Below, piece after piece: positions 1-64,000 of a DNA stretch of 64,000 bases. Within the stretch, counting starts at the first letter, position 1. Each line of letters begins with the position of its first letter. The notes beneath the pieces were generated by a model. It was not told the origin of the DNA. It did no database searches and saw nothing but the letters and a program-made list of their open reading frames with translations. The stretch spans positions 4,531 to 68,530 of the forward strand of contig CAZGQY010000002.1 in the NCBI GenBank assembly GCA_964528035.1. The letters are read 5' to 3'. Origin of the DNA: an uncultured Methylococcaceae bacterium. Lineage in GTDB: Bacteria; Pseudomonadota; Gammaproteobacteria; Methylococcales; UBA1147. The translations under genes were made by a program, and so were the position numbers.

Positions 1-1
1 A

Positions 2-2302
2 GAAGGAGAGGTTGCCGGCGGTGTTGTGATCATGCGCTTTGGTGAAAATGCCCAGGCGACCATTCGCGGTGTCCGGGCAAAACTCAGAGAACTCGAAAGC
101 GGACTGCCCGAAGGCGTTGAAATTATCCCGGTCTACGACCGCGGTGATCTCATCGAACGCGCCGTGGATACCCTAAACGACGCATTGACTGCGGAACTCA
201 ATATTGTCAGTGTGATCGTCGCATTGTTTTTGCTGCATCTCCGCTCGTCTCTGGTAATTATTATCACTTTACCGCTGGGCGTCCTGATGGCGTTTATCGT
301 CATGAAATGGCAAGGCCTGAATGCCAATATTATGTCGCTCGGCGGCATCGCCATTGCGATTGGTGACATGGTGGATGGCGCCATAGTGATGGTTGAAAAT
401 GCCCACAAACACCTCGCCGAAGACGCTGCTAACAAAAAGACTGAATTGACTGAAGGTGAACGCTGGCAAGCGATCGGCAGAGCTTCACGGGAAGTTGGTT
501 CCCCGTTGTTTTTCTCGTTGCTGATTATCACCGTATCCTTTATCCCAATCTTCACAATGGAGGCACAGGAAGGCCGCCTGTTCAGCCCGCTGGCTTTTAC
601 CAAATCCTACGCCATGGCTGCGGCAGCTATATTGACGGTCACGGTGGTACCGGTGTTGATGGGCTATTTCATTCGCGGCAAGATTATCCCCGAACAAAAA
701 AACCCCACCAACCGTTTTTTACACTATATCCATTCGCCGGTTCTGAAATTGGCGATGCGTTGGCGTAAGGTGACTTTACTACTTGCGATTTCGGTCATGG
801 TAACGACTCTTTACCCCTTGTCCAGGATAGGCAGCGAGTTTATGCCTCCCTTGGATGAAGGCGATATTCTCTATATGCCAACGGTGTTTCCGGGTATCTC
901 CATTACCAAGGCCAAAGAATTGCTGCAACAGACCGACAAAATTCTAAAGACCTTTCCGGAAGTCCATCATGTGTTTGGCAAAGTGGGGCGAGCCGAAACG
1001 GCTACCGATCCGGCGCCGTTGTCAATGATGGAAACGACGGTACGGCTCAAGCCCAAGAAGGTATGGCCTGATCCGGACAAAACCACCCAGGAGTTGATGG
1101 CTGAAATGGATAAGGCTATCCGCTTTCCCGGTTTGGCCAATGCCTGGACCATGCCGATCAAAACACGTATCGACATGCTTTCAACCGGTATTAAAACACC
1201 CATTGGGATCAAGGTTTCCGGACCTGATCTTGTGGTATTGCAGAGAATTTCAGAGGATATTGAACAGGCCATGAAGACCATACCGGAAACCTTATCGGCG
1301 TTCGGTGACCGGGCGGTCGGGGGCTACTATCTCGATTTTGACATCAACCGTGATGAGGCAGCCCGTTACGGGTTAACTATTGGTGATGTTCAGGATGTGA
1401 TACAAAGCGCTATTGGTGGAATGAATGTCACCGAAACGGTGGAGGGACTGGAGCGTTATCCGGTCAATCTTCGCTATCCTCGCGAGCTTCGTGATAATCT
1501 GGAATCGCTTCGTCGGGTCTTGATTCCCACCCCTACTGGTGCACAGATCCCACTGGTACAAGTGGCGGATCTGCAACTGCGCCGGGGACCGCCGTCCATC
1601 AAGAGCGAAGACGCCCGCCCCAATGCGTGGATCTATGTCGATATTACCACCTCCGACATCGGCGGTTATGTCGCCAAGGCGAAAAAAACCCTGGTAGATC
1701 GCGTTTCTATTCCGTCGGGCTATACCGTCACCTGGTCTGGCCAGTTCGAGTATATGGAGCGTGCGGCGCAGGGATTGCGCATTGTGGTTCCGATCACTCT
1801 ATTGCTGATTTTTCTGCTGCTTTATTTCACTTTCCGCAATATTGTCGAGCCGTTCATTGTCCTGCTGACGATTCCTTTTGGGCTCGTCGGCGGAATCTGG
1901 CTGGTTTATTGGTACGGATTCAATCTTTCGGTTGCCGTCTATGTCGGATTTATCGCGCTTGCCGGCACGGCGGCCGAAACTGGCGTCATGGTACTGAATT
2001 TTATCGATTTGGAAATCGCCAAAGTTCGGAAACTGAAGCATGGGCCATTGACTTCTCTGGAAATCAGGAATGCGGTTGAAGCTGCAACCGCTTTGCGCGT
2101 ACGCCCAGTGGCCATCACGGCTATTTCCACTATGGTGGGCTTGATCCCTATTATGTGGGCCACCGGTACCGGCGCCGATGTTACCCAACGCATTGCCGCA
2201 CCGGTAATGGGTGGAATGCTGACAGTGCTGATGCTGAGTCTGCTGGTATTTCCGGTCATCTACAGCTTTGCGCTCCAATTTCTGGAAAGGCGGCGGACGT
2301 GA
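2..2302 (+). CDS. cusA: CusA/SilA-type heavy-metal RND efflux transporter, 5'-truncated by window edge
   Basis: Frame is open from base 2 (EGEVAGGVVIMR...). RND motifs GIAIAIGDMVDGAIVMVEN, EFMPPLDEGDILYMPT and RIDMLSTGIKTPIGIKV; collinear with the CusA at 24023. Confidence 0.93.
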   Translation, partial: EGEVAGGVVIMRFGENAQATIRGVRAKLRELESGLPEGVEIIPVYDRGDLIERAVDTLNDALTAELNIVSVIVALFLLHLRSSLVIIITLPLGVLMAFIVMKWQGLNANIMSLGGIAIAIGDMVDGAIVMVENAHKHLAEDAANKKTELTEGERWQAIGRASREVGSPLFFSLLIITVSFIPIFTMEAQEGRLFSPLAFTKSYAMAAAAILTVTVVPVLMGYFIRGKIIPEQKNPTNRFLHYIHSPVLKLAMRWRKVTLLLAISVMVTTLYPLSRIGSEFMPPLDEGDILYMPTVFPGISITKAKELLQQTDKILKTFPEVHHVFGKVGRAETATDPAPLSMMETTVRLKPKKVWPDPDKTTQELMAEMDKAIRFPGLANAWTMPIKTRIDMLSTGIKTPIGIKVSGPDLVVLQRISEDIEQAMKTIPETLSAFGDRAVGGYYLDFDINRDEAARYGLTIGDVQDVIQSAIGGMNVTETVEGLERYPVNLRYPRELRDNLESLRRVLIPTPTGAQIPLVQVADLQLRRGPPSIKSEDARPNAWIYVDITTSDIGGYVAKAKKTLVDRVSIPSGYTVTWSGQFEYMERAAQGLRIVVPITLLLIFLLLYFTFRNIVEPFIVLLTIPFGLVGGIWLVYWYGFNLSVAVYVGFIALAGTAAETGVMVLNFIDLEIAKVRKLKHGPLTSLEIRNAVEAATALRVRPVAITAISTMVGLIPIMWATGTGADVTQRIAAPVMGGMLTVLMLSLLVFPVIYSFALQFLERRRT

Positions 2303-2666
2303 GAGTGTAACAATGAACAATAGTCTTTCTGGTTGCCTAACCTTTAGAAGTTCAATCAGAGGAAAATTTTAGAGATTAATATACTATGCACAACGAAAAC
2401 TTACATCTTTGGACCCATTCTCATTCGCGCTGAATCAATACAAGACAAACCCTCTTTTTCTGTAATCAAAGATTTCACTTAAATCGTGTTGGTCGGTAAG
2501 GTGACCTCTCGATTGGAACGTCTTATGTCTGTTTTTCAAGGCAAACTACCGCAATTTTTCAGCCCGGGCAGGGAGTGTGCCGGATGAATTCAATCTGGGG
2601 ATAGGATTTGCCTTCTGATTCACCATTATAAGCGGTAATCTATTTTGTTATATTTAGCCTTCTATG

Positions 2667-2690
2667 AAAAAGCCGGTTTTAAAAACCGGC
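2667..2690 (-). terminator. Intrinsic terminator-like hairpin
   Basis: Perfect 9-bp inverted repeat GCCGGTTTT-A-AAAACCGGC (2672-2690), followed on the minus strand by a T5 run. Confidence 0.45.
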
Positions 2691-2855
2691 CTCACCATCC
2701 CTTTATTTGTGGTTTTGTATGCTCTCATTCGCGATCCTTTCCTACGAAACCGCAGTGAACAATGCGGGATGAGTTTCGACGAGATTATGCAGACGGTTGT
2801 AGATTTAAGTAACCCTGCTCAACTTGTCGAGCCCTTTAGTCGAGCAATGTTTGCA

Positions 2856-3136
2856 TCATTCGCTGCCAGCCAGGAAAAGTGAATACGAAGGCTGGTAGTC
2901 CCCGGGAGGCGTAGGTCATGTTGGATACCCGTCGTGCGGAGCGCCAGAGGGGATCCGAAATTACATCCGAAACGCCGTTCCGCCATTTGAGGCAGTCCTG
3001 GCGTAACGTTTATGAAGTACTATGTGGAGCCGTGACGAACGCAGGGCAGCCGGGGCTCAATGGTTGTCGCGTAGGCGAGTCGATTCTGGTTGACTCGGAT
3101 GTCCCGCAATCTTTCACGAGGTAGCGACTCACTTAT
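2856..3136 (+). repeat. ~280-bp dispersed element, copy A (putative structured ncRNA or IS110-type non-coding end)
   Basis: 2861-3136 matches 10318-10593 with 6 substitutions in 276 bp, and is homologous in blocks to the reverse complement of 6678-6970. Confidence 0.9.
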
Positions 3137-3164
3137 CCGAGGGTCGCGGTACAGGATGATTTAA

Positions 3165-3485
3165 ATGAAACTAAAGCGACTATACATCTTAGCTATTATG
3201 TTTTTAACCTTAGGCTCTTGCTCAATTCTCGCCGCTCCAAGTTGGTCGCCTTATGCCAATGTTGCTGAGATTAGAATATCTAAGGGCAATCTGTATGTGC
3301 AACTATCGGGCAATATACTCAACACCTGCGCCAACTTTGCAGTAGTCAATATTAGCTCGGAAGGAGCTCCTCAAATGTTCGCCATGGTGATGGCTTCCTT
3401 TACGAGCGGCAAACAGATTGGCTTATACCTCTCTGATAGATGCGATCCAACCTATTACTCCTTGCTTGGAACGAGAATCAGGTAG
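3165..3485 (+). CDS. Small secreted protein, two Cys, paralogue of next gene
   Basis: N-terminal signal peptide (LYILAIMFLTLGSCSILA). Shares the SW.PY...IS.G.LY...C...K.I.L...C...G.RI pattern with 3492-3905. Confidence 0.75.
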   Translation: MKLKRLYILAIMFLTLGSCSILAAPSWSPYANVAEIRISKGNLYVQLSGNILNTCANFAVVNISSEGAPQMFAMVMASFTSGKQIGLYLSDRCDPTYYSLLGTRIR

Positions 3486-3491
3486 GTAATA

Positions 3492-3905
3492 ATGAAGTCG
3501 CAGTGTGGATCGATGGTAGCTCGTTGGGCTTATATTGTATTGACGGTTCTTTCCCTGCATCTCGTCACACGATCTGCGCTTGCAGAAAAGACGATCGAGC
3601 AACCGACTTCAGTATCAGCACCAGCCCAAACCACTAAAGATGCGACCGAAAGCTGGGGTCCATACGAACATTTGAGCGTCGTTGAAATATCCAATGGCCA
3701 CTTATATTTGAAATCACCTTCTTATACTGTTTGTAGCGCCGGAGGCTTTCTGGCACTAGACATGACTTCAGGCACGGAATGGATAGAGTATTACACTGCG
3801 GCTATGATGGCCAACGCCAAAAACAAGAGAGTTAGCCTGCGTATTAATAGCTGCAATAATTCGACCTACGTGCCAGCGATTGGTATTCGTTTGAACGGGC
3901 AGTGA
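3492..3905 (+). CDS. Small secreted protein, paralogue of previous gene (likely start ATG 3513)
   Basis: Signal peptide MVARWAYIVLTVLSLHLVTRSALA. Stop overlaps the next start (GTGATG). Confidence 0.75.
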   Translation: MKSQCGSMVARWAYIVLTVLSLHLVTRSALAEKTIEQPTSVSAPAQTTKDATESWGPYEHLSVVEISNGHLYLKSPSYTVCSAGGFLALDMTSGTEWIEYYTAAMMANAKNKRVSLRINSCNNSTYVPAIGIRLNGQ

Positions 3906-5401
3906 TGCAAAAACAAATTCGAGTTACCCTAATATTATTGATTTGCTTAGCCACCTTTGCTGGGACTTTATTTGCGTCAAACGAATATACTGCACTATTT
4001 CAAGATAATTTTGGTCCTATCAAAACCGTTAAGAGAATCACAGTAGATGGCACGCATGCCACCATTACGGACCTAAATGGCAATGAAACATCCGGTGATG
4101 CCTGCCAACTACTTGGTTGCGCTGGTTCTACCCTTATAATCGAAAACTTCAAGATCACAGCCACAGATATAGGCCCTGAAGAAGCTTGCATTCGGCTAAA
4201 AAATAGGTCGAACATCATCGTGCGCCATAACTTTATAGGGCCGTGTTCAGGCACTACGAAATGGATAGAAAGGGCATGGGCAATTTTGGCAACTGGCAAC
4301 GGCAATACGACCTCAATTAGTGTCGAAGAGAACAAATTTAGGGAGATTGAAGCTGGCGTGCGTCTCGATCGTCTAGAAGGCGGTGCATCGATAAGCAAAA
4401 ACACCTTTTATGAGTTAGATACTACGGTCAACCTAAAGACAGGCGTGATCAGCTTAAAAGATGTTAGGGGAGCAGGTAATAGAATTGAATATAACCAGAT
4501 TATCATTAGCACAGAAAACTGTTCGAAAGTAGCCTATGACAACCCAGATTTTGATACCATAAGTGTATACAACAGTCGTGGCACAGCCGCTTCGCCAATC
4601 CAGATCGTTGAAAATCGGGTGCATGGCAGCAGTTGCCCCAGTGCACCACCACCTGGGCGCCTTCGTTCAGGGGCAGGCATCATTGTTGATGGTAAGTGCG
4701 TCGATCTATCAGGGGGCAATGGCGCCTTAGATCCAAATAAGTTATGTTTAGAAAGACCGCAAGACCATTGGAATGGTTACATCCACATTAAAAACAATAC
4801 CTTAGTTAATGCCGGACCGCAACAGACGATCGTTATTAGTGGTGGCCGAAATATAGCCGTCGAAGGTAATCGAATTTATACTAAAAGCACTACCTATTCG
4901 AATCCAATAGTTTATTCTCATTTTCAACCTATAGGCATGTCTGATTATTGGATCACTGTCTAATTTAAAAATGGCGATACTGTCGCTGCGAGCGCAGATG
5001 ATTGTAGTTCGGTTGGTGGCACAACTTGCCCATATATGCGCCAGGGGTCGTGCTATAACGTCACATTTAAGGACAATAAAATACAATTCCTCAGAAATGG
5101 AACTCCCGATCCTTCTGTGTACATCCCGCATGTGAATGAGTGGGATGAAAACTATGTCTATGGTACTAACCCACACATGCCGCCCACCCCACGTAGGCCA
5201 GACGACAAACCACCACCATGCCCAGACGGAAAACTAACGAAACCATGCGAGGGCTATAACACCTGTTGCGCTGGCGAGTTCAAAAACGGATGGTGTGCTG
5301 ATTTTTATGAAGCGCCAAGCAACTACAACCGCAATCCCTTAAAGGGAACGGGCAATGTCTATTCCGACTTTAGTTTAACGTCTGAGATTTTGATCAAATG
5401 A
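3902..5401 (+). pseudogene. Secreted right-handed parallel beta-helix protein interrupted by one in-frame TAA (4961-4963)
   Basis: Signal peptide and beta-helix repeats (NIIVRHNF, SISVEENKF, NRIEYNQI, IHIKNNTL, IAVEGNRI). After the TAA the same frame stays open (FKNGDTVAAS...CPY) and joins ORF 5036-5401, which has another repeat (NVTFKDNKI). Confidence 0.75.
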
Positions 5402-5832
5402 GGAAATAGAGCAATAAAAAAACGGTAGTTTTAGTCCAATCAGAATATAATAATCGACCTGTAAATTGTCAATTTCGGTTGGGACCAATCGGGGGGATAT
5501 TAGGCGAGAATGAACATCCTCCAATAACCGGAAACTGTCCTGAGTTGCTTTTCACCCAAGTACGACACTTAACGCCGTATGTATTTGATAATAAAAGACC
5601 TGTGGTGAGGAAATGGCATTACACGGCGTCGATCGCGGGTTTTGTTCCTCCTAAATGCTTGAATAAATCGAGCTGTTCAGCATATAGATAATCGTAAAAA
5701 TACTGCGATAATTGATCAGGGAATTTGAGGGTTGAAGACTATTTAAATTTGTATATTATCCGTGAACGGGAAGATATCCCTTTCAGACCTACAAAGATCA
5801 AATCTTAACTTTGTGATTGCGATCATGTTTTT

Positions 5833-5870
5833 GGACAAGATGTCCGAATCCGAATAATGACTTGTTAGGC
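5833..5870 (+). other. Right arm of an attC-like site
   Basis: ...TAATGACTTGTTAGGC with core GTTAGGC at 5864-5870, 7 nt before the ATG at 5877. Resembles the right arm at 7977-7993. No clean left arm found. Confidence 0.45.
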
Positions 5871-5876
5871 GTACAA

Positions 5877-6575
5877 ATGAAACTTTACAAATTTAGGTCA
5901 TTCACTCCATTCGAGTACTTGGCCGATATTTTCGTTCACGGTCGGCTATTTTGCTCTCCGTATCAAAATCTCAATGATCCGTTTGAAGGTGTCTTCATCG
6001 CTTTGATTCCTACGGACTTCGGTCGTGGATTTGGACTAAATTTCGGAATGGGAGGCACTGCTGAATTGTTGAGGACTGTCGATGACATTGACGGAGATGC
6101 CATTGCCAACAAACGAGTATGCAGTCTTTCAAAATCGTGGACTGATGTTCGCATGTGGTCACATTATGCCGATGGTCATAGAGGAGTGGCCATTGAGATC
6201 GATTTCAATGGGCTAGAAGACGAAGTTCGTGAGGTGCAGTACATCGACTCCATCGAAAAGTTTGCGTCAGGTATACTTGCCGAAAGCCCAGATGCCGGTG
6301 CATTGTTGTGTAGAAAGACATTCCATTGGGATTACGAGCAGGAATTTCGGATCCTCGGTAGCGGAGAATATTTTCAGATTGAAGGCCGTATTGGGAAAGT
6401 CTATGTAGGATCGCGGATGCCGGCCAACCACAAGAACCTCTTGCGACAACTCCTACCTTTGGGCACTCGACTGGTGGATACAGAGTTGGAGAAAAATGAC
6501 ATTACCGTTCGTGAGACTCACAGTAGAGCTCTCGATCAAGGCGAGAGTGTTGCAAACAAAGGCAATCGGCGGTGA
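5877..6575 (+). CDS. DUF2971-family protein (cassette-like ORF)
   Basis: Motifs LYKFRS, LNDPFEG, VCSLS, MWSHYADGHRGVAIEIDF and K..HWDYEQEFR. ATG 5877 is in frame with the track ORF. Confidence 0.85.
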   Translation: MKLYKFRSFTPFEYLADIFVHGRLFCSPYQNLNDPFEGVFIALIPTDFGRGFGLNFGMGGTAELLRTVDDIDGDAIANKRVCSLSKSWTDVRMWSHYADGHRGVAIEIDFNGLEDEVREVQYIDSIEKFASGILAESPDAGALLCRKTFHWDYEQEFRILGSGEYFQIEGRIGKVYVGSRMPANHKNLLRQLLPLGTRLVDTELEKNDITVRETHSRALDQGESVANKGNRR

Positions 6576-6677
6576 TTGTGCCGTTCACAATATTACACAG
6601 GCGCTTGCCTGTGCCTAAATCAAGTACTGACTTGTTTACGCTGTAAAGCGCGAATGCTCCAGGACGTTATCCCGGTT

Positions 6678-6970
6678 ATAAGCGAGTCGCTACCTCGTGA
6701 TAGATTTCGGGACATCCGAGTCAACCAAAATCGACTCGTCTACGCGACAACCATTATTGCCCCGACCGTCCTGCGTCCGCGCCGCTTCGCCACACCATTG
6801 CAAGCTCGGCGCAGGCTACACAACACTCCCTCAAATGACTGGACACGATTATTCGGATGCCTACTTTGTTTTCCCTCTGGCGCGATTCGCACGCCGGAAA
6901 AACAGTGCGGCCTGATCGTTATCGGGGACTCATCGCCTTCGTTTTACTCTCCATGGCGTTCAGCGAATGA
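6678..6970 (-). repeat. ~290-bp dispersed element, copy B (diverged, inverted)
   Basis: Reverse complement shares ordered blocks with copy A (TCATTCGCTG, ACGAAGGC, AGTCCCC, GCGCCAGAGGG, CATCCGAA, CATTTGAGG) and a near-identical 3' ~75 nt ending GAGGTAGCGACTCGCTTAT. Confidence 0.85.
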
Positions 6971-7031
6971 AGTTTCAACTACCGGATTGCGCCGGTCGCG
7001 AGTCTATCGCGTGACCGTCCGCAGATAGTCC

Positions 7032-7060
7032 ATTACTGACCATTCCAAATGGTCAATAAT
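7032..7060. promoter_or_regulatory. 13-bp inverted repeat upstream of the recombinase (candidate binding or recombination site)
   Basis: ATTACTGACCATT-CCA-AATGGTCAATAAT, one mismatch, 31 nt before the ATG. Confidence 0.6.
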
Positions 7061-7091
7061 TTGGTTCCTTTTTACAGAAGAGGAACTAATC

Positions 7092-7718
7092 ATGGATCAA
7101 TCTACCAACTCAAATAGTGAAAAAGAACCCTGGAATAAAGGCAAACTGGTGGGTCAAAAACCACCGCTAAATCTCAAAGAAATCTGGGCCATCCGGATCC
7201 GGTTGCAACTCGCAAATCGAATTCGTGACCTAGCCCTGTTCAATTTAGCCATCGATAGTAAATTGCGTGCCTGCGATCTGGTGAAGTTGAAAGTCCGAGA
7301 TGTATCTCATGGAGATCGAATTGCAAAAAGGACGATGGTGTTGCAACAAAAAACCAAACAGCCCGTCCAGTTCGAAATCATGCAACAAACGAGAGAAGCC
7401 ATTTTTCTGTGGATCAATCATGTCAATCTAAAACAAAATGACTACCTCTTTCCAAGCCGAATCAAAAATTCTCCCCATTTGTCGACGCGACAATATGCCA
7501 GGATTGTGGAATCATGGGTTGTATCCATAGGCCTTGATCCAGCAGCTTATGGGACACATTCACTTCGTCGAACTAAAGCGTCTTTGATATACCGACGGAC
7601 CAAGAATTTAAGGGCCGTGCAGTTGCTCTTAGGGCATACGAAATTGGAAAGTACCGTTCGCTACCTAGGGATTGAAGTTGATGATGCATTGGAGATGGCG
7701 GAACAAACCGAAGTTTAA
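7092..7718 (+). CDS. Small tyrosine recombinase/integrase (PWNKGKLVGQKPPL family), intact catalytic residues
   Basis: DSKLRACDL (R), QKT (K), GTHSLRRT (HxxR), LLGHTKLESTVRYLG (H, Y). 208 aa. RBS GAGGA. No IntI-type insertion domain. Confidence 0.93.
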   Translation: MDQSTNSNSEKEPWNKGKLVGQKPPLNLKEIWAIRIRLQLANRIRDLALFNLAIDSKLRACDLVKLKVRDVSHGDRIAKRTMVLQQKTKQPVQFEIMQQTREAIFLWINHVNLKQNDYLFPSRIKNSPHLSTRQYARIVESWVVSIGLDPAAYGTHSLRRTKASLIYRRTKNLRAVQLLLGHTKLESTVRYLGIEVDDALEMAEQTEV

Positions 7719-7735
7719 TAGCGGATTTTTATCGG

Positions 7736-7779
7736 AAGCGGCTGTTTTTAACAGTCGCTTTGTGCTCAGGAGCTGACGT
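7736..7779 (+). other. Hairpin plus palindromic site just downstream of the recombinase
   Basis: AAGCGGCTGTT-TTT-AACAGTCGCTT overlaps GTCGCTTTGTGCTCAGGAGCTGACGT; related motifs recur at 9936 and 10000. Confidence 0.55.
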
Positions 7780-7845
7780 ACGTGAAATTTTTCGCTTGCC
7801 CCAAGCTAAAAGTCAATAAGCGCCTTCAAGGTTTCTGTTAGAAAC

Positions 7846-7993
7846 TACTAACAACGTCATAATCTACGGAATTGGATATCATGTTGTTTTAGGATGATAT
7901 ACAGTTAAGCAATTGGACCGAATTCACAAAATCGTTGTCTTGGAAACGAAAAATTGGGAAGATATGTGGAAACTTTATAATTGCTTGTTAGCT
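7846..7993 (+). other. Candidate long attC site
   Basis: CTAACAA at 7848-7854 pairs with TTGTTAG at 7985-7991. Partial inner symmetry (CATAA/TTATAA, GATATC/GATATG). Precedes the ORF at 8025. Confidence 0.45.
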
Positions 7994-8024
7994 GCGTTTG
8001 GAGCATGGAGCTAGATTAATAACG

Positions 8025-8783
8025 ATGCTATATAAATTTACTCCCACCCTAGATATCGCTGAAAAAGTCTCTACTGGAATATTCCGCTTCTATGAATTAA
8101 CCAAGTATATAAAAATGGAAGATGAAGTGGGACGATCAGATCCAGAAGAGTGCTCGGTTAGTTTTCCTACTAAAGAATATGAAGAATTCCCAGACAAGCT
8201 ACCTATAGGTAGCTTCAGAGGCATTGAATTCAAATGTATTAGCACTGGAAATAACGAGGAACATATTAGGCAATATTTTGTGTTTTGCATGAGCACAGAA
8301 ATGGATAAAAAAGCAATTGGTGACTCTAGATATATTGTTGAACTTTATCGAGATAACTTTGATTTATTTATGCAGCTCCTAAACGAACCATTTGATGATT
8401 CTGCAAATCCCGAAGGTCACCAGTTCTTTAGTCATGGTGAGGTGAAGTACTACAACATACATAACCACCCTAAACCGTTTATAGGAAATAGGTGGCGTGA
8501 GGTGTTTGTAAAACACTCTGATTTTAATTATCAAAATGAATATCGGGCAGCCTTTTTTGCTTCAGATCACTTCTTTGATAGAATTTCAGGTAACCCCATG
8601 GTGATCGAGAAAAAAATATTCGATCAAAATAAGGAGCCAATGAGTTTTAATTTGGAGCTGTATGTTCAGTCAGGTATCGATGATGAGGGTTGGCGCTATA
8701 TTGAACTTGATATTTCAGGGTTCGCTGCCAATATAAGCCCTGAACAAAGTAACATTACAGAGCTTGTTGCTGAGATAACTTGA
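8025..8783 (+). CDS. Hypothetical cassette protein, distantly DUF2971-like
   Basis: MLYKF start, FVFCMS and VKHSDFNYQNEYR echo the DUF2971 motif order. Followed by a clear attC. Confidence 0.7.
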   Translation: MLYKFTPTLDIAEKVSTGIFRFYELTKYIKMEDEVGRSDPEECSVSFPTKEYEEFPDKLPIGSFRGIEFKCISTGNNEEHIRQYFVFCMSTEMDKKAIGDSRYIVELYRDNFDLFMQLLNEPFDDSANPEGHQFFSHGEVKYYNIHNHPKPFIGNRWREVFVKHSDFNYQNEYRAAFFASDHFFDRISGNPMVIEKKIFDQNKEPMSFNLELYVQSGIDDEGWRYIELDISGFAANISPEQSNITELVAEIT

Positions 8784-8796
8784 ACATTCAAGCAGC

Positions 8797-8862
8797 AGCT
8801 AACAAGGCCAGCCAGAGGGGCTTTCGCACTACGTACTCCCGCCCCTGCTGGCGGCGTTAGAG
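8797..8862 (+). other. Integron attC site (59-be type)
   Basis: Inverse core AGCTAAC and core GTTAGAG. Left arm GCCAGC[C]AG[A]GGGGC vs right arm GCCCCTGCTGGC gives two unpaired bases (G and T on the bottom strand), the canonical extrahelical pattern. Next ATG is 5 nt downstream. Confidence 0.85.
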
Positions 8863-8866
8863 CATC

Positions 8867-9748
8867 ATGCTACAGGATGCACCGCAGATAACCGAAGAAG
8901 ATCTTCAGAAATGCAGGGACACTGGCGACTATAGCCCCGTAATGTTCGAATGGTACAAGTTTGTGGCGGGTCTATGTGTCACGTTTTCAAACTTACTCCA
9001 AGAATCGCCCGTGATCCGTAAAGACATCTCAGAAAGAGACTACGGAATACTTATTGGCCTGATTAATCGGGCTTACCGATTAATGCTAACCAACGTGGCC
9101 CTTTCTCACGAAGGGGAATTCGGCGAATCTACAAGTATCCTTGATCGCTGCATATTCGAAAGCTGCGTCATTTTGAGTTGGCTATGTGCCACAAATACCG
9201 AAGATAGATTCGATCGATATGTTGCGTCAGGTCTTAGGACGGAGCTCGAGCTAAAGGACCAAGTTAATCTCGCCCTTGAGAAAAGAGGCGGAGATGTTCT
9301 CTTAATCGAGAAACGAATGTTGGACTCTGTTGCAGACTGTATTGCGGAAGCGGGTTTTGTTGACGATCAGATTCGAGAAATGAAACCGCTTCCTAATCTA
9401 GCAGCGATGCTAGAAGCCCTTGGTTACAAGCGCTTTGCTTATACAGCGGGCCAAAGAATCGGATCGCATCATGTTCATGGTACTTGGGTAGGGTTAAGAA
9501 ACCATTTCATTGAGAAAGAGGAAGATACTGGTCGTTATCGCGCACGACAGAAAAGTTACACTCATATCAACCAATATGTTTACATTACGAGTATTGTATT
9601 AGCTGCACTATCTAAGTTCGTTGATTTCGTATTTGAAGATGCCGATGAGGAAAAGGGCGAGATATTAAATCTATTTGAATCTACGGACGAAAATATACGA
9701 ATGCTAAATATTGAAATCGTTGGTGGGGATTTCGATGCGATTGCCTAA
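8867..9748 (+). CDS. DUF5677-like (HEPN-type) cassette protein
   Basis: ILDRCIFESCVILSWL (R..FE) and GSHHVHGTW motifs. Promoterless start directly after the attC. Confidence 0.7.
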   Translation: MLQDAPQITEEDLQKCRDTGDYSPVMFEWYKFVAGLCVTFSNLLQESPVIRKDISERDYGILIGLINRAYRLMLTNVALSHEGEFGESTSILDRCIFESCVILSWLCATNTEDRFDRYVASGLRTELELKDQVNLALEKRGGDVLLIEKRMLDSVADCIAEAGFVDDQIREMKPLPNLAAMLEALGYKRFAYTAGQRIGSHHVHGTWVGLRNHFIEKEEDTGRYRARQKSYTHINQYVYITSIVLAALSKFVDFVFEDADEEKGEILNLFESTDENIRMLNIEIVGGDFDAIA

Positions 9749-9800
9749 AGTGTCCACGAAAGTCGTGCTAGATCACGCACCTATTTCGCAGGCGTTAACC
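9743..9800 (+). other. Degenerate attC candidate
   Basis: GCCTAAA overlaps the stop codon and GCGTTAACC lies 58 bp later; inner arms pair poorly. Confidence 0.3.
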
Positions 9801-9845
9801 AATTCAATATAAGGCCCGCTGTCCGATTCAGGTTGACTCTTGCCT

Positions 9846-10020
9846 GTCGCGACTCTATCCCGTGACTGCCCGGAGTTAGTCCTTTCCAGTCAGACGAAAT
9901 ATTTAACCCATGATTCGAGCAGCTTGGAGACGATTGACCGGTTGTGCTCAAGTGCGGACGTTCGCGTATCGATGAAAGTCTTATTGCGACCGGCTACAGT
10001 CTGTGCCAAAAGCAGGCGTT
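9846..10020 (+). repeat. Cluster of short palindromic sites related to those flanking the recombinase
   Basis: 9846-9872 matches 6995-7021 at 23/27. 9936-9962 and 10000-10020 share TGTGC(T/C)..A..GC.G(A/G)CGT with 7754-7779. Confidence 0.6.
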
Positions 10021-10317
10021 CGTTAAAAATTCCCTATCTGTGTTCCTATAAGCAAAAAGCTAGACGCGCGCTCTAAGCCGTTGGGGCATTGGAAAGAAGT
10101 ATCACTGGCACTGAAAGAACATTTAGATTTTTAACGCCAGAGATTTCTTCAAAATGGGATTTGTTGCCAATTTGGCCAAATTCTATCGCGATCAAATTGA
10201 TATCGAATAAAAACAATTGTATCGTATCAATGACAAGACTTTTTCTAAAAATGAGCATGGGTTTTCGGTCTACAAATGGGGCTTAATGTAGACGAGGCGT
10301 CACTTAATTGCTGCGAC

Positions 10318-10593
10318 CGCTGCCGGCCAGGGAAAGTGAATACGAAGGCTGGTAGTCCCCGGGAGGCGTAGGTCATGTTGGATACCCGTCGTGCGGAGCG
10401 CCAGAGGGGATCCGAAATTACATCCGAAACGCCGTTCCGCCATTTGAGGCAGTCCTGGCGTAACGTTTATGAAGTACTATGTGGAGCCGTGACGAACGCA
10501 GGGCAGCCGGGGCTCAATGGTTGTCGCGTAGGCGAGTCGATTCTGGTTGACTCAGATGTCCCGAAATCTTTCAGGAGGTAGCGACTCGCTTAT
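10318..10593 (+). repeat. ~280-bp dispersed element, copy C
   Basis: Direct repeat of 2861-3136, 270/276 identical. Confidence 0.9.
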
Positions 10594-10813
10594 TCTTAGT
10601 TATGGGCTTTTAAATTTACCATCATGGCCGTTTCGGCACTTCATTTACGTTTCTTGCCATGGGCTGTCTATGGCCATGGGGTAACTGTTGTAAGTCTGAC
10701 GAGAAATTGAAAAGTATGGAATAATTTATTGACATAGTTCATATTATCGAGTCGAATCTCAAGGCCTATTCTTCCCGCTTTGATTTATTCACGACCAATG
10801 CTAAGATAGTGGC

Positions 10814-11161
10814 ATGCGGAAATTCTTGTCGGTACTTCTAATGGTTGCCATCTACTGGACGTCCACCTGGATGGTGACGGACATTCACGATGTTCTTTCA
10901 ACCGACGGTGATCAACCGCACCCGATTTTTTCCGTCTTTTCCACCGATCTCGGGACAATTCTTCAGTCAGATGCGGACGATACTTCCCCATCTGAATGCC
11001 AAGTATGCAGTTATGACCACGGTGGTCATTTTGGTCAAATGCTGACTGCAACCCCTCAAATTCTTAACTTCAATCCAATTTACGGAGAATCTGGTTCTTA
11101 TTATCCATCGAACTGGTTTTCCCTTACCCTGCCCCCAAAATACCGTCCGCCAATCACCTAA
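10814..11161 (+). CDS. Small exported Cys/His protein (DUF2946/CzcI-like) upstream of czcCBA
   Basis: Hydrophobic N-terminus, CQVCSYDHGGH, C-terminal PPKYRPPIT; typical position ahead of a metal RND operon. Confidence 0.65.
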   Translation: MRKFLSVLLMVAIYWTSTWMVTDIHDVLSTDGDQPHPIFSVFSTDLGTILQSDADDTSPSECQVCSYDHGGHFGQMLTATPQILNFNPIYGESGSYYPSNWFSLTLPPKYRPPIT

Positions 11162-11606
11162 CGGCGTCATTCTAAGGCTGTCTGTGCAGTAGTAGAAACG
11201 TGCAATTAGCGTTGTGTTTGGCAGGTCATAATCGGACAATCGACCTCGCACTGAATCCGAATGTTCCGGATACAGTCGGTCTGCGATTTAAATAGTTCCG
11301 ATTCACACTAAACTCCTGATGAAGATCTGATTTATTCGAAGATTTTCGCGATACCGGGATGATTCGCCAAAACCAATCAACTTAACGATTGATTTCATAC
11401 GCTTGACCGCGAAGGTTTCCTGTCCACACGACACTTCCGCCTCTCAGGGATTTGTTAATCTCCCTACGCACACTGCTTAGTCGGTAGAAATACGCCCTTT
11501 CAGATCGATCAATGGCCCTGCGTAGCAGGACAACTCTTCTGCACGATCTCGTTATTCTCAGGCAACCGCCTGGAAATTTGTTTGTATTAACCGATCGGAA
11601 TTTTTT

Positions 11607-13038
11607 ATGAGCGCTAAATATTTTTGCTTCCGTCAACCAGTTTCACCCGTCACCGGTTGTGGCATCTGTTTTCAAAACAACAATGTTTTAGGATTAACAC
11701 GACCTGGAAAATTATTCATTATTCTTTTCGGTTTCGCTTTGCAAGTCATAATTCCTGTAAACAGCGAACCGCTTAAACTCGAGTACACCTCGCCTCCATC
11801 GCCTGACATGCCGGCGAAATCAATCGAGATTAATGAACCCCGCGGGGAGTTATCGTTGGCTACGGCTTTGTCGCTGGCTTTGTCGCACAATCCAACACTA
11901 GCTGCTGCATCCCGAGAAATCCAAGTACAGGATGGAGTCGTCCAGCAAGCGGGACTTCTGCCTAACCCGGTATTCGGCGTATCGGCTCAGAACTTCGCAA
12001 ATTCAAGATTGCAGGGAGTTGACGGTGATGCGCTTAATTGGAGCCTTTCTCAAACTGTTCTGCTCGGCGGTAAGCGCGCCAAAGCGATCCGGGTCGCGGA
12101 GCTTGGTCGGGAGCTTTCCGTATGGGACTACGAAAGCAAACGAATGGATCTATTAGCCGAAGTTGTGCTGAGTTATATCGGTCTTGTAAAGGCTCAGCAG
12201 GGATTGAAACTTGCCGATGGCCTGGTAAAGCTTGCCGACCATATGATGGAGGCGGTCACTGTCCGTGTCAAAGTCGGCGAAACTTCACCAGTGGATGAGA
12301 CACGCGCCCGGGTAAGTCTGGCTTCCATACAAATCGAAAAGCAGCGCGCGGAGCGAGCATTGGCAACGGCGCGAAAACGGCTGGCGGCCACCTGGGGCAG
12401 TGCCTCTCCGGAATTTGAAGTTGCCCAAGGCCAACTGGAAACGGCAAAACCAATTCCTTCTTTCAGTGCTTTGATGGATCGCATTGCTCAAAACCCCCAA
12501 TCTTGCCCGCTGGGCCAGCGAGACGATTCAGAGACAGGCGTCCATTGATCTGGCTAGTAGCCGTGCGATTCCGAATCTGACGATCAGCCTCGGGGTTCAG
12601 CAATACCTAAAGACCGGTGACAATGCTTTAGGTGCGGGAATTTCGATACCCATACCCCTTTTCAACCGCAATCAGGGCAATATTCTCCAGGCCAACCGGC
12701 GTTTCGACAAAGCCCTGGATCGACAACGGGAAACTCAAGTTTTGGTCAGCACAACTCTGAATACAATCTATCAGCAATTTTCCGCTGACTACGCCGAGCT
12801 CAGCATTCTTGAAACAACGGTCCTGCCGGGTGCGCTAAGCGCCTTCGAGGCCGTGCAGGAAGGTTATCGCCGGGGCAGATTTAACCTGTTGAATGTACTC
12901 GATACACAGCGCACGCTGTTTGACGCCAAAATACAGCATCTAAGGGCTTTGGCAAGTTATCACCAATCGAGGATCAAGATACAGCGTTTGATCGGAGAGC
13001 CTCCTGAAACGGCGCAAAGCTTGGAGGTCAAAAATTGA
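11607..13038 (+). pseudogene. czcC: CzcC-like TolC outer-membrane factor split by a +1 frameshift
   Basis: ORFs 11607-12548 and 12484-13038 encode consecutive TolC halves. Removing one C from the C5 run at 12494-12498 restores RIAQNPNLARWASE. Confidence 0.85.
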
Positions 13039-14516
13039 AAAATCTACAAGCAGTTGCATGCCAGATGCTCAATATTCCATTCACGATGACAGTCGGTCAA
13101 AAATCAGGCGGCCTTCCATCGGAACCACCAGTGAGCTTTGGATCTTCAGTCAGAACAGATAAGCGAGTCGAAATCATGGATCATTTAGAAAGTAGCTTAA
13201 TAAGCCCCCTGATAGGCTTAATTCTTCTTATTCTTGTACCTATTCATGGGCAAACAAACCAACTGGATTACAAGAATTCTAATCCGACGATGCCAAATAA
13301 GGAACACGTGAACGAAATTGAGGAGCAACACGCACACGACAAACATGCTAACGAAAGCGGCAAAAACGCCCGTGAAGGCGAAAATCATAACGATCATGAT
13401 GTCGGTAAAGAAAAAATGGACCATGAAAACGAACAAGACGAGCATAACTCGCTCAAATTCAGTCCGGATGTACTTAAAGAGTTTGCCATCAAATTGGCAC
13501 AAGCGAATTCCGGGTCCATTAGGGAAACATCGCTCCTGTCGGGCGAAGTAGTTGTTGCTCCCGACAAGCTTTTTCACGTTATCCCTCTGGCGGCCGGCGT
13601 GGTCCGCAAAGTCTTCAAACAATTAGGTGACAGCGTCAAACAAGGCGATTTATTGGTAACGCTTTCCAGTCGGGAACTGGCTAATGCTAAAACAAAGCTC
13701 GTTGCTGCCAACAGCCTCTTGCGGTTAGCTGACGCGAGTCTGAAACGGGAGCGCGAACTGTATAAGAAAAAGGTCACGGCTAAACGGGAATATCTTGAAG
13801 CAAAACAGGCTCAAACTAAGGCGGCTATCGAGCTTAAATCAGCCAAACAAGGCCTTTTGGCCTTAGGGTTATCCATCCAGGATGTAGTTTCAGTCCTTCG
13901 TTCTAGTGGCGACGATTTGACGCGTTATGAACTTCGTTCTCCGGCAGAGGGCATCATCATTTATAAACACGCAGTTCATGGTGAAATTCTGAACACTGAA
14001 ATCAAAGCTTTCACTATCGCGGATCTGGATCGGGTATGGATTAATTTGACCGTTTATCAAAAGGATTTGCCTCTTATTCATAAAGGTCAGGCCGTACTGA
14101 TCTCTACACGCCATGGTTCGTCGGCGGAACAGTCAGAATTTCGCGGTGTTATCGATTGGATCAGCCCGACCCTTTCCGAATCCACCCGCAGCGGCACGGC
14201 GCGGGTCATACTTGATAATGTAAACAGGCGATGGCGTCCCGGGTTGTTCGTGAATGGAGCAGTTGTCATAGCTAAAACCGCAGCCAAAGTCGTCATTCCG
14301 CGAAGCGCATTGCAGAATATTGAAGACCGGACCGTGGTCTTCGTCCAGGAAGGCGACGAATTCGAGCTGCGGCCGGTACAACTGGGCCGAACAGACACCC
14401 ACCGGGTAGAAATCGTGCAAGGTCTTGAGTCGGGCGAAACCTTTGTCAGCAAAAATGCTTTTACTCTCAAAGCACAAATGTCAAAGAGTGCATTTGGCGG
14501 CGGACACTCGCATTAG
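13035..14516 (+). CDS. czcB: CzcB-type membrane fusion protein with His-rich N-terminus (likely start ATG 13176)
   Basis: GDSVKQGDLLVTLSSRELA, YELRSPAEG, LDNVNRRWRPGLFV; His/acidic tract; ends GGHSH. Confidence 0.9.
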   Translation: MKNLQAVACQMLNIPFTMTVGQKSGGLPSEPPVSFGSSVRTDKRVEIMDHLESSLISPLIGLILLILVPIHGQTNQLDYKNSNPTMPNKEHVNEIEEQHAHDKHANESGKNAREGENHNDHDVGKEKMDHENEQDEHNSLKFSPDVLKEFAIKLAQANSGSIRETSLLSGEVVVAPDKLFHVIPLAAGVVRKVFKQLGDSVKQGDLLVTLSSRELANAKTKLVAANSLLRLADASLKRERELYKKKVTAKREYLEAKQAQTKAAIELKSAKQGLLALGLSIQDVVSVLRSSGDDLTRYELRSPAEGIIIYKHAVHGEILNTEIKAFTIADLDRVWINLTVYQKDLPLIHKGQAVLISTRHGSSAEQSEFRGVIDWISPTLSESTRSGTARVILDNVNRRWRPGLFVNGAVVIAKTAAKVVIPRSALQNIEDRTVVFVQEGDEFELRPVQLGRTDTHRVEIVQGLESGETFVSKNAFTLKAQMSKSAFGGGHSH

Positions 14517-14536
14517 ATTTCGGGAGAATTTATAAC

Positions 14537-17500
14537 ATGATTGATAAAATAATTGCGTTTTCATTGCAAAGCCGAATGCTGGTGATCGCCATGGCGGTGC
14601 TGATTATGGCCGCTGGATATAGCAGCTACCAAAACCTTCCGGTGGATGCATTCCCCGACGTTTCTCCCAACCTGGTGCAAATATTTACGGTCACCGAAGG
14701 CTTGGCGCCGGAGGAAATCGAAATGTACGTCACGTACCCGGTGGAAGCGGCGATGACCGGGTTGCCAGGGATTCAAAAAATCCGTTCGGTCTCCAATTTC
14801 GGGCTATCGGTGGTCAATATTTATTTCGAAGACGATATGGACATTTACTTTGTCCGTCAACTGGTCAACGAACGCCTGCGAGAAGCCCGCGATCAGATCC
14901 CCGGAGGATTTGGTGAACCGGGGATGGGACCTATTTCCACCGGTATGGGCCTGGTGCTGTTTTACTATCTGAAAGATGACACGGGAAAATATACGTTGGA
15001 AGAACTCCGAACCTTTCAGGATTGGATCGTCAAATTCAATCTGCAAACCGTCAAGGGTGTGACCGAGGTACTCGGTATCGGCGGTTTCGAAAAACAGTTT
15101 CAGATTGTCGTACACCCGGAGTCTCTACTACGCTACGACGTGACCCTCAGCGATATTATTGATCGCGTTAAAGCCAATAATCTGAACGTCGGCGCTCAGT
15201 ACCTGGAAAAAAATGCTGAGCAGTTCATTATCCGCTCGGTCGGATTAGCGACGGGAATTCCCGATATCAACAACATCATTATTAAAACCGTGGATGGTCG
15301 TCCGGTTTATCTAAGGAGTATCGCCGATGTCAAAATCGGTGGCGCCATCCGCCGGGGTTTACAAACCCGCAATGGCGAGGGTGAAGTAGTCGCGGGCATG
15401 GCCATTAAACTTTTCGGTACCAACGCGTCGACCGTCATTGAGCGGGTGGAAAACCGGATCTCGGAAATCAATAAGAGCCTACCCGATGGCGTCAATATTG
15501 TGCCCTATTATCAGCAGAAGGATATCGTCGAAGCGGCGGTCAGCACAGTCAGGAGTGCTCTGATTCAAGGCATCGTCCTGGTGGCTTTAGTGCTTTTTGC
15601 GTTTATGGGCGGATTCCGGCCCAGTTTGGTAGTGGCCATGGCTATCCCGTTTTCGGTGCTTTTCGCCTTTATCGCCATGGGCCGGTTGGAAATGTCCGCC
15701 AACCTGATGTCACTGGGTGGCCTGGCCATCGCCATCGGCATGATGGTGGACGGTACTATTGTCATGGTGGAAAATGTCGACCGAATGCTGCGCGAAGCCG
15801 ATCCGAACGAACCCCGACTGCATGTCGTTGGCCGAGCCTGCCGGGAGGTTGGGCAACCGATTCTGTTCGCCATCTCCATCATCATTATCGTGTTTCTGCC
15901 GCTATTTACCCTGGAAGGTGTGGAAGGTAAGACCTTTCGGCCCCTCGCCTATACCGTCGCTCTGGCGATGCTGGGTTCTTTGATCTATGCGTTATTTTTA
16001 GCGCCAGTGTTTTCAGATCTGATCATGCGAAAGGAAAAGCCCCGCGCCGATGGCAAGCCGAACCTGGATGTGCGTATTCTTAATGCGATCCTTAAACCCT
16101 ACCGCCCGATGGTTGCTTATTTCGTTGACAACCGAAAAATGGCGATCGCGCTTTCGGGAGGGCTTTTTCTAATCGGCGCCGTGCTTTTTCCTTTTCTCGG
16201 CGCGGAATTTACCCCGAAACTGCGCGAAGGCACCATTGTTGTACGTCTCACCATGGCGCCATCCATCGCTATCACTGAAAGCAGACGCAACACCTTGATC
16301 GTTGAGCGTCGTTTGTTAAAGATCCCTGAAGTGATCGAAACCACTAGCCGCGTTGGCCGTGGGGAAGTTGGCGCCCATGCCGACCCGATCAATTCGGCGG
16401 AAATGTATGTGATCTTAAAGCCCAAGGACGAATGGCGACGCCCGGGCGATCAAGAGTTTATCGAAAATGAGATTCGAAACACGGTGAGCGAACTGCCGGG
16501 TATTACCGCTAACATTACCCAGCCCATCGAAATGACCGTTGATGAACTATTGGAAGGGGTGCGGGCCGAGTTGGCAATCAAACTGTTCGGCGACGATTTA
16601 GGCATCTTGAAAAAGAAAGCCGATGAAATCGCGGCCGTAGTTAGACAGGTGCGTGGCGCCGCCGATCTTCAGGTCGATCAGGTCTCCGGCACACCCCAAC
16701 TGGTGATTCGCCCGGATCGCCATGCTATTGCCCGCTACGGTTTGAATCTGGCCGATATCCAGGAAGTCATTCGAAGTGCGGTGGGTGGTGTCACCGCCGG
16801 TCAGGTTTTCGAAGGGATTCGCCGCTTCGATATCTATGTGCGCTATGAAACCGATGCACGCGATACCGCGGAAGCGATTCAAAACATTCTCATCACCGGA
16901 CCGGACGGTATCCGGGTGCCTCTTTCGCAATTGGCCACGGTCAAGGAAATCGTCGGTCCGCGTCAGATCACCCGCGAAAATAACCAGCGGTTTATTACCG
17001 TCCAGGCCAATGTGATCGATCGCGATATTGTTTCTTTCGTGGAAGAAGCGCAGCAGGCAATCGACGATAAAGTAAAGTTACCGCCGGGCTATCTAACCAC
17101 CTGGGGCGGGCAGTTTAGGTTGCAACAGGAAGCGAATAAGCGATTAGCGGTGGTCATTCCGGTGACTTTGTTGATCATTTCACTGCTGCTTTATACCAGT
17201 TTCAATTCGATTAAGAATGCTGCACTGATATTGTTAAATATCCCCTTAGCGCTAGTGGGCGGTATCATCGCTCTGTGGATCAGTGGGCAAAACCTGTCGG
17301 TGCCTTCTTCGGTAGGCTTTATCGCCCTGTTCGGCATTGCACTTGAAAACGGCATGGTGCTGGTTACTTATCTCAATCAACTGGTGCGTAACGGTATGCC
17401 GATCGATGAAGCCTCAATCAGTGGCGCTTGTCTCCGGGTACGGCCGGTATTGATGACAGCGGTAACTACAGCGCTGGGGCTTTTACCCCTATTGGCAGCG

Positions 17501-17668
17501 TCGGGGACCGGTAGCGAAGTCCAGCGTCCTCTTGCGACCGTTGTGGTTGGAGGTCTGGTCACATCGACTTTACTAACGCTGTTGGTCATTCCAGCGCTCT
17601 ATAAATGGTTCGCGCCAACCGCAGGGTTGAATCAGTCGTCGAATATTAATGAGGAGACACAAGGATGA
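14537..17668 (+). CDS. czcA: CzcA-type RND efflux transporter
   Basis: LPVDAFPDVSPNLVQIFT, GMMVDGTIVMVEN, RVRPVLMTA, GSEVQRPLATVVVGGL. Confidence 0.95.
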   Translation: MIDKIIAFSLQSRMLVIAMAVLIMAAGYSSYQNLPVDAFPDVSPNLVQIFTVTEGLAPEEIEMYVTYPVEAAMTGLPGIQKIRSVSNFGLSVVNIYFEDDMDIYFVRQLVNERLREARDQIPGGFGEPGMGPISTGMGLVLFYYLKDDTGKYTLEELRTFQDWIVKFNLQTVKGVTEVLGIGGFEKQFQIVVHPESLLRYDVTLSDIIDRVKANNLNVGAQYLEKNAEQFIIRSVGLATGIPDINNIIIKTVDGRPVYLRSIADVKIGGAIRRGLQTRNGEGEVVAGMAIKLFGTNASTVIERVENRISEINKSLPDGVNIVPYYQQKDIVEAAVSTVRSALIQGIVLVALVLFAFMGGFRPSLVVAMAIPFSVLFAFIAMGRLEMSANLMSLGGLAIAIGMMVDGTIVMVENVDRMLREADPNEPRLHVVGRACREVGQPILFAISIIIIVFLPLFTLEGVEGKTFRPLAYTVALAMLGSLIYALFLAPVFSDLIMRKEKPRADGKPNLDVRILNAILKPYRPMVAYFVDNRKMAIALSGGLFLIGAVLFPFLGAEFTPKLREGTIVVRLTMAPSIAITESRRNTLIVERRLLKIPEVIETTSRVGRGEVGAHADPINSAEMYVILKPKDEWRRPGDQEFIENEIRNTVSELPGITANITQPIEMTVDELLEGVRAELAIKLFGDDLGILKKKADEIAAVVRQVRGAADLQVDQVSGTPQLVIRPDRHAIARYGLNLADIQEVIRSAVGGVTAGQVFEGIRRFDIYVRYETDARDTAEAIQNILITGPDGIRVPLSQLATVKEIVGPRQITRENNQRFITVQANVIDRDIVSFVEEAQQAIDDKVKLPPGYLTTWGGQFRLQQEANKRLAVVIPVTLLIISLLLYTSFNSIKNAALILLNIPLALVGGIIALWISGQNLSVPSSVGFIALFGIALENGMVLVTYLNQLVRNGMPIDEASISGACLRVRPVLMTAVTTALGLLPLLAASGTGSEVQRPLATVVVGGLVTSTLLTLLVIPALYKWFAPTAGLNQSSNINEETQG

Positions 17669-18075
17669 AAAGAATTTATCTGGACCGAAGTGCTGTAACC
17701 GTGCTCTGGGTTATCCTGACACTATCTGCTTGCACTTTAATATCCACTGACCCAAGCCCAGAAAAACAGTTCGATATAGTCGCTGTACCCTCGGACCATG
17801 CCGTTCCTGAACGAATTATGGTAACCCCCACGGAATCCGGTTTTTTGATTACAGGCGTGGTACATAAAAAATCTCATGGTTCGGGCCACATTCGCGGTCA
17901 TGTGGATATCGAGTTGATTTCATCCAAGGGACTCGTGTTAGCGATCGGCAGTACGCGTTATTTTCACCCTGGTCGAAGAATATGGGCTTTTAAATTTTCC
18001 ATTGACATTAAAGTGGATAAGAATGAAGTCAAAAAGATTATAGTGACTCATCATGCTCCGACCAAAGAAAATTAG
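17665..18075 (+). CDS. Putative His-rich lipoprotein
   Basis: Lipobox-like LSAC after a hydrophobic stretch; HKKSHGSGHIRGH; start overlaps the czcA stop. Confidence 0.65.
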   Translation: MKRIYLDRSAVTVLWVILTLSACTLISTDPSPEKQFDIVAVPSDHAVPERIMVTPTESGFLITGVVHKKSHGSGHIRGHVDIELISSKGLVLAIGSTRYFHPGRRIWAFKFSIDIKVDKNEVKKIIVTHHAPTKEN

Positions 18076-18099
18076 TAAGCTTTTCGGGTAACGGCTCTC

Positions 18100-18205
18100 C
18101 CCTCTATGAGTGATCTGTTCCGAAAGACGCCGTAAATACATCCATGTAGGCTTGGATGCGGCTTCCCTGCCGCATACACTTTCTCCACAGATCACCCATA
18201 GAGGG
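18100..18205. repeat. REP/MITE-like palindromic element
   Basis: Terminal arms CCCTCTATGAGTGATCTGT / ACAGATCACCCATAGAGGG (18/19) around ACGCCGTAAATACATCCATGTAGGC...GCGGCTTCCCTGCCGC. Confidence 0.65.
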
Positions 18206-18284
18206 CGGTTTCGGAAGGGGGCTAGTAGTTACCTTTTCGAAATCAATGCATACCGAACGAATTTAAACGGATCAATGAGCAACC

Positions 18285-20597
18285 ATGACAAAAGAAAACG
18301 AAAATCCACAGAGTACGTCCTGCGATAGTTGCCAGGATCCTGAGATTCCGGGCCGGAATTTGCCAAATTCCGCAGCAACCGGCAACCAGGTTTTTGATAT
18401 CCAGGGGCTGGACTGTGTTGAAGAAGTGACCATTCTTAAGCGGGAAATTAGCCCGTTGGTCGGCGGTGAGGCCTACCTTTCCTTCGACGTGCTGAACGGT
18501 AGAATGACGGTATTGCCCGGTGGCAAAACAGTCGCTTCCAAAATCATCCAGGAAAAGGTCGCGACTACAGGCATGAAAGCGATCCCCTGGGAACCCACGT
18601 CATCCGCGACCAGCCTTCAGCGCAGGCAGAAAATCCAAACGGCCTACACGGTATTAAGCGGGCTCTCAATTCTCGTCGGTATCATCCTGCATATAGGCTT
18701 CGCGGGCGGGTATTTCGAGGCACCGGCAATGGCGGGTCAAGACGAAATTCGTTCCGTCAATTGGGACGCCATTACGGCGTATCTAAAAAATCTACTAGAG
18801 ACTCATACACAGCTTACTATACCCGTTTCGGAAAAGATCGCCTATGGCTTCGCGATCGCTTTTGGTGTTCGTTATGTGGTGATAAAAGCATGGTTCGCGT
18901 TCCGGACTATGCGCCCGGATATGAACCTGCTGATGACCATTGCGGTCGCCGGCGCGATCTTCATCAATGAATGGTTTGAGGCAGCAACGGTCGCATTTTT
19001 ATTCTCCTTGTCGCTCGCAATCGAAGGCTGGAGTATCGGCCGTGCACGCCGGGCTGTCGAGGCGCTTCTGGATCTGGCTCCATCTTCAGTACGAATAAAG
19101 CATCAAACGGGAGGCGAACAAGTAATACCGGCAACGGAGGCTACGGTTGGGGTCCGGTTTATTGTCGCGCCGGGCGAACGAATTGCGCTTGATGGCGAAG
19201 TTGCAAGTGGGTCAAGCTCGGTCAATCAGGCGCCAATCACCGGAGAAAGTATTCCTGTCTCCAAACATCCAGGCGATGAGGTCTTCGCCGGTACGATTAA
19301 TCAGGAAGGGACACTTGAAGCTATCTCCACCAAACCCGCCTCGGATACAACACTGGCTCAAATAATCCATATGGTTGAGGAAGCCCACAGCCGGCGGGCA
19401 GAATCCGAACAATGGGTCGAAAAATTCGCCCGAATTTACACACCGGTCGTGATCGTGCTTGCGCTTGCCGTATTCATTGGGCCACCCTTATTTTTCGCTG
19501 AAAATTGGGATCTTTGGTTTTACCGGGCACTGGTACTACTGGTCATAGCCTGTCCCTGCGCCTTAGTTATTTCTACACCGGTTAGTATTGTGGCAGCCTT
19601 AGCTTGTGCCGCACGGCAGGGCATATTAATCAAAGGCGGGATTTATCTTGAAGCGCCGGCATCGCTACAAGCCATTGCATTTGACAAGACCGGCACATTA
19701 ACCCGTGGCCAACCGTCCGTCACTGACGTCTATCCATTGAATGGCCATACCGAAGAAGAATTAATTTCCCGGGCGGCTGCTTTGGAGAAACGTAGCCATC
19801 ATCCATTGGCGAAAGCTATATTGCAATATGCTCAGTCTTTAGAAATTGCTTTGCCGAATGCTGAGAACATAGAGGTACTTCCAGGGAAAGGTGTTATCGG
19901 ATTGATTAATGGAACCAGTTTCTGGCTGGGATCCCGCCGTTTCTTGTTAGAGCGGGGTCAAGAAACGGCCGATGTCGGTAAAAAAGGCTTTACGTTGGAA
20001 CAGGCAGGACAAACGGTGATCGCCGTTGGAAATGACCAGCACGTTTGCGGCCTGATTGCTGTGGCTGATGAGCCACGTGATCAGACTAAATTGATTATAC
20101 AGGCGCTACGAAAGATCGGCATAAAAAACCTGGTTATGCTGACCGGAGACAACACTGTGACCGCGAATTGTATTGGAGCCCGAACCGGGGTCGATGAAAT
20201 CCGCGCCGAGTTGTTGCCGGCCGATAAAGTCGATGCGGTCAGTGAACTGATTAAAAAATACGGCAATGTAGCCATGATCGGCGACGGCATTAACGACGCC
20301 CCTGCCTTGGGGCGGGCAAGCCTTGGCATCGCCATGGGTGCGATCGGTTCCGACGCTGCCATCGAAACCGCCGACATCGCCTTGATGGGCGACGATCTGT
20401 CCAAACTCCCCTGGCTAATCCGCCATTCCAGGCGAACTCTTTCCGTGATACGTCAAAACATAATTTTTGCATTAACGGTCAAAGCGGTATTCGCACTCTT
20501 GGCTTTTGCCGGAGTGGCCACATTGTGGGAGGCGATCGCAGCCGATGTGGGGGCGTCATTGCTGGTGGTTGCAAATGGCTTGAGATTACTGAGGTGA
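18285..20597 (+). CDS. cadA: Zn/Cd/Pb-translocating P1B-type ATPase
   Basis: N-terminal HMA domain (GLDCVEE), TGES, CPCALV, DKTGTLT, SHHP, GDGINDAP; C-terminal ADVGA...NGLRL. Confidence 0.92.
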   Translation: MTKENENPQSTSCDSCQDPEIPGRNLPNSAATGNQVFDIQGLDCVEEVTILKREISPLVGGEAYLSFDVLNGRMTVLPGGKTVASKIIQEKVATTGMKAIPWEPTSSATSLQRRQKIQTAYTVLSGLSILVGIILHIGFAGGYFEAPAMAGQDEIRSVNWDAITAYLKNLLETHTQLTIPVSEKIAYGFAIAFGVRYVVIKAWFAFRTMRPDMNLLMTIAVAGAIFINEWFEAATVAFLFSLSLAIEGWSIGRARRAVEALLDLAPSSVRIKHQTGGEQVIPATEATVGVRFIVAPGERIALDGEVASGSSSVNQAPITGESIPVSKHPGDEVFAGTINQEGTLEAISTKPASDTTLAQIIHMVEEAHSRRAESEQWVEKFARIYTPVVIVLALAVFIGPPLFFAENWDLWFYRALVLLVIACPCALVISTPVSIVAALACAARQGILIKGGIYLEAPASLQAIAFDKTGTLTRGQPSVTDVYPLNGHTEEELISRAAALEKRSHHPLAKAILQYAQSLEIALPNAENIEVLPGKGVIGLINGTSFWLGSRRFLLERGQETADVGKKGFTLEQAGQTVIAVGNDQHVCGLIAVADEPRDQTKLIIQALRKIGIKNLVMLTGDNTVTANCIGARTGVDEIRAELLPADKVDAVSELIKKYGNVAMIGDGINDAPALGRASLGIAMGAIGSDAAIETADIALMGDDLSKLPWLIRHSRRTLSVIRQNIIFALTVKAVFALLAFAGVATLWEAIAADVGASLLVVANGLRLLR

Positions 20598-20628
20598 AGT
20601 CGAAACCGATAACACAATATTTGGTTGT

Positions 20629-21132
20629 TTGTGTATCGATGGATCCTCTATCTTGCGAAACGTCCAAATGACGTATAACATTTATTTCATGAACGTCCGT
20701 CAAACCACGTATTTTAAACGCGCTGTGGTAGTACTGTTTCTACTAACGGGACTTTCATCGCAATTCCAGGTCGTATTCGCCTGCGACTTGATGGACGGTC
20801 AACCCCAGCCCGTTTGCTGCTGCGGCGAAGAAATGTCAGACGGCTGCGAAATGGGCGGTGGGTGCGGCATGGATGAAAAACACCACCTCGATTCAGATTG
20901 CTGCGAAGTTGTTGTTGGCGACCTTTCTGACGTTAGTCTGGGCGGTCCCGCGTCAACGGCCAGTCAAGTCGTCCTGCAAAACGCACCGCAGCCACCTCCT
21001 TTAGCACTTTGTACTGCTGTTTCAAATCCACAGTTTAAATTCGGCGGTGCATTCCTTCCCTTTTACTACACCACAAATCGACATCTTGCCGGTACCGAGA
21101 TCTATCTCGTTACGCAGCGCTTTCGTATTTAA
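20629..21132 (+). CDS. Exported Cys-rich small protein (likely start ATG 20689)
   Basis: Signal peptide, then FACDLM...VCCC...CEMGGGC...DCCE; ends TQRFRI; precedes the TolC/CusB/CusA set. Confidence 0.7.
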   Translation: MCIDGSSILRNVQMTYNIYFMNVRQTTYFKRAVVVLFLLTGLSSQFQVVFACDLMDGQPQPVCCCGEEMSDGCEMGGGCGMDEKHHLDSDCCEVVVGDLSDVSLGGPASTASQVVLQNAPQPPPLALCTAVSNPQFKFGGAFLPFYYTTNRHLAGTEIYLVTQRFRI

Positions 21133-21213
21133 TAACATCTCTCACTCGAAGCTATTCGATCTGCCAACGCATTAATTCTGCGTGCGGGGTGGTTTTTATT
21201 TTTGTACTGAGAG

Positions 21214-22530
21214 GTGTTTATGATTCGTAAATTCCCAGCGACCTGGCGGCATTGGGCTGTTGTACTGCCGTTATTCACTGTCACCGCAGCTACACATGCG
21301 GCCGAAACCCAGCTCATTGAAGGGCAAACGGAGTTGACGTCGGCCGGGCTTGTTGCCGCAGTATTGTCCAGAAACCCTACATTGCCAGCGATGCAGGCAG
21401 TATGGGAAGCTGCCGATACGCGTATTGAGCAGGTTTCTGCACTGGACGACCCTCAGCTGTCCTATAGAGTAGCGCCCGCAACAGCAGGAGTATCCGGTCT
21501 GGATTTCGGTCAGAAACTGGAAGTTTCCCAGAAAATTCCCTGGCCGGGTAAATTACATCTACGCAGTGAAGCCGCACAATATGATGCCGATGCGGTTCAT
21601 CAAAGTGTCAAAACGCTGCAGCTGCACCTTGCCGCAAAAGCCAAAATCTTGTTCGCGGATTGGTATTTCGTACATGAGGGTATCCGAATCAACCGCATCA
21701 ACCAGAATCTTTTGCATGAATTCCAGCGGATCGCGATCACACGTTACAGTACCGGCTTGGCGACCAAGCAGGACGCGCTGCATGCGGCAGTGGAAATCAA
21801 TTTGCTGAAACACCAGGCGATTGGGTTGGATCGCGAACGACGCGAGATTATTGCCCGCGTCAACCGTTTGCTGACCCGTAACCCCGATGAACCGATACCA
21901 CTGCCTCATAAGCTCTCAGAACCCGTGCAGTTAGGCAAAGCCGATTCGTTGCGCGCCCAAGCGCTTCAATCGAGACCTGAACTCAAGGCTCAACAGGCGC
22001 ATATTCAAGGGTTCTACACCCGAACGGAACTGGCTCAACGGGATTTCTACCCCGATTTCAACCTATCCGCGGGGTACAACAGTCTGTGGGATAGAAACCA
22101 GAAGCGTTTCACCGTTGGTATTGGAATCAATCTACCGATCGATCAAAGCAAGCGCAGAGCGGCCGAAGCCGAGGCTCGTGCAAAACTGAAGCAGGCGCAA
22201 TGGAAGAAAAACGATCTCACAGCAATGATCGAGGAAGAAGTACAAATCGCCTACGACCGGGTACAGGAAACCCGGCATGTACTCACCCTCTATCGGAGGC
22301 AACTGTTGCCCCTCGCTGAAGAAAACCTCGACGCCGCAATGGCGGACTACCGTTCCGGAAGCGGCGATTTTTTAACCTTAATCAGCACCGAAAAAAACCT
22401 CATGCAGACTCAACTGGAAGTGGAACGGGTGTTAACTGATTCACATCGCCGATTGGCTGAACTTGAGCGTGCGGTAGGTCGCATTGAACCGTTAACCACT
22501 GAAGGTCATTTCGAGAGGCATCAGCCATGA
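21214..22530 (+). CDS. TolC-family outer-membrane factor of a Cus-type system
   Basis: Signal peptide, AVLSRNPTLPAM, QKIPWPGKL, DYRSGSGDF. Confidence 0.9.
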   Translation: MFMIRKFPATWRHWAVVLPLFTVTAATHAAETQLIEGQTELTSAGLVAAVLSRNPTLPAMQAVWEAADTRIEQVSALDDPQLSYRVAPATAGVSGLDFGQKLEVSQKIPWPGKLHLRSEAAQYDADAVHQSVKTLQLHLAAKAKILFADWYFVHEGIRINRINQNLLHEFQRIAITRYSTGLATKQDALHAAVEINLLKHQAIGLDRERREIIARVNRLLTRNPDEPIPLPHKLSEPVQLGKADSLRAQALQSRPELKAQQAHIQGFYTRTELAQRDFYPDFNLSAGYNSLWDRNQKRFTVGIGINLPIDQSKRRAAEAEARAKLKQAQWKKNDLTAMIEEEVQIAYDRVQETRHVLTLYRRQLLPLAEENLDAAMADYRSGSGDFLTLISTEKNLMQTQLEVERVLTDSHRRLAELERAVGRIEPLTTEGHFERHQP

Positions 22531-24029
22531 AATATGCTACGAAGATTGGGTTAACGACGACCGCGCTAATCCTGTTGGCTCTTATTGGTGCAGGCATTGT
22601 TGTTCTCAGTGACAGAAACGGCGTTTTTGTGGGCATTCAGTCTGTAGGTCCAATCCATATGGCCGGGCCGTTCCAAGTCCAGATCGGTATCTATCCGGAA
22701 AAGCCCAGAATCGGCAAAAACCAACTTACACTCATTATCCAAAACAAAGATGATCAGCCGGTTGAGGATGCCAATGTTAGCGCTACCGCCAAAATGCCGG
22801 CGATGGGTGCAATGCCCGCGATGCCTGCGCCGGTTGAAATCAAAGCCGGCGGCGCCGGGCGCTATCAAGGGCAGTTTGAATTACCCATGGATGGCGCCTG
22901 GCCGTTGACCGTGAAAATCCAATCCGCCACGCAGGGACAGGCCAAACTCACCTTTGAGATGGCCACCAGCCGCAAGGGCTTGAAATTAAGCACTTCGACT
23001 CCGAGCAGCATTCAATCAGAAAAGCCCCGTGAGGCCTATGTTGCGCCATCTCCGAAACAACCGGCAACCTTTCGGGTGGATGCCTACCGGCGCCAGCTCA
23101 TCGGCGTGACAACGGGAATAGTGGAGAAAAGACTTCTCACGAAAATTATTCGTGCGGCCGGAGAAATTAGAGTTGACGAAACCCGACTGACCGATATCAG
23201 CCTCAAATTCGATGGCTGGATTGGCAGCCTTTATGCCGATTATTTAGGTGCACCCGTCACAAAAGGGCGGACACTCTTCACGGTTTATAGCCCGGAACTG
23301 GTTTCGGCTCAGGACGAGTATCTCAATACCTTGTGGCGAAACAACGCTGGTTTGAGTGCACTGCGGAATGCGGCTCGTCGGCGCCTTAGCTTATGGGATA
23401 TCGGCCCGGCTCAGATTCGGGCGCTGGAAAAACGCGGCAAGGCCATCGAATATCTACCGATCCCCTCTCCGGTTACCGGAGTGGTTATCGAAAAAAGCAT
23501 CGTATCTGGTACGGCTATCAAGGCCGGTGCGCAGTTATTACGCATCGCTGACTTATCAATGGTCTGGGTGGACGGACAAATTTACGAATACGAACTGCCG
23601 TGGGTGCGGGTCGGCATGGATGCGGAAGTCATGCTGCCCGACAAGCCGGATCGCTCCTTTCCGGCAAAAGTTACTTTTATCAGTCCGTACCTGGAAGGTG
23701 AAACCCGTACTGCGCGTATACGGGTAGAACTGTCCAATCCGGAAGGCATTCTGCGCCCCGATATGTATGCCCGCCTCAATCTGAAGGTTGATCTGGGACA
23801 ACGTTTGGTCGTCCCGGAGGAAGCGGTCCTCTTTGCGGGCGAAAGCCGCATCGTTTTTTTGGATCTTGGGGAAGGGCTGCTGCAACCGCGAAAGATCAAC
23901 ACAGGCCTTCGCAACGCCGACTTTATCGAAGCAATCTCCGGCTTGAGCGCCGGTGATGTTGTCGTCACCTCGGGTAATTTTCTCATCTCGGCAGAGAGTA
24001 AACTTAAAGCGGGGGTCGATCAATGGTGA
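22527..24029 (+). CDS. cusB: CusB-type periplasmic adaptor with N-terminal YtkA/FixH-like domain
   Basis: YtkA-like segment (IGKNQLTLIIQNKDDQPVEDANV...MPAMGAMPAM...GAWPLTVKI), then CusB motifs YSPELVSAQDEYL and LRPDMYA. Confidence 0.85.
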   Translation: MKYATKIGLTTTALILLALIGAGIVVLSDRNGVFVGIQSVGPIHMAGPFQVQIGIYPEKPRIGKNQLTLIIQNKDDQPVEDANVSATAKMPAMGAMPAMPAPVEIKAGGAGRYQGQFELPMDGAWPLTVKIQSATQGQAKLTFEMATSRKGLKLSTSTPSSIQSEKPREAYVAPSPKQPATFRVDAYRRQLIGVTTGIVEKRLLTKIIRAAGEIRVDETRLTDISLKFDGWIGSLYADYLGAPVTKGRTLFTVYSPELVSAQDEYLNTLWRNNAGLSALRNAARRRLSLWDIGPAQIRALEKRGKAIEYLPIPSPVTGVVIEKSIVSGTAIKAGAQLLRIADLSMVWVDGQIYEYELPWVRVGMDAEVMLPDKPDRSFPAKVTFISPYLEGETRTARIRVELSNPEGILRPDMYARLNLKVDLGQRLVVPEEAVLFAGESRIVFLDLGEGLLQPRKINTGLRNADFIEAISGLSAGDVVVTSGNFLISAESKLKAGVDQW

Positions 24030-27000
24030 ACGATGACAAGACAACACCCAGTGGCCCCATTGAAAGATTGATCGCGTATTGCGCCCACCATTCGGCAATG
24101 ACTCTGATCCTGGTTGCGACCTGTGCCTTTTGGGGCTATCGATCGCTGATCAATACCCCTTTGGACGCCATTCCAGACCTGTCCGATGTGCAGGTCATTA
24201 TCTACACTGAATGGCCGGGACGCAGCCCGGATCTGGTTGAGGACCAGATCACTTATCCGCTGACCACAACACTGCTGGCGGCGCCGAATGTAGAATTCGT
24301 GCGCGGGCAGAGTTTTATGGGCCTGAGTTTTGTCTACGTGATTTTCGAAGACGGCACGGATATTTATTGGGCTCGCTCGCGAGTCATGGAATATCTGAAT
24401 TCAGCGGCGGCCGATTTACCGGGTGGCGTGCGTCCAACCCTGGGTCCGGATGCCACCGGCGTCGGTTGGGTATATCAGTATGCTTTGGTGGATAAATCCA
24501 GCAAAAACAGCTTGGCCGATCTCAGAAGTCTGCAGGACTTCAGCCTGCGTTATTGGCTGGAATCGGTCAAAGGCGTGGCGGAAGTCGCGTCCATCGGCGG
24601 CTTCGAGAAAGAATATCAAGTCACTGTAGACCCAAATAAACTAGCGGCCTATGGTATTTCTTTAAATGAAGTCGCCCGGGCGATTCGCCGTTCCAACAAT
24701 GACGTGGGAGGCCGTGTTCTGGAAATTGCGGGTCACGAACATTTTATCCGCGGACGCGGTTATATTCATTCCACCAATGACATCGAACGCATTGTCTTGC
24801 GCGCCAGCACGGCGGGTGTGCCGGTATCGGTCCGCGATGTGGCAACCGTCAGTTTAGGGCCTGCGCTGCGGCGGGGATTGGCCGAACTGGATGGTGAAGG
24901 AGAAACGGTCGGTGGCATCGTCGTAATGCGATATGGAGAAGACGCCCTGGCGGTGATCGAAAGGGTCAAGCAGCGTCTAAACGAGATTCGGGACGCTTTG
25001 CCGGAAGGCGTTGAGATCGTGACAGCTTATGACCGCTCGGATCTGATCAAGCGCTCTATCGAAACGCTTAAAAGTACACTGATCGAAGAGATGATTGTGG
25101 TCTCTGTAGTCATCCTGGTGTTTTTACTCCATTTTCGTTCCGCCCTGATCGCTATTTTAACCCTGCCCCTTGCCATCCTGTTAGCTTTTATCCCGATGTC
25201 TGAGCAACAACTGACCGCTAACATCATGTCACTGGGCGGTATAGCAGTCGCCATCGGCGCCATGGTGGATGCCTCCATCGTCATCATCGAGAATATCCAT
25301 AAACGCCTGGAAGAACAATCTGATGGCGCTGATTCCAATCGGCGGGAAACCATCATTCATGCCATGCAGGAAGTCGGACCCAGCATTTTCTTCTCGTTAT
25401 TGATTATCACCGTCGCTTTCCTGCCGGTATTTGCCCTGGAAGGTACCGAAGGCCGATTATTCGAACCTCTGGCCTTCACTAAAACCTATTCCATGGCTTT
25501 CGCGGCGCTACTCGCTATCACTTTTACACCGGCTCTGGCCGTGCTCTTGATACGCGGCAAGATTCGAGGAGACAAAAGTCCACTCAACCGTACACTGGTC
25601 GTTTTATATACACCGGTAGTACGCTTTTCGATCCGCTTTCGGTGGTGGGTGATCGGTTTTTCCATACTCGCACTGGTTGCAAGCATTCCGGCTTTCCTCA
25701 AGCTCGGTAATGAATTCATGCCGCCGCTGAATGAAGGCAGTATTTTGTACATGCCAACGGCATTACCGGGAATGTCCATTACCGAAGCCGGAAAGGTACT
25801 TCAGTCCATGGACCGGCAACTGAAGACCTTTCCTGAAGTCGAGCGGGTATTTGGTAAAATCGGCCGCTCCACCAGTCCCACCGATCCGGCTCCCCTATCG
25901 ATGGTTGAAACCGTCATCACTCTCAAACCTCAAGACCAGTGGCGCGACGGCCTGACCTGGGATGCTTTGATCGCCGAAATGGATGAAAAGATGCAGTATC
26001 CGGGCATGCCTAATATCTGGTGGATGCCGATTCAGACCCGCACCGAAATGTTGGCCACCGGCATTCGCTCCAGCTTGGGTATCAAGGTTTTTGGCGATGA
26101 TTTATCCACCATCGAGGCTACGGCGGTTCGTATCGAGCGCGCGCTGCAAGAAGATCAGCGTACTCGTCCTTTTACCCGCAGCGCCTTTGCCGAACGGCTA
26201 ACCGGAGGATACTTTCTTGATTTCGATATTGACCGGGACAAAATTGCCCGCTATGGACTCACGATTAGCGATGTGGAAGAGGTTCTTATGGTCGCCATTG
26301 GCGGTTTAGCCGTTTCTCAAACGATCGAGGAGCGAGAACGTTACGCCATCAATCTGCGCTATGCCCGCGAGTTCCGCGATAACCCCGAAGCGCTGAAACG
26401 TGTGCGGGTACCGACGCCGGACGGGGCACAAATACCCCTCAGTCAATTAGCCGAGTTTAACTTCCTGACAGGCCCACCCATGCTGCGCAATGAAGATGGC
26501 CAACTGGTCTCGTTTGTATTCGTGGATGTTAAAGACATCGGCATTGCCGATTATGTCAATCTGGCGCGCCAAGTGGTGAATGAAAAGGCCGCTGTACCCT
26601 CCGGTTATAGAATCGCTTGGGCCGGACAGTTTAAATACTTTGAGCGCGCGAAGGCCAAACTCAAGCTCCTGGTTCCGCTGACCTTGTTGATCGTTTTTCT
26701 CATGCTGTATTTCAATCGAGGGTCGATCGCCGAGGCTTTGATTATCCTGTTGGCGATCCCGTTCTCTCTGATCGGCGCGGTGTGGCTTTTAGTTTGGCTC
26801 GATTATAATCTGAGTATCGCCGTGTGGGTCGGCATGATCGCCTTGGCTGGTCTCGATGCCGAAATGGGTGTACTCATGATGCTTTATCTGGGCATGAGTT
26901 ATCAGCAGCGTGCTGCAGAAAACCAGCTGAATACGGATCAGGATTTGACCGAAGCGATTGTAGAGGGTGCCACACTCCGTATCCGTCCGATGTTGATGAC

Positions 27001-27178
27001 TGGGATGGCTACGTTGCTAGGACTGGTCCCAATTCTGTGGAGTACCGGCGCCGGAGCGGATGTGATGCAGCGGATTGCGGCGCCCATGGTGGCCGGCATC
27101 GCTTCGGCGATGTTTATTGTGTTGGTGGTTTTTCCGGCGGTATTTTCTTTGTGGAAGCAATCTGAAGAGTGGAATTAA
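24023..27178 (+). CDS. cusA: CusA/SilA-type RND efflux transporter
   Basis: PLDAIPDLSDVQVIIYTEWPG, LGPDATGVGWVYQYALVD, GAMVDASIVIIEN, RIRPMLMT. Confidence 0.95.
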   Translation: MVNDDKTTPSGPIERLIAYCAHHSAMTLILVATCAFWGYRSLINTPLDAIPDLSDVQVIIYTEWPGRSPDLVEDQITYPLTTTLLAAPNVEFVRGQSFMGLSFVYVIFEDGTDIYWARSRVMEYLNSAAADLPGGVRPTLGPDATGVGWVYQYALVDKSSKNSLADLRSLQDFSLRYWLESVKGVAEVASIGGFEKEYQVTVDPNKLAAYGISLNEVARAIRRSNNDVGGRVLEIAGHEHFIRGRGYIHSTNDIERIVLRASTAGVPVSVRDVATVSLGPALRRGLAELDGEGETVGGIVVMRYGEDALAVIERVKQRLNEIRDALPEGVEIVTAYDRSDLIKRSIETLKSTLIEEMIVVSVVILVFLLHFRSALIAILTLPLAILLAFIPMSEQQLTANIMSLGGIAVAIGAMVDASIVIIENIHKRLEEQSDGADSNRRETIIHAMQEVGPSIFFSLLIITVAFLPVFALEGTEGRLFEPLAFTKTYSMAFAALLAITFTPALAVLLIRGKIRGDKSPLNRTLVVLYTPVVRFSIRFRWWVIGFSILALVASIPAFLKLGNEFMPPLNEGSILYMPTALPGMSITEAGKVLQSMDRQLKTFPEVERVFGKIGRSTSPTDPAPLSMVETVITLKPQDQWRDGLTWDALIAEMDEKMQYPGMPNIWWMPIQTRTEMLATGIRSSLGIKVFGDDLSTIEATAVRIERALQEDQRTRPFTRSAFAERLTGGYFLDFDIDRDKIARYGLTISDVEEVLMVAIGGLAVSQTIEERERYAINLRYAREFRDNPEALKRVRVPTPDGAQIPLSQLAEFNFLTGPPMLRNEDGQLVSFVFVDVKDIGIADYVNLARQVVNEKAAVPSGYRIAWAGQFKYFERAKAKLKLLVPLTLLIVFLMLYFNRGSIAEALIILLAIPFSLIGAVWLLVWLDYNLSIAVWVGMIALAGLDAEMGVLMMLYLGMSYQQRAAENQLNTDQDLTEAIVEGATLRIRPMLMTGMATLLGLVPILWSTGAGADVMQRIAAPMVAGIASAMFIVLVVFPAVFSLWKQSEEWN

Positions 27179-27415
27179 GGTTGATTCTATTTATGAAATA
27201 ACCTTTGAAGTAATTTCCCTCTTTAGGCTCATTTCAAATTGGAAGAGGCTACTGATGGATTAAAAACTATAAATGAACGAAAATGTCCGATAATTATGTT
27301 CAACTAAGATGACAAATATTGCTGAATTCGTGAAGCTTGCAAATAAACATCGAAATAGAATTAAGATAAATCATTTTGTTTATAAGGCAATATTCGAGTT
27401 GAAAATTATTATGAG

Positions 27416-28261
27416 TTGCGGGTGGGAATGACTACATTAAACAAGCTACCGAGTTTTGAGAATCCTCCTTTAATCGAAGTAGCGCTTTCAGTCCAATTTG
27501 AATCTCTACCTGAATTGCAAATCCCGCAATTGGGGCTTTTATGGGCTGAATTTAAGGAAAGGTTTCCTCGTGTTGAACAACACACGCCCGTCGATCAGGT
27601 CATCGAACGAATTGGAGTTCGGGCAGTCCCGCAGCCTAGGGTCGGATTCAAACTCTTAGAAAATCCCCCTTTACCGCGACTATGGTTTGCAGAAGACGGG
27701 GGAAACGAACTTGTCCAGGTGCAGAGTGACTTCTTTGGGCGAAATTGGAGGAAAATTAAAGAACTAGAAGAATATCCGCGTTATGAGGATGCCATTCGAC
27801 CTGGGTTCGTAACAGATTGGAACATTTTCGAACGTTACGTTGAGGAGAAAGGGCTTGGGCCAATTAAACCGAATCAATGTTCGGTCACCTATGTAAACCA
27901 CATTGTTTCAGGTGACGTTTGGCAGGATCACAACGAGCTGGGATCTATCTTCCGAATCTGGAATGGCGGCAATGACAAAAGAATTCCACTTGAGATGGAA
28001 GATGCCAAATTTGCTTTACGTTATGTTATCTCATCTCAAAAAAATGAGTTTTTTGGCCGTCTGCATATTTCCGTCGAACCCGCTTTTTTAAAGCAGGATG
28101 ACAAACCGATTTTCGTGTTGACATTAACCTGCCGTGGGAAACCGATGAACGAAGGTTTAGACGGAATTCTATCGTTTATGGATTTGGGGCGCCGCCATAT
28201 TGTAGATTCGTTCGACGCCATAACAACAGAAGAAATGCACGAGGTTTGGAGGAAATTATGA
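27416..28261 (+). CDS. TIGR04255-family protein (likely start ATG 27428)
   Basis: LPSFENPPLIEVALSVQF, RLWF...LVQVQ, YPRYE, VTYVNHI, FDAITTEEMHEVW. Confidence 0.75.
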   Translation: MRVGMTTLNKLPSFENPPLIEVALSVQFESLPELQIPQLGLLWAEFKERFPRVEQHTPVDQVIERIGVRAVPQPRVGFKLLENPPLPRLWFAEDGGNELVQVQSDFFGRNWRKIKELEEYPRYEDAIRPGFVTDWNIFERYVEEKGLGPIKPNQCSVTYVNHIVSGDVWQDHNELGSIFRIWNGGNDKRIPLEMEDAKFALRYVISSQKNEFFGRLHISVEPAFLKQDDKPIFVLTLTCRGKPMNEGLDGILSFMDLGRRHIVDSFDAITTEEMHEVWRKL

Positions 28262-28752
28262 GCGCTGGAAACCTTGCATATGCGCCGCAATTCGGCCCCG
28301 TGACGGATGACGTTTCGGGATTCAGCAGCTGTCGGTTGCGTGAAAGAGACGATACAAGCGTTGCTGCCGTCGGGGAAACACTCACTTACAACAACGATTT
28401 CAAGTGGCTACCGCCCATCGTTTCCCGTTTGAAGGATATATTACAGCTGAATGCCGATTGGGATTCCTACGGAGCGCATCCAGTCCGACCGGAATCCGCG
28501 GAAACTGTACTTGACCTTTTATACAACTTGATGAGCAGTGACACGCCGATACCCGCAATAATTCCCACCCCCGAGGGTCATGTGCAAATCGAGTGGCATA
28601 CCAAAGGAATCGACTTGGAGGTGGAAATTGAAAGCCCAGCTTTATTTCACGTTTCATACGAGGATTCAATAAGCAATAATGAATGGGAAGGCGACTTACA
28701 GTACGATATGACGCGGTTAGCGACGTTTATCCGGGAACTCACGAATCGCTAG
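28246..28752 (+). CDS. Hypothetical protein, second gene of the TIGR04255 module
   Basis: Overlaps the upstream stop; LQLNADWDSYGAHP...PAIIPTPEGHVQIEW motif. Confidence 0.75.
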   Translation: MEEIMSAGNLAYAPQFGPVTDDVSGFSSCRLRERDDTSVAAVGETLTYNNDFKWLPPIVSRLKDILQLNADWDSYGAHPVRPESAETVLDLLYNLMSSDTPIPAIIPTPEGHVQIEWHTKGIDLEVEIESPALFHVSYEDSISNNEWEGDLQYDMTRLATFIRELTNR

Positions 28753-28771
28753 CGAACAGAGCATTCCTTAC

Positions 28772-29197
28772 ATGAGTGGTGCTGGCTATGAGGATGATGA
28801 AAGCATACGGGATGACTGTGAATTACTTCGCAGGGTTCAAGTAAAACCAGAATTTACAGTTGTTTGGGACGAGAATTTAGGACGATGGCGGCCAAGCTCG
28901 GCCGCATTTAGAGATCATCCAAACGGATCGCCTATGTCCGTGGTGTTACGAGATGTTCTTGAAGAACAGAACCGTAGCTTGGAAGAAGTTTTACACGGCC
29001 ATACAGGATTTGCCCTGGCTGCGATTACTGCCGGATTCGCCCGTCAATGTCATCAAAAGATTGTTCGCGACCCGTTGCCCGAGGAACCTGCTCACGCTCA
29101 TGTTGTGGGAAAAAAGAAAAAAGCAAGCAGAAAAATGGCGAAACAGTCTGTGTGGGTTTTTGCGCCTGATCTTCCTTCGCCTGAAACGAATCATTAA
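28772..29197 (+). CDS. Small protein with possible ADP-ribosyltransferase-like fold
   Basis: LLRRV...SSAAF...MSV...AHAHVVG residue pattern; third gene of the module. Confidence 0.6.
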   Translation: MSGAGYEDDESIRDDCELLRRVQVKPEFTVVWDENLGRWRPSSAAFRDHPNGSPMSVVLRDVLEEQNRSLEEVLHGHTGFALAAITAGFARQCHQKIVRDPLPEEPAHAHVVGKKKKASRKMAKQSVWVFAPDLPSPETNH

Positions 29198-29224
29198 CCG
29201 CACCGGTTCGCACTATTTGGTCCA

Positions 29225-30397
29225 TTACAATTCACCCTTGAATGCCTTGTCCAGAATCGAGGGGAGCAAGGCGTCGAGTTCGGTGTTTGATAGGATGCCG
29301 TCGGTTCTCGCAGTTTTTAGTTTTTTGCTTGTCAATTCAATTTTCCTCTGCCATTCGATGGGTGGTAACCAACAAACGTGACCCAATATTTGTTCTGGAT
29401 GTACCCGTTTACGACGATCACCTAAGCCTTTGCTGCCGCTGGCGATTTCGGTCCAGATATGGGGTGATTGGAAATATGCCTCCAAAAAATATGATGTAAT
29501 TCGGTCTCTGTCAAAATCGAAAGTTGGAAATTCATTGGATACAAAGAAGCCATCGTATTCCTTGCCGACTTTTGCATACGCTCCTTCAAAGGCAAAAAGC
29601 CGACTGTAAATGAATTGGTTGGCTTTTACTTTATACAGTTTCTTAGCGCTTGTGGACGAACCACCAATCGGTGCCTTTCTGAAAAGGCCGCGCCCAAAAC
29701 TATAAATGCCAAGATTAGAGTACGTGTTAGTTACATCCACTGGGATAGGGTCTAGAGCCAAATCTATGATATTACCGAGAGCTATTCGTTGCCAGCCTTG
29801 ATTTTTCTTTTGGGATTCACTCAGGTCGTTCCGATGGGCCATGGCGATCAGGAGCGCATTCATATCGTTCTGAATAGCCTGCCGCAATCGCTTGGCCTCT
29901 TTGGTCTTGACTGCAAGGGATTCGATTTTTGCGACGATGCGGCGTTGTTCGGGGAGTGCTGGTAGTGGGATAGAAGCGGAAAGTAAGGCATGGGGATTTA
30001 AAGTGCGTCTACGGTCTCCCATTCCTTTTGCCTTGGCTTTTAATTCATCCCAAACTTTTTCAAGGCGGAGCCACCAACCCAGAAATGATCTATCTATCCT
30101 TGGAGTAACTCTAAAAGTTGGAAATTGGGTAGAAACATATTTCCCGTGAAAGTTATCGTTAGAAAGCGCCAAAGCACCTTCCCAACCAAATAGTTGGCTC
30201 ATCACGACATGGTCGGCGTGCAATCGGTAAAACGTTCTATAACTGGTCGATCCTCCGTGTACTGGTTCTCGATCAAATAAGCCACGTCCAAAACTATAAA
30301 CACCTACCATTTCATATTCTTTAGTGGGATTTACAGCTTCTTTATCTAAGTCCAAAGTTATTAAGTCAGAAAGTGGAGTAACGGGCCAATTCTTCAA
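29225..30397 (-). CDS. hsdS: Type I RM specificity subunit
   Basis: Two TRDs plus conserved regions (IPLPALPEQRRIVAKIESL; ELDALLPSILDKAFKGEL); overlaps the hsdM stop. Confidence 0.9.
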   Translation of the reverse strand: MKNWPVTPLSDLITLDLDKEAVNPTKEYEMVGVYSFGRGLFDREPVHGGSTSYRTFYRLHADHVVMSQLFGWEGALALSNDNFHGKYVSTQFPTFRVTPRIDRSFLGWWLRLEKVWDELKAKAKGMGDRRRTLNPHALLSASIPLPALPEQRRIVAKIESLAVKTKEAKRLRQAIQNDMNALLIAMAHRNDLSESQKKNQGWQRIALGNIIDLALDPIPVDVTNTYSNLGIYSFGRGLFRKAPIGGSSTSAKKLYKVKANQFIYSRLFAFEGAYAKVGKEYDGFFVSNEFPTFDFDRDRITSYFLEAYFQSPHIWTEIASGSKGLGDRRKRVHPEQILGHVCWLPPIEWQRKIELTSKKLKTARTDGILSNTELDALLPSILDKAFKGEL

Positions 30398-31965
30398 GCG
30401 ATGTTCTCCGCTATTTGAGTTTTTATTTGCTCTACGATTCGCAGTATACGTCGTTCTTTCTCAAGAATTTCCACCACCAACTCCTCCGGTGCCCGATGCT
30501 CCAAGGCCTCCAAACTATTCGGGTTCTTGATATCCAGATTCACCGAAACCAACCCCCCGGAGTCACCGTATTTCAGCACTTGGTCCACGGAAACCCTCCA
30601 GGCCTGCCGATTCTCCTTCCGTTCATTCCACCATTTGAGACAGTCACCGAACTCTTCATACTGCATCGGCTTGGTCTTGGTGTATTTCCGGCGACCCTCG
30701 GGAATCGAAATTTCGTAATACCAGATATCCCGGGTCGGACCGCTTCGATCAAAGAATAATAGGTTGGCCGGAATGTCAGTATATGGCGCGAAGACGCCTT
30801 CCGGCAGCCGGACGATGGTGTGCAGGTTGAAGTTTTTGAGTAGCTCCTCTTTAATTCGCGCGCAGACACCGTCGCCGAACAAGGTACCATTAGGAACCAC
30901 CACCGCACCACGCCCACCGCTTTCCGATCCATGGCCGGGCCGCTTTAATTTGCGCATGATGAGTTGCAGAAACAGCAAGGCAGTTTCGGAGGTCTGCATA
31001 TCTTCGGGGAAGTTGCCCAGGATGCCTTTTTCTTCCTCGCCGCCAAACGGCGGATTGGTGAGAATGATATCGACCCGATCCTTATCACCTATTTCACGCA
31101 GCGGAAAGCGCAGGCTGTTGCCGGAATCGATGCGCGGATACTCCAGGCCGTGCAGCAGCAGGTTCATCTGCACCAGCAGATAGGGCATTGATTTGGCTTC
31201 GCCACCCGTTAGACTACCGTTTTGCAGGGTTTCCCGGTGTTCCACGGTCTGGCATTGCTTTTCCAGGTGTTCGAAAGCTTCCACCAGAAATCCTCCGGTA
31301 CCGCAGGCCGGATCAAGCAGGGTTTCACCGAGCTTCGGATTCGTAACCTCGACCATAAAGCGTACCACCGGACGCGGGGTATAGAATTCCCCGGAATCGC
31401 CCGCAGCATCGCGCATTTCTCTCAACATGGATTCGTAGAGCCGGCTCAGTGTGTGCATCTCGTCGGACGAATTGAAATGGATGCCGTTGACCTTGTCGAT
31501 AACATCCCTTAGCAGATAGCCGTTGATCATCCGGTTTTGCACACCGCGGAAAACTGTGGCAATCACGTCACGGCGGTCGCCGCCGTTGGCGCCCTGGAGC
31601 CCGCGCAAATAGGCAAACAGACCAGTGCCGCGTGAACCGTCGGGCCGGACCGATTCATCGTTATTGACAAAGGCGATGAGTTCATCACCGGTGACGCTTC
31701 CTTCGACGGCCGCCCAATCCCGCCAGCGATAAGGTGATTCAATGGCCGATTGGAAGGTTTTGCCTTCCAGCACTGCCTCAGTTTCCCGCATGTGTTCGAG
31801 ATCGTCGAGAAATTTCAGGAACATGATCCAGGTCAACATGGGTAGACGGTCGAGGTCGCCATTTAGTCCTTTGTCCTTGCGCATGATCTGACGCGCTGAT
31901 TTGACGATTGAGCCCAATTGCTGGGCTGTGGTCATGGGTTTTGCGTTTTGCTTCTTGGTTGCCAT
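30394..31965 (-). CDS. hsdM: Type I RM m6A methyltransferase
   Basis: GEFYTPRPVV, LDPACGTGGFL, ILTNPPFGG. Confidence 0.95.
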   Translation of the reverse strand: MATKKQNAKPMTTAQQLGSIVKSARQIMRKDKGLNGDLDRLPMLTWIMFLKFLDDLEHMRETEAVLEGKTFQSAIESPYRWRDWAAVEGSVTGDELIAFVNNDESVRPDGSRGTGLFAYLRGLQGANGGDRRDVIATVFRGVQNRMINGYLLRDVIDKVNGIHFNSSDEMHTLSRLYESMLREMRDAAGDSGEFYTPRPVVRFMVEVTNPKLGETLLDPACGTGGFLVEAFEHLEKQCQTVEHRETLQNGSLTGGEAKSMPYLLVQMNLLLHGLEYPRIDSGNSLRFPLREIGDKDRVDIILTNPPFGGEEEKGILGNFPEDMQTSETALLFLQLIMRKLKRPGHGSESGGRGAVVVPNGTLFGDGVCARIKEELLKNFNLHTIVRLPEGVFAPYTDIPANLLFFDRSGPTRDIWYYEISIPEGRRKYTKTKPMQYEEFGDCLKWWNERKENRQAWRVSVDQVLKYGDSGGLVSVNLDIKNPNSLEALEHRAPEELVVEILEKERRILRIVEQIKTQIAENIA

Positions 31966-31968
31966 CGT

Positions 31969-32361
31969 TCAGTCATTCGCCCATTTAATCAGGTCCTGAT
32001 CAAAGGTCTGGATCGACCAGTGGTTTTCTTTGGCCGTGACCGCGATCAGCGCATCGACGAAGCTCAGATTACGTTCCGCATACAGCTGAAGGGCACGCAC
32101 CTGAAGGAGCGGCTCGTGACCTTCCACGCCGCGAAAACTCAATAGCCCGCTGAGTTTCTCCGCGATTTCAGCGCGTGGTATCTGGTAGATTCGCTGCATA
32201 ACGTAGACGCACTCGGCAATGACGGTTTCTGGAAAAAAAGCGGCGCTGCTGCCTTCTCGTACCTCGTTCAGGAAGGCCTTCGCTTTTTGATGGTGTACTG
32301 CGTGGTCGGCAAGGAGGTATCGCAAGATGACATTCGCATCAACGATGTGAATATTTGTCAT
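31969..32361 (-). CDS. vapC: PIN-domain toxin
   Basis: IVDANVILRYLL, VIAEC, LSFVDALI, TFDQDL acidic PIN residues. Confidence 0.85.
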   Translation of the reverse strand: MTNIHIVDANVILRYLLADHAVHHQKAKAFLNEVREGSSAAFFPETVIAECVYVMQRIYQIPRAEIAEKLSGLLSFRGVEGHEPLLQVRALQLYAERNLSFVDALIAVTAKENHWSIQTFDQDLIKWAND

Positions 32362-32584
32362 TGACTTCTGCCTCCCATGCTCGGTCCCTGGCTTCTTCGA
32401 ATGGGATGTATTCTTTAGCGTACTGGTTTAGACTACCGGCCAGGTCTCCGAGTGGTTCTAAGCGGACTTGGCCGTTTTCAATGACAACTTTAACGACATT
32501 CGAACCCAGAAATTCACGGACTTTCTTGGGTAAGGTGATCTGACCCTTTTTCGAGAGTTTGGCTGTTTTTTCATAATCGATCAT
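32339..32584 (-). CDS. vapB: AbrB/MazE/SpoVT-type antitoxin
   Basis: AKLSKKGQITLPKKVREFLG...VRLEP; overlaps the PIN gene start. Confidence 0.85.
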   Translation of the reverse strand: MIDYEKTAKLSKKGQITLPKKVREFLGSNVVKVVIENGQVRLEPLGDLAGSLNQYAKEYIPFEEARDRAWEAEVNDKYSHR

Positions 32585-32625
32585 GGCTTTACCTTTTTAC
32601 ACTCGCATAACTTTATTATATCGCA

Positions 32626-35010
32626 TTACTTTGAGTAAAGTAGCGCCTGCAATCTATCGACCGCCGCCTTCATTGGTGCTGCGCCGCCAAAAAGATTTGC
32701 GATCTCGATGACGTTGCCGTATTCGGAAATGGGCGGGACCTGGAGGGCATCGGGAATTTCAAACTGTTTTGGACCGAAGTCGGTATACTTTTCCAAAAGC
32801 GCATTGAGTACTTCGCGTGCCTCCGGGCCATACTGATCAAAAAAATCAGGCTGGTTTTTTCGCAAATGTACGGCCCGTTCGTGACGGGTGCGAAGCGGCG
32901 CGCCGAATGCCAGGTGGCAAAGCAGGTCCAAGGGATCTGCATTTGGATTCTGAGTCACTTTAGCAAGATGTTCAAACTGAATACCCCGCTCTTCCAGTTC
33001 CATTAGAATTTCTTCGCGTTGTACCGGATCGGCCCAACGTTGTCGTAGTTCCTCGGATGACTGAAACAAAGTCCTGACTTTCTCAGCGGTATAATCGGTG
33101 TACTGTACAACGCGCAGCTGTTTTCCGTCGGCATCCAGCTCGTAGACCAGATGGGTTGTGATTTTGACGATTCCTCCATCCACGTAATATTTTCGAGGTT
33201 CGTTCGGTCCATCTCCGCCGGTCCCGATTCCTCCGATTGTGCCGCCGCCTCCGTTGTCGTCCGGCGGTTCGGGAGTGACATAGGTTCCGCCTTCCTCTTC
33301 TACACCGGTTTCATGGCCGCTGTCGTCTATGGTGATGTCTTCCTCGATGTCAGGATAACCATCGAAATCGGGATCGGCGAAATTTTGCGTGGCTGAGCCG
33401 GTATAGTCGATGATGTTGAACCAAAGCTTGCCGTAATCCTCTCGCAAGCGGGTTCCCCGGCCGATGATTTGTTTGAATTCGGTCATGGCGTTGACGATTC
33501 GCGCCAGCACGACATTTTTGCAGGTGGGCGCATCGACGCCCGTGGTCAACAATTGGGATGTGGTCAGAATCACTGGGCTTGTGGTTTCCAGCTCCTGAAA
33601 GCGGCTGAGGTGCCCTTTGCCGATCTTGCCTTCCTCTGAAGTGACGCGGGCGACATAATCCGGATGTTTTTTGACAAGATCCTGATTCAGGTTGTTCAAT
33701 GCCCGGCGCATCTCGTCAGCGTGTTCCTGATCGACACAGAACACAATAGTTTTGGCGAAGCGGTCAGTACGCTTCATAAAATCGGAAAGATGTCGGGCAA
33801 TGGCTTCGGTTCGCGTACGCAAAGCGATCACGCGTTCAAAATCCCGGGTACCGTATTCGGCGTCGGGGATTTCCCGGCCGTAGCGGTCGACCTGGTTTTT
33901 GTCCGGCCGCCAGCCGGCTGCATCGACATTGGTAATTACCCGGTGAACCCGGTACGGGGCAAGAAAGCCGTCGTCGATCCCTTGCCGTAAGCTGTAGGTA
34001 TAGATCGGATTGTCAAAATACCGATAGGTATCCCGATTATCTTCGCGCAACGGTGTCGCGGTCATGCCAATTTGAAAAGCAGGTTCAAAATATTCAAGAA
34101 TTTCCCGCCAATTACTGTCGTCCCGGGCGCTGCCGCGGTGACATTCGTCGACGATCACAAGATCGAAAAAGTCCCGGGAAAATTCCTTGTAAAGCCCCGG
34201 GCGGCGTTCATCTTTGGCGATTGCTTGATAAATGGCAAAATAGATTTCGCGGCTTTTTGAAACCTTGCCATTTTCGATCTTGAACCGTGCATCTCCGAAC
34301 GGTGCGAAGGTTTTGTCTTTGGGATCATCCACCAAGATGTTGCGATCGGCCAAAAACAGAATGCGCGGCTTTCTATAATCGTTAGTCCTGTTCCATCGGG
34401 TGTTCCAGAGCTTCCAGCAAATCTGAAATGCTACCATCGTTTTGCCGGTGCCTGTTGCCATGGTAATCAGTACCCGCCTGTTACCCAGTAACACGGCCTG
34501 GACCGTGCGATTGATGGCGATCTGCTGATAATAGCGAGGAATATAGCCTTCAATGTTGTGGTAGGGCGAAAGCAGCGTATCAATACACTGATACTGAAGG
34601 CCCTGGGCATGGGTCAGTCGGCTGAATAATTCTTTGGGTTCCGGGTAGGCCGATAGTGTTTTCTCTTGTCCGGACGTGTAATCGAATTCGAGGATTTCAT
34701 GGCCGTTGGTCGCGTAGGCGAATTTTAGACCTAAAATTTCCGCATATTCCTTTGCCTGCTGCATACCGGTCCCGGCGGCGGCATCCTCGGGTTTTGCCTC
34801 GACCACTGCGATCGGAAAATCACGGTTATAGCGTAATAGATAATCAGCACGTTTTTGAGCCCCGCGACGGACACTGCTGCCTCGAACTTCAACACGGCCG
34901 TCGGTAAACGTACACTGTTCAGTGATCGAATGGGGCAGATGTTCCCAACCGGATTCTTTGATCTTTGGCGTCACATAAACGCGGCAGGTATCTGCTTCGT
35001 TTAGAGCCAT
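32626..35010 (-). CDS. hsdR: Type I RM restriction subunit (EcoAI/EcoEI-like)
   Basis: ADYLL...VVEAK nuclease motif, MATGTGKT, VDECHRG, GMTATP, QIIGRGTR. Confidence 0.95.
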   Translation of the reverse strand: MALNEADTCRVYVTPKIKESGWEHLPHSITEQCTFTDGRVEVRGSSVRRGAQKRADYLLRYNRDFPIAVVEAKPEDAAAGTGMQQAKEYAEILGLKFAYATNGHEILEFDYTSGQEKTLSAYPEPKELFSRLTHAQGLQYQCIDTLLSPYHNIEGYIPRYYQQIAINRTVQAVLLGNRRVLITMATGTGKTMVAFQICWKLWNTRWNRTNDYRKPRILFLADRNILVDDPKDKTFAPFGDARFKIENGKVSKSREIYFAIYQAIAKDERRPGLYKEFSRDFFDLVIVDECHRGSARDDSNWREILEYFEPAFQIGMTATPLREDNRDTYRYFDNPIYTYSLRQGIDDGFLAPYRVHRVITNVDAAGWRPDKNQVDRYGREIPDAEYGTRDFERVIALRTRTEAIARHLSDFMKRTDRFAKTIVFCVDQEHADEMRRALNNLNQDLVKKHPDYVARVTSEEGKIGKGHLSRFQELETTSPVILTTSQLLTTGVDAPTCKNVVLARIVNAMTEFKQIIGRGTRLREDYGKLWFNIIDYTGSATQNFADPDFDGYPDIEEDITIDDSGHETGVEEEGGTYVTPEPPDDNGGGGTIGGIGTGGDGPNEPRKYYVDGGIVKITTHLVYELDADGKQLRVVQYTDYTAEKVRTLFQSSEELRQRWADPVQREEILMELEERGIQFEHLAKVTQNPNADPLDLLCHLAFGAPLRTRHERAVHLRKNQPDFFDQYGPEAREVLNALLEKYTDFGPKQFEIPDALQVPPISEYGNVIEIANLFGGAAPMKAAVDRLQALLYSK

Positions 35011-35423
35011 GGTTGGTTCGCAATTGCCCTGCGAGGCCCGGTTCTAATCCATATGCGACCATCGTATTTTACCGGTGGTATGCTCGAAGGCAGAACAGTA
35101 ACTACAGCCACTTCAGCCCTTAATAAAGTACGTTTTTCAACAGTAAGAACAGGTAATGGCAATATATTACTGTCGGTTTTCATATCGGCAAGACTATGTA
35201 GTAGCTCATCAGTAGTGGGTTCATTGGACGGCATTCCATTATCTTGAGCACCGATGAATAGTACACTAGGTTGCTGACGGTTAGGCAGTTCACTTGCATA
35301 GGCATAAATCGCCTGTCGGGCTTTTTTGGGCGAATCATCTTTAAATGATTGCGTGCGCTCGGTAAGATCTGATTCCACGTTTGCAAGTAAGCGTTCTAAG
35401 TCTGCATTAGAAAATGTTTTCAT
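35001..35423 (-). pseudogene. Truncated, degenerate AlbA_2/Schlafen-like protein
   Basis: ESDLTERTQSF...RQAIYAYAS...LFIGAQDNG are decayed AlbA_2 motifs; stops after WIRTGPRRAIA at the hsdR start. Confidence 0.65.
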
Positions 35424-35661
35424 CAGACGTTGTGGAGAGAGCGAGGGGATTAATAGATAAGAGTTGAGTATATCATGACTCTATCACAACAGTTTCTTGT
35501 GTCTGTTCACTGTTTAAATTGCTGATATGAAATACAGAATTAGTTCATCTTGACTTTAATCCAGAGTGAAGTCTTTTAATCAGCATCTTATCAGGCGATA
35601 AATAAGAGCTTTGGGTGTGTTGAAAGCCGGACAATCAAAAACGATGCCTTGCAGGTTCTCA

Positions 35662-36726
35662 TTAACGGGTGCTGTGATGAAGGTCTTGCCATAGAAAATG
35701 GACTTTCGTTCGATTGGCAAAAGAAACCAGAGATAACATCACAGGCACTTCAACCAATACACCCACCACGGTTGCCAGCGCCGCGCCGGAATGGAGGCCA
35801 AACAAGCTAATGGCCACCGCTACGGCCAGTTCAAAGAAATTCGAAGTGCCGATCAAAGCGGCGGGGGCGGCGATGTTATGCGGTACTTTCCACAGATAGG
35901 ACCAGCCATAGGCCAGAAAGAAAATCCCGTAACTTTGTAGTAGCAGTGGAATCGCGATCAGGCCAATCACAAACGGGTTCTCCAAAATAGTCTGCGCCTG
36001 AAAACCGAACAGCAATATCACAGTTGCCAGTAACCCGATCATAGAATAGGGTTCAATGTGGCTTGCAAAGCGCTTTAATGCTTCTCCGTGGTCATCCTTT
36101 TTCACGAGCATATGACGGGTTAAATATCCGGCGACCAACGGGAAAACGACATAAAGAACAACAGACAGCAACAGTGTTTCCCAGGGTACAACAATATCGG
36201 TTATACCGAGTAGAAATGCGGCAATCGGGGCAAAAGCAAACACCATGATCAGGTCATTGACGGATACCTGCACCAGCGTATAGCTGGCGTCACCCTGGGT
36301 CAGCTGGCTCCATACAAATACCATAGCCGTACAGGGCGCAACCCCAAGCAGAATCATTCCGGCAATGTATTCCCTGGCCATATGCGGCTCGACCAAGCCC
36401 ACATAGATATGGCTAAAGAACAACACGCCCAATGCGGCCATGGTAAAGGGCTTAATCAGCCAGTTGACAACGAGCGTGATGCACAAACCTTTGGGTTTGC
36501 GGCGCAGATTTTTAAGGCTGGAAAAATCCACTTGCGTCATCATCGGGTAGATCATCACCCAGATGAGAACCGCTACAACGAAATTTACATGAGCATATTC
36601 AAGGCCGGCCAATAATTGGAAGAATGATGGAAAACCAACGCCCAGACCAACACCAGTAAGAATGCAAAACGCCACCCAAAGGCTTAGGTAACGGCCAAAA
36701 ATACCAAGAGGGGATGCTTCGCTCAT
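35662..36726 (-). CDS. acr3: Acr3 arsenite efflux transporter
   Basis: [49 protein letters not shown]. Confidence 0.95.
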
Positions 36727-37157
36727 ACCAATAGCTCTTTCTCAATACGGGTTTTAAGTGCTTGGAAAACCTCATCAAAGGCCGCATTGATGTGTTGTTC
36801 AGTGCCCTTAGCTTTTGCCGGGTCGGGCGTACTCCAATGCAATTTTTTTGGCTGACCTGGAAAGACAGGGCATGTTTCCCCCGCAGCCTGATCGCACACG
36901 GTGACGACAAAATCTAAAGTCATTTCGGCATATTCATCCCATGACTTGCTGCGCGGAATTCCGGGGTCAATGTCCTGTCGTATAAGTGTTTCAATGGATT
37001 TGGGGTGAACCTTGCCGGTCGGAAAACTTCCTGCGCTGAAACCCTGATAATGATCTTTGCCCAGATGGTTAAGCAGCTTCTCCGCCATAATCGAGCGGCA
37101 GGAATTTCCGGTGCACAAAAACAAAACCCTTTTAATATCACCCGCCATTGGTGGCAA
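36723..37157 (-). CDS. arsC: Arsenate reductase, LMW-PTP/thioredoxin type
   Basis: [36 protein letters not shown]. Confidence 0.92.
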
Positions 37158-37521
37158 CCTTCTGACTCATGTCACAGCAATCCGACAGTTCGATGACCGA
37201 GCAGCCTTTGGTACTGTCCTTACGAATATTGGCAACTTCACGGCTGCAACAGTCTTTAACCAGAAAACCGATTAAATCCCGCATCATTTCAAAATTTGCC
37301 GTGTAAATGATGGATCGTCCATTACGCCGTGAACGTACAATGCCCGCATTTGAAAGGTGGTTGAGGTGAAAAGAAAGCGTGTTGTGTGGCGTACCCAACT
37401 CATCACTAATTGCCCCCGCGGCAAGCCCGTCAGAACCCGCTTGTACCAGCAGACGAAACGCTTTCAGACGGGTTTCCTGTGACAGTGCATCAAACACAAT
37501 TGTGCTTTTTTCAATGTCCAT
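37138..37521 (-). CDS. arsR: ArsR/SmtB repressor (start ATG 37521 preferred)
   Basis: FDALSQETRLKAFRLLV, TLSFHLNHL, SRRNGRSIIYTANF, LVKDCC. Confidence 0.9.
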   Translation of the reverse strand: MDIEKSTIVFDALSQETRLKAFRLLVQAGSDGLAAGAISDELGTPHNTLSFHLNHLSNAGIVRSRRNGRSIIYTANFEMMRDLIGFLVKDCCSREVANIRKDSTKGCSVIELSDCCDMSQKVATNGG

Positions 37522-37944
37522 CTTATTGTCCATATCTCTAGAGTTATGGACATATATTATTAATCCCAACCTAAGGTGTCAACATAGATTGTTAAAGAAT
37601 CTACGGATTTAAATCAGGCACTGATCCTGCTTGGATTTGCATATTTCCATTGGGTAGTCTCCATTCGCATTTAACAGCTTGATTCGATTAAGTGCTGCCT
37701 TGGACAACCGGATCGCCTCGTGCATCTCAAATTTTCTCGCGTAGAGCTGGCTCCAGGTGTTGATATTGAAACTGAAAGCCGTATTCTCGACCTTCAGACA
37801 CTCACCTGGTATGGTTATGCCAACGAAATTATGGCAGATTGGGCACACCAGCTGATGAAATTGTTGACTACGCCGCATGACCACATGGTGCCCGACAGTG
37901 ACGATTTTGCCTGGGCACCCTTTTAGGTGGTCAGTTCAATTGGT

Positions 37945-38112
37945 TTATAATTCGGAATCCTGTTTGTGATGTTTCATTTTGAAAAGGCCATAGGCAAGAT
38001 GCACAAATCCGATTAAAATTCCGGCGATAAAAACTACATTATTCAGCCGGATTTCGTTTACATTGGCATAAAAATTTAATCCGATACAAGTAAGGATCAA
38101 TAATGCTCCCAT
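37945..38112 (-). CDS. Small two-TM membrane protein (55 aa, below track cutoff)
   Basis: MGALLILTCIGLNFYANVNEIRLNNVVFIAGILIGFVHLAYGLFKMKHHKQDSEL; two hydrophobic segments and a basic tail. Confidence 0.45.
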   Translation of the reverse strand: MGALLILTCIGLNFYANVNEIRLNNVVFIAGILIGFVHLAYGLFKMKHHKQDSEL

Positions 38113-38197
38113 GAGAAGTATTTCGTGGGATTCATTGCGAAACCTTGATGATCAGTTCAAAGAAACCTGGATGAGTACGTGAATAAAAGCAAATAAT

Positions 38198-39195
38198 ATG
38201 CATGATAAACTGTGTCGTCATGGCTCCTACGGGGTCGCGATACTTGGTAGGAACCTGGAAATTCTTGCCACAAACTCGGCGTTCTGTAGTCTACTAGGCT
38301 ACACGGAAACTGAACTAATTAGTGTATTTGTGGAACAGTTGTTTGATCCCAGTTACCTAACAGAATTCAGATCCGCAACCGCGCGTATTTTTACCCAGCA
38401 GATTGCCTTTGCGGAATTGGAACTGCAGTGTATTTCCAATCGCGGTGAGTCGATACCTGTGAATTTAACGATCGATACCTTAGAACCCTCTGAAAATGGT
38501 GGGCGTACTGGGTTAAGTCTGTTGCTGCGAAATTTATCCCACGAAAAGAAACAAGCCCAAGAATTCGATCGCATCCAGTGGTTCCTCAGTACTACCTTCG
38601 ACACTATAGATCAGGGCGTTACAATCTATGATCGGGAATTTCGCCTGGTCGCCTGGAATAATCGTTATAAATCATTAAAAATATTCCCGGACGAATTTCT
38701 CAGACAAGGAACCTATTTGGTGGATGCATACAAATCTATCGCTAAACTCGGGGTATTTGGTGTAGGCGATCCAACCCTCATCGCTCAAAACCATATCAAT
38801 GCATTGGTGAATGGGAATGTAAAACCAGTTGAAGAATTAAAATCGTTGACTGGTCGTCAGGTTGAAATTAGACGATATTTATTGCCCGAAGGTGGACTGG
38901 TCGCCGTATTTACAGATATCACGGAACAACGTAATGCCGAGGAGCAACTGCGTCATTCGCAGAAGATGCAGGCAATAGGGCAGTTGACAGGAGGTATCGC
39001 CCACGATTTTAATAATCTACTGGCAATTATAATGGGTAATGTTGAGCAACTCGGCGAAAAAATAGGACCTGATGAGTTACTCCAACCCTATGTCGAAGCC
39101 GCATTAGGCGGAACGTCCCGCGCAGCGGAACTGACTCACCGGCTGCTGGCATTTTCTCGACGACAGCCTCTCAATCCTATGAAATGCAACCTTAT
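38198..39195 (+). pseudogene. PAS/PAS7-HisKA sensor kinase truncated after the H-box
   Basis: SQKMQAIGQLTGGIAHDFNNLL...FSRRQPL; no HATPase domain, and the frame then reads antisense to the next gene. Confidence 0.85.
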
Positions 39196-41473
39196 GCTGG
39201 ATAGAATCGCTCTCGGAATCATCAATCGGTATTATTTTTTGGAAATACAATTGAAATTGATTCTTTTCCAGTCCACGAGTGATTCGAGAAACCCAATCCA
39301 TTTCCCGGCTGTGGCGCTCGACTTCCAGGTCGGCCATTTGGAACACCTGAACACGGTTACGGCCATTAAATTTAGCCAGGTGGCAAGCTGTATCTGCTGC
39401 ACTTAGCACACTTTCTATATCAGTACTGTCGGCGGTTAATGGTGCCAGACCAATGCTTGCTCCAATATTGAATACCTTATCCCGCCACGTGAACCGGAAA
39501 CCGTGGATAGTTTCTAGCAGCGCACGCGCCAGCCGCTCACCCTGATCAACTGAACAGCCTTCCAATAATATTGCAAATTCGTCGCCGCCAAGCCGCGCCA
39601 GGGAATCCGATTGACGCATCTTACTTAGCAATAAACCTGACAATTGTTGCAACAACTCATCACCAGCCAAATGACCACAGGTATCGTTTACGACTTTGAA
39701 TTGATCGAGATCCAGATACATTAAGCTATGTGTCTTTTGTGTTGTTCTCGCGTTATCCAGCGACAGTTTCAACTGCTGTTCAAATTCTCGACGATTAACT
39801 AAACCCGTCAGGTCATCGTGACTGGCTTGATAGGAGAGTTGATTGGCCAGGTCTTTTGCCGAAGTCATGTCATGAAACACCAATACCGCGCCAGACCGCT
39901 TACCCTCGCGGGTCAATATTGGTGCAGCAGAATCTTCGATGGCATATTCAATACCGTTTTTAGAAATCAGTATTGTGTGGTTGGCGAGCCCTGTCACAAT
40001 ACCCTCTCGCAATACTCGACCCACCGGGTTCTCGACGGGCTCTCGGGTCGTCTCGTTGATAATATTAAATATTTGCTCTAGTGGCCGCCCGTGGGCTTGC
40101 ACTGTCGACCACCCTGTCAGTTGCTCGGCAACTGGGTTTAAATAGCTGACATGGCCATTGGAATCCGTGGTTATTACCGCATCGGCAATACTTGCGAGTG
40201 TCACCTGAGCCAGCTCTTTTTCTCGATATAATGCATCCTGCACCGCTTTGATCTCAGTAATATCACGAGAAATTGCAATCAATCGGAAAGGTTTACCGAG
40301 GTCGTCGAGCAAAGACGTAATTTTGACGTCCCAATATTTGGATTTACCTGAGGCTGTAGGACAGGCGCCGCTAAAACGGCCAATTAATCCGCATTTGGCA
40401 TCCTTGATTGCTTTGCGCATATCTGCAAACGAAGCTTCAGGCCAAAACTCTAACCAGCTTTTACCGATATACTCGCTATTCTCATCGATTTCCATCAAAC
40501 AAAGTCCGGCGTCATTAATTGAAATAAGACGCGCTTTTAAATCCAGAATTTTAATGCAATCGCTGCTACTGTTTAGAATTCTGCGGTTTAGTTCCTCGCT
40601 GTTGTGCAAAGTTCGTTCGGCTTTTTTTCGCTCATTGATGTCGTTTACGATGGCGACATACACCGACCCCGTACTCGCACCTGAGCGCTGTATACGCACA
40701 TCAACAGGATATTTACTTCGGTCACTACGTCGAACAATCGATTCGAATTCGGCCTGATTGCGTTGAGCAAAGTTCAATGGATCCAGTAGTTCTTTGCATT
40801 TTTTTACAGTAAACGCTTTATTCAATGCAGATGGCGTCATTTGTCTCATTTCTTCGTAGGAGTATTGCAGGTTAACAAGAGCGTTTTCGTTTGCGTACAG
40901 AAAATGCAGGGTATTAACATCGAATACATAGATCTCGCTGAATGATCGATCCAGGGTCATACCAAAACTGGTGGCTTCTGTTTCCGCTTTCTTCAATTCA
41001 AATAATGAAACGACTACAGTGGCAAGCTCTTTGATCATAGATCTTTGTTCACTGGAGAGTGAATTCGGACGTTGATCCAGCAAAGCCAGTGTTCCCAGCG
41101 TAAAGCCTTGTGGGTTAATCAGAGGCATACTTGCATAGAAATGTAGATTCATATCGATAACCAGAGAACTGTCCGAATAACGGGAATCGTTTGCCAGGTC
41201 CTCTATCTCGGTGAGATCAGTGTGCAATATGGCTTCCGCGCAGGGCGCTGAATCGCGGGGAATTTCTTTGATATTTTCCAAACCGTAGGTCGATTTTAAC
41301 CATAAGCGACTCTCATCTACCAGGCCAATACAGGCAACAGGCATCTGGCAAGTATTAGCAATGAGTCGTGTAATGTTATCGAATAGATTCTCTACGGGGG
41401 TATCGAGAATGCCGTACTCGTTAAGAGTTGCAAGACGTAGTGCGTCGGACGCTGGAGCAAGCAGATTATTCAT
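39190..41473 (-). pseudogene. GAF-multiPAS-GGDEF protein with EAL domain truncated at its start
   Basis: HDDLTGLVNRREF, DLDQFKVVNDTCGH, ARLGGDEF intact; the EAL start FQLYFQKIIPI...IQH then breaks before the E-x-L-R motif. Confidence 0.85.
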
Positions 41474-41753
41474 GGGCCAAGCCGCCTTGAATTTATGATA
41501 GCAAGTTACAATGCATCGTCGTAATTTTGTAGTCTGCAGTACCGACTATTGTGAATACTGACTAATAATACGCTATTAATGTTTGATAACTTTTTGAATT
41601 ATCGATGCCAATATGAAAAGTCTCAAACATTAAATTTGCTTTTTTAAATATATTTTTGAATAATCTAATAATCGCAATGGCTGGTTTTGCCTGTCGGAAT
41701 CGAGTGATCAAATTTCGCTCGAAAAGGGTTCCGAACCGCACTAATAACTTTGC

Positions 41754-42512
41754 TTGAAAATAATAGACATCACTATGCCTCAGGAAATACTGATTATCGA
41801 TGACGAACCGGAGATACGAGTTTTATTAGCGCGGTATTTGGAGGAAAGCGGATTTCAAGTGACTACTGTTGAAAATGGCATGGCCGCGAAAGAATTTTTA
41901 GCGACTAGCCAGCCGGTTATGATCATTTTAGATCTTAAACTTCCTGATATCGATGGACTGGAACTGGCACGGGAAATTCGTGCCTCCAGTAGCCTACCGA
42001 TCATTATGCTAACCGGTGTGGGTACTGAGACTGACCGCGTAGTCGGATTAGAACTGGCAGCCGACGATTACATGACCAAACCGTTTAGCCCTAGAGAATT
42101 ATTAGCACGTATTAAAGCAGTACTCCGGCGAACCGGCCAGACATGGCAGGCAAACCCTGAAGGGCGTTTGAAAAATAGCGTTAAATTTGCCGATTGGACA
42201 CTAAATTTAACACTAAGAGAACTTGTTTCCCCGGTTGGGGAGACAATTAAGTTAACCAACAACGAGTTTAAGTTACTGGTGACGTTTATCACTCACCCTC
42301 AGCGGGTCTTAAGCCGTGATAAATTGCTTGAATTAAGCCGAACCGATCCGGCCGAGGTATTTGATCGAACCATTGATTACCTGGTATTGCAACTCAGACG
42401 TAAACTCGAGATAGATCCATCTCATCCCAAAATAATTAAAACAGAATGGGGTGCCGGTTACATATTTAACGCCGAAGTAATTCGGTGCGATAATTCGGAT
42501 TCTCCAGAGTAG
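41754..42512 (+). CDS. OmpR-family response regulator (likely start ATG 41775)
   Basis: ILIIDDE, IILDLKLPD, ADDYMTKPF, winged helix with IKTEWGAGY. Confidence 0.93.
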   Translation: MKIIDITMPQEILIIDDEPEIRVLLARYLEESGFQVTTVENGMAAKEFLATSQPVMIILDLKLPDIDGLELAREIRASSSLPIIMLTGVGTETDRVVGLELAADDYMTKPFSPRELLARIKAVLRRTGQTWQANPEGRLKNSVKFADWTLNLTLRELVSPVGETIKLTNNEFKLLVTFITHPQRVLSRDKLLELSRTDPAEVFDRTIDYLVLQLRRKLEIDPSHPKIIKTEWGAGYIFNAEVIRCDNSDSPE

Positions 42513-42550
42513 GCTTGCCCCTAAATTTTAGCCCCGCTATTGCGCGGTTG

Positions 42551-43159
42551 GGTTGTGTCGCAAAAACATGTCAAACGATGACTTTCGGTATCCTGCCCCG
42601 TTTTGATTGAAATGGGGAGTACCATAGATCGATGGTTCAACTCTAAGGGCGTACATTTTCAGATGGATATTATTTTGACGTGCGGCGCTTGGAGCTATTT
42701 GTATCGACCTGTAGACAGGGCCATGCAAACCATTGACTACCTGCTTACGAAAAACGTGATCGGAAAACGACGCTTTGAATCAAAAAAACTATAAAAACAA
42801 TGGGGAACATGAGAAGTTCACGATTGGAAGGAGCTGCGCTAACAATGCAGCCGTCGATACCTACAATGAAGACATCCAGACTGACATTGAACTGGTTCAG
42901 TTCATGTGTATCAAAAATATCGTCGAGCAAGATTATCGGGCCATTAAAGGTATCGTTCGAGCGTTGATGGGCTTTAAATCGTTCCGTTCTGCATGCAACA
43001 TTGGCAGAAATCGAACGAATGCACGGGCTAAAGAAAGGGCAACCGGCTGATTATTTAGTGTCGATTCCGATCCCCGCAGTCCAATCCTATTCATTGATTG
43101 GGTAAACGGTAGTCGAACCAGGATTATTGTTACTGTCAATGAAAATTTGTGATACGAGC
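42551..43159 (+). mobile_element. IS6-family remnant with internal deletions and frameshifts
   Basis: Fragments KGVHF..DIIL, W.YLYRPVD...TIDYLLT and NIVEQDYRAIK...GFKSFRSA; IR-like ends GGTTGTGTCGCAAA and degenerate TTTGTGATACGAGC. Confidence 0.8.
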
Positions 43160-43343
43160 AGATAATCTGGGATAAGGTTCTTGTTCAAATAATCAGTTTA
43201 TAGGATTAACTGAAATGACTTAAGTATATATGTATCTACATATTTGTGAATGGCTTTACCCACCATTTTCTAATTAAGAATGGAAGAAAACTAATTTATA
43301 TTAATTACTCTTTTGGGTGTTGAATGATAGACTTATTCGACTT

Positions 43344-43541
43344 ATGAATATTTCTTTTCCAACGCCACTGACCAAAGAATTGACAATTATTCTTATTGTT
43401 AAGCTCATTTTAATTATCTCGATTAAAGTGATGTGGTTTTCAAACCCGGACACCACCGTTGAAGAAACGCTTCCTCATGTATTATTTGGCAGTGAAGCTA
43501 ATAACACTTTGTCTTCTACCCGTTTTATTAAGCAGGACTAA
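43344..43541 (+). CDS. cydP: CydP-like small subunit upstream of cydA
   Basis: [27 protein letters not shown]; position directly before cydA. Confidence 0.7.
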
Positions 43542-43546
43542 CAATA

Positions 43547-45130
43547 ATGGTCTCTGAAGCAGTTGTTGAACTTTCCCGATTACAATTTGCAATTACCGCA
43601 TTATTTCATTTTATTTTTGTCCCCTTAACCATGGGGTTAACGTTTTTGATAGCGATTATGGAATCCGTTTACGTGATGACGGGCAAAGAAATATATAAAG
43701 ATATGGTGCAATTTTGGGGAAAGTTATTCGCCATTAATTTTGCTATGGGCGTGACAACGGGTCTTACCCTGGAATTTCAATTCGGTACGAACTGGGCGTA
43801 TTACGATCATTATGTGGGTGATGTGTTTGGCGTACCTCTCGCTATTGAAGGTCTTATGGCATTTTTTCTTGAATCGACATTCGTCGGTTTGTTTTTCTTT
43901 GGTTGGAATCGTCTATCTAAAGTACAGCATTTATCAGTTACCTGGTTGGTCGCTATCGGTTCAAATCTGTCAGCTTTGTGGATTTTAATTGCCAATGCCT
44001 GGATGCAACATCCAGTCGGTGCCGAGTTCAATTATGAAACAATGCGAATGGAGCTAACCAGTATTTCAGAGGTGATTCTTAATCCTGTTGCGCAAGTGAA
44101 ATTCATTCATACGGTATCTGCAGGCTATGTAACTGGCTCGATGTTCGTTTTAAGTATTTCAGCGTGGTATTTATTAAAAGGTCGAGATGTTGCTTTTGCC
44201 GTGCGTTCATTCGCGATTGCTGCTGCTTTTGGTTTTGCAGGGGCAGGCTCGGTTATTTTACTGGGGGATGAAAGCGGCTATGAGGCTGGCCAAATTCAAA
44301 AAATGAAACTGGCCGCAATTGAAGCTGAATGGGAAACAGAACCCGCGCCTGCAGCCTTTACGCTGGCGGGTTTACCTGATATGGAAACCCAAGAAACAGA
44401 TTATGCCGTTACAGTTCCATGGTTATTAGGTCTTATTGCCACGCGCTCTATAGATACTGAAGTGAAAGGAATTTTAGATATTGTTGATGATAACGAATTC
44501 CGAATTCGTGAAGGCATAATTGCGTATGCACTGTTGAAAAAACTCAGAAATGGTACGGCAAGTGATGGGGATAAAGAATCATTTGATGAAATAAAAAAAC
44601 ATCTGGGTTACGCCTTATTATTAAAAAAATATACGGCCGATCCGACAATTGCAACAGAAGATCAAATCAAACAAGCGGCATTAGATACTATACCTAATGT
44701 ACCTGTTTTATTTTGGGTGTTTAGAGTCATGGTTGCCTCTGGAGTCATTATGCTGGTGTTGTTTGGCCTCTCCTTTTTCTTTACCAATAGTAAAAAACGA
44801 TTGAGTGAACGCCGTTGGTTACTTCGTTTTGCGGTAATCAGCCTTCCCTTACCATGGATAGCTTCTGAAGCTGGCTGGATTGTTGCTGAATATGGTCGAC
44901 AGCCATGGAGTATCGGTGGAATATTACCCGTTAATTTAAGCACATCCACACTCACCACGAGTGATCTGCATTTTAGCATTGGTGGTTTTGTTTTCTTTTA
45001 CAGTATGCTGTTTATTATCGAAATGTTTCTTATGATTAAATACGCGAGATTGGGACCCAGTGCGTTATATACAGGTAAGTATCATCATGAAAAGTCTAAT
45101 CAGTTAGGGCATGGAGAAAATCATGTTTGA
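43547..45130 (+). CDS. cydA: Cytochrome bd ubiquinol oxidase subunit I
   Basis: [40 protein letters not shown]. Confidence 0.97.
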
Positions 45131-46226
45131 AGTTGAAACATTACAACTCATTTGGTGGGTGTTGATCGTTGTATTATTTACTGGATTTGCACTCACAGAT
45201 GGTTTCGATATTGGCGTTGGAATTTTGCTGCCGATCGCTGGAAAAACAAATACTGAACGCCGTATTCTGATCAATGCAATCGCTCCACACTGGGATGGTA
45301 ATCAAGTGTGGTTTGTACTGGGGATTGGTGCTTTATTTGCCGCATGGCCACCCGTTTATGCAACGGTATTTTCGCTGTTATATGTACCCTTGATGTTATG
45401 CTTGTTTGGCCTTTTCTTTCGCCCTGTTGGGTTTGATTATCGCGCTAAAATCGATAATGCAACATGGCGTACTTTCTGGGATTGGGGTATCTTTACTGGC
45501 AGTGCCTTACCTATATTTTTACTGGGTTTGAGTGTTGGCAACTTATTCTTGGGTATCCCTTTTGATATTGATGAATTCCATCGCCCAGTTGTCACCAGTT
45601 CATTTCTTGGCTTATTTAATCCCTTTGCTGTTTTTGTCGGCTTATTAACGCTGGCTCTGATGATTTTGCATGGTGCGACCTACGCTCAAGTTCGAACTGA
45701 AGGCGAGCTGTTTCATCGGTTGACTCGTTTTGCACGTTATTCGAGTCTAACAGCCATAATCTTATTTGTTATTGCGGGTGCAGCGTTGGCACTTTATATC
45801 AAAGGTTATTTTATCGATTCTGATAGGCTTGTTAAAACTGAAATAGGTGCTTGGTTAAGTGGCTATACAAACAGAGGTATAGCAATTGGCTTGCCTCTAA
45901 TCAGTATTATTGGGCTAGTTTTAGCTTATTTAAAAGCAGGCGAATCAGCTGTACTTGCTTTTTCAGGCAGCACAATAGCTATGGCAGGTGTACTAACCAC
46001 CGCCGCAACCAGTTTATTTCCATTTATTGCGCCTTCATCTATTTCAATGGACGATAGTTTGACGGTCTTCAATGCAACCTCCAGTCATTACACACTGACT
46101 ATTTTAACAGTCATGGCTATGCTTTTTGTACCCATCATACTGGGGTACACATTTTGGTGTTATCGCGCAATGTGGGGACGCATCACCGAAAAGTATATTA
46201 AAGACAATGGTCATTCGCTTTATTAA
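45111..46226 (+). CDS. cydB: Cytochrome bd oxidase subunit II (likely start ATG 45123)
   Basis: [34 protein letters not shown]. Confidence 0.96.
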
Positions 46227-46245
46227 GCAATCATCGGACATAATA

Positions 46246-46356
46246 ATGTGGTATTTCACTTGGATACTAGGCGTACTCTTGGCTTGCTCATTCGGCATTA
46301 TTAATGTGATGTGGCTGGAATTAAATGGAGACTTGAAAGAAGGTGAAGATGAATAG
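46246..46356 (+). CDS. cydX: Cytochrome bd small subunit CydX
   Basis: MWYFTWILGVLLACSFGIINVMWLE. Confidence 0.92.
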   Translation: MWYFTWILGVLLACSFGIINVMWLELNGDLKEGEDE

Positions 46357-46452
46357 ATAAGAAGGAAAGTTATTTAATAAGTACTGAACTCTAAACCTGC
46401 AATCCATTTATAAATTTACTCTTTCTTCGTTGCGGAATTACTATGAAATAAT

Positions 46453-46616
46453 TATACCTTTCACGTTCAAGAATGCCCGTTTTGAGTGCGTAGATTTTCG
46501 TGAAGGGCTAGGCGTAGAATCGCAGGAATAGTCATCTCTTTCAAGGTTCTACAACAACGCCCTTCGCGAAAAGATGCGTGCTATAAGTGGGTATTCTTGA
46601 ACGCGAATGGTGTATA
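46453..46616. repeat. 164-bp imperfect palindrome, ERIC/MITE-like
   Basis: TATA ends; TTCACGTTCAAGAATGCCC vs GGGTATTCTTGAACGCGAA (17/19); inner TTTTCGTGAAGGGC vs GCCCTTCGCGAAAA. Confidence 0.75.
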
Positions 46617-46966
46617 TCGAGGAATCACCTTATCAGTTCTATACGGCAGGATAATGCAAACTACAGGGATTTATGGGCATCAAAATGACAATTCAGGTTC
46701 AGGAGCGTGTTGTTTGACTAGTCGATTGATGTGTTCGGATTTGAGCGATCAATAGTTTTTGTTGGGTTCGCCAGATTGATTGCTTTTGATGAATAACTTA
46801 GGCCATTATTGCTGGGTGGATATCGAAAGAAGGATTGCGTTAGGTTTTGGTTCGAATGTGAAATAAACCTAGATCAACGGAAGAAGTACTCTATTGGCAC
46901 CACCTATACGACAGCTGGGAATTAGATGGTGATTCGATCTATACGGTTTTTAATAACCGGATGTTG

Positions 46967-47650
46967 TTACAGCTCATTTTTTTTGCGAGCGCGTCTCATT
47001 TTGGAACGATGGTAGCGTGATCGAATCCGCATGAGATATCCATTGAGTCTATCTCTTGACGAATAAGGTTCTATAAATTGTTGATTTACATTGCCATATT
47101 GGCTACTGGCCTCAATGGCTGCATCCCGATCTAAATCAATTAGAAGAACAATTCGACTGGTGTTTGTATAATTCCAGGCTTCGTGGAATGAGTTTCCGTC
47201 AAAAACCAAACAATCACCTTCGTGCCAATGTTTCGTTTTGCCTGCTACCATAAATGCGCAGTCACTCTCATCCGGTACTTTTATTCCGAGATGACAACGT
47301 AATTTGTTTCCATAATTTTCTTTATGAGGTCTGATATGGGTTCCGGGTGTGATTTTGGAGAAGCCCGCGTGAATTATGCCAGGAATTGCTTTGACCAGTG
47401 CCCCGGTTTTTGGAAAGAATGCTAAGTTCCTCGCCATTTGCTCATCAAGATTGGGGATACCACTGGAATTCGATTGTGATTGGTATATCCCGAGTAATTT
47501 CCACTCGTTGCTGTACGGAATGGTTATTGGGTAGGGTGTATAAGCCTGTTCAGTCTGTTTTGCGAGATATTGATCTAATTCATCTCTTATCAGTTGCCAC
47601 TGGTTTTCAATGTCGCTAAGAAAGGGAAACAGCCTGGAACGATAATACAT
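46967..47650 (-). CDS. Aspartyl/asparaginyl beta-hydroxylase-family Fe/2OG dioxygenase
   Basis: GFSKITPGTHIRPH, LRCHLGIKVP, W.EG...FD.NSFHEAWN, RIVLLID. Confidence 0.85.
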   Translation of the reverse strand: MYYRSRLFPFLSDIENQWQLIRDELDQYLAKQTEQAYTPYPITIPYSNEWKLLGIYQSQSNSSGIPNLDEQMARNLAFFPKTGALVKAIPGIIHAGFSKITPGTHIRPHKENYGNKLRCHLGIKVPDESDCAFMVAGKTKHWHEGDCLVFDGNSFHEAWNYTNTSRIVLLIDLDRDAAIEASSQYGNVNQQFIEPYSSRDRLNGYLMRIRSRYHRSKMRRARKKNEL

Positions 47651-47847
47651 GATAATAATTTTTAAATTTGGTGTTAAAAAAATTAGGGTACAACTGGTAC
47701 ACGATGTAAAAATTTTCAGGCTGCTGCATTATTAATTTAGGCACTGATTGCGTTTACTCTTTGTTTTTCTTGTAAAGCCTTTAAGATAGGGTACTTAAGG
47801 TATATGCAAACAAGGCCCTGTCAGGTACAAATTAATGAATTGGTGCT

Positions 47848-48711
47848 TCAATCTTTTTGTGAATATCGCTCTTCGTCTCGATAATATTCCGGGAAACCGA
47901 CTGCTGAAGTCAACTGTTCGAAATTCAGTATATTTGTGGCAGGTTGACCGTTTTTGATATTCTGCAGGCTGTTTTGCATGGCTGAAATGGATGTGTTTAG
48001 TAAAGTAAGCGGATACACAGCAATTTTGTAGCCGATTTCCTGCAGTCTTTCCGGGGAAAGGTTTGGGGTTTTTCCGTATTCAATCATGTTGGCCATTTTG
48101 GGTCCGTTCACTGTTTCACAGTAACGAATCATTTCCTCTTCACTTTCCGGCGCTTCCAGGAAATTTATGTCAGCACCAATTTCTGTGAATTCCTGGCAGC
48201 GGCTAATGGCTTCATCCAGTCCATGTGTGGCTCGAGCGTCGGTACGTGCCATGATCAAAATATCTCGATCCTCATTGCGGCTATCAACCGCAGCCTGTAT
48301 GCGCATTAATGCCTCATCGCGATCGACAACCATCTTCCCTTTTGTGTGCCCGCAGCGTTTAGGCATCACCTGATCCTCGATCATTATGCAGGCAAAACCG
48401 GCCTGGGCATATCCCTGTACGGTTCTTTTGATATTCAGCGCATTTCCAAAACCGGTATCGCCATCACCAAAAACGGGTATTGACACAGCGTTGCAAACAT
48501 TGCGTCCCTGTTCGACCATTTCGGCGTATGAGATTAATCCGGTATCGGGTACGCCTAATTTACTCCCAGCAACAGCGAAGCCGCTCATGAATGCAGTATC
48601 GAAGCCCGCTGCCTCAATGAGTTTGGCAGAAATAGCATCATGACAGCCGGGCATTAAAAATAAGCCCGGTTTGTCGAGAAGTGCTTTGAGTTTGTCGGTG
48701 GTGGAAACCAT
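47848..48711 (-). CDS. Isocitrate lyase/PEP mutase-family enzyme (MICL-like subgroup)
   Basis: FMSGFAVAG..LGVPDTG, DGDTGFG, IEDQVMPKRCGH, ARTDA. Confidence 0.88.
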   Translation of the reverse strand: MVSTTDKLKALLDKPGLFLMPGCHDAISAKLIEAAGFDTAFMSGFAVAGSKLGVPDTGLISYAEMVEQGRNVCNAVSIPVFGDGDTGFGNALNIKRTVQGYAQAGFACIMIEDQVMPKRCGHTKGKMVVDRDEALMRIQAAVDSRNEDRDILIMARTDARATHGLDEAISRCQEFTEIGADINFLEAPESEEEMIRYCETVNGPKMANMIEYGKTPNLSPERLQEIGYKIAVYPLTLLNTSISAMQNSLQNIKNGQPATNILNFEQLTSAVGFPEYYRDEERYSQKD

Positions 48712-48792
48712 ACAAGACTCCTTTTATGATTTTAGACGGTGTCGCCCATTAAGATTCGTGGCAGACACGATGGCCTGCCACGATGCAATGAT

Positions 48793-50928
48793 TTACAGTA
48801 AAGGAACCATCAGTAATGCAACGATATTGATGATTTTAATCATGGGGTTGACTGCGGGTCCAGCGGTATCTTTGTACGGATCACCCACTGTGTCACCGGT
48901 AATGGCTGCTTTGTGTGCGTCCGAACCTTTTCCGCCGAAATGACCGTCTTCTATATATTTTTTGGCATTGTCCCATGCGCCGCCGCCCGTTGTCATCGAC
49001 AGTGCAACAAACAAACCGGTGATGATCGAACCAATAAGTACACCACCTAATGCTTCTTTGCCAAGAGTGAGTCCGACAATTAACGGTACAGCGATTGGTA
49101 ATAATGACGGTATGACCATCTCTTTAATTGCCGCTACAGTGAGTAAATCGACCGCTTTGGAGTAGTCCGGTTTCTCGGTACCTTTCATAATGCCGGGCAT
49201 TTCTTTGAATTGGCGGCGAACCTCTATGACGATACCGCTAGCAGCACGACCCACCGCTTCCATCGCCAGCGCGCCGAATAAATAAGGCACCATGCCGCCG
49301 ATAAATAACCCGATAATGACCATGTGATCAGATAGGTCGAACGCGATGTTGCCGCCCAGGTTTGCTGTGTAATCGGCAAACAAAACTAAAGCTGCAAGTC
49401 CGGCAGAAGCGATTGCATAGCCTTTGGTTACCGCTTTGGTGGTATTTCCAACTGCATCCAGAGGATCTGTAATATTACGAATTTCTTCGGGCAATTCAGC
49501 CATTTCTGCGATACCGCCGGCATTATCGGTAATCGGCCCGTAAGCATCCAGAGCAACGACCATTCCAGCCATGGAAAGCATTGATGTTGCAGCAATGGCA
49601 AGACCAAACAGGCCGGCTAACTCATAGGCTGCCCAAATACTCATACACACGACAAGTACAGGAGCGGCTGTCGATTTAAGTGATACCGCGAGGCCTGCTA
49701 TGACATTGGTGCCATCGCCTGTTGTTGAGGCTTCGGCAATTGTTTTCACGGGTCCGAATTCTGTCGATGTGTAGTACTCGGTGATCACAACCATTGCCGC
49801 GGTTAATAACAATCCGATTATTGCAGATAGATATATATCGCCAGAGGATACCACTGCCCAGTTTACAGTTAAGCTGTCACCCAGCATGATTACTGTGACA
49901 GGGTAATACGCGATCGCTGAAAGTCCGCCTGAGATAAGTACGCCTTTATAGAGCGCGTTCATCACTCGCCCGTCCTTTTTGACTTTGACAAAGTAGGCGC
50001 CGATTATTGAGGTGATTATAGAGACTCCACCCAGTGCCAATGGATAAACAATGGCTCCATCGGTCGCGTTTTCTACTAACAGGCCGGCTAGTACCATTGT
50101 TGCGACGATTGTCACCGCGTAAGTTTCAAATAAGTCGGCGGCCATGCCTGCGCAATCTCCAACATTGTCACCAACATTGTCAGCAATAACAGCAGGGTTG
50201 CGTGGGTCGTCTTCCGGAATGCCCGCCTCTACTTTTCCGACCAGGTCTGCGCCAACGTCAGCGCCTTTGGTGAAAATGCCGCCACCTAGTCGAGCGAAGA
50301 TGGAAATTAGTGAGCCACCGAAGGCCAGGCCGATTAATGCGTGCAAAGGATGTTCGGCACCTGCTGCAACCAGCATTGCGTAATAGCCGGCGACTCCTAA
50401 AAGTCCCAGGCCAACGACCAGCATTCCGGTGATCGCACCTCCTCGGAATGCAACCTGAAAAGCTGCATCCAGACCCTGATAAGCGGCTTGGGCGGTTCGG
50501 GAGTTTGCCCGAACGGAAATATTCATGCCTATGTAGCCAGCAGCACCTGATAGAAATGCACCAATCGCGAATCCAAATGCGGTGGCCCAGTCTAAAGCGA
50601 AACCGATGACCACGAAAAGCACAATACCTACATAACTGATCGTACGATATTGACGATCCAGATAAGCCTGCGCGCCCTGCTGGATTGCGGTGGCAATATC
50701 CTGCATACGTTCGTTACCTGCAGATCTGGAATTTATCCAGTCAATAGAGGTCACTCCGTAGGCCAGAGCCGCAAGGGATGAGGCAATAGCAAATGCAACT
50801 GACCAGCCGACGACAATGCCGATAACCAGTAAAAGAACAATACTAATGATGCTAATATTTCGATAATGTGGGTTCTGCATATAGGATGCAATTGTAGATA
50901 AGTAAGTTGTGGCGCTGGCTGTGGCCAT
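48793..50928 (-). CDS. hppA: Membrane-bound H+-pyrophosphatase, K+-independent type
   Basis: [26 protein letters not shown] (Lys at the K+-dependence position), [10 protein letters not shown]; RBS AGGAGG before ATG 50928. Confidence 0.95.
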
Positions 50929-51142
50929 GTAATTCCTCCTGTGTTTTTGAAGACCGACAGAGTCTGTCATGGGTTATGGGTTAAAGAGTTTGTGTGTGGT
51001 TAATTCTGGGCCTGTTGTGTGGATAGTTAAACTTTGAGTATTAGTCGGTAATCGAGCATTTTATAAAACGTGATATATGTTTATGCGTTTTTGCAATTTA
51101 TTTCCTGCTCAAGACTAAAATGGTTGCTCACCAATCCGCGAT

Positions 51143-52411
51143 TCAGATGGAAAAGGAATTGGATAGTTTTTTTGCCACGGGGGTATTTTTCAATGTGACA
51201 TAGTCCGGCAAGCCATTAATATACGGTGGGTAGTCTTCTCCTTCTATGAGTGGTTGAAGATAAGATCTGCAGGCTTCAGTGATGCCGAGACCGTCTTTAC
51301 TGATAAATTCTTTGGGCAACATTTTTTCAACGTTGGCAACACTGGCAAGATCGGTTGATCCGATTTCCCATTGATAGGGAGCATTTGAGGTTCTTACAAT
51401 TGTCGGCATAATTGCATTTTTACCCTGAATTGCAAATTCCATTGCTGCTTTGCCCATTGCATAGGCTTGTTCGACATCCGTTTTGGATGCAATATGCCTT
51501 GCTGCTCGTTGCAAATAATCGGCAACCGCCCAGTGGTATTTGTAGCCCAAAGCTTCTTTTACAATGTTGGCGACAACAGGGGCAGAGCCCCCTAATTGTG
51601 CATGCCCGAACGCGTCGGTGCCTCCCGCTTCTGAAAGAAATTTTCCGTCGGCGCCTTTCACTCCTTCCGAAACGATTACCGAGCAATAGCCATATTTTTT
51701 CACTTTAATATCGACTTGAGCAAGGAATTTTTCTTTGTCCAGTGTTAATTCGGGAAAAAGTATCAGGATTGGAATGTCATTATTTTTATCCGTCGCCAGC
51801 CCGCCTGCCGCTGCGATCCACCCGGCGTGTCGTCCCATTACTTCGAGAACAAAGACCTTGGTTGATGTCGAGCACATGGATGCAACATCAAAGCTGGCTT
51901 CGCGCACTGATACTGCAACATATTTAGCAACAGAGCCAAATCCCGGGCAATTGTCAGTAACAGGCAGGTCGTTGTCGACTGTTTTAGGAATTCCAATACA
52001 GGTAATGGGGTAGCCCAAAGTTTCTCCCATCTGTGAAACCTTATAGGCGGTATCTTGCGAGTCTCCGCCACCATTGTAGAAGAAATATCCGATATCATGG
52101 GCGCGGAAGACTTCAATGAGTCGTTCGAATTCTGCCTTACTTTGGTCAAACCCTTTGAGTTTGTAACGACATGAGCCAAATGCACCTGCCGGAGTATGGC
52201 GTAATGCTGCGATAGAAGCGTCTGTTTCAAAAGTGGTATCGATCAAATTTTCTGTCAGTGCGCCAACAATGCCATTTTTCCCCGCAAAAATGCGGCCGAT
52301 TTTATCCCTATGTTGGCGAGCAGTTTCAATAAGTCCACAGGCACTGGCATTAATGACAGACGTTACGCCACCTGATTGAGCGTAAAAGGCGTTTTTCAAT
52401 TGTAATCTCAC
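51143..52411 (-). CDS. pfp: Pyrophosphate-dependent 6-phosphofructokinase
   Basis: AFYAQSGGVTSVIN, NGGGDSQDT (Asp), PKTVDND (Lys), EVMGRHAGW; co-oriented with hppA. Confidence 0.85.
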   Translation of the reverse strand: MRLQLKNAFYAQSGGVTSVINASACGLIETARQHRDKIGRIFAGKNGIVGALTENLIDTTFETDASIAALRHTPAGAFGSCRYKLKGFDQSKAEFERLIEVFRAHDIGYFFYNGGGDSQDTAYKVSQMGETLGYPITCIGIPKTVDNDLPVTDNCPGFGSVAKYVAVSVREASFDVASMCSTSTKVFVLEVMGRHAGWIAAAGGLATDKNNDIPILILFPELTLDKEKFLAQVDIKVKKYGYCSVIVSEGVKGADGKFLSEAGGTDAFGHAQLGGSAPVVANIVKEALGYKYHWAVADYLQRAARHIASKTDVEQAYAMGKAAMEFAIQGKNAIMPTIVRTSNAPYQWEIGSTDLASVANVEKMLPKEFISKDGLGITEACRSYLQPLIEGEDYPPYINGLPDYVTLKNTPVAKKLSNSFSI

Positions 52412-52690
52412 TACAGAGTTAAACTTTTCGATTGTAGCATATATTAGCAGTAAAACCGATGAGAAATTTCTGATTCCTTGGTCGTTGTCCAGGAATAATA
52501 ATTGGCTTACAGAAAAGTGCTTCTTGGTTTAAGTGTGCAGATTGCAGGCCGTGTAGTTCTTCATATTAATACGCGGGTTTAACATCCCTGTTTTAAAGCT
52601 TGAGGATTCAGCGGTTGGCTAGACGCTATATTCTGAGGTGCAGTCCGTGGCCCGAAGGGGTTATATGCTAAAAATGATGGGTTAATGAAT

Positions 52691-53314
52691 TTACTGATAA
52701 CCGGGTTCTTGCTCTGCTGGCTGAGGTAAAGAAAATGTATTTTTTTTAAAAATCAAAATTATCGAGAATAAAAACAGAAACATAATGTTGGGTTCCGGTA
52801 TTTTGTGGATGCGAAAGTCACCTTTGAGGTTTACACCAGGAAGGTCGAATGCGCTGAATTTGTTTGCTGAGCCCGTAGCTGATTTCCAGTCAATGAATGG
52901 TACGTCTGCTTTCCCGGATACACCGCCCGAAAAACCAGTAATCAAGCCATTTTTTAGAACGAACCCGGGGTCAGGTGCGCCAAGGCCCTGGCTTGGATTC
53001 CTAAACGCACTAAGCTGCGAATTTGGATCAAGTAAGTCCCAGATTATGCTGCCTATCTGAATGCGAAAAGCAGAGAGTAGTCCAGTTGCATCGACTGAAA
53101 AACTTCCGAAATGCAGACTGCCTACAGCGATAATCGAGTTACACTCGAATGCTCCGGTTGCAAGTACTGGACTGAGGCACGCGGTTTGGTAGTTAGGAAC
53201 AGGTCGAGTGTATATTTTCTCCTGAACTTCAAATACCATTTTGTATGACATTGGCATAGAGAATGCGGTTGCGGGCAACAGCATAGAAACGATCAATAAA
53301 ATTTTTTTTATCAT
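52691..53314 (-). CDS. PEP-CTERM sorting-domain protein
   Basis: Signal peptide; C-terminal IPEP + hydrophobic helix + KK. Confidence 0.75.
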   Translation of the reverse strand: MIKKILLIVSMLLPATAFSMPMSYKMVFEVQEKIYTRPVPNYQTACLSPVLATGAFECNSIIAVGSLHFGSFSVDATGLLSAFRIQIGSIIWDLLDPNSQLSAFRNPSQGLGAPDPGFVLKNGLITGFSGGVSGKADVPFIDWKSATGSANKFSAFDLPGVNLKGDFRIHKIPEPNIMFLFLFSIILIFKKNTFSLPQPAEQEPGYQ

Positions 53315-53636
53315 GATTCTGATTCTTTTTTTGTTGAAATATTTGTCAGTGTCTAATTTGAGAATCCTATCGTTGTGTATTAAATTGCTTGGGACTGTAT
53401 TTAAATGGTAGTAACGAAATTCAGGATCCTGCTGCTTAACTTAAAAGCAACAACCATGCCAATAATAACATAACCTATTATCTACAGACCATTATAGGTT
53501 TTCAACAAATTATGATGTTTTAAAGTGTAAAATATATTGACACTTTATAATCCTCATTCCATTGAATATAACGCTTCTTGGTTTATCAAGGTAAACTCAA
53601 TTAACGGGTTATAATCGAGATTAATGAGGCTCGGAA

Positions 53637-55172
53637 GTGTTTAGTGCTATGAACTTGGAATTTGTCGATTGGGTGGTCATCGTGGGATATATGTTTGTTA
53701 TCCTGTTGGTGGGTTTAATTTGTTCTCGTAAGAACACCAGTACCGAAGAATACTTTGTTGGAAATCGGCGTTTTCCAGGTTGGATCATTGGTTTAAGCCT
53801 GGTTGGTACATCAATCAGTTCGATTACCTTTCTAGCTTACCCTGGCGATGCCTATAAGACGTCCTGGTTGCGTTTCGTACCCAATACCATGTTACCGGTG
53901 GCCGTATTAATTGCAGCTTATTGTTTCTTACCTTTTTTTCGCCGAGAACGGATAACATCGGCTTATGAATTTCTGGAGCAGCGGTTTGGGCCTTCGGTTC
54001 GAGTCTATGGTGCGTTCGCATTTATGTTTGGGCAAATTGTACGCATCAGCATGATCCTTTATTTGGTTTCGTTGATGTTGCATGAAATTACCGGACTAAG
54101 CGTTTTATTCTGCATTGTAATCGGTGGTTTATTTGTTTCGTTTTATACCGTATTAGGCGGTATAGATGCTGTGATATGGACAGATGTCATGCAAACCCTG
54201 ATTTTGCTTGCCGGTGGTGTTGCGTGTTATTGGGTGATCGTCGAGGCTTTACCCGGCGGTTTGAGCCAGATTTTGAGCGTTGCAGAAAATCACGGTAAAT
54301 TATCCTTATCTGAGCTAAACAACGGTAAGTTACATAGCGTTTCCTGGGATTGGTCTTTAGATAAAAAAACCATACCGATGATGTTGTTGATCGGATTGAG
54401 TGCATGGTTAACCGAGTACAGCAGTAACCAAAATGTAATACAACGCTATTGTGCTTCGAAAAGCTCGGCTGAAGCTCGAAAAGCGATGTTGGTCTGTGTA
54501 CTGAGCAGTTTGCCGATTTGGGCGTTTTATATGTTTCTTGGCACCTGTTTATTCGTGTTTTTTCAACAATTCCCAACACTTCCAGCAACCGAAATGTTAA
54601 CGGGTTCACAATCTGCGGAACAGATATTACCGTATTTCATTGTGCACAATATGCCTTCGGGTTTTGCTGGGCTTGTTATCGCGGCAGCTCTGGCTGCGGC
54701 AATGTCATCACTGGATTCCAGTATTAACGCGATTGCAACGGTATGGGTTGTCGATATATATCGACGTCATCTCAAGCCGGCCAAATCGGACAGACATTAT
54801 TTGCATGTTGCGTGGTTAATGGCATCCATTATTGGATTGTTTATGATAATTGGTGCGTTTTATTTATCGAATACGACAGGAAAAACTTTACAACATACCG
54901 CAACAATCTTAGTGTCTCTGTTGACGGGGGGTATGCTCGGCTTATATTTGTTGGGTTTTTTTACACATAAAACTGGAACAACAGCCGTGTGGTTCGGAAT
55001 CGTGGCAACAATGTTATTTACCGGGTGGACAGTACTGTCGTCAAATGGGCTATTGCCCGATTTTGCCAGTGTACCGTTTGATCTTTACTACACAGGCCTG
55101 ATAGGTAATGTCATTATGTTTGTTGTCGCTTATTCATTTGGACTTCGGTTCCATGCAGCAAAAAACACTTAA
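53637..55172 (+). CDS. Sodium:solute symporter (SSS/SLC5)
   Basis: EEYFVGNR, SSITFLAYPG, SAYEFLEQRF, GGIDAVIWTDVMQ, QRYC, AAAMSSLDSSIN. Confidence 0.93.
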   Translation: MFSAMNLEFVDWVVIVGYMFVILLVGLICSRKNTSTEEYFVGNRRFPGWIIGLSLVGTSISSITFLAYPGDAYKTSWLRFVPNTMLPVAVLIAAYCFLPFFRRERITSAYEFLEQRFGPSVRVYGAFAFMFGQIVRISMILYLVSLMLHEITGLSVLFCIVIGGLFVSFYTVLGGIDAVIWTDVMQTLILLAGGVACYWVIVEALPGGLSQILSVAENHGKLSLSELNNGKLHSVSWDWSLDKKTIPMMLLIGLSAWLTEYSSNQNVIQRYCASKSSAEARKAMLVCVLSSLPIWAFYMFLGTCLFVFFQQFPTLPATEMLTGSQSAEQILPYFIVHNMPSGFAGLVIAAALAAAMSSLDSSINAIATVWVVDIYRRHLKPAKSDRHYLHVAWLMASIIGLFMIIGAFYLSNTTGKTLQHTATILVSLLTGGMLGLYLLGFFTHKTGTTAVWFGIVATMLFTGWTVLSSNGLLPDFASVPFDLYYTGLIGNVIMFVVAYSFGLRFHAAKNT

Positions 55173-55263
55173 GGGTCGGGCGTCGGTCAGCAATCGTAGC
55201 GGTCGTTTCGAAACTTACGAGCATGAACCATTCGATGAAAGGCATAGGGGTCAAGTATCATAA
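55153..55263 (+). pseudogene. N-terminal fragment of a PA0069-family radical SAM gene
   Basis: MQQKTLKGRASVSNRSGRFETYEHEPFDE resembles the KGRG..SN..GRF......FDDGW N-terminus recalled for this family; stops after 36 aa. Confidence 0.5.
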
Positions 55264-55372
55264 TGACTGATTATAATGACAAAGCAGCCTAATGCAACAG
55301 ATCTTTGATGAAATATAATGGTTGTTTCTAAGGCGTGAGCTCGATGGTCGTATACTCAAGCTAACAAAAATA

Positions 55373-55930
55373 TTATTTCGTCTTCTTGCTAATTACCACC
55401 GAATCTATGTTGTCTGTGCGCAATTTTTCTCGAACCGCATCGGCCTTACTCATAGAAGAATACGGTCCAAGTTTCACTCTGTTCCAGGATGCGGTTCCAA
55501 TTTTTGCTGTTTCGATTTTCGATGTAATACCCAAAAATGCTAGCTGCGCTTTCAGTTTATCTGCCTGGGCGAAATTTCGAAATGAACCCACCTGGAGCTC
55601 ATAGATCCCCGGCCTTGCTTTTCCCAGTTCTTCTTCACGTTTGCGTGTCTTAATTTCAGATTCCGGAACTTCGACTTCCTGCTTAGGTAATAAGGTGTAA
55701 AACTCGAAACGGCTTTTCTTTTTTTCTCGTGGCTTTGTTACTACGCTGTTTTCAGTCTGTACCGAGGTGGATTTATCTTTCGCGGTTACTGGCGTTTTTG
55801 TATCGCGGAGGATAGATAGAAAAATCACAAACAGTCCCAGTAACACCGCTATCGAAAAATAGCGCCAAAGGGGGAGTTTAGTATTCTGTTTGCGACGACT
55901 AGTGGCGCGATGTTTGTAGTCTTTAGGCAT
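55373..55930 (-). CDS. SPOR-domain protein (FtsN-like)
   Basis: One TM, RFEFYTLLP, LQVGSFRN..QADKLKAQLAFLG, RVKLGPY; follows argS. Confidence 0.9.
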   Translation of the reverse strand: MPKDYKHRATSRRKQNTKLPLWRYFSIAVLLGLFVIFLSILRDTKTPVTAKDKSTSVQTENSVVTKPREKKKSRFEFYTLLPKQEVEVPESEIKTRKREEELGKARPGIYELQVGSFRNFAQADKLKAQLAFLGITSKIETAKIGTASWNRVKLGPYSSMSKADAVREKLRTDNIDSVVISKKTK

Positions 55931-55932
55931 GA

Positions 55933-57693
55933 TTACATTGATTCAGGAGAAGAGATACCCAATAAAGTAAGGCCATTGGTGATGGTTTGTTGCACTGCAC
56001 AGGTCAGGTTTAAGCGCGCATTACGCAATTTTGATTGTTCTACAAGAACCTTATGAGCGTTGTAGTAGGTATGGAATTCTTTCGCCAGATCGCGCAAATA
56101 TTGTATTAACAAATGGGGTTCGTGTTTTAGTGCCGCATTCTCAATTATTTCTGGATAGCGAGACAAACGGGTAACCAAGGCCAGTTCCTGAGGTTCAGAC
56201 AATAAAGCCAGATGGTTCATTCCCTCTTCAATATCCCTTGTCAGGTCTTTATCGTCCAGTTGTCTGAATACACTGCATACTCGGGCGTGGGCATACTGCA
56301 CATAAAACACCGGATTTTCGTTGGATTGAGATTTCGCCAGCTGCAGATCGAAGTCCATATGTTGTTCGCAGCGGCGCATTAAATAGAAAAATCTCGCCGC
56401 GTCTTTACCCACTTCGTTACGCAGTTGTCTCAGGGTAACGAATTCTCCGCTTCTGGTTGACATGGGCACTTTTTCGCTTCCTCGATATAGCACTGCAAAT
56501 TGTACCAGTAATACGTCCAGTTTTGTCGCGTCCTGTCCTAATGCGTTAATTGCAGCTCGAACGCGTGCTATGTAGCCATGATGGTCGGCACCCCAGACAT
56601 CTATTATGCGCTCAAAACCTCGTTCGAGTTTATTCAGGTGATAAGCTATGTCCGACGCAAGGTAAGTGGTTTGGCCATTGTCCCTAATCACGACGCGATC
56701 TTTTTCATCTCCAAGCTGGCTACAGGCAAACCATGTTGCTCCATCCTTCTGGTATAAATGTCCAGCGGAGTCTAACACCTGCAGGGCGTTGTGAACTGCG
56801 TCCGAATGCATTAATTTCCGTTCGGAATACCATTCGTCAAATTCAACTCCAAAATCTTCCAGATCGTCGCGAATGTCCGCCAATATAGAGTCCAGCCCAG
56901 CCTTCAATATGATTTCATAACGTTTCGGGCCCAAAAGTGTCTGTGCGCGTTTGATCAATGCATCGATGTGTATTTCTTTATCTCCCCCATCAGGTTCATC
57001 GGCCGGTATGTTTTCGAAAACTCGTGCTGAAAGACTGCGAAATTCGTCACCGTATTTAAGGTGGATTTGCGCAGCGATTTCTCGTACATATTCACCTCGA
57101 TAGGCATTGCTGGGAAAAGCGAGTATTTCGCCGCATTCTTCCAGGTAGCGCAACCAGATCGTTGTTGCAAGAATATCCATCTGTCGACCGGCATCATTCA
57201 CATAATATTCTTGGTGAATATCAAAGCCAATAGCGTCTAAAAGGCTGGCTACTGCAGAACCATAGGCGGCTCCGCGACCATGTCCGACATGGAGGGGGCC
57301 TGTTGGGTTCGCGGATACGAATTCGATTTGGATCCTTTTTTTGTTGCCGGTTGTGCTTTTTCCAAACTCCGCATTCTGATCGTGGATTTGCTTGATGATT
57401 TCGTATTGTGCGTGAGAATTGAGAAAAAAATTGATAAACCCAGGTCCGGCAATTTCGGTTTTTTGAATAATTGGTGCTTGTGGTAAGGCGTTAATAATTT
57501 CCTCTGCCAGTTGGCGCGGAATTTTTCTGGCAGATTTGGCTAAAGTTAGCGCCAGATTTGAGGCAAAGTCCCCGTGCTTTGGATCTTTGGTACGTTCCAG
57601 ACTGATTTTTATTTCAATACTGCTTTGGATTTTGCCTTCGCTTTGCAGGGTTGCGATTGCTTCACGCAGCAATTGTTCCAGGGTGTTTTTCAT
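55933..57693 (-). CDS. argS: Arginine-tRNA ligase
   Basis: [49 protein letters not shown]. Confidence 0.98.
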
Positions 57694-57965
57694 AGGGGAT
57701 TAAATTATTGTGGAACGAATTTTTGAAGGATCGGGCATTATCCTAAATTCGCTCATGGCTATGCAATGTTTTGTTGCAGCCAGTACGGTTTTTCTGTAAT
57801 TACCCAGCGAGCGTGGTGGATAGGGTGCGAATCATTAATTGTCATGGATATATAAATATTTCACTGTAAGTTTTGCTGTACCCTCTTCAGTGATAAATCT
57901 CAGATAATCAATGGCGTATACCTTTCCCCCGCCTGGTAAAATACACATAGAATAAATACAAGTTT

Positions 57966-60170
57966 TCAATATAGATCAATTGGGTCAATGTCGATGGACC
58001 ATTTTACGCGTTTTGCATCGGGTATGCCCTGGATCTTGGTCAGTAACTCGTTTATCAGTGAATGCAGAAGGTTTCTTTTAGTGCTTTGAATCAATAGTTG
58101 AAATCGATACAGTCCGGCGCGTTTTTGCATGGGTGCGGGTGTGGGCCCTAATATTTGTACAGAATTTAGATCGTTTTTGTTTAGCAGTGCCTTGATCTGT
58201 TGAAGAAATGCCCATGGTGTTTTTTGTTTTGTACTTTCTGATCTTAGCAGTGCCTGAAAACTAAAGGGCGGCAAGCTACAGATTTTTCTTTCCGATAGGA
58301 TTTCTTCGCTAAGTCCGGAATAACCCCTTGCAATTAATGTGTTCAGTATGGGGTGTTCGGGATGGCGAGTTTGCAGGATGACTCGACCGGGTTTGCGGTC
58401 GCGACCTGCACGGCCTGAAACCTGGATGATTAATTGTGCCAGCCTTTCGGTGGTTCTGAAGTCGATACTGAACAAACCCGAATCCGTATCCAGAATACCG
58501 ACCAGGGTTACATTGGGGAAATGGTGTCCTTTGGCGAGCATTTGTGTGCCGATAAGAATATCGATTGTACCCGCGCTGATTTCGGTAAGTATTGCTTTCA
58601 GGCTGCCTTTACGCCTTGTGTTATCACGGTCTATGCGGACAATGTTAGCCTGCGGGAAAATTTTTTCCAGTATCTGCTCGACACGCTCAGTACCCAATCC
58701 CAATAACAAGAGTTTGTTTTTTTTGCAATGTGGACAATTGTCTGGGATGGGTTGTTGGTATGCGCAATGGTGGCATCGTAAGCGCTTTTCACCAGAGTGC
58801 AGAACCAGGTTACTGTCGCAACGGCTGCATTGCGCAATCCAGCCGCAGTTATGACAGGTTAAAGTGGGTGCAAATCCTCGACGGTTAATGAATAGCAGTA
58901 CTTGTTGTTGTTGCTGAATCGTTTGTTTAATGGCCAGTAGCAGTTTGGACGAGAGTCCTTCGGTTAATGGCTGGTTGCGTATATCCAGTAACTCGATTGT
59001 TGGCGGTTTTGCACTGCCTGTTCGGGTGAGAAGTTTGAGATGTTTAAACTGATTTCGGGTTACATTGTAAACGCTTTCCAGTGATGGCGTCGCCGAACCC
59101 AGAATTATGGGAATGTCCAGTAGTTGAGCACGTTTTATGGCGACGTCTTTGGCAGAAAAGCGGAATCCTTCCTGCTGCTTAAACGAAGTATCATGTTCTT
59201 CGTCAAGAATGATTAAACCGGGATTGCTTAATGGTGTAAACACCGCTGACCGTGTCCCCAGGAGAATTGCTGTGTGTCCATTTGCGGTATTCAGCCAGGC
59301 GTTTTTGCGAGTTTGTTCGGTTAAACCTGAATGAAATACATGGATCTGGGTTTTAAATCGTTGTTTAAATCGCTCTTCCAGTTGGGGTGTGAGCGTGATT
59401 TCCGGAAGTAAGACTATAACCTGTTTTTGTTGCGTTAATACTGAGTGAATAATTTGAAAATAGATTTCTGTCTTACCACTTCCAGTAATGCCATCAAGAA
59501 GAAAACTGTTAAAACCCTGCATTGATTGAAGTATCTGTTGGATCACCGATTTTTGTTCGGCGTTTAGTTCAAATGCCGGTGGGGAATATTCATACGCAGG
59601 AATATTGATTTCAGATGTGGTGGTTTTTTTTACCAGTCCTTTTGTGGTTAAGGTTTTCAAAACTGCGCGCCAGTTCCATCCGAGATTGTTCATTTCACTG
59701 GGTGTTGCACCGTTTTTTTTGTGCTTTATAAAAGTGAGTAATGCTTGCTGGCGATGCGCCCGATGGGAGATTTTGGAATCGGTATTTGAAGCGAGTAATG
59801 TGCTTTGGTAGCGAGGTTCGTCACTTACTATGGCTTGTGCACCTTTTCGAAGTAATACAGGAAGTGCGGTGCTGACGACTTCTCCGATGGGGTAATGATA
59901 GTAGCGACTTGCCCAAGTCATTAAAGTGAGGTCACCGCTAGACAATAGAGGGGTATTATCCAGAATACAAATTACTTTTTTTAATTGCGAAACAGGAACG
60001 CAGGATTTGTTGCCAACTTCCAATAAAATTCCGGTCTTTGTTTGAGCTCCGAATGGTACAGAAAGCCGAATTCCTGGTTGAAGTTGATTAAGATTTGCGT
60101 TGTCTGGAGGCAGGTAATCGAAAATATCTCTCAGCGGAACAGGAACAGCGACTTTTAAAATTGTTTGCAT
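57966..60170 (-). CDS. priA: Primosomal protein N'
   Basis: DGITGSGKTE, DEEHD, GSATPS, two CxxC-CxxC zinc clusters, GTQMLAKGH, QVSGRAGR. Confidence 0.97.
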   Translation of the reverse strand: MQTILKVAVPVPLRDIFDYLPPDNANLNQLQPGIRLSVPFGAQTKTGILLEVGNKSCVPVSQLKKVICILDNTPLLSSGDLTLMTWASRYYHYPIGEVVSTALPVLLRKGAQAIVSDEPRYQSTLLASNTDSKISHRAHRQQALLTFIKHKKNGATPSEMNNLGWNWRAVLKTLTTKGLVKKTTTSEINIPAYEYSPPAFELNAEQKSVIQQILQSMQGFNSFLLDGITGSGKTEIYFQIIHSVLTQQKQVIVLLPEITLTPQLEERFKQRFKTQIHVFHSGLTEQTRKNAWLNTANGHTAILLGTRSAVFTPLSNPGLIILDEEHDTSFKQQEGFRFSAKDVAIKRAQLLDIPIILGSATPSLESVYNVTRNQFKHLKLLTRTGSAKPPTIELLDIRNQPLTEGLSSKLLLAIKQTIQQQQQVLLFINRRGFAPTLTCHNCGWIAQCSRCDSNLVLHSGEKRLRCHHCAYQQPIPDNCPHCKKNKLLLLGLGTERVEQILEKIFPQANIVRIDRDNTRRKGSLKAILTEISAGTIDILIGTQMLAKGHHFPNVTLVGILDTDSGLFSIDFRTTERLAQLIIQVSGRAGRDRKPGRVILQTRHPEHPILNTLIARGYSGLSEEILSERKICSLPPFSFQALLRSESTKQKTPWAFLQQIKALLNKNDLNSVQILGPTPAPMQKRAGLYRFQLLIQSTKRNLLHSLINELLTKIQGIPDAKRVKWSIDIDPIDLY

Positions 60171-60266
60171 GAAGATTGTCCGAAATTATTTGAAATTTAT
60201 GATTGTAAATTAACTCCAATTCAATCAAACTCGCCTAAGTGTTTATAGTCTAAGCACTTAATTTAT

Positions 60267-60359
60267 TTGTTCACAGATCATGTGGGTAACTCTGTGGACA
60301 AGTTGTTGAATGGATTCTCAACTGCTTGAAATGTATGAATTCCTATTAAATTGTTCACA
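60267..60359. promoter_or_regulatory. Cluster of four DnaA-box-like 9-mers upstream of priA
   Basis: TTGTTCACA (60267), TGTGGGTAA (60281), TGTGGACAA (60293), TTGTTCACA (60351); 1-2 mismatches to TTATCCACA or its reverse complement. Confidence 0.55.
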
Positions 60360-60775
60360 GATAATACTGTTTAAAAACCACCATTAAAACAAAATGTTAG
60401 GTTATTATCGCAGCCTTCGGTGAGGGGTCTTTCCTGGGGGTTGAGCTGGCCACTATAGTTTGTCAATTGTGACTGACTTAGGGGCGGATATAAAATAATA
60501 TTCAACCAACCTGTAGGTTTTTATTCCTGCTTTCAAGTTTGAGGATGGGTCAATACTGGGCCTACGGAGCCGTTTTTGTGAAGTCGAAGATGGATTGAAA
60601 AACAAGCCCAATTTGGATATATACTCACATTTCTTATATTCTGTTCGCCAGCATTATTTCGGTGGAAGAACTATTGCTGGAAGGTTTTGTTAGGCTGATT
60701 AGCCATCGATACTATGAGCAAAAATCTGTAAATTTGTGCCGCAGAGTAAGCAAAAATAACGATAATTGTATTTGA

Positions 60776-61378
60776 TTGGGAGATTTAAGAATGGAGGGAT
60801 TGAATCAACAAGTTTTACGAACTGATGCGTCAGGTATGCCATTGGAATGGATTGGTTACCAGGAGGCTGTCAAGCTTCATTATCTGAGCCAAGTTGTTTA
60901 CTCCCTGGGAAGCTTACTTTATACCGTACATGGTGGAGTGAATGCCGTTTCAGGTAAACAGAGTTTCATCGAAGTGAATTCTATTCTGGCTACACGCAGC
61001 AGAAATTTTGCTGTCAGGAAGGTCGGGAAGAATTATGTGCCACCGTTAAATAATCCGACACTTTTCAATCGAGATAATTTTTTGTGTCTTTATTGTGGTG
61101 CTTCCTTTCGGCACGGAGATTTGTCCAGAGACCATGTGACCCCTATTAGCCTCGGTGGCGAGGATAATTGGAATAATGTCGTAACAGCCTGTAAGCGATG
61201 CAATAACCATAAAGCAGGGCGGAGTCCTGAATCTGCGGGTATGGAATTGATAGCCATTCCGTTTGTTCCTACTCATGCAGAGTACGTTTTTCTACAAGGG
61301 CGTCGTGTACTTGTAGATCAGATGGAATTTCTACGGGCACATTTTCCAAGGAAAAGTCGACTTCATGATCGTTTTTAG
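60776..61378 (+). CDS. HNH endonuclease (likely start ATG 60791)
   Basis: LFNRDNFLCLYCG, SRDHVTP, NVVTACKRCNNHK. Confidence 0.9.
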   Translation: MGDLRMEGLNQQVLRTDASGMPLEWIGYQEAVKLHYLSQVVYSLGSLLYTVHGGVNAVSGKQSFIEVNSILATRSRNFAVRKVGKNYVPPLNNPTLFNRDNFLCLYCGASFRHGDLSRDHVTPISLGGEDNWNNVVTACKRCNNHKAGRSPESAGMELIAIPFVPTHAEYVFLQGRRVLVDQMEFLRAHFPRKSRLHDRF

Positions 61379-61418
61379 TTGAGTTGAAAGAAAACGCAGG
61401 AAATTTGAATCAATTATA

Positions 61419-61919
61419 ATGAGTTCTAAAAATGCTGATTATGAGCGTCTGGTGGTTGCTTATTCTGTCGACTTGTATCGTTACGCATTTTGGTTGTGTA
61501 AGGATCCTTCGCAAGCCGAAGATTTGGTTCAGGAGACTTTTCTTAGAGCATGGAAATCGCTGCACAAATTGAAAAACAGAGAGCTACCCAAACCCTGGCT
61601 TTTTACTATATTAAGGAATGAGTTTGCCAGACAATACGCGAAAGTTCGGCCAAATATACAGGACATAGATCTCACCAGTATTGAGTATAAGGATACACAG
61701 AATGACACCAGCACCGAAGCGTTCGTACTGACGCGTGCTCTGGATACATTGGCGGAAGATTATCGCGAGCCTTTGTTGTTACAGGTTCTGGGTGGTTTTA
61801 GCTGTGAAGAAATTGCCAAGATATGTGGAATTTCCAAAGGTGCTGCGATGACCAGGTTGTTCCGTGCTAAACAAAAATTGCGTCAAATATTGACCCCGGA
61901 CGGTTTGGGTGACAAATGA
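61419..61919 (+). CDS. ECF sigma-70 factor
   Basis: AEDLVQETFLRAW, WLFTILRN, FSCEEIAKI, MTRLFRAK. Confidence 0.93.
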   Translation: MSSKNADYERLVVAYSVDLYRYAFWLCKDPSQAEDLVQETFLRAWKSLHKLKNRELPKPWLFTILRNEFARQYAKVRPNIQDIDLTSIEYKDTQNDTSTEAFVLTRALDTLAEDYREPLLLQVLGGFSCEEIAKICGISKGAAMTRLFRAKQKLRQILTPDGLGDK

Positions 61920-62629
61920 TCGATTGTGAACAATTTGAAAAATATTATTCTATAGATCCTAACGGTTTGGATACTGAGATGCTTGTCCACAAGGAAAACT
62001 GCAAGAAATGTTTGCAGACAGTTGAACAAATTCGAAAATTGGATCGACAAATCAGAGCTGCGCTGGAAGTTGAAGTGCCTGCTGATTTAGTACAGATGCT
62101 GACAAAACTTCCCGGACGAGGTTCGCGGCATGGCAAAGTGATACGGCAATCTATATTTGGTGGTTTTGCGTTGGCGGCTTCTTTTTTTCTAGGTGTTAGC
62201 CTGACCACTTATCGGTCTAATCAATCTGCCCCGCAACCATTAGAGCTACAACAGCTCGTGTATAACCATATCATTGGCAAGCCACAGGCATTAAATGCTT
62301 TGTTTCCTGTCAAGGAAGCGTTAATAAAGACTACATTAAAAGATTTTGGCGTGGCCTTAAAAAATCCTCTGGGTGATGTGTTACATATTACCCTGTGCCC
62401 GATTGCTGATACACACGGGCTGCATATCGTCATACAGGGAAAAACTGGCCCAGTGACATTGCTTTTTCTGCCGACAAAAACGATCCATAGTCGTGAAGGC
62501 TTTCATAAAGGTAGGTTTGCGGGGTACATAGAACCCGCGCCGACAGGGGTGATTGCAGTTGTTGGAGAGAAAGATGAACTGTTGGATGGAATTGAAGAGA
62601 TGGTGGAAAATTCTATAGAGTGGTTGTAA
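61916..62629 (+). CDS. Putative anti-sigma factor (DUF3379-like)
   Basis: Overlaps the sigma stop; H...C..C zinc-type N-terminus, one TM, HIVIQGKTGPVTLLFLP. Confidence 0.75.
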   Translation: MIDCEQFEKYYSIDPNGLDTEMLVHKENCKKCLQTVEQIRKLDRQIRAALEVEVPADLVQMLTKLPGRGSRHGKVIRQSIFGGFALAASFFLGVSLTTYRSNQSAPQPLELQQLVYNHIIGKPQALNALFPVKEALIKTTLKDFGVALKNPLGDVLHITLCPIADTHGLHIVIQGKTGPVTLLFLPTKTIHSREGFHKGRFAGYIEPAPTGVIAVVGEKDELLDGIEEMVENSIEWL

Positions 62630-63184
62630 TACTTTGCGGTTGTCTATTCTTGGGCTCTTTTATCAATAGAGCAGTTTATTGATTATCGTGATTCGAGCTT
62701 AATCGATGTAAATACTACCCCCAATCCTGCTATTGGAGGAAGTTTTCTGAATGACTGCAATTGAGAAATTCCAGTCGTTCGTAAATTTTATTGAAAAACG
62801 GGTTCGGGGCAGTTTCGGCCCCTTGCATTCAACAAAAGTGAATCTCCGCTACCCGTCGGTCACCGCTGCTGGGAGAAAGTAAGTTAGGCATTGTCTGTAC
62901 GGTCGGATATCAGCCAAGCGTATCATTGTTTCCATTCTATCGTGTGGCAATCAATGTTAGCGATGCTATTAACAAAAAATTTCTTACACTTCATGCTGTT
63001 GAGAAATGTTATTATAGAATGACATACTGGTGATGGGTGTAAGTTGAAGACAGGCAAGATCAACAACATTTTTCCACATAGGCTGTGAATGTTTTATTGC
63101 TTAAAAAATGAAAGTCGCGTTTCCGGCGCTGACTTTTATCTTGTATATAATACTGAGTGACAATCCTAATAGTGAAGAACATCC

Positions 63185-63769
63185 ATGATGAATTCCACAG
63201 TTCGCGACGATCAAGCAATGGTGCCCACTCGGCACCGGCTTACGGTGGAAGAATATCACTGTATGGGCGATGCGGGTATTTTTAGCGAGGATGACCGAGT
63301 CGAATTGATTGATGGTGAGCTGGTTGATATGGCCCCTATAGGAAGCCGGCACGCTTATATCGTTGATGTGCTTAATCGCCTGTTTGTGAAAAACGTCGCA
63401 CGAACACGTTTGGTCAGGGTGCAAAACCCCATTCAAATGGGCGATTTTGGCGAACCCGAACCCGATATCGCCATTGTGCATAATGCCGCCTATTTTGATC
63501 ATCATCCTCAAGCGAGTGACGTATTACTGATTATTGAAGTGGCAGAGACTTCTCTAGATTACGATCGAACCACCAAGCTACCTTTTTATGCACGGTATGG
63601 CGTTCCCGAAGTATGGATTATTGACCTGAATGGGAAAAGCTTAGTTCGTTATCGCAATCCCATAACCTCTGAACAAAAGTATCGAGAGGTTACCGATTTT
63701 CCTCAAGGAACGGTGGTGGCCGAGGAAATTACCGAGGTTGAGATTCGCATCGACACTTTGTGGCCTTAA
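63185..63769 (+). CDS. Uma2/DUF820-family endonuclease
   Basis: HRLTVEEYH, RVELIDGELVDMAPIG, EPEPDIAI, KLPFYARYGVPEVWIIDL. Confidence 0.92.
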   Translation: MMNSTVRDDQAMVPTRHRLTVEEYHCMGDAGIFSEDDRVELIDGELVDMAPIGSRHAYIVDVLNRLFVKNVARTRLVRVQNPIQMGDFGEPEPDIAIVHNAAYFDHHPQASDVLLIIEVAETSLDYDRTTKLPFYARYGVPEVWIIDLNGKSLVRYRNPITSEQKYREVTDFPQGTVVAEEITEVEIRIDTLWP

Positions 63770-64000
63770 AAGACGCGCAAAGAATGGAGGGCTGAGGGGG
63801 CAAGTATCATATTGACTGTTTTGTCCGATTGTTAAAAAATCGTCCAAAGGAATAAAAGGGTCGCGTCTTTTCTTTAATTGATAGAAATATAGCCTTGCTG
63901 AGAATAACACTCTACCGTGCTTGTCCTGCGGCGAAACAGCCTTTCATCAATTATCGTTCGCCGGCTTTGCAAATTTTAATGTCATGCGATCACTTTCTCC

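Follow-up and report, generated by a model that had tools for sequence, protein, structure and literature searches.

Three gene-less repeats of about 280 nt lie in the 64,000-nucleotide window (the whole stretch of DNA analysed), which raises the question of what they are and how they came to move. A sequence-only reading had suggested that they might be RNA-bearing ends of an IS110-type transposon or an RNA class tied to the neighbouring tyrosine recombinase. We find that they belong to a family of small mobile DNA elements that carry no gene and had not been described before, very likely non-autonomous, as that reading had also supposed; repeats of this kind go well past chance, the same element occurring at more than 170 independent loci. 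The copies and their surroundings are as follows.

2857 to 2860, plus strand: 5' flank tetranucleotide of copy A, C-ATT, a TAM-like target motif (read from sequence)
2861 to 3135, plus strand: copy A, full length, Methylococcales-like subfamily (nhmmer hmm positions 2-292, E=4e-65; family alignment)
3036 to 3135, plus strand: 3' module of copy A (88-94% identity between subfamilies; columns invariant in two alignments)
3136 to 10317, no strand: accessory island of low GC, 7.2 kb, bracketed by A and C (GC content, Pfam)
6679 to 6965, minus strand: copy B, full length, second subfamily (nhmmer E=2e-74; family alignment)
6679 to 6779, minus strand: 3' module of copy B
6966 to 6969, minus strand: 5' flank tetranucleotide of copy B, C-ATT (read on the minus strand)
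7092 to 7718, plus strand: tyrosine recombinase, 208 aa, Phage_integrase domain (Pfam)
10314 to 10317: 5' flank tetranucleotide of copy C, C-GAC
10318 to 10592, plus strand: copy C, full length, 6 positions different from A (nhmmer)
10493 to 10592, plus strand: 3' module of copy C

Copies A and C form a direct repeat of 276 nt (2861-3136 and 10318-10593; 98% identity, 6 mismatches), and copy B, on the minus strand at 6678-6968, is diverged, its 3' 78 nt being 94% complementary to A/C and its 5' 200 nt retaining the ordered short blocks of A/C in the alignment. The positions, mismatches, strand, blocks and near-identical 3' end had all been described correctly beforehand. The distinction drawn between A/C and B was also sound: they are two separate subfamilies coexisting in the window, and the nearest relatives of B are L079, L104 and L149. 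The limits of the copies required adjustment, since all three start at CGCTG (2861, 6965 on the minus strand, and 10318) and finish with ...GCGAC-TC-R-CTTA at 3135, 6679 and 10592 (+/- 1 nt), copy A running from CGCTGCCAGCC to GGTAGCGAC-TC-A-CTTA. The TCATT preceding A and B is flank (C-ATT), and thus copy C is not 5'-truncated but merely has a different flank (C-GAC). The copies share no conserved reading frame, as had been noted, and indels in the family alignment have lengths not divisible by three; two ORFs of 68 aa (2918-3124 and 10375-10581), annotated as genes in metagenome records, are probably spurious.

Hosts of the family are sulfur-oxidising and methane-oxidising Gammaproteobacteria, with ~55 true matches in GTDB genomes, at least 117 loci in metagenomes and one copy on a 65-kb viral contig. 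A single Methylococcales MAG holds ~25 copies at 98% identity and has contigs that end within the element; the repeat unit in this multi-copy genome is the 280-305 nt element alone. Element length across the family is 160-310 nt (full length ~275-310 nt), and deletion derivatives of 160-200 nt, likewise multi-copy, retain the helices P1 and P2 described below together with the 3' module. Many further copies are 5'-truncated with intact 3' ends, their breakpoints clustering just upstream of the 3' module, which is the part that survives in truncated and deleted copies alike. Neither a gene inside the element nor a consistently linked neighbour gene was found, and dispersed copies sit beside ordinary housekeeping genes. 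Relative to flanking genes their orientation is unbiased (19/14 upstream, 47/46 downstream).

The ends of the family are sharp (CGCTG...GCGAC-AC-N-CYTK), and a C stands at -4 (flank C-NNN) in 45 of 46 distinct copies, the NNN between that C and the element varying even among near-identical copies of one organism. Insertion occurs in a single orientation, directly 3' of C-NNN, with target bases neither duplicated nor lost, as seen in a filled/empty pair in which the empty site reads GTGCAC-T|TTT-GAATGG and the filled site GTGCACT[element]TTTGAATGG (in the orientation of the element, insertion at CCATTCAAA^AGTGCAC). A target site duplication (TSD), sought at all offsets, is absent from 45 of 46 copies, the exception being a perfect 9-bp TSD at L054. 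The 3' end of the element itself carries a tetranucleotide, C-Y-T-K, similar to the flank C-NNN, and the 3' boundary can be placed only to within 1 nt.

Covariation analysis supported a conserved fold. RNAalifold predicted 50-59 pairs from the family alignment, and 24-25 of these show compensatory changes; by pair counting, 96.9% were paired versus 83.3% in shuffles (0/500 shuffles reach it), with a covariation score of 0.371 versus 0.133 in shuffles and 35-45% pairing in slid controls. Conserved G-U pairs fix the folding strand as the plus strand of A and C. On this one strand a multi-helix fold is conserved: the very first nucleotide opens a 5' hairpin, P1, and a dispensable central domain is closed off by a long-range helix, P2 (CCCCGG/CCGGGG), which brings P1 beside the near-invariant 3' hairpin module. 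That module, the most conserved part of the family, consists of GACGCAGGG..CCGGGG (the 3' strand of P2), a linker, the 3' hairpin GUCGC-[GUAGG]-CG-hairpin-CG-[AGGUA]-GCGAC and a tail. The helix common to the family is GAUUUUGG/CCAAAAUC with cap GGAUGUCC; the hairpin GAGTCGA/TTGACTC, previously singled out, exists in the copies of this genome and is limited to them. The segments between conserved blocks, which had been taken for guide-like variable inserts, are both strands of covarying helices that pair with each other, not free insert, and their complementarity to the flanks is not beyond chance. The description as an orphan, unnamed, non-coding and structured scaffold stands, while IS110 descent, guide loops and a recombinase link are not supported.

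Our best explanation, held tentatively and at slightly less than an even chance, is that the three copies represent a new non-autonomous family, IS200/IS605- or REP-like, mobilised by a Y1 HUH enzyme acting in trans. In this scheme a Y1 HUH tyrosine enzyme, probably RAYT/TnpA-like, would use the terminal hairpins tagged with GTAG as its recognition sites, cut the top strand on the 3' side of the flank C-NNN and again on that of the terminal CYTK, release it as single-stranded DNA and join it to a new site 3' of another C-NNN; the main role of the conserved fold would be to bring both ends together on a single strand. GTAG, the tag of RAYT substrates (PMC8266576, PMC3733652), is present 4-5 times per element, always 5' of a hairpin. 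Y1 HUH (RAYT-type) genes of two families lie at or adjoin copies in ~6 independent loci, mostly convergent with the element 3' end, where by our rough estimate fewer than one such locus is expected by chance.

Insertion of IS200/IS605 ('peel-and-paste') elements takes place downstream of a TAM and leaves no TSD; the elements possess a transposon-end motif, and their gene-less derivatives, the palindrome-associated transposable elements (PATEs), depend on the Y1 HUH TnpA (PMC10055086). Like the element, PATEs are gene-less, strand-specific and multi-copy, lack terminal inverted repeats, have hairpins at both ends, insert precisely 3' of a flank motif without TSD, bear a related motif at their own 3' end (TAM/TEM) and need an enzyme in trans (PMC10055086); unlike them, the element has a flank motif with one fixed base, a left hairpin at the very end, a conserved covarying fold over its whole 290 nt, beyond the ends, and, as far as found, no autonomous relative with the same ends. 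REP/REPIN sequences with their RAYT (TnpA-REP) transposases (REPtrons) likewise show GTAG 5' of hairpins, dispersed intergenic copies in Gammaproteobacteria and an enzyme encoded elsewhere, presumably a domesticated Y1 HUH protein (PMC8266576, PMC3733652, PMC3116915), and RAYT-like genes recur beside some element copies. However, REPs measure 20-50 nt and REPINs, symmetric hairpin dimers, ~100 nt, whereas the element is 160-310 nt long, asymmetric and multi-domain, with copy numbers in the tens, not hundreds. Unlike in REPtrons, RAYT genes near copies are often truncated by the element, not flanked by it.

Other observations count against HUH mobilisation. No autonomous copy (the same ends around a transposase gene) occurs in ~200 loci and no Y1 gene within ~4 kb of the GTDB-genome loci. 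Elsewhere, genes homologous to the two RAYT families (61-86% identity) are accompanied not by the element but by different short inverted repeats of their own, so that no cognate enzyme emerges. In IS608-type elements a DNA guide reads the flank motif, a fixed tetranucleotide, and ~19 nt separate the left hairpin from the end; the present family has a single fixed base (C) and a P1 that starts at the end itself. This, like the TSD at L054, argues against the HUH reading. Frequent 5' truncation with intact 3' ends is not predicted by simple peel-and-paste, and the unremarkable single-sequence MFE z-scores (-0.67 and 0.04) also count against it. A covarying long-range fold whose hairpins are GNRA-like or GAA-capped and whose G-U pairs are conserved is more typical of functional RNA than of transposon ends.

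The fold could be that of a functional RNA on a PATE-like element, such as a new omega-RNA-like scaffold serving in trans a TnpB/IscB-type nuclease that is not linked to it, where the 3' module would act as scaffold, the 3' flank would supply the guide and DNA mobility would still be HUH-type, or that of another trans-acting structured ncRNA. Strong covariation throughout a multi-helix junction whose G-U pairs are conserved, a near-invariant 3' module stopping exactly at the element boundary and the persistence of solo 3' modules suit this proposal, and PATEs 'often encode omega RNAs' acted on in trans (PMC10055086). We nevertheless consider it unlikely: neither tnpB nor iscB adjoins the element in ~200 loci, Rfam contains no matching family, HEARO included, even at E<=10 with a 351-nt query, C-NNN is very degenerate as a TAM, proliferation continues in copies without ~40% of the fold, no conserved promoter was found upstream of the element, and orientation relative to neighbouring genes is unbiased. 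Retroposition of a SINE-like element, its structured RNA copied by a trans reverse transcriptase (RT) through target-primed reverse transcription from the 3' module, would account for the clustered 5' truncations, the extreme conservation of the 3' end, the 1-nt ambiguity at the 3' boundary (as microhomology priming would give) and the one 9-bp TSD. It is improbable in view of the precise 5' end and fixed C at -4 of full-length copies, the general lack of TSDs, the absence of an A-tail, the unaltered target bases of the filled/empty pair and the lack of any RT gene with the 3' module, the sole RT at element loci being that of a group II intron inserted within one copy. ERIC, Correia/NEMIS and bcr1 are structured, MITE-like intergenic repeats, short and with predicted stable single-strand folds like the element, and can be co-transcribed; they differ in their terminal inverted repeats and in the TSDs that DDE transposition typically leaves, neither of which the element has.

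Descent from transposase-less IS110/IS1111 ends (bridge/seek RNA modules) moved in trans, as ssr9 is by ISPpu9, is not without precedent, since an IS110 transposase can mobilise a solo RNA module (PMC12288879), and ssr9 resembles the element as a small module, the size of an RNA gene, that lacks a transposase, has solo copies and is propagated in trans (PMC12288879). The lack of TSDs and short subterminal inverted matches (CGCTGCC/GGTAGCG, 8-9 nt beyond the right one) would agree, and in L093 and possibly L106 the element is in contact with IS110-family sequences. However, a DEDD/IS110 transposase gene is present in cis at none of about 170-200 loci, the one clear IS110-family IS, in L093, lies inside the element, antisense and with unrelated ends (ATGGACCCCTCCC/GGGAGGGGTCCAT), and the variable regions are paired, not loops, without matches to the flanks. 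IS110 and ssr9 modules keep to a single fixed target and have end boxes in common with the IS (PMC12288879, PMC11208160), in ssr9 A'/B' boxes, a REP target and an AG core, whereas the element shares end boxes with no IS110 and has diverse targets with only the C at -4 in common, no long fixed target. This reading, now barely credible, was rejected, failing its own tests.

Lastly, the island between A and C encodes three small secreted or beta-helix ORFs, DUF2971, the 208-aa tyrosine recombinase and DUF5677 (Pfam), and contains copy B, divergent from the recombinase gene and 126 nt from its start. Contigs L002 and L003 carry the island; the empty allele, L219, is exactly 7457 nt shorter and has a single chimeric copy (5' SNPs of A, 3' SNPs of C), the island plus one element copy being a 7457-nt unit present or absent within the population. 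An island bracketed in this way, the exact A/C chimera and the position of copy B beside int would suit the element as attachment site or accessory RNA of the recombinase (A/C as attL/attR), yet the crossover interval is a 215-nt identity stretch that fits homologous recombination equally well. Such a role is very improbable, as the recombinase belongs to a huge family, no element lies within 5-6 kb at ten loci whose recombinases are 77-78% identical, no homologue is encoded at the ~200 other element loci, and copies are dispersed beside housekeeping genes; the recombinase is island cargo without specific link to the family. On our best explanation A and C are the duplicated recombination substrate through which the island entered, or leaves, a chromosomal copy lying between two metal-efflux operons, and copy B is an independent copy riding inside the island.

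The direct repeat formed by copies A and C was recovered both by reading the sequence and with a repeat finder (2861-3136 and 10318-10593; 276 nt, 98% identity, 6 mismatches), and copy B was confirmed on the minus strand at 6678-6968, its final 78 nt being 94% identical to A and C and the ordered short blocks being kept in its first 200 nt (alignment A1 of element copies). The proposed bounds stood in part: the 5' end is CGCTG (2861, 6965 on the minus strand, and 10318), but the TCATT that the sequence-only reading had included in A and B is flank, so that copy C is complete. No copy beyond these three was found in the 64-kb window by nhmmer, which recovered all element copies.

2861-3135, plus strand: copy A
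6679-6965, minus strand: copy B
10318-10592, plus strand: copy C
2918-3124 and 10375-10581: 68-aa open reading frame (ORF) wholly within A and C

The lack of a common reading frame was borne out, the 68-aa ORF not being conserved as a frame across the family; it is probably spurious, and is annotated as a gene in public metagenomes, at L004, L219 and L220 (L numbers denote loci from other genomes or metagenomes). The supposed variable inserts do differ in sequence between the blocks, but they are not guide-like, being the paired strands of helices P3-P4 and their neighbors in the fold described below. A/C and B are indeed of two kinds, but as two subfamilies: in alignment A3, A/C resembles the Methylococcales type and B the type seen in L079, L104 and L149. 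A diversity-generating (DGR) template/variable repeat was rejected on the grounds that the six A/C differences are not adenine-specific, and an integron attC site on the grounds that the element lacks the GTTRRRY core.

The element matches no described RNA family. The window gave no Rfam 15 match at the gathering score, and the region and one relative gave nothing relevant at E<=10, which agrees with the earlier description of it as an orphan element. A tRNA/tmRNA scan of the window found none, blastn against the PLSDB plasmids gave no match, a literature search with conserved sequence strings returned unrelated primers only, and no account of the element was found in the searchable literature. 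Utilizing a search pattern made from the conserved 3' end, we obtained ~55 true matches out of 83 pattern matches in the GTDB genome collection and at least 117 loci on metagenome contigs, where marine-sediment and vent samples predominate among the matches listed. The hosts are Gammaproteobacteria (Methylococcales, Sedimenticola, Sedimenticolaceae, Candidatus Thiodiazotropha, Chromatiales and unclassified MAGs), and one viral copy lies in a 65-kb IMG/VR contig beside an SSB/helicase/methylase module. The highest copy number observed per genome is ~25, at 97-99% identity, in one Methylococcales MAG whose k141 contigs begin or end within the element. Comparison of copies within genomes delimits the repeated unit as the 280-305 nt element alone, all-against-all comparison of neighboring ORFs revealed no consistently linked gene, and contigs bounded by two element copies carry ordinary chromosomal genes. 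The latter is also true of L028, L056 and L087, circular plasmid-like contigs that the element bounds, and a plasmid nature was rejected for them. The 7457-nt length of L009, equal to the A-C period, is a coincidence, since L009 has no sequence in common with the window. Orientation relative to neighboring genes is unbiased (upstream, 19 same and 14 opposite; downstream, 47 and 46); given this and the lack of a conserved promoter or terminator, a cis-regulatory leader or 3'-UTR element was rejected.

Of the 46 distinct full-length copies, 45 have a C four bases upstream of CGCTG. The three bases between the two differ even among internally near-identical copies of one organism, and across the 46 distinct flanks there is no conservation 5' of the C at -4 and no constraint on the 3' flank; the element's own 3' end reads C-Y-T-K. 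Target site duplications (TSDs) are absent from 45 of the 46 copies, both when every fixed offset is scanned and in a longest-common-substring test (4.24, against 4.15 for shuffled pairings). The exception, L054:5764-6065, carries a perfect 9-bp direct repeat, CGTTTCCAG, on its flanks, which is not explained by the mechanism proposed below. The idea that the upstream flank must form a hairpin was rejected, its mean MFE being only marginally lower than in controls (-8.8 vs -7.4 and -8.0). A filled site is seen in L192, where the element has inserted into a ~1.4-kb RAYT-type unit, within the non-coding sequence at its 3' end; three other copies of this unit, in L228, L114 and L172, are uninterrupted. 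The empty site reads ...GTGCAC-TTTT-GAATGG... and the filled site ...GTGCACT[CAAGGGTGTCGC...GGCAGCG]TTTGAATGG..., the target in element orientation being CCATTCAAA^AGTGCAC. Insertion was exact, 3' of C-AAA, and target bases were neither duplicated nor lost.

The predicted fold was derived from alignments A2 (18 sequences) and A3 (25 sequences), in which all sequences are <96% identical pairwise. RNAalifold returned 59 and 50 pairs, with compensatory double changes in 25 and 24, respectively. In A3, 96.9% of cells are paired, compared to 83.3% in column shuffles (0/500 reach the observed value) and 35-45% when partners are slid by 1-3 columns, and the covariation score is 0.371, compared to 0.133 in shuffles. 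Covariation, which had been put forward as a check on an RNA-like character, is thus present, with compensatory changes in both alignments and a score above that of column shuffles in A3. Single-sequence MFE z-scores of the element are unremarkable, and the evidence for the fold is therefore comparative, not thermodynamic. Because G-U pairs are conserved, the folded strand is the plus strand of A and C. The predicted parts, from 5' to 3', are:

P1: 10-bp hairpin from element nucleotide 2, with two conserved G-U pairs and three covarying pairs
P1 inner mini-hairpin: cap GAA, GAAA or AAA
P2: long-range helix CCC-CGG/CCGGGG, closing the central multi-branch domain
P3-P6: heavily covarying helices of the central multi-branch domain
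3' module, after a short linker: GUCGC-[GUAGG]-CG-(GAUUUUGG...CCAAAAUC hairpin, cap GGAUGUCC)-CG-[AGGUA]-GCGAC
Tail 3' of the module: AC-N-C-Y-U-K, unpaired

The alignments support same-strand subterminal hairpins at both ends, one being P1 at the 5' terminus and the other the GUCGC...GCGAC hairpin domain, which lies 6-7 nt from the 3' terminus. The motif GTAG occurs 4-5 times per element, each time just 5' of a hairpin: ahead of P2/the central domain, P4 and the 3' hairpin, and again in the 3' strand. Natural deletion variants of 160-200 nt, found in several genomes, lack the central domain and keep P1, P2 and the 3' module, and the B29_G4-type 3' module is present on at least 6 contigs of the B29_G4 MAG. 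Many copies are 5'-truncated with the 3' module intact, their breakpoints clustering just upstream of the module; no autonomous parent was found upstream of these copies.

Precise insertion in one orientation without terminal inverted repeats or TSDs is known from IS200/IS605 elements and their PATEs, REP/REPIN sequences, IS91/Helitron-type elements, IS110 elements and group II introns. The sequence-only reading had favored an IS110/IS1111 origin. The sequences of bridge RNAs and seekRNAs lie in the non-coding end of elements with a DEDD (IS110-type) recombinase gene, and these RNAs specify one conserved target of about 10-14 nt plus a core dinucleotide through unpaired segments, in two internal loops, that are complementary to the target and donor ends. 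In contrast, no IS110 gene was detected in cis at ~200 loci by tblastn and neighbor clustering, the 46 distinct flanks have only the C at -4 in common, and the variable segments of the element are covarying helices rather than unpaired targeting loops. The predicted match of variable segments to flanks likewise failed to appear, complementarity and identity between element interior and flanks being no greater than in shuffled pairings (longest matches 6.5 vs 6.5 and 6.35 vs 6.24). The IS110 reading thus fails for want of a cis recombinase gene, on the one-base target and on the pairing of the variable regions. What we do observe is IS110 elements inserted into the element. In the metagenome contig ORDP01003865 (L093:2568-3942), a 1.4-kb IS110/IS1111-type IS (Pfam DEDD_Tnp_IS110 and Transposase_20) is nested antisense in an element copy at a conserved CCAGCCAT|T motif and has its own 13-bp subterminal inverted repeats, ATGGACCCCTCCC/GGGAGGGGTCCAT, and in L106 a truncated copy is bordered by another, distant IS110 fragment. 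IS110 elements therefore seem to land in the element, as they do in REPs. The case of ssr9 and ISPpu9 shows that an RNA module on its own can be carried along by an IS110 enzyme, and such modules have end boxes and one fixed target in common with the IS (PMC12288879); these shared features are not seen for the element.

The richness of the fold is RNA-like, and the conserved structure could accordingly be that of a functional RNA, for example an omega-like scaffold used in trans, although we consider this unlikely. Omega RNAs are encoded beside or overlapping tnpB/iscB, or match HEARO or other omega-RNA models; no tnpB/iscB neighbor was found at the loci examined, and Rfam gave no omega-RNA match. 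Group II introns begin with GUGYG, contain the AGC triad of domain V and a bulged A in domain VI, and are at least ~400 nt long, whereas the element begins with CGCUG, lacks a D5-like hairpin, exists in minimal copies of 160 nt and has no intron match in Rfam. The 5'-truncated copies would suit a SINE-like retroposition, which we regard as very doubtful; the sole reverse transcriptase seen belongs to a group II intron nested in an element copy (L181:189-2253, L157:745-2812; 441-aa RT/maturase ORF).

The best-supported reading, which we hold tentatively and at somewhat less than an even chance, is a single-stranded DNA mechanism involving an HUH enzyme. A flank motif 5' of the left end with a like motif at the right end, end hairpins and scarless integration characterize IS200/IS605 elements and PATEs (PMC10055086). 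Like a PATE, the element inserts precisely and strand-specifically 3' of a flank motif without TSD, has hairpins set a few nucleotides in from both ends, and has a flank tetranucleotide 5' of its left end that resembles the last four bases of its right end. In IS200/IS605 PATEs, the TAM is a fixed sequence of four or five nucleotides, and the guide with which it pairs is located 5' of the left hairpin; unlike IS608-type PATEs, the element has only the C fixed in its flank, too little space 5' of P1 to hold a guide, and no known autonomous parent, no relative with its ends around tnpA (Y1) having been found among the loci examined. REP/REPIN units are palindromes of 20-50 nt or symmetric REP doublets of very high copy number, unlike the asymmetric, multi-helix element of 160-310 nt with at most ~25 copies per genome. 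The element nevertheless resembles REPs in having GTAG 5' of its hairpins, GTAG 5' of a palindrome being a hallmark of the substrates of REP-associated tyrosine transposases (PMC8266576, PMC3733652).

Genes of two Y1 HUH families lie beside some copies, namely RAYT1, which has a Pfam Y1_Tnp match and homologues named 'REP-associated tyrosine transposase' by their sources, and RAYT2 (~340 aa), whose homologues are named RayT by JGI. Y1/RAYT-like genes adjoin copies in L131/L126, L113, L153, L155, L172 (twice), L192 (twice) and L114, compared to a roughly estimated chance expectation of <1 locus; most of them converge on the element 3' end, and element copies cut into several. Simple insertion into the RAYT1 gene of L126 was rejected, the far side not being the rest of the gene and the locus being rearranged. 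RAYT homologues elsewhere (61-86% identity) have their own short inverted repeats and no element within 5-6 kb, those in L225-L230 having other flanking repeats, and no Y1 gene was found near the element copies in GTDB genomes. We therefore infer, and do not take as demonstrated, the involvement of an HUH enzyme.

A ~1.4-kb unit bounded by terminal inverted repeats, CCAGGACATCCAT...ATGGATGTCCTGG, contains the RAYT2-type gene. RAYT1 genes lie between short inverted repeats, GGGGTCAGGTCTTGC / GCAAGACCTGACCCC, which presumably represent the REP cognate to them; the downstream repeat overlaps the stop codon, and tandem arrays occur:

L228:5886-7244: RAYT2-type unit
L172:3203-4602 and 8226-9341: RAYT2-type units
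L192 and L114: RAYT2-type units
L225:2400-2560: RAYT1 flanking repeats
L226:895-1090: RAYT1 flanking repeats
L227:4960-4990 and 5845-5865: RAYT1 flanking repeats

The RAYT2 unit is multi-copy in one organism (Ga0316204-6 samples), with some copies frameshifted; its behavior is thus that of an IS and not that of a domesticated RAYT present once per genome. An 8-mer, GGATGTCC, common to the element 3' hairpin cap and the RAYT2-unit repeats was discounted as not significant alone. A large serine recombinase gene adjoins a 5'-truncated copy (hmm 25-292) in L114:1-1368 and L189:159-545, in opposite orientations relative to the element, which suggests an inversion polymorphism.

With P2 setting the 5' hairpin beside the 3' module, and natural deletions keeping exactly P1, P2 and the 3' module, our analysis suggests that the fold would serve to synapse both element ends on a single strand. 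In its mode of action it comes closest to a PATE/REPIN, as a non-autonomous, strand-specific unit without TSD, and is probably driven by an HUH enzyme. If so, it constitutes a well-defined new family among the few TSD-less, single-strand-dependent bacterial elements, of unusual size and with an elaborate fold whose minimal core can be deduced from natural deletion variants, and a tractable substrate for studying how RAYT/Y1 HUH enzymes pick cleavage sites with one fixed flank base. There is a real, though minority, chance that a new functional RNA, or a new RAYT substrate logic, is hidden in it; the element is also a candidate source of new structured RNA. Somewhat improbable is the specific proposal of a mobile unit built on a ~290-nt structured nucleic acid, either as a PATE with a new guide-RNA/ribozyme-like scaffold for an unlinked nuclease/recombinase or with the whole ssDNA fold as the RAYT-type transposition substrate; the latter would be the first 'giant REP', linking REPs, PATEs and structured RNAs. 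Practically, the element breaks up MAG assemblies of methanotrophs and sulfur-oxidizing symbionts, is mis-annotated as a 68-aa gene, and draws nested IS110 and group II intron insertions.

In the window, the element also provides homology for entry and exit of an accessory island beside metal-efflux operons. The genes of the A-C interval are low-GC and accessory, and the 7.4-kb island unit forms separate contigs in several metagenomes (L002, L003). In L219, from a sample shared with an island contig, an upstream RND pump is followed by a single element copy and the downstream OEP gene, 7457 nt shorter than in the window. In the L219 copy, the flank and two SNPs on the 5' side are those of A, and the four SNPs and flank on the 3' side those of C, the crossover falling within a 215-nt identical stretch; the island and one copy are therefore gained or lost by recombination between element copies. 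RecA-dependent recombination explains this, and the island's 208-aa tyrosine recombinase (window 7092-7718) may take part. The link that had been suggested between this recombinase and the element found no support, since the recombinase family shows no other association with the element, and the element was likewise rejected as its attachment site for lack of co-occurrence. The recombinase belongs to a very large, highly conserved family (>8000 database clusters match), the top matches among those listed all being ~208 aa at 75-89% identity, many on 1-3 kb contigs. The loci L209-L217 (in L209, 1690-2252) have a homologue beside a ~350-nt segment that is bounded by ~28-nt inverted repeats, TTATGTATAGATCTCAACTATGTATAGG, and looks like an invertible phase-variation switch; no repeats of this kind were found beside the window's recombinase gene. 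In L001 (137 kb, another sample), the island is identical as far as window position 9950 and then gives way (L001:6938 onward) to a PIN-domain toxin gene, rnr and rlmB, not copy C. The island or a variant therefore also occurs at another site, L001 being either a second genomic context or a strain rearrangement.

Two RND efflux operons enclose the element and island. The window encodes at least four RND pumps of the CzcA/CusA-like kind, which are paralogues of one another (repeat families D2 and D3) and are accompanied by OEP and MFP partners:

26-2302, about 15744, about 25263, about 62580, and 11607-14516: RND/OEP/MFP genes

Membrane-fusion-protein genes also adjoin element copies in L009, L018, L042 and L173.

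Follow-up and report, generated by a model that had tools for sequence, protein, structure and literature searches.

In the window, by which we mean the whole 64,000-nucleotide stretch of DNA analyzed here, a set of non-metal genes lies between two metal-efflux operons and is flanked by copies of one repeat, which raises the question of whether the repeats are the borders of a block that is gained and lost as a unit. A repeat search of the window bore out the geometry that an earlier note had read from the same sequence: copies A and C are direct repeats of 276 nt with 98% identity, enclose the non-metal cargo, and are spaced 7457 bp from start to start. They differ by six mismatches (offsets 7, 14, 236, 246, 256, and 270), while the central 221 nt are identical. 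Copy B is inverted, as had been described; its 78-nt arm (6678–6755) is 94% complementary to A and to C, and a search with the family profile (nhmmer, E 1.5e-58) extended it to a full-length, diverged copy on the minus strand at about 6679–6965. The conserved portion of B is the 3′ 78–100 nt, the remainder being diverged, and its alignment with A contains indels throughout. The profile search found A, B, and C as the only copies in the window:

2861–3136, plus strand: copy A (the element proper, 2861–3135, runs from the 5′ CGCTG to 5 nt past GCGACTC)
6679–6965, minus strand: copy B, full length and diverged, with an empty site in run X4
10318–10593, plus strand: copy C, defined by the repeat search, variant comparison, and the family profile

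That the repeat might be an assembly artefact was ruled out with metagenome runs (those containing the region, all analyzed as contigs, include SRR5211068 and SRR6056609). All four flank junctions were present at genome depth in three runs, and k-mers specific for the A/C center occurred at about twice the genome depth (13.8 versus 7–9 in run X1 and 20.6 versus 12–14 in run X2). Since the cargo in X1 was also found at about genome depth, the arrangement of the window is real in that run.

The three copies belong to a multi-copy, non-coding family, referred to here as E, whose members are about 275–310 nt long and are hosted by Methylococcales, Sedimenticolaceae, and Chromatiales. Searching species-representative genomes with a degenerate pattern based on A and B retrieved more than 118 copies, and conserved E k-mers reached 70–600x in the same metagenomes. 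No conserved ORF was present in A, B, and C, no protein was a conserved neighbor among 86 family copies, and the orientation of E relative to neighboring genes was either way (26 versus 25). In an alignment of 31 sequences, 96.5% of cells were paired in a multi-helix fold that contains the long-range helix GUCCCCRR/YYGGGGC, and compensatory changes were found in 22 of 35 pairs, whereas only 29–51% of cells were paired when the partners were slid as a control. The ends of E, as set by cases of exact excision and by the empty site of copy B, are sharp (CGCTG... and ...GCGACNC plus 5 nt): a contig of run X4 joins position 6678 straight to 6966, and exact removal of E from interrupted genes restores ORFs with no duplicated bases. 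After such removal, a Sigma54_activat domain was matched across the junction from 1 to 168 of its 168 positions, and a PAS domain was restored as well. Insertions lie both between and within genes, the gene-internal ones being five sense and two antisense (in a PLD gene in L140 and in L119), and the bases preceding CGCTG vary among copies. E is a mobile, structured, non-coding element; its insertion is exact at both ends and duplicates no target bases. The repeats do bracket the block, as the earlier note had it, but they are not private to it, being members of a dispersed mobile family.

The DNA on both sides and the cargo between A and C are made up as follows, apart from the recombinase and its sites, which are given below:

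26–2302, plus strand: 3′ part of cusA (758 codons), a heavy-metal RND pump 82–84% identical to Methylobacter/Methylococcaceae CusA; left chromosomal arm
3165–3485, 3492–3905, 3902–4963, and 5036–5401, plus strand: four ORFs, from their translations
5877–6575, plus strand: DUF2971 protein (Pfam DUF2971, E 1e-7; PADLOC PDC-S31, E 2.4e-51)
8025–8783, plus strand: cassette-like 252-aa ORF with no family match in Pfam or NCBIfam
8797–8862, plus strand: attC-like imperfect palindrome GCTAAC...GTTAGAGC, read from the sequence
8867–9748, plus strand: cassette-like DUF5677 protein (Pfam, E 2e-16)
10814–17668, plus strand: 115-aa ORF, czcC (split into two ORFs), czcB, and czcA; right chromosomal arm

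The flanks are thus metal RND genes on both sides, as claimed earlier, with a CusA-type pump (ACR_tran) on the left and czcC, czcB, and czcA on the right, where Pfam OEP and CzcB matches were obtained; the core genes cydAB, H+-PPase, argS, and priA follow further right. For the 115-aa ORF, the name "DUF2946-like" was not borne out, as no family was found for it in Pfam or NCBIfam. Hydrophobic, signal-like N-terminal stretches mark the first three of the four cargo ORFs at 3165–5401; the third also shows a weak Pfam Beta_helix match under the cut-off (E 7e-4), and none of the four was matched in NCBIfam or PADLOC. PDC-S31, the family matched by the DUF2971 protein, is a candidate phage-defence family. 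The one convincing attC-like palindrome has a single-stranded DNA fold with a z of about −2 on both strands; for candidate sites 3′ of the DUF5677 gene and of a vapC-like gene (contig L081), folding was no better than that of shuffled sequence. The cargo was assembled in steps into a mosaic, with B as an independent insertion, since a related sequence from another metagenome lacks exactly this copy, and the word "unit" therefore describes the present behavior of the block rather than its origin.

The empty site by which the earlier note proposed to check the idea, with cusA joined to czc through one repeat copy, was found at the contig level. Contig L295 (ERZ27249630, 12.4 kb) carries cusC-cusB-cusA, with cusA as the third gene of an OEP/MFP/ACR_tran operon, followed by one E copy and czcC-czcB-czcA. 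This copy is a hybrid, in that it has the two 5′ variants of A and the four 3′ variants of C (pattern AACCCC), which is what would be expected of an A × C crossover or of an empty site. The flank of A (..GCATCATT|) and that of C (|TCTTAGTT..) have nothing in common, and L295 carries exactly these two. Furthermore, about one 7457-bp period of the block makes up the whole of two contigs, L082 (7462 bp) and L083 (7417 bp), and the sample of L295 also gave the cargo as a one-period contig together with the D′ site in its empty form (see below). L295 is the only contig with the single-copy form; the other five cus-side contigs all end inside E, as a balanced repeat would predict. That L295 is a megahit through-contig while the five others stop in E suggests that the cus-E-czc path dominates that sample. 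However, the identical 221-nt center is longer than the assembler k (141 or 31), so a short-circuit through E could yield the same contigs, that is, cusA-E-czc and separate cargo. We infer that L295 corresponds to a real molecule, and we consider loss or gain of the A-to-C block as a unit to be supported by the assembled contigs, though short of proof. The earlier proposal of insertion or excision as a unit through the repeats is in line with the hybrid L295 and the one-period contigs, but the best-documented recombination at this locus is at a different site, D, and not at the 276-bp repeats. Inversions between A and B or B and C, which had also been suggested, were seen in none of six assemblies, all of which were 100% colinear.

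Site D resembles the surroundings of a recombinase gene that lies in the same cargo:

7011–7040, plus strand: left inverted-repeat motif of the recombinase mini-element (GTGACCGTCCGCAGATAGTCC...), recurring at 9862–9882
7063–7091, plus strand: hairpin including the Shine-Dalgarno of the recombinase gene, whose covariation was noted on visual inspection of the region upstream in about 30 relatives
7092–7718, plus strand: tyrosine recombinase of 208 aa, catalytic domain only (Pfam Phage_integrase, PF00589)
7760–7775, plus strand: right motif of the mini-element, TTGTGCTCAGGAGCTG, with the core as in site D
9862–9957, plus strand: site D, which unites the left and right motifs of the recombinase element in miniature, without the gene; the reciprocal crossover is confined to TGCTCA at 9945–9950
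9951–10317, plus strand: 366-bp spacer from D to copy C, joined to D′ rather than D in other assemblies

The protein is a tyrosine recombinase both by its Pfam match (E 3.1e-20, 73 bits versus a cut-off of 27) and by its boxes LRACDL (58), HSLRRT (156), LLGHT (179), and VRYLG (189), which together supply the box I Arg and the box II H-x-x-R ... H ... Y. More than 8000 relatives were found at 70–88% identity, a level that is kept across classes and in unrelated contexts. Inverted repeats of about 24 bp flank the gene in hundreds of genomes; among relatives, the consensus GTCCGC-N4-GGCCGGTTAGCGACC precedes it and the reverse complement of this sequence follows it. In the window, a strong hairpin (7736–7760) precedes the right motif, the 16 nt of which (TTGTGCTCAGGAGCTG) start 42 nt past the stop codon and are identical to the D | vapC junction in L081. 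The size of about 200 aa and the bracketing repeats recall switches of the FimB/FimE class, yet the NCBIfam scores were 30 and 19 bits versus cut-offs of 222 and 221, the contexts are unrelated, and no inversion of the recombinase gene segment was observed. IntI, a protein of about 320 aa with an extra domain, was rejected on size and score (18 and 15 bits versus cut-offs of 265 and 435), as were XerC and XerD (63 and 46 bits versus 335 and 330).

The partner of D is a locus, D′, near the vapC-like gene, tRNA-Leu, and rnr. Eleven contigs of public assemblies provide the complete reciprocal set of junctions with a short common core: cargo-D | spacer-C-czc (J1; the window, L082, and L083), cargo-D | vapC, tRNA-Leu, rnr (J2; L081, L292, and L293), X-D′ | spacer-C (J3; L285, L287, and L288), and X-D′ | vapC, rnr (J4; L290 and L291). 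In every junction class the arms are the same DNA (99.6–100% identical). The core is TGCTCA within TGACCGGT[TG/AT]TGCTCA, and as the TTG/TAT dimorphism of D and D′ always stays with the left arm, the exchange takes place within TGCTCA. Both sites are miniature versions of the DNA flanking the recombinase gene, which is why their left arms share homology over about 70 nt. About half of the assemblies join D to the other locus, which parts A and the cargo from the spacer, C, and czc; the A-to-C block is therefore not always intact. The link between the recombinase and D consists of the shared core and a position about 2.2 kb away.

The explanation that we hold to be somewhat more probable than its negation combines gain and loss of the module via E copies with an independent, site-specific D × D′ exchange. 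A and C would be sister copies of E, a single copy of which can separate cusCBA from czcCBA in the chromosome of this methane-oxidising member of the Methylococcales, and in the window a 7457-bp module would sit inside that copy. The module would comprise E, the four secreted-protein ORFs, the PDC-S31/DUF2971 gene, copy B, the 208-aa recombinase with its motifs, the two cassette-like ORFs, D, and the 366-bp spacer. It would be gained or lost in one piece by recombination, presumably homologous and of the RecA type, between E copies across the 221 identical bases, which would leave or use a hybrid single copy. Independently of E, D and D′ would undergo reciprocal, conservative site-specific recombination, with strand exchange in the 6-bp TGCTCA, for which the 208-aa recombinase is the putative catalyst, as the same core lies 3′ of its gene. 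The outcome would be either a chromosomal inversion of at least ~190 kb or a move of the 7.46-kb module in circular form.

A possible, though not a likely, alternative is that the module is a small integrative element, whose circle, with D as attP, enters D′ as attB to give X-D′|spacer-E-cargo-D|vapC; the window would then represent the circle in the chromosomal E between cus and czc. The four junction classes with their short core do form the classical set of attP, attB, attL, and attR, the recombinase gene and its copy of the core are close to D, and a tRNA-Leu, read by eye in L081, lies about 1.5 kb beyond the site, all as in integrative elements and genomic islets; one-period contigs exist, and one sample holds both the empty cus-E-czc contig and the empty D′ site. 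However, this reading requires two different recombination routes and a mis-threaded L288, a contig that runs oppositely, D′-spacer-C-czc flank. The cargo of X1 has chromosomal depth, and the D|spacer joint, to which the predicted circle junction is identical, is dominant there, so a free circle is not the main form in this run. The recombinase is also atypical of island integrases, as it lacks an arm- or core-binding N-terminal domain, and "attB" and "attP" here have homologous left arms.

It is unlikely that the block is fixed in the chromosome, with L295 as an assembly short-circuit and an inversion of at least ~190 kb through D and D′ in inverse orientation as the sole rearrangement. Core genes stand on all arms of D and D′ (argS and priA; rnr, rlmB, and sucA, the latter three right of vapC), which makes an inversion as possible as an integrative element; a single reciprocal event would account for J1 and J4 versus J2 and J3, and both the threading of L288 and the ending of five of the six cus-side contigs in the repeat agree with it. 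Against this, megahit normally does not cross a balanced repeat node with two ways in and two out, which L295 does over 12.4 kb, and its sample yielded the one-period cargo and the empty D′ site; moreover, the 137-kb vapC-side contig does not include the argS contigs, and the two gave no linkage in support of an inversion. That A and C inserted independently around older DNA, so that their orientation and similarity mean nothing mechanistically, is highly improbable despite the mobility, multiple copies, and k-mer depth of E, since an A/C center at only about 2x genome depth marks them as the sole two copies of their subtype, their mismatches are confined to the ends, and a hybrid single copy exists.

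Returning to gain and loss through E copies, a close parallel is provided by integron mobilisation units or MITE-flanked integrons, in which two direct non-coding miniature elements surround a recombinase and cassettes. Here, too, two copies of about 280 bp in the same orientation enclose a recombinase and cassette-like ORFs, and the block would be present or absent whole; but the recombinase is not IntI, gain and loss would use recombination between the copies rather than transposition, and E has no transposase partner in the copy neighborhoods searched. E was rejected as a MITE because it has neither terminal inverted repeats nor a target-site duplication, and the A-to-C block as a composite transposon because there are no transposase-coding ISs and no target-site duplication around the unit.

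Like ERIC, REP/BIME, Correia, and PATE-type IS200/605 miniatures, E is short, non-coding, multi-copy, folded, and found in either orientation. In contrast to these, it is larger, with a multi-helix fold kept by compensatory changes in all three gammaproteobacterial host groups; a conserved target tetranucleotide is missing, TnpA and TnpB adjoin no copy in the neighborhoods searched, and Rfam gave no match. PATE elements likewise make no duplication; they have a conserved 4–5 nt target at the left end, and in E the bases before CGCTG vary. Rfam 15 gave no match at the gathering score for the window and 15 family loci, nor, at E up to 10, anything overlapping A, B, C, or a Sedimenticola copy, so no RNA family in it (riboswitch, ribozyme, group I/II intron, or HEARO) accounts for E; a self-splicing intron is further contradicted by the antisense copies within genes and by intergenic copies in either orientation. 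Tentatively, E may define a new class among mobile elements of structured nucleic acid, and the widespread 208-aa recombinase, together with miniatures that lack the gene, such as D, may be a second uncharacterised recombination system, here observed at work in nature. If so, the fold of E would be its working part, as a single-stranded DNA or RNA intermediate or as a guide or ribozyme-like RNA.

As in other bacterial intergenic repeats, E is sometimes the target of an IS110-family insertion. An IS110 transposase accompanies E in one case only (L106), where it has its own inverted ends and interrupts E in a hairpin loop (CGAGTCGATTTTG^GGGACTTGG), which argues against E being the non-coding ends (bridge RNA) of an IS110 element.

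Repeats A (2861-3136) and C (10318-10593) were recovered by a repeat search of the window as direct copies of 276 nt each, 98% identical and 7457 bp apart, with cusA on the left and czcCBA on the right, in agreement with the earlier note, which had described them as bracketing a block between two metal-efflux operons. They differ at six positions (offsets 7, 14, 236, 246, 256 and 270), the middle 221 nt being identical. The same search detected an inverted 78-nt arm at 6678-6755, and alignment together with a family profile identified B as a full-length copy on the minus strand (6679-6965), diverged by many substitutions and indels except in its 3' 78-100 nt; neither the repeat search nor the profile found a further copy of this element family, E (about 275-310 nt), in the 64-kb window. 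Every window junction was recovered at genome depth in the unitigs of three subsurface metagenome runs, in which k-mers specific to the A/C centre reached about twice that depth, indicating that the repeat is real, present twice, and not the assembly artefact that the earlier note had allowed for. Furthermore, in metagenome run X1 the cargo, i.e. the genes between A and C, had the depth of the flanks, and the joint between the small site D (9862-9957) and the spacer leading to C was dominant, so the arrangement of the window is real in that sample and does not reflect a free circle mis-threaded into the chromosome. The block and its flanks comprise the following features.

Features of the A-C block and its flanks
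Left flank: 3' part of cusA
3165-5401, + strand: four ORFs, of which the first three have signal-like N-termini
+ strand: DUF2971 protein, PADLOC defence candidate PDC-S31 (E 2e-51)
7092-7718, + strand: 208-aa tyrosine recombinase
+ strand, between the recombinase gene and the attC-like palindrome: 252-aa ORF
8797-8862, + strand: attC-like palindrome
+ strand: DUF5677 ORF, the last feature listed between A and C
Right flank: 115-aa ORF, then czcCBA

Each of B, the attC-like cassette, the recombinase mini-element and D forms a module of its own, which implies that the cargo was built stepwise, even if at present it behaves as one piece. A 172-nt contig in the hydrothermal vent metagenome X4 connects 6678 straight to 6966, i.e. 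it lacks B exactly, so a related form of this DUF2971-recombinase junction is free of E.

The 208-aa protein is a tyrosine recombinase reduced to the catalytic domain (Pfam E 3e-20) with its box motifs present, and it scores far under the curated cut-offs for Xer, IntI and FimB/E. At least 8000 proteins are 70-88% identical to it, distributed among Pseudomonas, Burkholderiales, Methylococcales and others, on chromosomes as well as plasmids such as pMOL30; no conserved neighbours were found in the recombinase loci examined, and our literature search found no description of this short family. In the relatives, GTCCGC-N4-GGCCGGTTAGCGACC and a hairpin containing the Shine-Dalgarno sequence lie upstream of the gene, while downstream of it come a hairpin and the upstream motif in reverse complement, so the family amounts to a solitary gene between inverted repeats of about 24 bp (window 7011-7091 and 7719-7780; loci L001-L080) and has the look of a mini-element that recombines or inverts on its own. 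Judged by eye, the Shine-Dalgarno hairpin covaries among relatives. In the window, the left motif is GTGACCGTCCGCAGATAGTCC (7011-7031) and the right motif TTGTGCTCAGGAGCTG (7760-7775). Both reappear at 9862-9957 with only 60 bp of gene-free sequence between them, which makes D a gene-less miniature. A fixed pairing of recombinase and E was considered and rejected, as E is present in 2 of 80 recombinase loci and the recombinase in 3 of 86 E loci.

Exact-protein look-ups led to sibling-sample contigs from JGI, ENA and Logan assemblies that match the window at 100% identity throughout the cus arm, cargo, spacer, C, czcC and most of czcB, but differ from it in linkage at D. Four junction classes were distinguished, in which D' denotes a partner site near vapC, tRNA-Leu and rnr.

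Junction classes of the D and D' arms
J1: cargo-D joined to spacer-C-czc; the window, L082, L083 and a 442-nt unitig in X1
J2: cargo-D joined to a vapC-like PIN gene, a 69-aa ORF, tRNA-Leu (assigned by eye, L081) and RNase R; L081 (137-kb contig), L292 and L293
J3: X-D' joined to spacer-C; L285, L287 and L288
J4: X-D' joined to the vapC-like gene through to RNase R; L290 and L291
Arm X: ISL3 transposase, a type I restriction-modification locus with Fic and Abi_C genes, a GSDH-like gene and two small ORFs

The assemblies looked up hold J1 and/or J4, or else J2 and/or J3; the two partners of a pair occurred together in a single assembly only for ERZ27249630 (J1 and J4) and ERZ27251152 (J2 and J3), while run X1 contains J1 plus a minor J2. 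The dimorphism between D (TGACCGGTTGTGCTCA) and D' (TGACCGGTATTGCTCA) always travels with the left arm, and directly after TGCTCA divergence is complete, the spacer side reading AGTGCGGAC and the vapC side GGAGCTGCC, so that the exchange is confined to 6 bp (9945-9950). Homology between the D and D' left arms extends for about 70 nt, whereas on the right side of the crossover there is no usable homology, the right arms having in common a loose motif, RGWGCKGMCRTTC. Since the exchange falls within 6 bp and its right side offers no usable homology, it bears the signature of conservative site-specific rather than homologous recombination, and we consider site-specific exchange at D highly likely. 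The core and right arm of J2 comprise 16 nt identical to the sequence 3' of the recombinase gene; on the strength of this match we propose the 208-aa protein as the catalyst, and infer from sequence that it probably acts at D. A scan of a metagenome contig collection gave no match to D-like sites, even though L082 is itself a JGI contig. Beyond the vapC-like gene and the 69-aa ORF, L081 carries a further palindromic site (7786-7947; GCTCAAC..CGTTAAAC) and, as GTGACCGTCCGGATTTAGTCC, the left motif for a third time, after which come the tRNA-Leu gene (by eye) and RNase R. The D' side thus resembles a small array built of cassette-like units.

As to the larger rearrangement behind the four classes, the DNA on both sides is chromosomal: the rest of the window encodes a P-type ATPase, a second cusCBA, type I restriction-modification, ars, cydAB, H+-PPase, PFK, argS and priA, and the vapC side rnr, rlmB and sucA. 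Two readings remain. D and D' may be inversely oriented in one chromosome, their exchange inverting at least about 190 kb (known arms of 54 kb and 137 kb); this is favored by L288, which runs D'-spacer-C(CCCCCC)-czc, the letters giving the A or C variant at the six offsets. Alternatively, the 7457-bp module may be a small integrative element that lies at D' when opened at D and, as in the window, between cus and czc when opened at E. A cusA-E(AACCCC)-czc path, found in contig L295, is compatible with both. The two readings predict unlike pairings of 5' and 3' variants in the two E copies of J2/J3 samples, for which the data are at contig level and the identical 221-nt centre of A and C exceeds every assembly k used. 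Look-up of ArgS placed argS on contigs other than the 137-kb one, which is uninformative on the linkage of the two right arms, and with all arms 100% identical between samples except for a patch from 14368, divergence is uninformative on which DNA is mobile and which resident. That the whole window is a plasmid or ICE joint was rejected, given cydAB, H+-PPase, argS and priA on its right arm.

L295 is a 12.4-kb megahit contig from assembly ERZ27249630 that reads cusC-cusB-cusA, one E copy, czcC-czcB-czcA, with the left flank of A, the right flank of C, and an E copy bearing A variants at offsets 7 and 14 and C variants at offsets 236-270. The same assembly contains L083, which spans the cargo from within A to within C (7417 bp, one period minus 40 nt), and L291, an empty D' site. 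In five other assemblies the cus-side contig ends inside E, as a balanced repeat predicts; the unitig-based assembler passed through E in ERZ27249630, which suggests that the cus-E-czc path was dominant in that sample. The existence of a cargo-free form is thus moderately supported, a graph artefact being the alternative source of L295. The A-C block is very probably dispensable, and its real loss or gain as a unit through A x C appears somewhat favored. The earlier note had proposed a block that is inserted or excised as a unit through its repeats, with an empty cus-czc site to be expected in relatives and inversion through B. Dispensability and a single-copy form at contig level speak for the removable unit, but the demonstrable recombination is at D and the repeats belong to a dispersed mobile family; the empty site was found in L295 but in no related species, and no A-B or B-C inversion was seen in any assembly compared. 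None of the related species had czc downstream of cusA, the CusA relatives being at most 84% identical and so too distant. In some of them the 115-aa ORF and czcCBA precede cusCBA in divergent orientation, unlike the downstream position in the window (L214, Methylomarinum; L216, a Bathymodiolus symbiont; L230, a gammaproteobacterial MAG); the cus-czc neighborhood is old and its arrangement variable. Exact-protein look-up returned no record for the 115-aa ORF or CzcA.

No Rfam match to A, B or C was obtained, even at E values up to 10, and an exact scan of the genome contig collection gave no match to the A/B core; the pattern of blocks conserved between A and B resembled a structured element. 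A degenerate pattern derived from these blocks (TCCGA-N5-CGT-N5-7-CATT-N38-68-GCAGGRCRGYYGGGGC) gave more than 118 matches in species-representative genomes, the hosts including Methylobacter (M. tundripaludum SV96 with at least 10 copies), Methyloglobulus, Methylomagnum, Thiodiazotropha, Chromatiaceae, a tubeworm endosymbiont and Sedimenticola, with many copies in Ca. S. endophacoides. The ends of E are sharp: it starts with CGCTG (or CGCTA) and finishes 5 nt past GCGACNC. In a 31-sequence alignment, 22 of the 35 pairs of the consensus structure showed compensatory double changes, 96.5% of cells were paired (vs 29-51% with the 3' partners slid by 1-3 columns), and the observed covariation was reached by none of 500 shuffles. 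The helices include the long-range GUCCCCRR/YYGGGGC and GUCGCG with the 3'-terminal GCGAC, and several positions are G-U paired, which assigns the fold to one strand. Folding of A alone was no better than that of shuffled sequences (z -0.6 and -1.3), so the structure is visible only by comparative analysis. We hold the E family and its fold with high confidence; our literature search turned up no account of E.

E is an insertion. In Ca. S. endophacoides it measures exactly 300 nt, and when the stretch beginning with the C of CGCT and ending with the G of CTCTTG is taken out in silico, long ORFs reappear, among them a sigma-54 activator (Sigma54_activat domain matched 1-168/168 over the junction), a PAS-GGDEF protein and an ABC transporter, with zero duplicated bases at the junctions. 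Many identical 300-nt copies lie inside otherwise intact-looking genes of this clam symbiont (L090, L104, L110, L115, L119, L123, L127, L131, L142 and L164), which indicates a recent burst of insertions. In an endosymbiont of Escarpia laminata, an IS110-family IS (L106:2674-4365; Pfam DEDD_Tnp_IS110 and Transposase_20) with its own inverted ends TGGTCTCCTCCC/GGGAGGAGACCA sits exactly in the loop of the conserved E hairpin CGAGTCGATTTTG^GGGACTTGG, and E is therefore a target of this IS and not derived from it, the hairpin behaving as do the REP or attC sites that IS110-family elements target. Among 86 copies examined, E had no conserved protein neighbor and was oriented 26 vs 25 relative to flanking genes, on which grounds a cis-regulatory leader or riboswitch was rejected; A ends 29 nt ahead of an ATG, and one Methylobacter copy is placed likewise. 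Two further candidates were discarded, namely a small protein gene (the 68-aa ORF of A and C is broken in B by indels) and an obligate intron (two gene-internal copies are antisense, in a PLD gene of M. tundripaludum and in L119). In transcriptome assemblies of M. tundripaludum, E k-mers were 25-100x deeper than the flanks; for L044:7706-7966 (strain SV96; RNA runs X5-X8) the E k-mer depth was 400-2500 vs 10-19 for the flanks, with sharp edges at the element ends. Copy number confounds these values, but some copies are located in highly expressed transcripts.

Integron mobilization units, or MITE-flanked integrons, consist of a recombinase and cassettes between two direct copies of a non-coding miniature element, and are the closest known architecture to the A-C block; in contrast, E has neither terminal inverted repeats nor target duplications, and the window recombinase is not IntI. 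D and D' behave like tyrosine-recombinase integration-excision or inversion systems, although the enzyme is unusually short and the sites are miniatures of the flanks of its own gene. In copy number and lack of duplication E resembles ERIC- and REP-type intergenic repeats and IS200/605 miniatures, but its fold is larger and conserved across orders, and no partner was identified. If these readings are correct, a 7.5-kb module with a candidate phage-defence gene and secreted proteins would enter and leave a metal-resistance region via dispersed repeat copies, repeats such as E would serve as landing pads, and for a widespread short recombinase family there would be a first candidate recombination site, its crossover zone narrowed to 6 bp by natural products. 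E itself is a well-supported structured element absent from Rfam that is common in methanotrophs and sulfur-oxidizing symbionts and disrupts genes in Ca. Sedimenticola endophacoides. As a practical warning, assemblies of E-bearing genomes thread variously through its copies.

Several observations concern the neighboring DNA. The four placeable cus-side contigs (about 7.6 kb, and L295) begin at almost one and the same position, about 1 kb upstream of cusC (L295:1-50; L299-L301), suggesting that a further repeat or a structural breakpoint lies immediately outside the window on its left. To the right of the block, czcC is split into two overlapping ORFs of 313 and 184 aa (11607-13038) and may be a frameshifted outer-membrane factor; the 313-aa gene call is present again in L295 and L296. 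From 14368, at the 3' end of czcB, assemblies with 100% identity to the window elsewhere depart from it by about 5% (14368-17110), with at least three haplotypes that have the first 27 variant positions in common, suggesting a recombination boundary or mixed strains within the czcB/czcA genes. Finally, a type I restriction-modification locus (HsdS, HsdM and HsdR), accompanied by genes for a PIN-domain and a Schlafen/AlbA_2 protein, occupies 29225-35423, between the metal-resistance genes and the ars genes.

Follow-up and report, generated by a model that had tools for sequence, protein, structure and literature searches.

The window, by which we mean the whole 64-kb stretch of DNA analysed, comes from an uncultured bacterium related to the Methylococcales, an order of methanotrophs; its ArgRS shares 68-74% identity with proteins of Methylobacter and Methylococcaceae. 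A chromosomal island within it carries what is left of an integron gene-cassette array, worn down to three cassettes and with no integron integrase (IntI) nearby. The cargo consists of a DUF2971/PDC-S31 gene, an ORF of 252 aa (ORF252) and a DUF5677 gene. Between the first and second cassettes lies a module that encodes a 208-aa tyrosine recombinase, and three copies of a multicopy repeat bracket or interrupt the whole.

Cassettes, boundaries and the attC site

The presumed 5′ boundary of cassette 1 is an R′-like core, GTTAGGC (5864-5870, + strand), an exact GTTRRRY match placed 13 nt before the ATG at 5877; upstream of it, neither of our two attC models recognises an attC. The ORF of this cassette (5877-6575, + strand) encodes a DUF2971 protein (Pfam, E 1e-7) that PADLOC assigns to the candidate anti-phage system PDC-S31 (E 2.4e-51). 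It is followed by a 29-nt hairpin (6613-6641, + strand) that opens with GCCTAAA, complementary to the cassette's own GTTAGGC at six of seven positions. The hairpin is shorter than an attC and unscored by both models, and is probably the stump of cassette 1's attC.

Cassette 2 is complete (7988-8856, + strand), with ORF252 (8025-8783) and its own attC. An AT-rich spacer of 148 nt (7846-7993, + strand) ends in GTTAGCT (7987-7993), which the alignment of homologues identifies as a genuine cassette boundary. ORF252 homologues of 75-77% identity are found in one Desulfobacterales MAG and also in Motiliproteus; in both, similarity starts exactly at GTTAGCT, and the R″ box AGCAGCAGCTAACAAG is held in common. 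Boundary and R″ box are conserved around ORF252 homologues of three bacterial orders, and L301 has an attC of 18.9 bits with the identical terminal GTTAGCT. The 5′ TTAGCT of the cassette and its final G together give GTTAGCT, complementary at 7 of 7 positions to its own R″ box, AGCTAAC. Because the homologues of the three orders align exactly from GTTAGCT and have the R″ box in common, we take 7988-8856 to be a genuine integron cassette.

The attC of cassette 2 (8797-8862, + strand) is the sole match to the attC models in the 64-kb window, on either strand. Covariance model R1, based on 25 attC sites from intI1 and IntI-relative loci, scores it at 17.0 bits (E 0.059), and model R2, based on 107 Methylococcales attC sites, at 21.6 bits with exactly these ends (E 0.0054), the E-values of these models, which were built for this analysis and are not IntegronFinder's, being only roughly calibrated. 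At 17-22 bits the site scores low against the attC sites of 23-82 bits that both models recover from control integron arrays. It lies on the coding strand, 14 nt past the stop of ORF252 and 5 nt ahead of the ATG of the next ORF (8867-9748), and folds at -16.6 to -16.8 kcal/mol (z -1.7 to -2.4 against shuffles). The model register places R″ AGCTAAC, R′ GTTAGAG and one extrahelical base in canonical position; the site had been described as a canonical attC with both extrahelical bases, the second of which is not evident in this register.

Cassette 3 carries an ORF (8867-9748, + strand) for a DUF5677 protein (Pfam, 61 bits), homologues of which lie within attC-bounded cassette arrays of Sedimenticola (L303) and contig L307; the bounding sites read GTTAGGA ... 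TCCTAAC. At the equivalent place the Sedimenticola homologue has a 60-nt attC, from TCCTAAC at the stop codon to GGCGTTATGC. By this position and length class, 9743-9800 (GCCTAAA ... GTTAACC, + strand) is the decayed attC of cassette 3, its GCCTAAA at 9743 standing where homologous cassettes have the R″ box.

The initial annotation had proposed one canonical attC, three weaker candidates and a hairpin remnant, each next to a co-oriented ORF. Both models score 8797-8862; 5833-5870, 6613-6641, 7846-7993 and 9743-9800 go unreported by R1 and R2 at E ≤ 10 with filters off. Folding, suggested there as a check, gives z -3.2 to -5.9 against shuffles for the hairpin 6613-6641, while 5833-5870, 7846-7993 and 9743-9800 fold no better than shuffles. 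All four unscored stretches are nevertheless decayed boundaries, not random sequence. GTTAG, which occurs in the window at 0.0005 per nt per strand, stands 11-38 nt 5′ of the ATG in all three cassette-like ORFs (at 5864, 7987 and 8856). A second attC-like site is found only in the alternative right flank on contig L001, where ~18 of 21 positions, counted by hand, agree with the 5′ half of a Methylobacter attC.

The modest model scores, the single scoring site and a fold z of just -1.7 to -2.4 could be those of a chance hairpin or a transcription terminator in a locus unrelated to integrons. The cassette-boundary comparisons have already largely refuted this, and we hold it to be very improbable: boundary and R″ box are conserved round homologous ORFs in three orders with similarity beginning exactly at the boundary, GTTAGCT complements the cassette's own R″ box throughout, the homologues are flanked by attC sites, and the host order, Methylococcales, has large arrays of related ones.

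Clusters of attC sites without an integron integrase are known as CALIN (Cury et al. 2016, PMC4889954), for which IntegronFinder 2 by default asks for at least two attC sites (PMC9024848). The name had been given to this locus, but the window holds one model-recognised attC against the threshold of two. Like integron cassettes, those described here are promoter-less, co-oriented single ORFs between G|TTRRRY cores, with one attC whose R″/R′ boxes and L boxes are in canonical register and with two ends, in cassette 2, that rebuild a complementary R″/R′ pair. A candidate defence gene among the cargo and the absence of IntI nearby are also CALIN-like. Unlike a CALIN, the array is interrupted by a copy of the repeat and by a module whose recombinase has unrelated sites of its own; except for the one attC, the boundaries of the array have decayed.

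As previously noted, the window contains no IntI: tblastn with IntI1 matches only the 208-aa recombinase, at 30% identity, and no other recombinase or transposase was found among the larger ORFs scanned. With no integron integrase within 64 kb, IntI-driven cassette exchange acting from within this stretch is therefore unlikely.

The recombinase module and its sites

The recombinase (7092-7718, + strand; Pfam Phage_integrase, 73 bits) consists of a catalytic domain only. It aligns to residues 130-281 of XerD and retains R, H-x-x-R, H and Y, so that all catalytic residues of a Xer-like domain are present and the N-terminal core-binding domain is absent. As an IntI it was rejected, with a score of 18 against the NCBIfam integron integrase cut-off of 265, and every one of its NCBIfam matches falls under the cut-off. 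All 8000 database candidates scored match it, the best 120 of the 8000 at 75-89% identity; the module is compact, widespread and apparently undescribed.

The gene sits in a self-contained module of 758 bp (7011-7768, + strand) between cassettes 1 and 2, delimited by homology in relatives and flanked by its own double-stranded site in two inverted copies. In a relative from run X4, 95-99% identical, homology spans 7011 to 7768 and both flanks differ; in the nearest genome copy, L007, it covers 7049-7760. Other copies are 99.6-99.7% identical across exactly 743 bp in different genomes or species with unrelated flanks, and one MAG has a near-identical 743-bp unit twice, again between unrelated flanks. 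Since no empty and occupied pair of one target site was found, it is from the identity of the copies alone that we infer the module to move as a unit.

A site weight matrix, built solely from 20 other loci and thus independent of the window, has its top two window matches on both flanks of the recombinase gene, facing outward. The best is the right site S1 (7750-7782, + strand), with the spacer TTGTGCTCA at 7760-7768 and a score of 15.6 bits that exceeds all 20 shuffles; the second is the left site (7012-7044, - strand), at 12.1 bits. The window spacer reads TGTGCTCA, against CCGGCCAG in most relatives. In 80 homologue loci the density of the site motif is 13.2 per 100 kb, compared with 1.45 and 0.74 for two control sets, and recombinase homologues have many solo sites nearby, in either orientation. 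On a Pseudomonas plasmid, compared with ~620 ptx plasmids (mostly Klebsiella), the module end was placed at ...TTATTGG|CCGGTTAGCGACC.

After cassette 3 we found a gene-less miniature of the module ends (9853-9964, + strand). Its M′ part (9853-9905) matches the left end of the module at ~67% (hand count), and its site S2 (9932-9964) has the same spacer as S1, TTGTGCTCA, at 9942-9950; the weight-matrix score of S2 is poor (1.1 bits) and its left arm departs from the family consensus. A further site-like sequence, TGTGCCAAAAGCAGGCGTTC (10000-10021, + strand), has three mismatches to the 18-nt family motif.

The recombinase family would use ordinary double-stranded core sites and not folded attC hairpins. 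In each core site a spacer of ~8-10 bp would separate two inverted arms of ~11-12 bp (consensus AAGCGGNCRTTC), with the exchange point at this locus at or just past TTGTGCTCA. Site-to-site recombination would join the cassette-carrying block to differing partners. In addition, because S1 and S2 are direct repeats, recombination between them could release 7769-9950 as a circle.

That a different recombinase lies inside the cassette array, as the initial annotation had pointed out, is confirmed. Of its two ALTERNATIVES, a recombinase invading a decaying array fits best: the module is discrete and has unrelated flanks elsewhere; a homologue in Methylobacter tundripaludum SV96 has an IS3-truncated Xer/IntI-like gene on one side and three strong attC sites on the other; and the DUF5677 and PIN cassettes, direct neighbours in another metagenome contig, have the miniature element between them in the window and in L001. 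The other, capture of cassettes by the recombinase, survives in part, in that the recombinase may now move cassette-containing blocks by partner switching at its sites.

Partner switching in a strain-variable island

In metagenome contigs and unitigs, at least four different right partners follow the spacer TTGTGCTCA (7760-7768 and 9942-9950). After 9950 comes AGTGCGGACGTTCG in the window, L002, L003 and run X1, GGAGCTGCCATTCAG in L001 and runs X1-X3, and AAAGCGGGCATTAAG, a minor form, in run X3; in run X4, 7768 is followed by AAGCGGTCGATT..., a different right partner with a fitting arm. All right partners open with an arm that fits RRKGCKGNCRTWC. Contig L001 is 100% identical to window positions 3013-9950 and diverges beyond; the partners have only 16 bp of identity in common where the switch occurs. 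Run X1 contains junction a|a at depth 6 and a|b at depth 2, runs X2 and X3 contain a|b and b|a, and a|c, the third junction type, is present in run X3 at depth 2; minor and major junctions coexist within single samples. Natural variants thus switch partners at the module's own recombination sites, not at attC sites, and the 208-aa protein presumably catalyses the switches. Fixed differences between strains, and not ongoing events, could account for the junction variants.

It is conceivable, if rather improbable, that the protein is an invertase of the FimB/FimE or RecV kind, flipping DNA between inverted sites for phase variation with no movement between loci. FimB and FimE are tyrosine-type DNA invertases of ~200 aa, and the recombinase shares their size and missing N-terminal domain; inverted sites bracket a short segment here as well, its homologues have many solo sites nearby, in either orientation, and there are weak NCBIfam matches to such invertases. 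These matches, at 30 and 19 bits, are however far under the cut-offs of 222 and 221, and what the inverted sites enclose here is the gene of the recombinase itself. The near-identical 743-bp units in different species, and twice in one MAG, also stand at unrelated loci. Finally, in the S1/S2 variants the spacer is followed on its right by different DNA, not by the same DNA inverted, though a large inversion between distant sites would look alike.

The island of 7.46 kb is bracketed by two copies of a 276-bp multicopy repeat, A on the left (2861-3136, + strand) and C on the right (10318-10593, + strand), which the repeat comparison finds 98% identical. Copy B (6678-6970, - strand) is inverted and diverged, and unitigs of several runs break at its borders; the repeat reaches 3-5x the unitig depth of its flanks. 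In L169, a 99% identical contig, 3137-10593 is missing and one hybrid repeat copy remains, which resembles A at positions 8 and 15 and C at 237-271. The strain-variable island is lost or gained via recombination inside the flanking repeat.

Copy B starts 37 nt past the hairpin 6613-6641, a place that, it had been suggested, the known targeting of attC sites by IS1111-attC elements could explain; an element of this type that targeted the attC site might have carried the recombinase in. IS1111-attC elements and group IIC-attC introns are known invaders of attC sites, and a foreign element within a cassette array is what we see here. The proposal is nonetheless hardly credible. The 276-bp repeat has no transposase and no conserved ORF, no IS110-family or other transposase occurs among the window ORFs scanned, and no DEDD transposase, reverse transcriptase or intron RNA (Rfam) accompanies the module. 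Copies A and C are not beside attC-like sites, the repeat is missing from 80 recombinase-bearing loci, and the module, with limits of its own (7011-7768) separate from copy B, is not inside a recognisable attC.

Altogether, we favour, with a probability of about 0.6, a decayed cassette array combined with a 208-aa recombinase module whose double-stranded sites would drive partner switching, in a strain-variable island. A less likely reading is a plain CALIN, in which the array decays, the recombinase is an inert passenger and the variants stem from homologous recombination and ordinary strain divergence. The cassettes and one attC are indeed real, recombination inside the 276-bp repeat accounts for loss or gain of the island with no need of a site-specific enzyme, and neither an S1-S2 excision circle nor the deletion joint was seen in assembled unitigs, which drop rare forms. 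Against an inert passenger, the catalytic residues are all intact and the family is strongly conserved; partners switch within 16 bp of identity, coincident with the spacer of the recombinase's own sites, new partners start with a fitting arm, and minor junctions accompany major ones in one sample.

Resemblance to insertion sequences and Xer systems

The module shares with insertion sequences its compact, single-gene organisation (~0.75 kb), its multiple copies in some genomes and terminal inverted repeats of 13-23 bp (CCGGTTAGCGACC in the Pseudomonas copies), and with MITEs a gene-less miniature that retains both ends. Unlike insertion sequences, it encodes a tyrosine recombinase of the phage-integrase fold and not a DDE, DEDD, HUH or serine transposase; its ends are themselves complete recombination sites, and no target duplication is defined.

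Xer recombination sites and the pdif modules of Acinetobacter plasmids (see also PMC7399989) are built from two inverted arms of ~11-12 bp and a short spacer, and gene blocks lie between the sites in either orientation. The Xer-like catalytic domain, the arm-spacer-arm sites and the gene blocks between sites in either orientation are all found here. The recombinase differs in being encoded inside the element, in its 208 aa without a core-binding domain, in its arm sequence and in its scores, which fall well short of the cut-offs for XerC (63 against 335) and XerD (46 against 330). In place of a C/D pair, one protein would presumably act in this system.

Boundaries and cassettes of the array

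Rfam contains no attC family, and none of its families is relevant here, either at gathering thresholds over the whole window or permissively over 2300-11000. attC sites were sought instead with two covariance models of our own, R1 and R2, which are distinct from those of IntegronFinder and only roughly calibrated. The R1 seed comprises 25 different attC sites, 57-72 nt long and set in cassette orientation, taken from 80 loci of intI1 and IntI relatives; these had been retrieved with an IntI1 query sequence that matches real loci at 100%. In the seed alignment 95% of the cells in the R and L helices are paired, and 9 of the 16 pairs show compensatory changes. As a positive control, R1 recovers about 30 non-seed attC sites from chromosomal integrons, 56-130 nt long and scoring 20-68 bits, nearly all on the expected strand. 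A Methylobacter attC motif retrieved at least 119 genome loci, mostly of Methylococcales. On 33 of them R1 reports 107 sites at 23-62 bits, which form the seed of the lineage-specific model R2; this model scores the attC sites of Methylobacter tundripaludum at 40-82 bits. Both strands of the window were scanned with filters off and a reporting limit of E ≤ 10.

The sole match of R1 in the 64 kb is 8795-8863 on the plus strand (17.0 bits, E 0.059). That of R2 is 8797-8862 (21.6 bits, E 0.0054), coordinates identical to those of the canonical attC proposed in the initial annotation. The site is thus scored as attC by both models, more weakly than the control sites at 23-82 bits. Its R'' box AGCTAAC and R' box GTTAGAG agree with RYYYAAC and GTTRRRY, respectively, at 6 of 7 positions each; with the 5' end of cassette 2 itself, R' reads GTTAGCT, a 7/7 complement of R''. 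Of the two extrahelical bases ascribed to the site, one is found at the canonical position in the model register, and the minimum-energy fold places one bulge in each arm.

Neither model reports as attC the weaker candidates at 5833-5870, 7846-7993 and 9743-9800 or the supposed remnant at 6613-6641 (E ≤ 10, filters off). The first three fold no better than shuffles, the exception being the 29-nt hairpin at 6613-6641, which folds better. These segments are decayed cassette boundaries.

Cassette 1 carries a DUF2971 gene (5877-6575, plus strand), whose protein matches PDC-S31, a candidate single-gene anti-phage system of PADLOC, with E 2.4e-51. Cassette 2 encodes a 252-aa protein without known family (8025-8783, plus strand) and cassette 3 a DUF5677 protein (8867-9748, plus strand). 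In all three, GTTAG occurs 11-38 nt upstream of the ATG, compared with a window frequency of 0.0005 per nt and strand, a statistic formed post hoc.

A Desulfobacterales MAG (L301) and Motiliproteus coralliicola (L302) each encode a homologue of the 252-aa ORF, at 75-77% identity. Upstream of the gene, the window and these two loci are dissimilar until GTTAGCT (7987-7993) and can be aligned from there on; downstream, all three have in common the stop codon and, as R'' of the attC, the box AGCAGCAGCTAACAAG. In L301 an attC of 18.9 bits terminates in the same GTTAGCT, and in L302 an attC-like site lies 15 nt after the stop of the homologue. The similarity among three genomes of three orders runs from GTTAGCT through R'', with attC sites flanking the homologues. 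The complementarity of GTTAGCT to the cassette's own R'' is as expected of a cassette excised at G|TT. Together with the shared start and the R'' box, it marks 7988-8856 as a complete integron cassette and 7987-7993 as its true boundary.

For cassette 3, the comparison is with a Sedimenticola MAG (L303), in which GTTAGGA precedes the DUF5677 gene and a 60-nt attC (20.9 bits) follows it, opening with TCCTAAC at the stop codon. Upstream of the DUF5677 gene of another contig (L307) there are attC sites that score 38.7 and 23.7 bits. The segment 9743-9800 (GCCTAAA ... GGCGTTAACC) has the same position and length class as the attC of the Sedimenticola homologue, and is read as a decayed attC because AAC no longer has its invariant C and the pairing of R'' with R' is broken. 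The GCCTAAA at 6613 matches the complement of the 5' boundary of cassette 1, GTTAGGC (5864-5870), at 6 of 7 positions. The attC array of the Sedimenticola MAG (3001-6768) is a further case of cassettes with defence-type cargo: besides DUF5677 it has TIR (ThsB-like) and SLATT genes and a HicB antitoxin.

An IntI1 search of the window matches only the 208-aa protein encoded inside the array, at 30% identity over 63 residues. That protein fails the IntI models, with 18.2 bits for TIGR02249 (cut-off 265) and 15.4 for PRK15417 (cut-off 435); they align to its C-terminal 60 residues only, and an IntI is expected to have about 320 aa, with an extra IntI-specific domain. The array is partly confirmed as first described: one attC and three cassettes are real, and no IntI is present in the 64 kb. 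The proposal of a decaying cassette array holding a foreign recombinase is also supported. The name CALIN suits it in one respect, as there is no integron integrase nearby within the 64-kb window; its one scored attC is below the default of IntegronFinder 2, at least two attC sites close together (PMC9024848). In L001, a contig that shares the array, two attC sites lie 1.9 kb apart, the second scoring 16.7-20.7 bits.

The 208-residue recombinase and its module

The gene at 7092-7718 on the plus strand encodes a tyrosine recombinase of 208 aa that falls below every NCBIfam cut-off. The XerC and XerD models, which describe full-length two-domain proteins, give 63 (cut-off 335) and 46 (cut-off 330), and the FimB/FimE-type invertase models PRK09871 and PRK09870 give 30 (cut-off 222) and 18.8 (cut-off 221). 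The protein aligns to XerD residues 130-281 only, with about 42 residues ahead of the catalytic domain. Its LRACDL, HSLRRT, LLGHT and VRY segments align to the catalytic Arg, His-x-x-Arg, His/Trp and Tyr of XerD.

A homologue search returned at least 8000 candidates, the best 120 at 75-89% identity, named only 'integrase' or 'tyrosine-type recombinase/integrase' (the latter in RefSeq). Relatives are located on at least 574 genome loci and at least 424 plasmids, among them many plasmids of clinical and environmental bacteria. Interest in the module would extend far past the present locus. The searchable library of literature yielded no account of the recombinase family or of its sites. With 208 residues and a site of about 32 bp, the system would also be a candidate genome-engineering tool.

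Between genomes, DNA similarity is limited to one unit, in the window the 758-bp module 7011-7768, and the flanks are unrelated in all pairs tested. Two of the homologue loci (L030 and L034) are 99.6% identical over exactly 743 bp, and two contigs of one MAG (L056 and L075) 99.7% identical over 743 bp. The remaining pairs mostly share 730-790 bp, and one shares 962 bp. Blastn of the recombinase flanks against 80 homologue loci shows conservation over no more than about 80 nt on the upstream side and about 60 nt on the downstream side.

In these loci the recombinase stop is followed by a hairpin and then by the motif CCGGCCAGAAGCGGNCRTTC, an inverted copy of which precedes the start by about 80 nt. 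There are also solo copies nearby; some overlap as inverted pairs, so that two 12-bp arms form a palindrome about a centre of 8 bp. The family arm consensus is AAGCGGNCRTTC, of which the arms in the window are variants. Allowing up to 3 mismatches, the 18-nt motif is found 13.2 times per 100 kb in homologue loci, and two control sets have 1.45 and 0.74 per 100 kb. Both strands of the whole window were scanned with a weight matrix derived from 20 homologue loci, the window not among them. The best match of the matrix is site S1, 7750-7782 on the plus strand, at 15.6 bits (exceeding 20 of 20 shuffles), and the second-best is 7012-7044 on the minus strand, at 12.1 bits; these occupy both flanks of the recombinase gene and face outwards.

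When a Pseudomonas aeruginosa plasmid is compared with about 620 ptx-carrying plasmids, mostly of Klebsiella, similarity ends at ...TTATTGG|CCGGTTAGCGACC, which defines the module end and its inverted terminal repeat. In pPA942-IMP45 (L168, 5900-6700) a module copy abuts the phosphite-oxidation (ptx) cluster, replacing the last 24 nt or so of the ptx LysR gene as it stands in those plasmids.

Further right in the window, at 9853-9964, the left end of the module is repeated (M', 9853-9905, about 67% identity by hand count) and joined to a right-end site (S2, 9932-9964), without the gene. This segment looks like a miniature derivative of the module. Another sequence resembling the recombinase sites, TGTGCCAAAAGCAGGCGTTC, lies 50 nt right of S2, at 10000-10021; the two may be sites in tandem.

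Only a few of the 80 loci with a homologous recombinase contain attC sites. In Methylobacter tundripaludum SV96 (L050) the recombinase gene is followed, at a distance of 3-5 kb, by three strong sites, and L030 contains one of 41.5 bits. Candidate IntI matches by tblastn in two further loci (L037 and L042) were rejected, being Xer-like by NCBIfam and below the IntI cut-off; so was that of L050, a 173-aa Xer/IntI-like N-terminal fragment cut by IS3, upstream of the recombinase. In the other Methylococcales attC loci fetched, the recombinase was found 0 times. The association is seen in L050, L030 and the present locus, among 81. Since the matches of L037 and L042 are Xer-like and that of L050 is a fragment, the link between recombinase and integrons is occasional, not regular, and it fits a module landing in variable regions, integron arrays among them.

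Junctions at the recombinase sites

S1 and S2 have a common spacer, TTGTGCTCA, in direct orientation (7760-7768 and 9942-9950). All population evidence comes from assemblies and unitigs, the runs with the sequence being labelled subsurface metagenome; junctions were resolved by unitigs of three subsurface runs, where the window's DNA on the left of the spacer is called 'left a'. Over 3013-9950 of the window, L001 matches it at 100% identity and then continues with GGAGCTGCCATTC; two other contigs (L002 and L003) have the same continuation as the window past 9950. In run X1, left a leads to the window right side at depth 6 and to the L001 right side at depth 2. In runs X2 and X3, left a leads to the L001 right side, and a second left side, 'left b', which by hand count resembles left a at about 75%, to the window right side. 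Run X3 adds a third right partner of left a, AAAGCGGGCATTAAG, at depth 2. In run X4, which holds a relative 95-99% identical, the module extends from 7011 to 7768 and is followed by AAGCGGTCGATT. Right sides start with an arm fitting the family consensus in 5 of 5 cases. A metagenome scan for left b, with the pattern GATTCGAG N{12,20} CCGGTTGTGCTCA, gave only chance matches in coding sequence.

At the switch point, the identity common to the junctions is 16 bp, which is short for RecA-dependent exchange. We infer that the switching results from site-specific recombination by the encoded 208-aa enzyme, and the junction evidence points to the module's sites as the active ones. A group II intron was considered for the GTGCG that follows the junction at 9951 and rejected, as Rfam is silent and the alternative partners show site-type arms.

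Beyond S2, the right flank of L001 (7159-7857 and 8407-8493) contains a PIN-like toxin cassette with a 162-aa ORF and a small downstream ORF, a second attC-like site, whose 5' half is identical to a Methylobacter attC at about 18 of 21 positions (hand count), and a third, diverged copy of the M motif after the PIN cassette, followed by tRNA-Leu(CAG) and RNase R. In L307 a PIN gene, 53% identical to that of L001, comes directly after the DUF5677 gene.

An orphan cassette array is commonly regarded as a dead end, mobile only through an integron integrase supplied in trans. Here such an array encloses a different and much simpler recombinase that has sites of its own, and natural populations show junction switching at those sites. 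If the enzyme catalyses that switching, integrase-less cassettes, defence genes included, gain another mobility route. More generally, these units may be very widespread, so far undescribed minimal autonomous mobile elements that reshuffle gene blocks, cassettes included; we hold this reading tentatively, at a probability of roughly 0.4. Each unit measures about 0.75 kb and carries one gene, for a catalytic-domain-only tyrosine recombinase, between ends that are complete recombination sites in inverted orientation, and would have gene-less miniature derivatives. The units occur in Pseudomonas, Burkholderiales, Methylococcales and other groups, and numerous plasmids carry them too. Gene blocks next to them would be fused, excised and reshuffled by these units, including integron cassettes bereft of integrase; the units would thereby act on cassettes as a second moving system, independent of IntI.

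The island and its chromosomal setting

The island is bracketed by direct copies of the 276-bp repeat, A (2861-3136) and C (10318-10593), which are 98% identical to each other; copy B (6678 to about 6970) is inverted and diverged. The unitig depth of the repeat is 3-5 times that of its flanks. The repeat has no Rfam family and no conserved ORF, and is absent from the related loci examined; a structured RNA is unsupported, with fold z of -0.6 and -1.1 on the two strands. The suggestion that copy B was an IS1111-attC element targeting an attC remnant failed: no IS110-family DEDD transposase is encoded among the scanned window ORFs, and the repeat copies lie outside attC sites.

At 99.2-99.9% identity to the window, a related contig (L169) is without 3137-10593. 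The repeat is present in it once, in a copy that resembles A at the first two variable positions and C at the final four. From this hybrid it follows that the island was lost or gained by recombination inside the repeat, a step for which the 208-aa enzyme is unneeded. The left boundary of the repeat (CGCTGCCGGCCAGG) was rejected as the recombinase integration site of the island, because the crossover falls within positions 15 to 237 of the repeat. Four ORFs of no curated family, all absent from L169, lie in the left half of the island (3165-5401): two paralogous small proteins (106 and 137 aa) with signal-peptide-like N-termini, one protein of 353 aa that matches a beta-helix weakly and one of 121 aa.

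The remaining window is ordinary chromosome, with genes for cytochrome bd, an H+-pyrophosphatase beside PPi-phosphofructokinase, ArgRS and PriA; the ArgRS is 68-74% identical to Methylobacter and Methylococcaceae proteins, which identifies the host as uncultured and related to the Methylococcales. The island is surrounded by a heavy-metal resistance cluster, made up of a P-type ATPase and three RND efflux operons of the czc/cus type, all within 27 kb (26-2302, 11607-17668, 18285-20597 and 21214-27178). Right of the island, at 11607-13038, an outer-membrane efflux gene is in two overlapping ORFs (313 and 184 aa), which suggests a frameshift. Both ORFs are listed with an OEP domain in the contigs L171 and L172, where the gene calls are the same; the related contigs L169 and L170 have other calls. 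Between 29225 and 35010, where G+C is lower, the minus strand encodes HsdS, HsdM and HsdR, which make up a complete type I restriction-modification system.

Follow-up and report, generated by a model that had tools for sequence, protein, structure and literature searches.

Our comparisons suggest that positions 7024/7034 to 7760/7770 of the window (the whole stretch of DNA that was analyzed, 64 kb) make up a minimal, IS-sized integrative element of ~0.74 kb, a reading to which we assign a probability of roughly two in three. The earlier note on this DNA had cast the recombinase as an integron-style platform; instead, the recombinase and the two sites flanking it would themselves form the mobile unit, and the locus looks like an undescribed element that a tyrosine recombinase mobilizes, not like a new integron type. 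Relatives at ~170 loci share one layout, in which a left site is followed by a hairpin masking the ribosome-binding site, the gene for a 208-aa catalytic-domain-only recombinase, a 3′ hairpin, and a right site, which is inverted relative to the left site across the family.

The recombinase consists of a catalytic domain only

The recombinase ORF (7092-7718, + strand) is intact, as previously described, and encodes a 208-aa tyrosine recombinase with a catalytic domain only. In a profile search, PF00589 matches residues 41-192 only (E = 3e-20), and residues 41-198 are the sole part of the protein that aligns to known recombinases. Alignment to XerD recovers the full catalytic set (R59, K87, H156, R159, H182, and Y191), each residue being invariant or nearly so, and both this R-K-H-R-H-Y set and the fold of the catalytic domain place the protein in the tyrosine recombinase superfamily. 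The structure model shows residues 1-20 as disordered, followed by one helix (28-40) ahead of the catalytic domain; the N-terminal core-binding domain of ~100 aa that is usual in “simple” tyrosine recombinases is absent from both the protein and its model. Foldseek matched the model to XerA, XerH, and Cre with a probability of 1.00, Tn1549 Int was also among the top structural matches, and all of these matches are longer, by 70-140 aa.

The protein family comprises more than 8,000 clusters at 90% identity, for which the sole annotation is “tyrosine-type recombinase/integrase.” It occurs widely in Beta- and Gammaproteobacteria and their megaplasmids, is common on large plasmids, and is rare in viral contigs (17 loci). 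Among the matches listed in a protein-based metagenome scan, relatives are 69-81% identical to the window's recombinase. The window's own protein is present in the metagenomes ERZ27251151, ERZ27249630, ERZ27251152, and JGI 3300009481.

The gene lies between inverted core-type sites

The second of two repeated motifs reported for this DNA proves to be a canonical core-type recombination site, with two arms of ~11 bp around a 7-bp overlap. Its copies are real, but the string as originally typed gives no matches and should read TGTGCY.A...GC.GRCGT; in addition, the third copy (10000-10020) requires a 1-nt gap against the other two, while fitting the wider-family consensus. The first copy is site R, the right core site (7751-7784, + strand), composed of an inner arm ACAGTCGCT, an overlap region TTGTGCTCAGG, and an outer arm AGCTGACGTACGTG, whose position and orientation are constant across the family. 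The left core site, L (7010-7043, − strand), has, when read on the + strand, its outer arm at 7010-7023, its overlap region at 7024-7034, and its inner arm at 7035-7043, a position equivalent to that of the left sites in loci L007 and L090. The boundaries of the unit would lie within 7024-7034 on the left and within 7760-7770 on the right. A point against the element reading is that the window's own sites score barely above threshold with the family PWM, at 11.9 bits for L and 12.1 bits for R against 11.65 bits for the 99th percentile of control windows.

The first motif (6995-7021, + strand) makes up the distal portion of the left-site region, where it shares positions with the outer arm of site L. 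Its recurrence at 9846-9872 was confirmed (23/27 identical), and the similarity runs on to 36 of 49 positions over 6995-7043 versus 9846-9894. Its 21-nt core occurs in two places only in the 64-kb window, where none would be expected by chance, and L090 and L001 have homologous sequence in their 3′ junction regions. The second copy marks a second left-site region, L′ (9846-9893, + strand), in direct orientation to 6995-7043. It is followed by R′, the second copy of the other motif (9933-9964, + strand), which reads TTGACCGGT-TGTGCTC-AAGTGCGGACGTTCG, with 83% identity between 7760-7782 and 9942-9964. A third, weaker right-type site, R″ (9994-10022, + strand), reads ..CAGTC-TGTGCCA-AAAGCAGGCGTTCG and was assigned by eye through comparison with the family consensus GGCCAnAAGCGGACGTTC. 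Window 9881-10013 is 80% identical to L090:6294-6424, and L′ and R′ together look like a gene-less derivative of the unit of ~120 bp. No further motif copies were found in the 64-kb window, and those listed are all intergenic and bracket the ORFs at 8025-8783 and 8867-9748, as reported. The earlier note had described the sites as degenerate palindromes; rather than a new type of site, they are conventional double-stranded core sites with two arms around a 7-bp overlap.

The same architecture is found across the family. Scores above the 99th percentile of the control windows were obtained for the right site in 46 of 81 loci and for the inverted left site in 39 of 82, and sites scoring at least 20 bits number 147, compared with 7 in a reversed-sequence control. 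Homology around the gene extends essentially never beyond ~−130 nt or +110 nt (5,193 pairwise HSPs), and 254 of 385 homology breakpoints (66%) fall within 15 nt of a site center, versus 0.8% at random. Both flanks of the gene are variable: no neighbor gene is conserved, with 145 Pfam families among 148 neighbors, and no defense systems were found to be conserved beside the recombinase. Extra sites cluster within ~7.5 kb of the recombinase without bias in orientation or side (23/19 upstream, 17/20 downstream). Gene-less site pairs are more often in the left-then-right order (62) than in the reverse (16), and solo palindromic copies of ~70 bp exist; GAACGTCCGCTTCTGGCCAGAAGCGGACGTTC is an example of a solo palindromic site.

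These distributions bear on two other readings. A vertically inherited recombinase could maintain palindromic repeats throughout the genome, as in RAYT/REPIN systems, and both the inverted repeat copies flanking the gene and the solo palindromic copies would suit this. The motifs are nevertheless not the plain REPs that the earlier note had considered as the opposing case: site density is near background by 7.5-10 kb, the window holds no distant copies, near-identical copies are found across species and plasmids, and the protein belongs to PF00589, unlike the HUH Y1 transposase that accompanies the genome-wide dispersed REPs of REP/RAYT (REPtron) systems. We therefore regard such a system as highly improbable here.

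The second reading is that of a housekeeping or plasmid multimer-resolution recombinase, Xer- or Cre-like, with a nearby resolution site. Xer proteins are the nearest structures together with Cre, the family is common on large plasmids, and, as in Xer/dif and the pdif modules of Acinetobacter plasmids, two arms surround a center of ~6-7 bp and inversely oriented sites bound modules. However, the Xer equivalog models score far under their cut-offs (XerC, 63 versus 335; XerD, 46 versus 330), and the recombinase is encoded inside the module as a single protein without a core-binding domain, whereas dif and pdif rely on the host XerC/XerD. Two sites per gene with local clusters of extra sites also differ from the single dif site, at the terminus or on a plasmid, of XerC/XerD, and unit-bounded identity and gene-less derivatives would be unexpected for a resolvase. 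This leaves multimer resolution with only a very slight chance of being correct.

Near-identical units occur in unrelated contexts

Near-identical copies of the unit (97-99.9%) are present in different species and on plasmids, with the identity confined to 723-743 bp. Specifically, pPUV-1, a plasmid of P. aeruginosa, has a unit 99.6-99.9% identical to those of L030 and L034 in different contexts, those of L029, L119, and a second copy in L034 are 99.4-99.6% identical, and those of L056 and L075, from one MAG, are 99.7% identical. Identity starts at (T)GGCCGGTTAGCGACC and stops at GGTCGCTAACCGGCCA, and in some copies it breaks at the inner edge of the overlap. Since the identity stops inside the two sites, these comparisons define a unit of 725-745 bp, which has 16-bp terminal inverted repeats. 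L020 and L089 have 5.4 kb and the unit in common and diverge directly after CCGGCCA. A discrete unit with defined ends that is near-identical in unrelated contexts is what is expected of an IS-like or integrative element, and we infer from these comparisons that the unit is mobile.

Several observations weigh against this reading. Copy number is low, at 1 to 4 units per genome; Stutzerimonas chloritidismutans AW-1, for instance, has two. The left and right outer arms of one copy match at 7.81 of 14 positions, compared with 7.33 for non-cognate pairs (p = 0.036), a marginal difference that is too slight to establish that the unit simply inserts into a single palindromic target. In addition, the overlaps differ between left (CCGACCC) and right (CCGGCCA) in many members, which complicates simple attL × attR excision. 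No circular junction was seen, and searches with the P. aeruginosa megaplasmids, the pMOL30 relatives, and the ptx module found no matched empty target site for an occupied one. The first of these was swamped by ISCfr1, and the second yielded one breakpoint beside a GGTCGCT motif, too weak for use; the 628 ptx-module plasmids have the left junction in common, followed by unrelated DNA. A recurrent flank, ACTTTTTCAACAGA, was ruled out as a second partner site, since it is the terminus of an IS1182-family element that lies inserted in the overlap.

A gene lying between inverted sites might also be a self-inverting switch, in which left × right recombination flips the gene or its neighbors, as with FimB/FimE or shufflons. 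The protein resembles FimB/FimE in size and domain content (~200 aa, catalytic domain only, without a core-binding domain), the sites are likewise short with flanking half-sites, and two copies, B and C, of a 276-bp repeat described below are inverted around the whole module of the window. However, no locus shows both orientations of the unit against a common flank, and a single orientation is seen in L020, L089, and all seven of the seven contigs carrying the window's protein. The frequent difference between left and right overlaps disfavors their recombination, and near-identical units in different species would be left unexplained by inversion. Moreover, the invertase models remain far from their cut-offs (PRK09871, 30 versus 222 bits; PRK09870, 18.8 versus 221), and, in contrast to FimB/FimE, the gene sits between its own sites and appears to be horizontally mobile, with no inversion observed. 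We consider a self-inverting switch very unlikely.

A sister contig places a junction inside a site

Contig L001 (137 kb) matches window 3013-9963 at 99.93% identity, and the match ends within the motif copy at 9942-9964. The point of divergence lies within the TGTGCTC(A) overlap of R′: L001 is identical to the window as far as TTGTGCTCA, beyond which its right arm and the DNA downstream are no longer those of the window. This junction, together with sites of the same kind flanking the gene across the family, is the strongest evidence that the motifs are more than chance repeats, and the earlier proposal that this recombinase family has them as its cognate recombination sites is supported. As a point against the minimal unit, the window and L001 have in common 4 kb or more of DNA upstream of site L, so that what distinguishes the two is some segment other than this unit.

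Between the recombinase unit and the L′-R′ derivative lie two cargo ORFs on the + strand, one of 252 aa with no known family (8025-8783) and one of 293 aa matching DUF5677 (8867-9748), which R and R′ bracket as direct repeats. Between the two ORFs is an imperfect palindrome (8795-8861, + strand; GCTAAC...GTTAGAGC), with a folding energy of −16.6 kcal/mol (z = −2.25), unpaired spacers, and a bulge, whose likeness to attC is judged from its fold. Rfam (gathering and E-value thresholds) and tRNA scans of the window returned nothing relevant. The module is also surrounded by a 276-bp repeat, of which copies A (2861-3136, + strand) and C (10318-10593, + strand) are 97.8% identical and copy B (6678-6965, − strand) is inverted and diverged. 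These repeats are unlikely to be terminal repeats of the element, copy C being missing from L001 and the repeat occurring in no other locus.

Modules between sites recur in relatives of the window. L090 contains tandem modules that repeat every 796 bp, are conserved at both the 5′ and the 3′ end, and have sites on either side; L001 has an additional PIN-like module beyond R′, with a 5′ region 75% identical to that of the L090 modules; and in L173 the recombinase gene is surrounded by toxin-antitoxin pairs and small ORFs that share one orientation. Since modules with conserved ends recur between sites in these three loci, capture or exchange of cargo at the sites is plausible for the window's sub-lineage.

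These modules, together with the direct repeats R and R′ and a tyrosine recombinase near repeated sites, are what an integron-like platform would offer, in which a fixed recombinase inserts and excises circular cassettes at an adjacent site and so builds arrays; the attC-like hairpin in the cargo may be a further resemblance to integrons. Against this, both flanks of the gene vary, an array is absent from most loci, there is neither a fixed platform nor a common promoter arrangement, and the recombinase gene itself appears to move, with the unit passing between species. The protein is not an IntI (18.2 bits versus a cut-off of 265 and 15.4 versus 435 for TIGR02249 and PRK15417, respectively), and its sites are double-stranded core sites, in contrast to folded attC. 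An equally good reading of the “cassettes” is that they are ordinary DNA left between one insertion of a gene-less derivative and the next. Given the lack of orientation bias and of a conserved partner gene, the integron-like capture proposed earlier is only partly supported: the recurring modules stand, whereas a general array does not, and we consider this reading unlikely.

Hairpins and probable control signals near the recombinase gene

The 13-bp inverted repeat reported upstream of the gene is present at 7032-7060, where ATTACTGACCATT (7032-7044) and AATGGTCAATAAT (7048-7060) are complementary at 12 of 13 positions. The left arm coincides with the inner arm of site L, and the repeat overlaps the sequence ATGGT(A/C)AATAAT, conserved in the window's sub-lineage, which may be a −10 region or an operator. 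It is followed by a hairpin (7061-7089, + strand; −13.4 kcal/mol in the window, z = −3.1) in which the Shine-Dalgarno sequence GAGGA is paired with an upstream anti-Shine-Dalgarno sequence. In 147 of 157 family members, no fewer than 3 of the 4 Shine-Dalgarno bases are paired within the 3′ arm of the hairpin, and many distinct arm sequences are used. This hairpin is likely a translational control element of the recombinase, and by burying the ribosome-binding site it appears to hold recombinase expression down.

The reported downstream hairpin (7736-7760, + strand) is likewise present, with a folding energy of −11.3 kcal/mol (z = −3.3) that none of 200 shuffles equaled. It is formed by the inner arm of site R, as the 3′ arm, and an inverted copy of this sequence, as the 5′ arm. 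Over 165 units, the 3′ hairpins have a mean ΔG of −23.7 (z = −2.9), and none is followed by a T-run. The window's own 3′ hairpin, searched as a DNA pattern in metagenomes, gave no matches.

Proposed mechanism and comparison with known elements

The comparisons above show the site architecture, the boundaries of the unit, and the junction at R′. The recombinase gene is the only gene of the minimal element, and each end is the element-side half of a core-type site, in which the inner arm and a 7-bp overlap are completed by an outer arm from the flanking DNA, as in the attL and attR of integrative elements. For the chemistry, a circular intermediate, target choice, and co-mobilization of cargo, we propose from this arrangement that the recombinase would cut and rejoin within the overlaps, and that the unit and gene-less derivatives keeping both ends would move between similar, often palindromic target sites. 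Where several sites lie close together, deletions, fusions, and exchanges could follow. In the window, the second motif would represent right-type sites (R, R′, and R″) and the first motif the left-type region (L and L′); with L and R′ as ends, the two cargo ORFs could travel along.

This arrangement is like that of lambda-type attL/attR, Tn916, Tn1549, and CTnDOT, in that terminal inverted repeats arise from the element-side arms while the flank-side arms complete each core site, with breaks either side of a 6-8-bp overlap and tolerance of non-identical overlaps, as in these elements and Y-transposons. Unlike them, the family described here has no arm-binding or core-binding domain and no accessory genes such as Xis or transfer functions, measures ~0.74 kb as a whole rather than 5-60 kb or more, and has gene-less miniature derivatives. 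As minimal mobile elements whose sole mobility gene is a site-specific recombinase, IS607 and Cryptons are also similar, but the IS607 enzyme is a serine recombinase, and Cryptons are eukaryotic, larger, and without these terminal repeats.

Implications

A search of the openly accessible literature for this recombinase family by concept, accession number, and site sequence found no description. It is possible, at somewhat less than even odds, that this is the first recognized family of bacterial IS-sized tyrosine-recombinase elements, widespread, ~0.74 kb in size, with 16-bp terminal inverted repeats, one catalytic-domain-only enzyme, and gene-less miniatures; the often differing left and right overlaps would then permit cassette exchange of the element and neighboring cargo (e.g., candidate defense genes) between paired sites. 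If the inference of a mobile element is correct, a tyrosine-recombinase class would be added to the insertion-sequence catalog, and a very small single-protein recombinase with ~30-bp sites would be a candidate genome-engineering tool. In accessory regions and in megaplasmids, among them pMOL30 and the resistance megaplasmids of P. aeruginosa, the element would also account for many mosaic junctions and assembly breaks. Tyrosine recombinases of less than 200 aa were regarded by earlier surveys as probably defective; if our inference is true, this family shows how catalysis can proceed without a core-binding domain, and a very abundant protein family would be the engine of a minimal mobile element.

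A catalytic-domain-only recombinase

The recombinase gene in the window (7092-7718, + strand) is intact and encodes a protein of 208 aa. Its Pfam match is confined to the tyrosine-recombinase catalytic domain (residues 41-192), and the protein scores far under all cut-offs of the curated models for XerC/D, XerA, FimB/E-type invertases, and integron integrases. Alignment to XerD shows that the catalytic set is complete (R59, K87, H156, R159, H182, and Y191), and the six positions vary little or not at all among 36 relatives. In the AlphaFold model (mean pLDDT 79), residues 1-20 are disordered and one helix (28-40) lies ahead of the catalytic domain; the top structural matches are XerA, XerH, Tn1549 Int, and Cre, every one of which is 70-140 residues longer. 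With a single helix before the catalytic domain and only longer matches, the protein lacks the core-binding domain found in “simple” tyrosine recombinases. The latter were described by core-binding plus catalytic domains in a 2021 classification (PMC8138268), and a 2012 survey took tyrosine recombinases of less than 200 aa to be probably defective (PMC3414803).

Inverted sites and hairpins flank the recombinase gene

The flanks of about 170 loci carrying relatives of this gene follow a common layout. The upstream end reads GAACGTCCGCTTC-TGGCCGG-TTAGCGACC and is separated from the gene by a hairpin containing the Shine-Dalgarno (SD) sequence. Past the 3′ end of the gene lies a second hairpin, with GGTCGCT as its 3′ arm, and then AA-CCGGCCA-GAAGCGGACGTTC, the reverse complement of the upstream site. 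Using a weight matrix trained on 48 right sites, with the threshold at the 99th percentile of control windows (11.65 bits), we found sites above threshold in 46/81 right flanks and 39/82 left flanks; the window's own sites score 12.1 and 11.9 bits. The loci under the threshold come from sub-lineages with diverged sites. One relative, L173, holds the perfect solo palindrome TTACTGAACGTCCGCTTT-ATACTG-AAAGCGGACGGTCAGTAA, which, together with the junction data below, argues for a site of the ordinary core type, with arms of ~11-13 bp around an overlap of 6-7 bp.

In the window, left-type regions lie at 6995-7043 (L) and 9846-9893 (L′). Both include a motif that the earlier note had described as recurring, and it does so (23/27 identical), with the similarity extending to 36/49. 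The note's second motif corresponds to the overlap plus outer arm of the right-type sites R (7751-7784), R′ (9933-9964), and R″ (9994-10022). Its first two copies are 83% identical. The proposed consensus was slightly mistyped, and the third copy fits only with a 1-nt shift.

In 147/157 units, the minimum-energy fold pairs the SD bases with an anti-SD lying upstream of them (mean dG -12.3, z = -2.3; 7061-7089 in the window), and the arm sequences of this hairpin vary widely from unit to unit. The 3′ hairpin (mean dG -23.7, z = -2.9 across units) is made from the inner arm, often with the overlap, and an inverted copy of the same; no T-run follows it in the units. The window's 3′ hairpin, also noticed earlier, is real (z = -3.3), as is the inverted repeat reported upstream of the gene (12/13 complementary), which is the left-end equivalent of the 3′ hairpin, its left arm being the inner arm of L.

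A stretch of the gene itself, the codons for a conserved LxGQKPPLK, resembles the site at an offset of ~47-80 nt (e.g., L061 10060 and L044 10048, in two relatives), reaching 11.65 bits or more in 23/169 units vs 0/169 for the rest of the gene; the window's copy lacks this resemblance.

Most homology breakpoints lie near the sites

Between loci, homology is practically confined to the recombinase gene with ~130 nt on its upstream side and ~110 nt on its downstream side. Several pairs or triplets of units are 97-99.9% identical despite different species and contexts: those of a Pseudomonas MAG, Stutzerimonas chloritidismutans, and the P. aeruginosa plasmid pPUV-1; those of Pseudomonas sp. GWSMS-1, a metagenome contig, and a second S. 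chloritidismutans copy; and two copies in one betaproteobacterial MAG. Each time, the identical stretch runs from (T)GGCCGGTTAGCGACC to GGTCGCTAACCGGCCA. Some of these copies break at the inner edge of the 7-bp overlap, exactly as expected if exchange points lie on either side of the overlap region. P. yangonensis and plasmid pPA942-IMP45 have 5.4 kb plus the unit in common and diverge directly after CCGGCCA. Over all loci, 254/385 homology breakpoints fall within 15 nt of a site center, vs 0.8% of random positions. Altogether, these alignments indicate that the unit is mobile.

A phosphite-oxidation module, phnCDE-ptxD-lysR, ends in 628 plasmids, mostly of Klebsiella, at ..CACTTATTGG (L089 5927 / L177 3628 / L178 3628), the exact nucleotide where the unit starts in pPA942-IMP45 and P. 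yangonensis. We rejected these plasmids as a clean empty site: they run on into unrelated DNA after the module, so only the junction is shared.

Gene-less derivatives and neighboring genes

At 20 bits or more there are 147 sites, compared with 7 in the reversed-sequence control, and ~80 of them are other than the recombinase gene's own flanks. These extra sites occur at a density of 0.15-0.2 per kb in the first 2 kb and ~0.1 per kb as far as 7.5 kb; between 7.5 and 10 kb it drops to 0.044 per kb (control, 0.025 per kb). They have no side or orientation bias. Gene-less pairs in left-then-right order are four times as frequent as those in reverse order (62 vs 16). They typically span ~70 bp (outer arm, overlap, inner arm, loop, inner arm, overlap, outer arm), and we read them as miniature non-autonomous derivatives or excision products.

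The nearest neighbor genes are mutually unrelated (145 Pfam families in 148 ORFs), and no defense family recurs among these 148 ORFs. Individual neighbors include a SIR2-STAND NTPase (L175 295-2760) and, directly upstream of the closest genome-derived relative (87% identity), a group II intron reverse transcriptase/maturase (L007 279-1256). At another locus, a perfect 1,803-bp inverted repeat (L091 7958-9760 and 12312-14114) brackets the recombinase; each arm encodes a 474-aa protein without a Pfam match, and the repeat may represent two insertion sequences of an unknown kind or an artifact of assembly. Separately, an IS1182-family element (ends TCTGTTGAAAAAGT / ACTTTTTCAACAGA) lies repeatedly within the GGCC-containing overlap (L088 4331-5931; L025 7624 and 13706; L034 815; L052 6228) and appears to target the recombination sites.

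Module exchange in the window's sub-lineage

The window's unit sits in a ~9-kb island (2303 to about 11600); by eye, an RND pump gene ends on one side of it and a czcCBA-like operon lies on the other. The identical protein occurs on seven metagenome contigs in the same immediate context. One of them, L001 (137 kb), is 99.93% identical to window 3013-9963 and diverges inside R′, where TTGTGCTCA is followed by AGTGCGGACGTTCG in the window vs GGAGCTGCCATTCAG in L001. Past this junction, L001 continues with 170 nt that match two tandem segments of L090 (a relative with 88% protein identity) at 75% identity, then a PIN-like ORF, a 3′ junction region with a homolog in L090, tRNA-Leu, and RNase R. 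In L090 and L173, small ORFs and toxin-antitoxin pairs are set apart by recurring junction regions with left- and right-type sites, and it is this recurrence that points to the exchange of modules at sites in the window's sub-lineage.

Of the integron-like gene capture that the earlier note had proposed, module exchange is the part that still stands. The analogy to a true integron is disfavored: between the two cargo ORFs (8025-8783 and 8867-9748) lies an ordinary attC-like hairpin, an imperfect palindrome, GCTAAC...GTTAGAGC (8795-8861, -16.6 kcal/mol), which hints that the island contains integron-type cassettes with no IntI nearby. The “cassettes” between the sites can also be read as plain DNA that lies between one insertion of the unit or a derivative and the next.

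The island further holds three copies of a ~276-bp repeat, at 2861-3136 (A), 6678-6965 (B), and 10318-10593 (C). A and C are direct, 97.8% identical, and 7,457 bp apart, while B is inverted and diverged; every copy holds a site-like GAGTCGATTCTGGTTGACTC. Two metagenome contigs (7,417 and 7,462 bp) have both ends inside these repeats, which have no copy in any other locus of the comparison set.

Just upstream of the unit, a DUF2971 protein (5880-6572, +) matches the PADLOC candidate defense family PDC-S31 (E = 2e-50). Beyond the island, overlapping ORFs in different frames (11607-12548 and 12484-13038), upstream of czcB/czcA-like ORFs, look by eye like a candidate single outer-membrane efflux gene split by a frameshift. 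Long low-G+C stretches (0.37-0.44) with strong positive GC skew at 41000-47700 and 52000-64000 may be further foreign islands.

Proposed mechanism and distribution

The unit has the same universal geometry (outer arm-overlap-inner arm...inner arm-overlap-outer arm) as the attL/attR of integrative elements and Tn916-type transposons. Based on this likeness, we propose that the recombinase would excise the unit by exchange within both overlaps, and that the product would be re-inserted at sites with consensus-like arms, mismatched overlaps being tolerated. The left and right overlaps (CCGACCC vs CCGGCCA) differ in many members. Such a difference would suppress futile inversion and, more speculatively, might permit anything flanked by one left-type and one right-type site to be exchanged, much as cassettes are at heterospecific lox sites.

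The family is very large and uniform: all 8,000 scored candidates match (so it has at least 8,000 members), nearly all are 208 aa long, and identity is 75-89% among the matches listed. We found no earlier description in the openly searchable literature by concept, accession numbers, or site sequences. The family occurs in at least 574 species genomes, chiefly of Beta- and Gammaproteobacteria; numerous large plasmids carry it, pMOL30 and P. aeruginosa megaplasmids among them, but only 17 viral contigs do. We rate the unit as a site-specific integrative element that has shrunk to the size of an insertion sequence, with an enzyme reduced to its catalytic domain.
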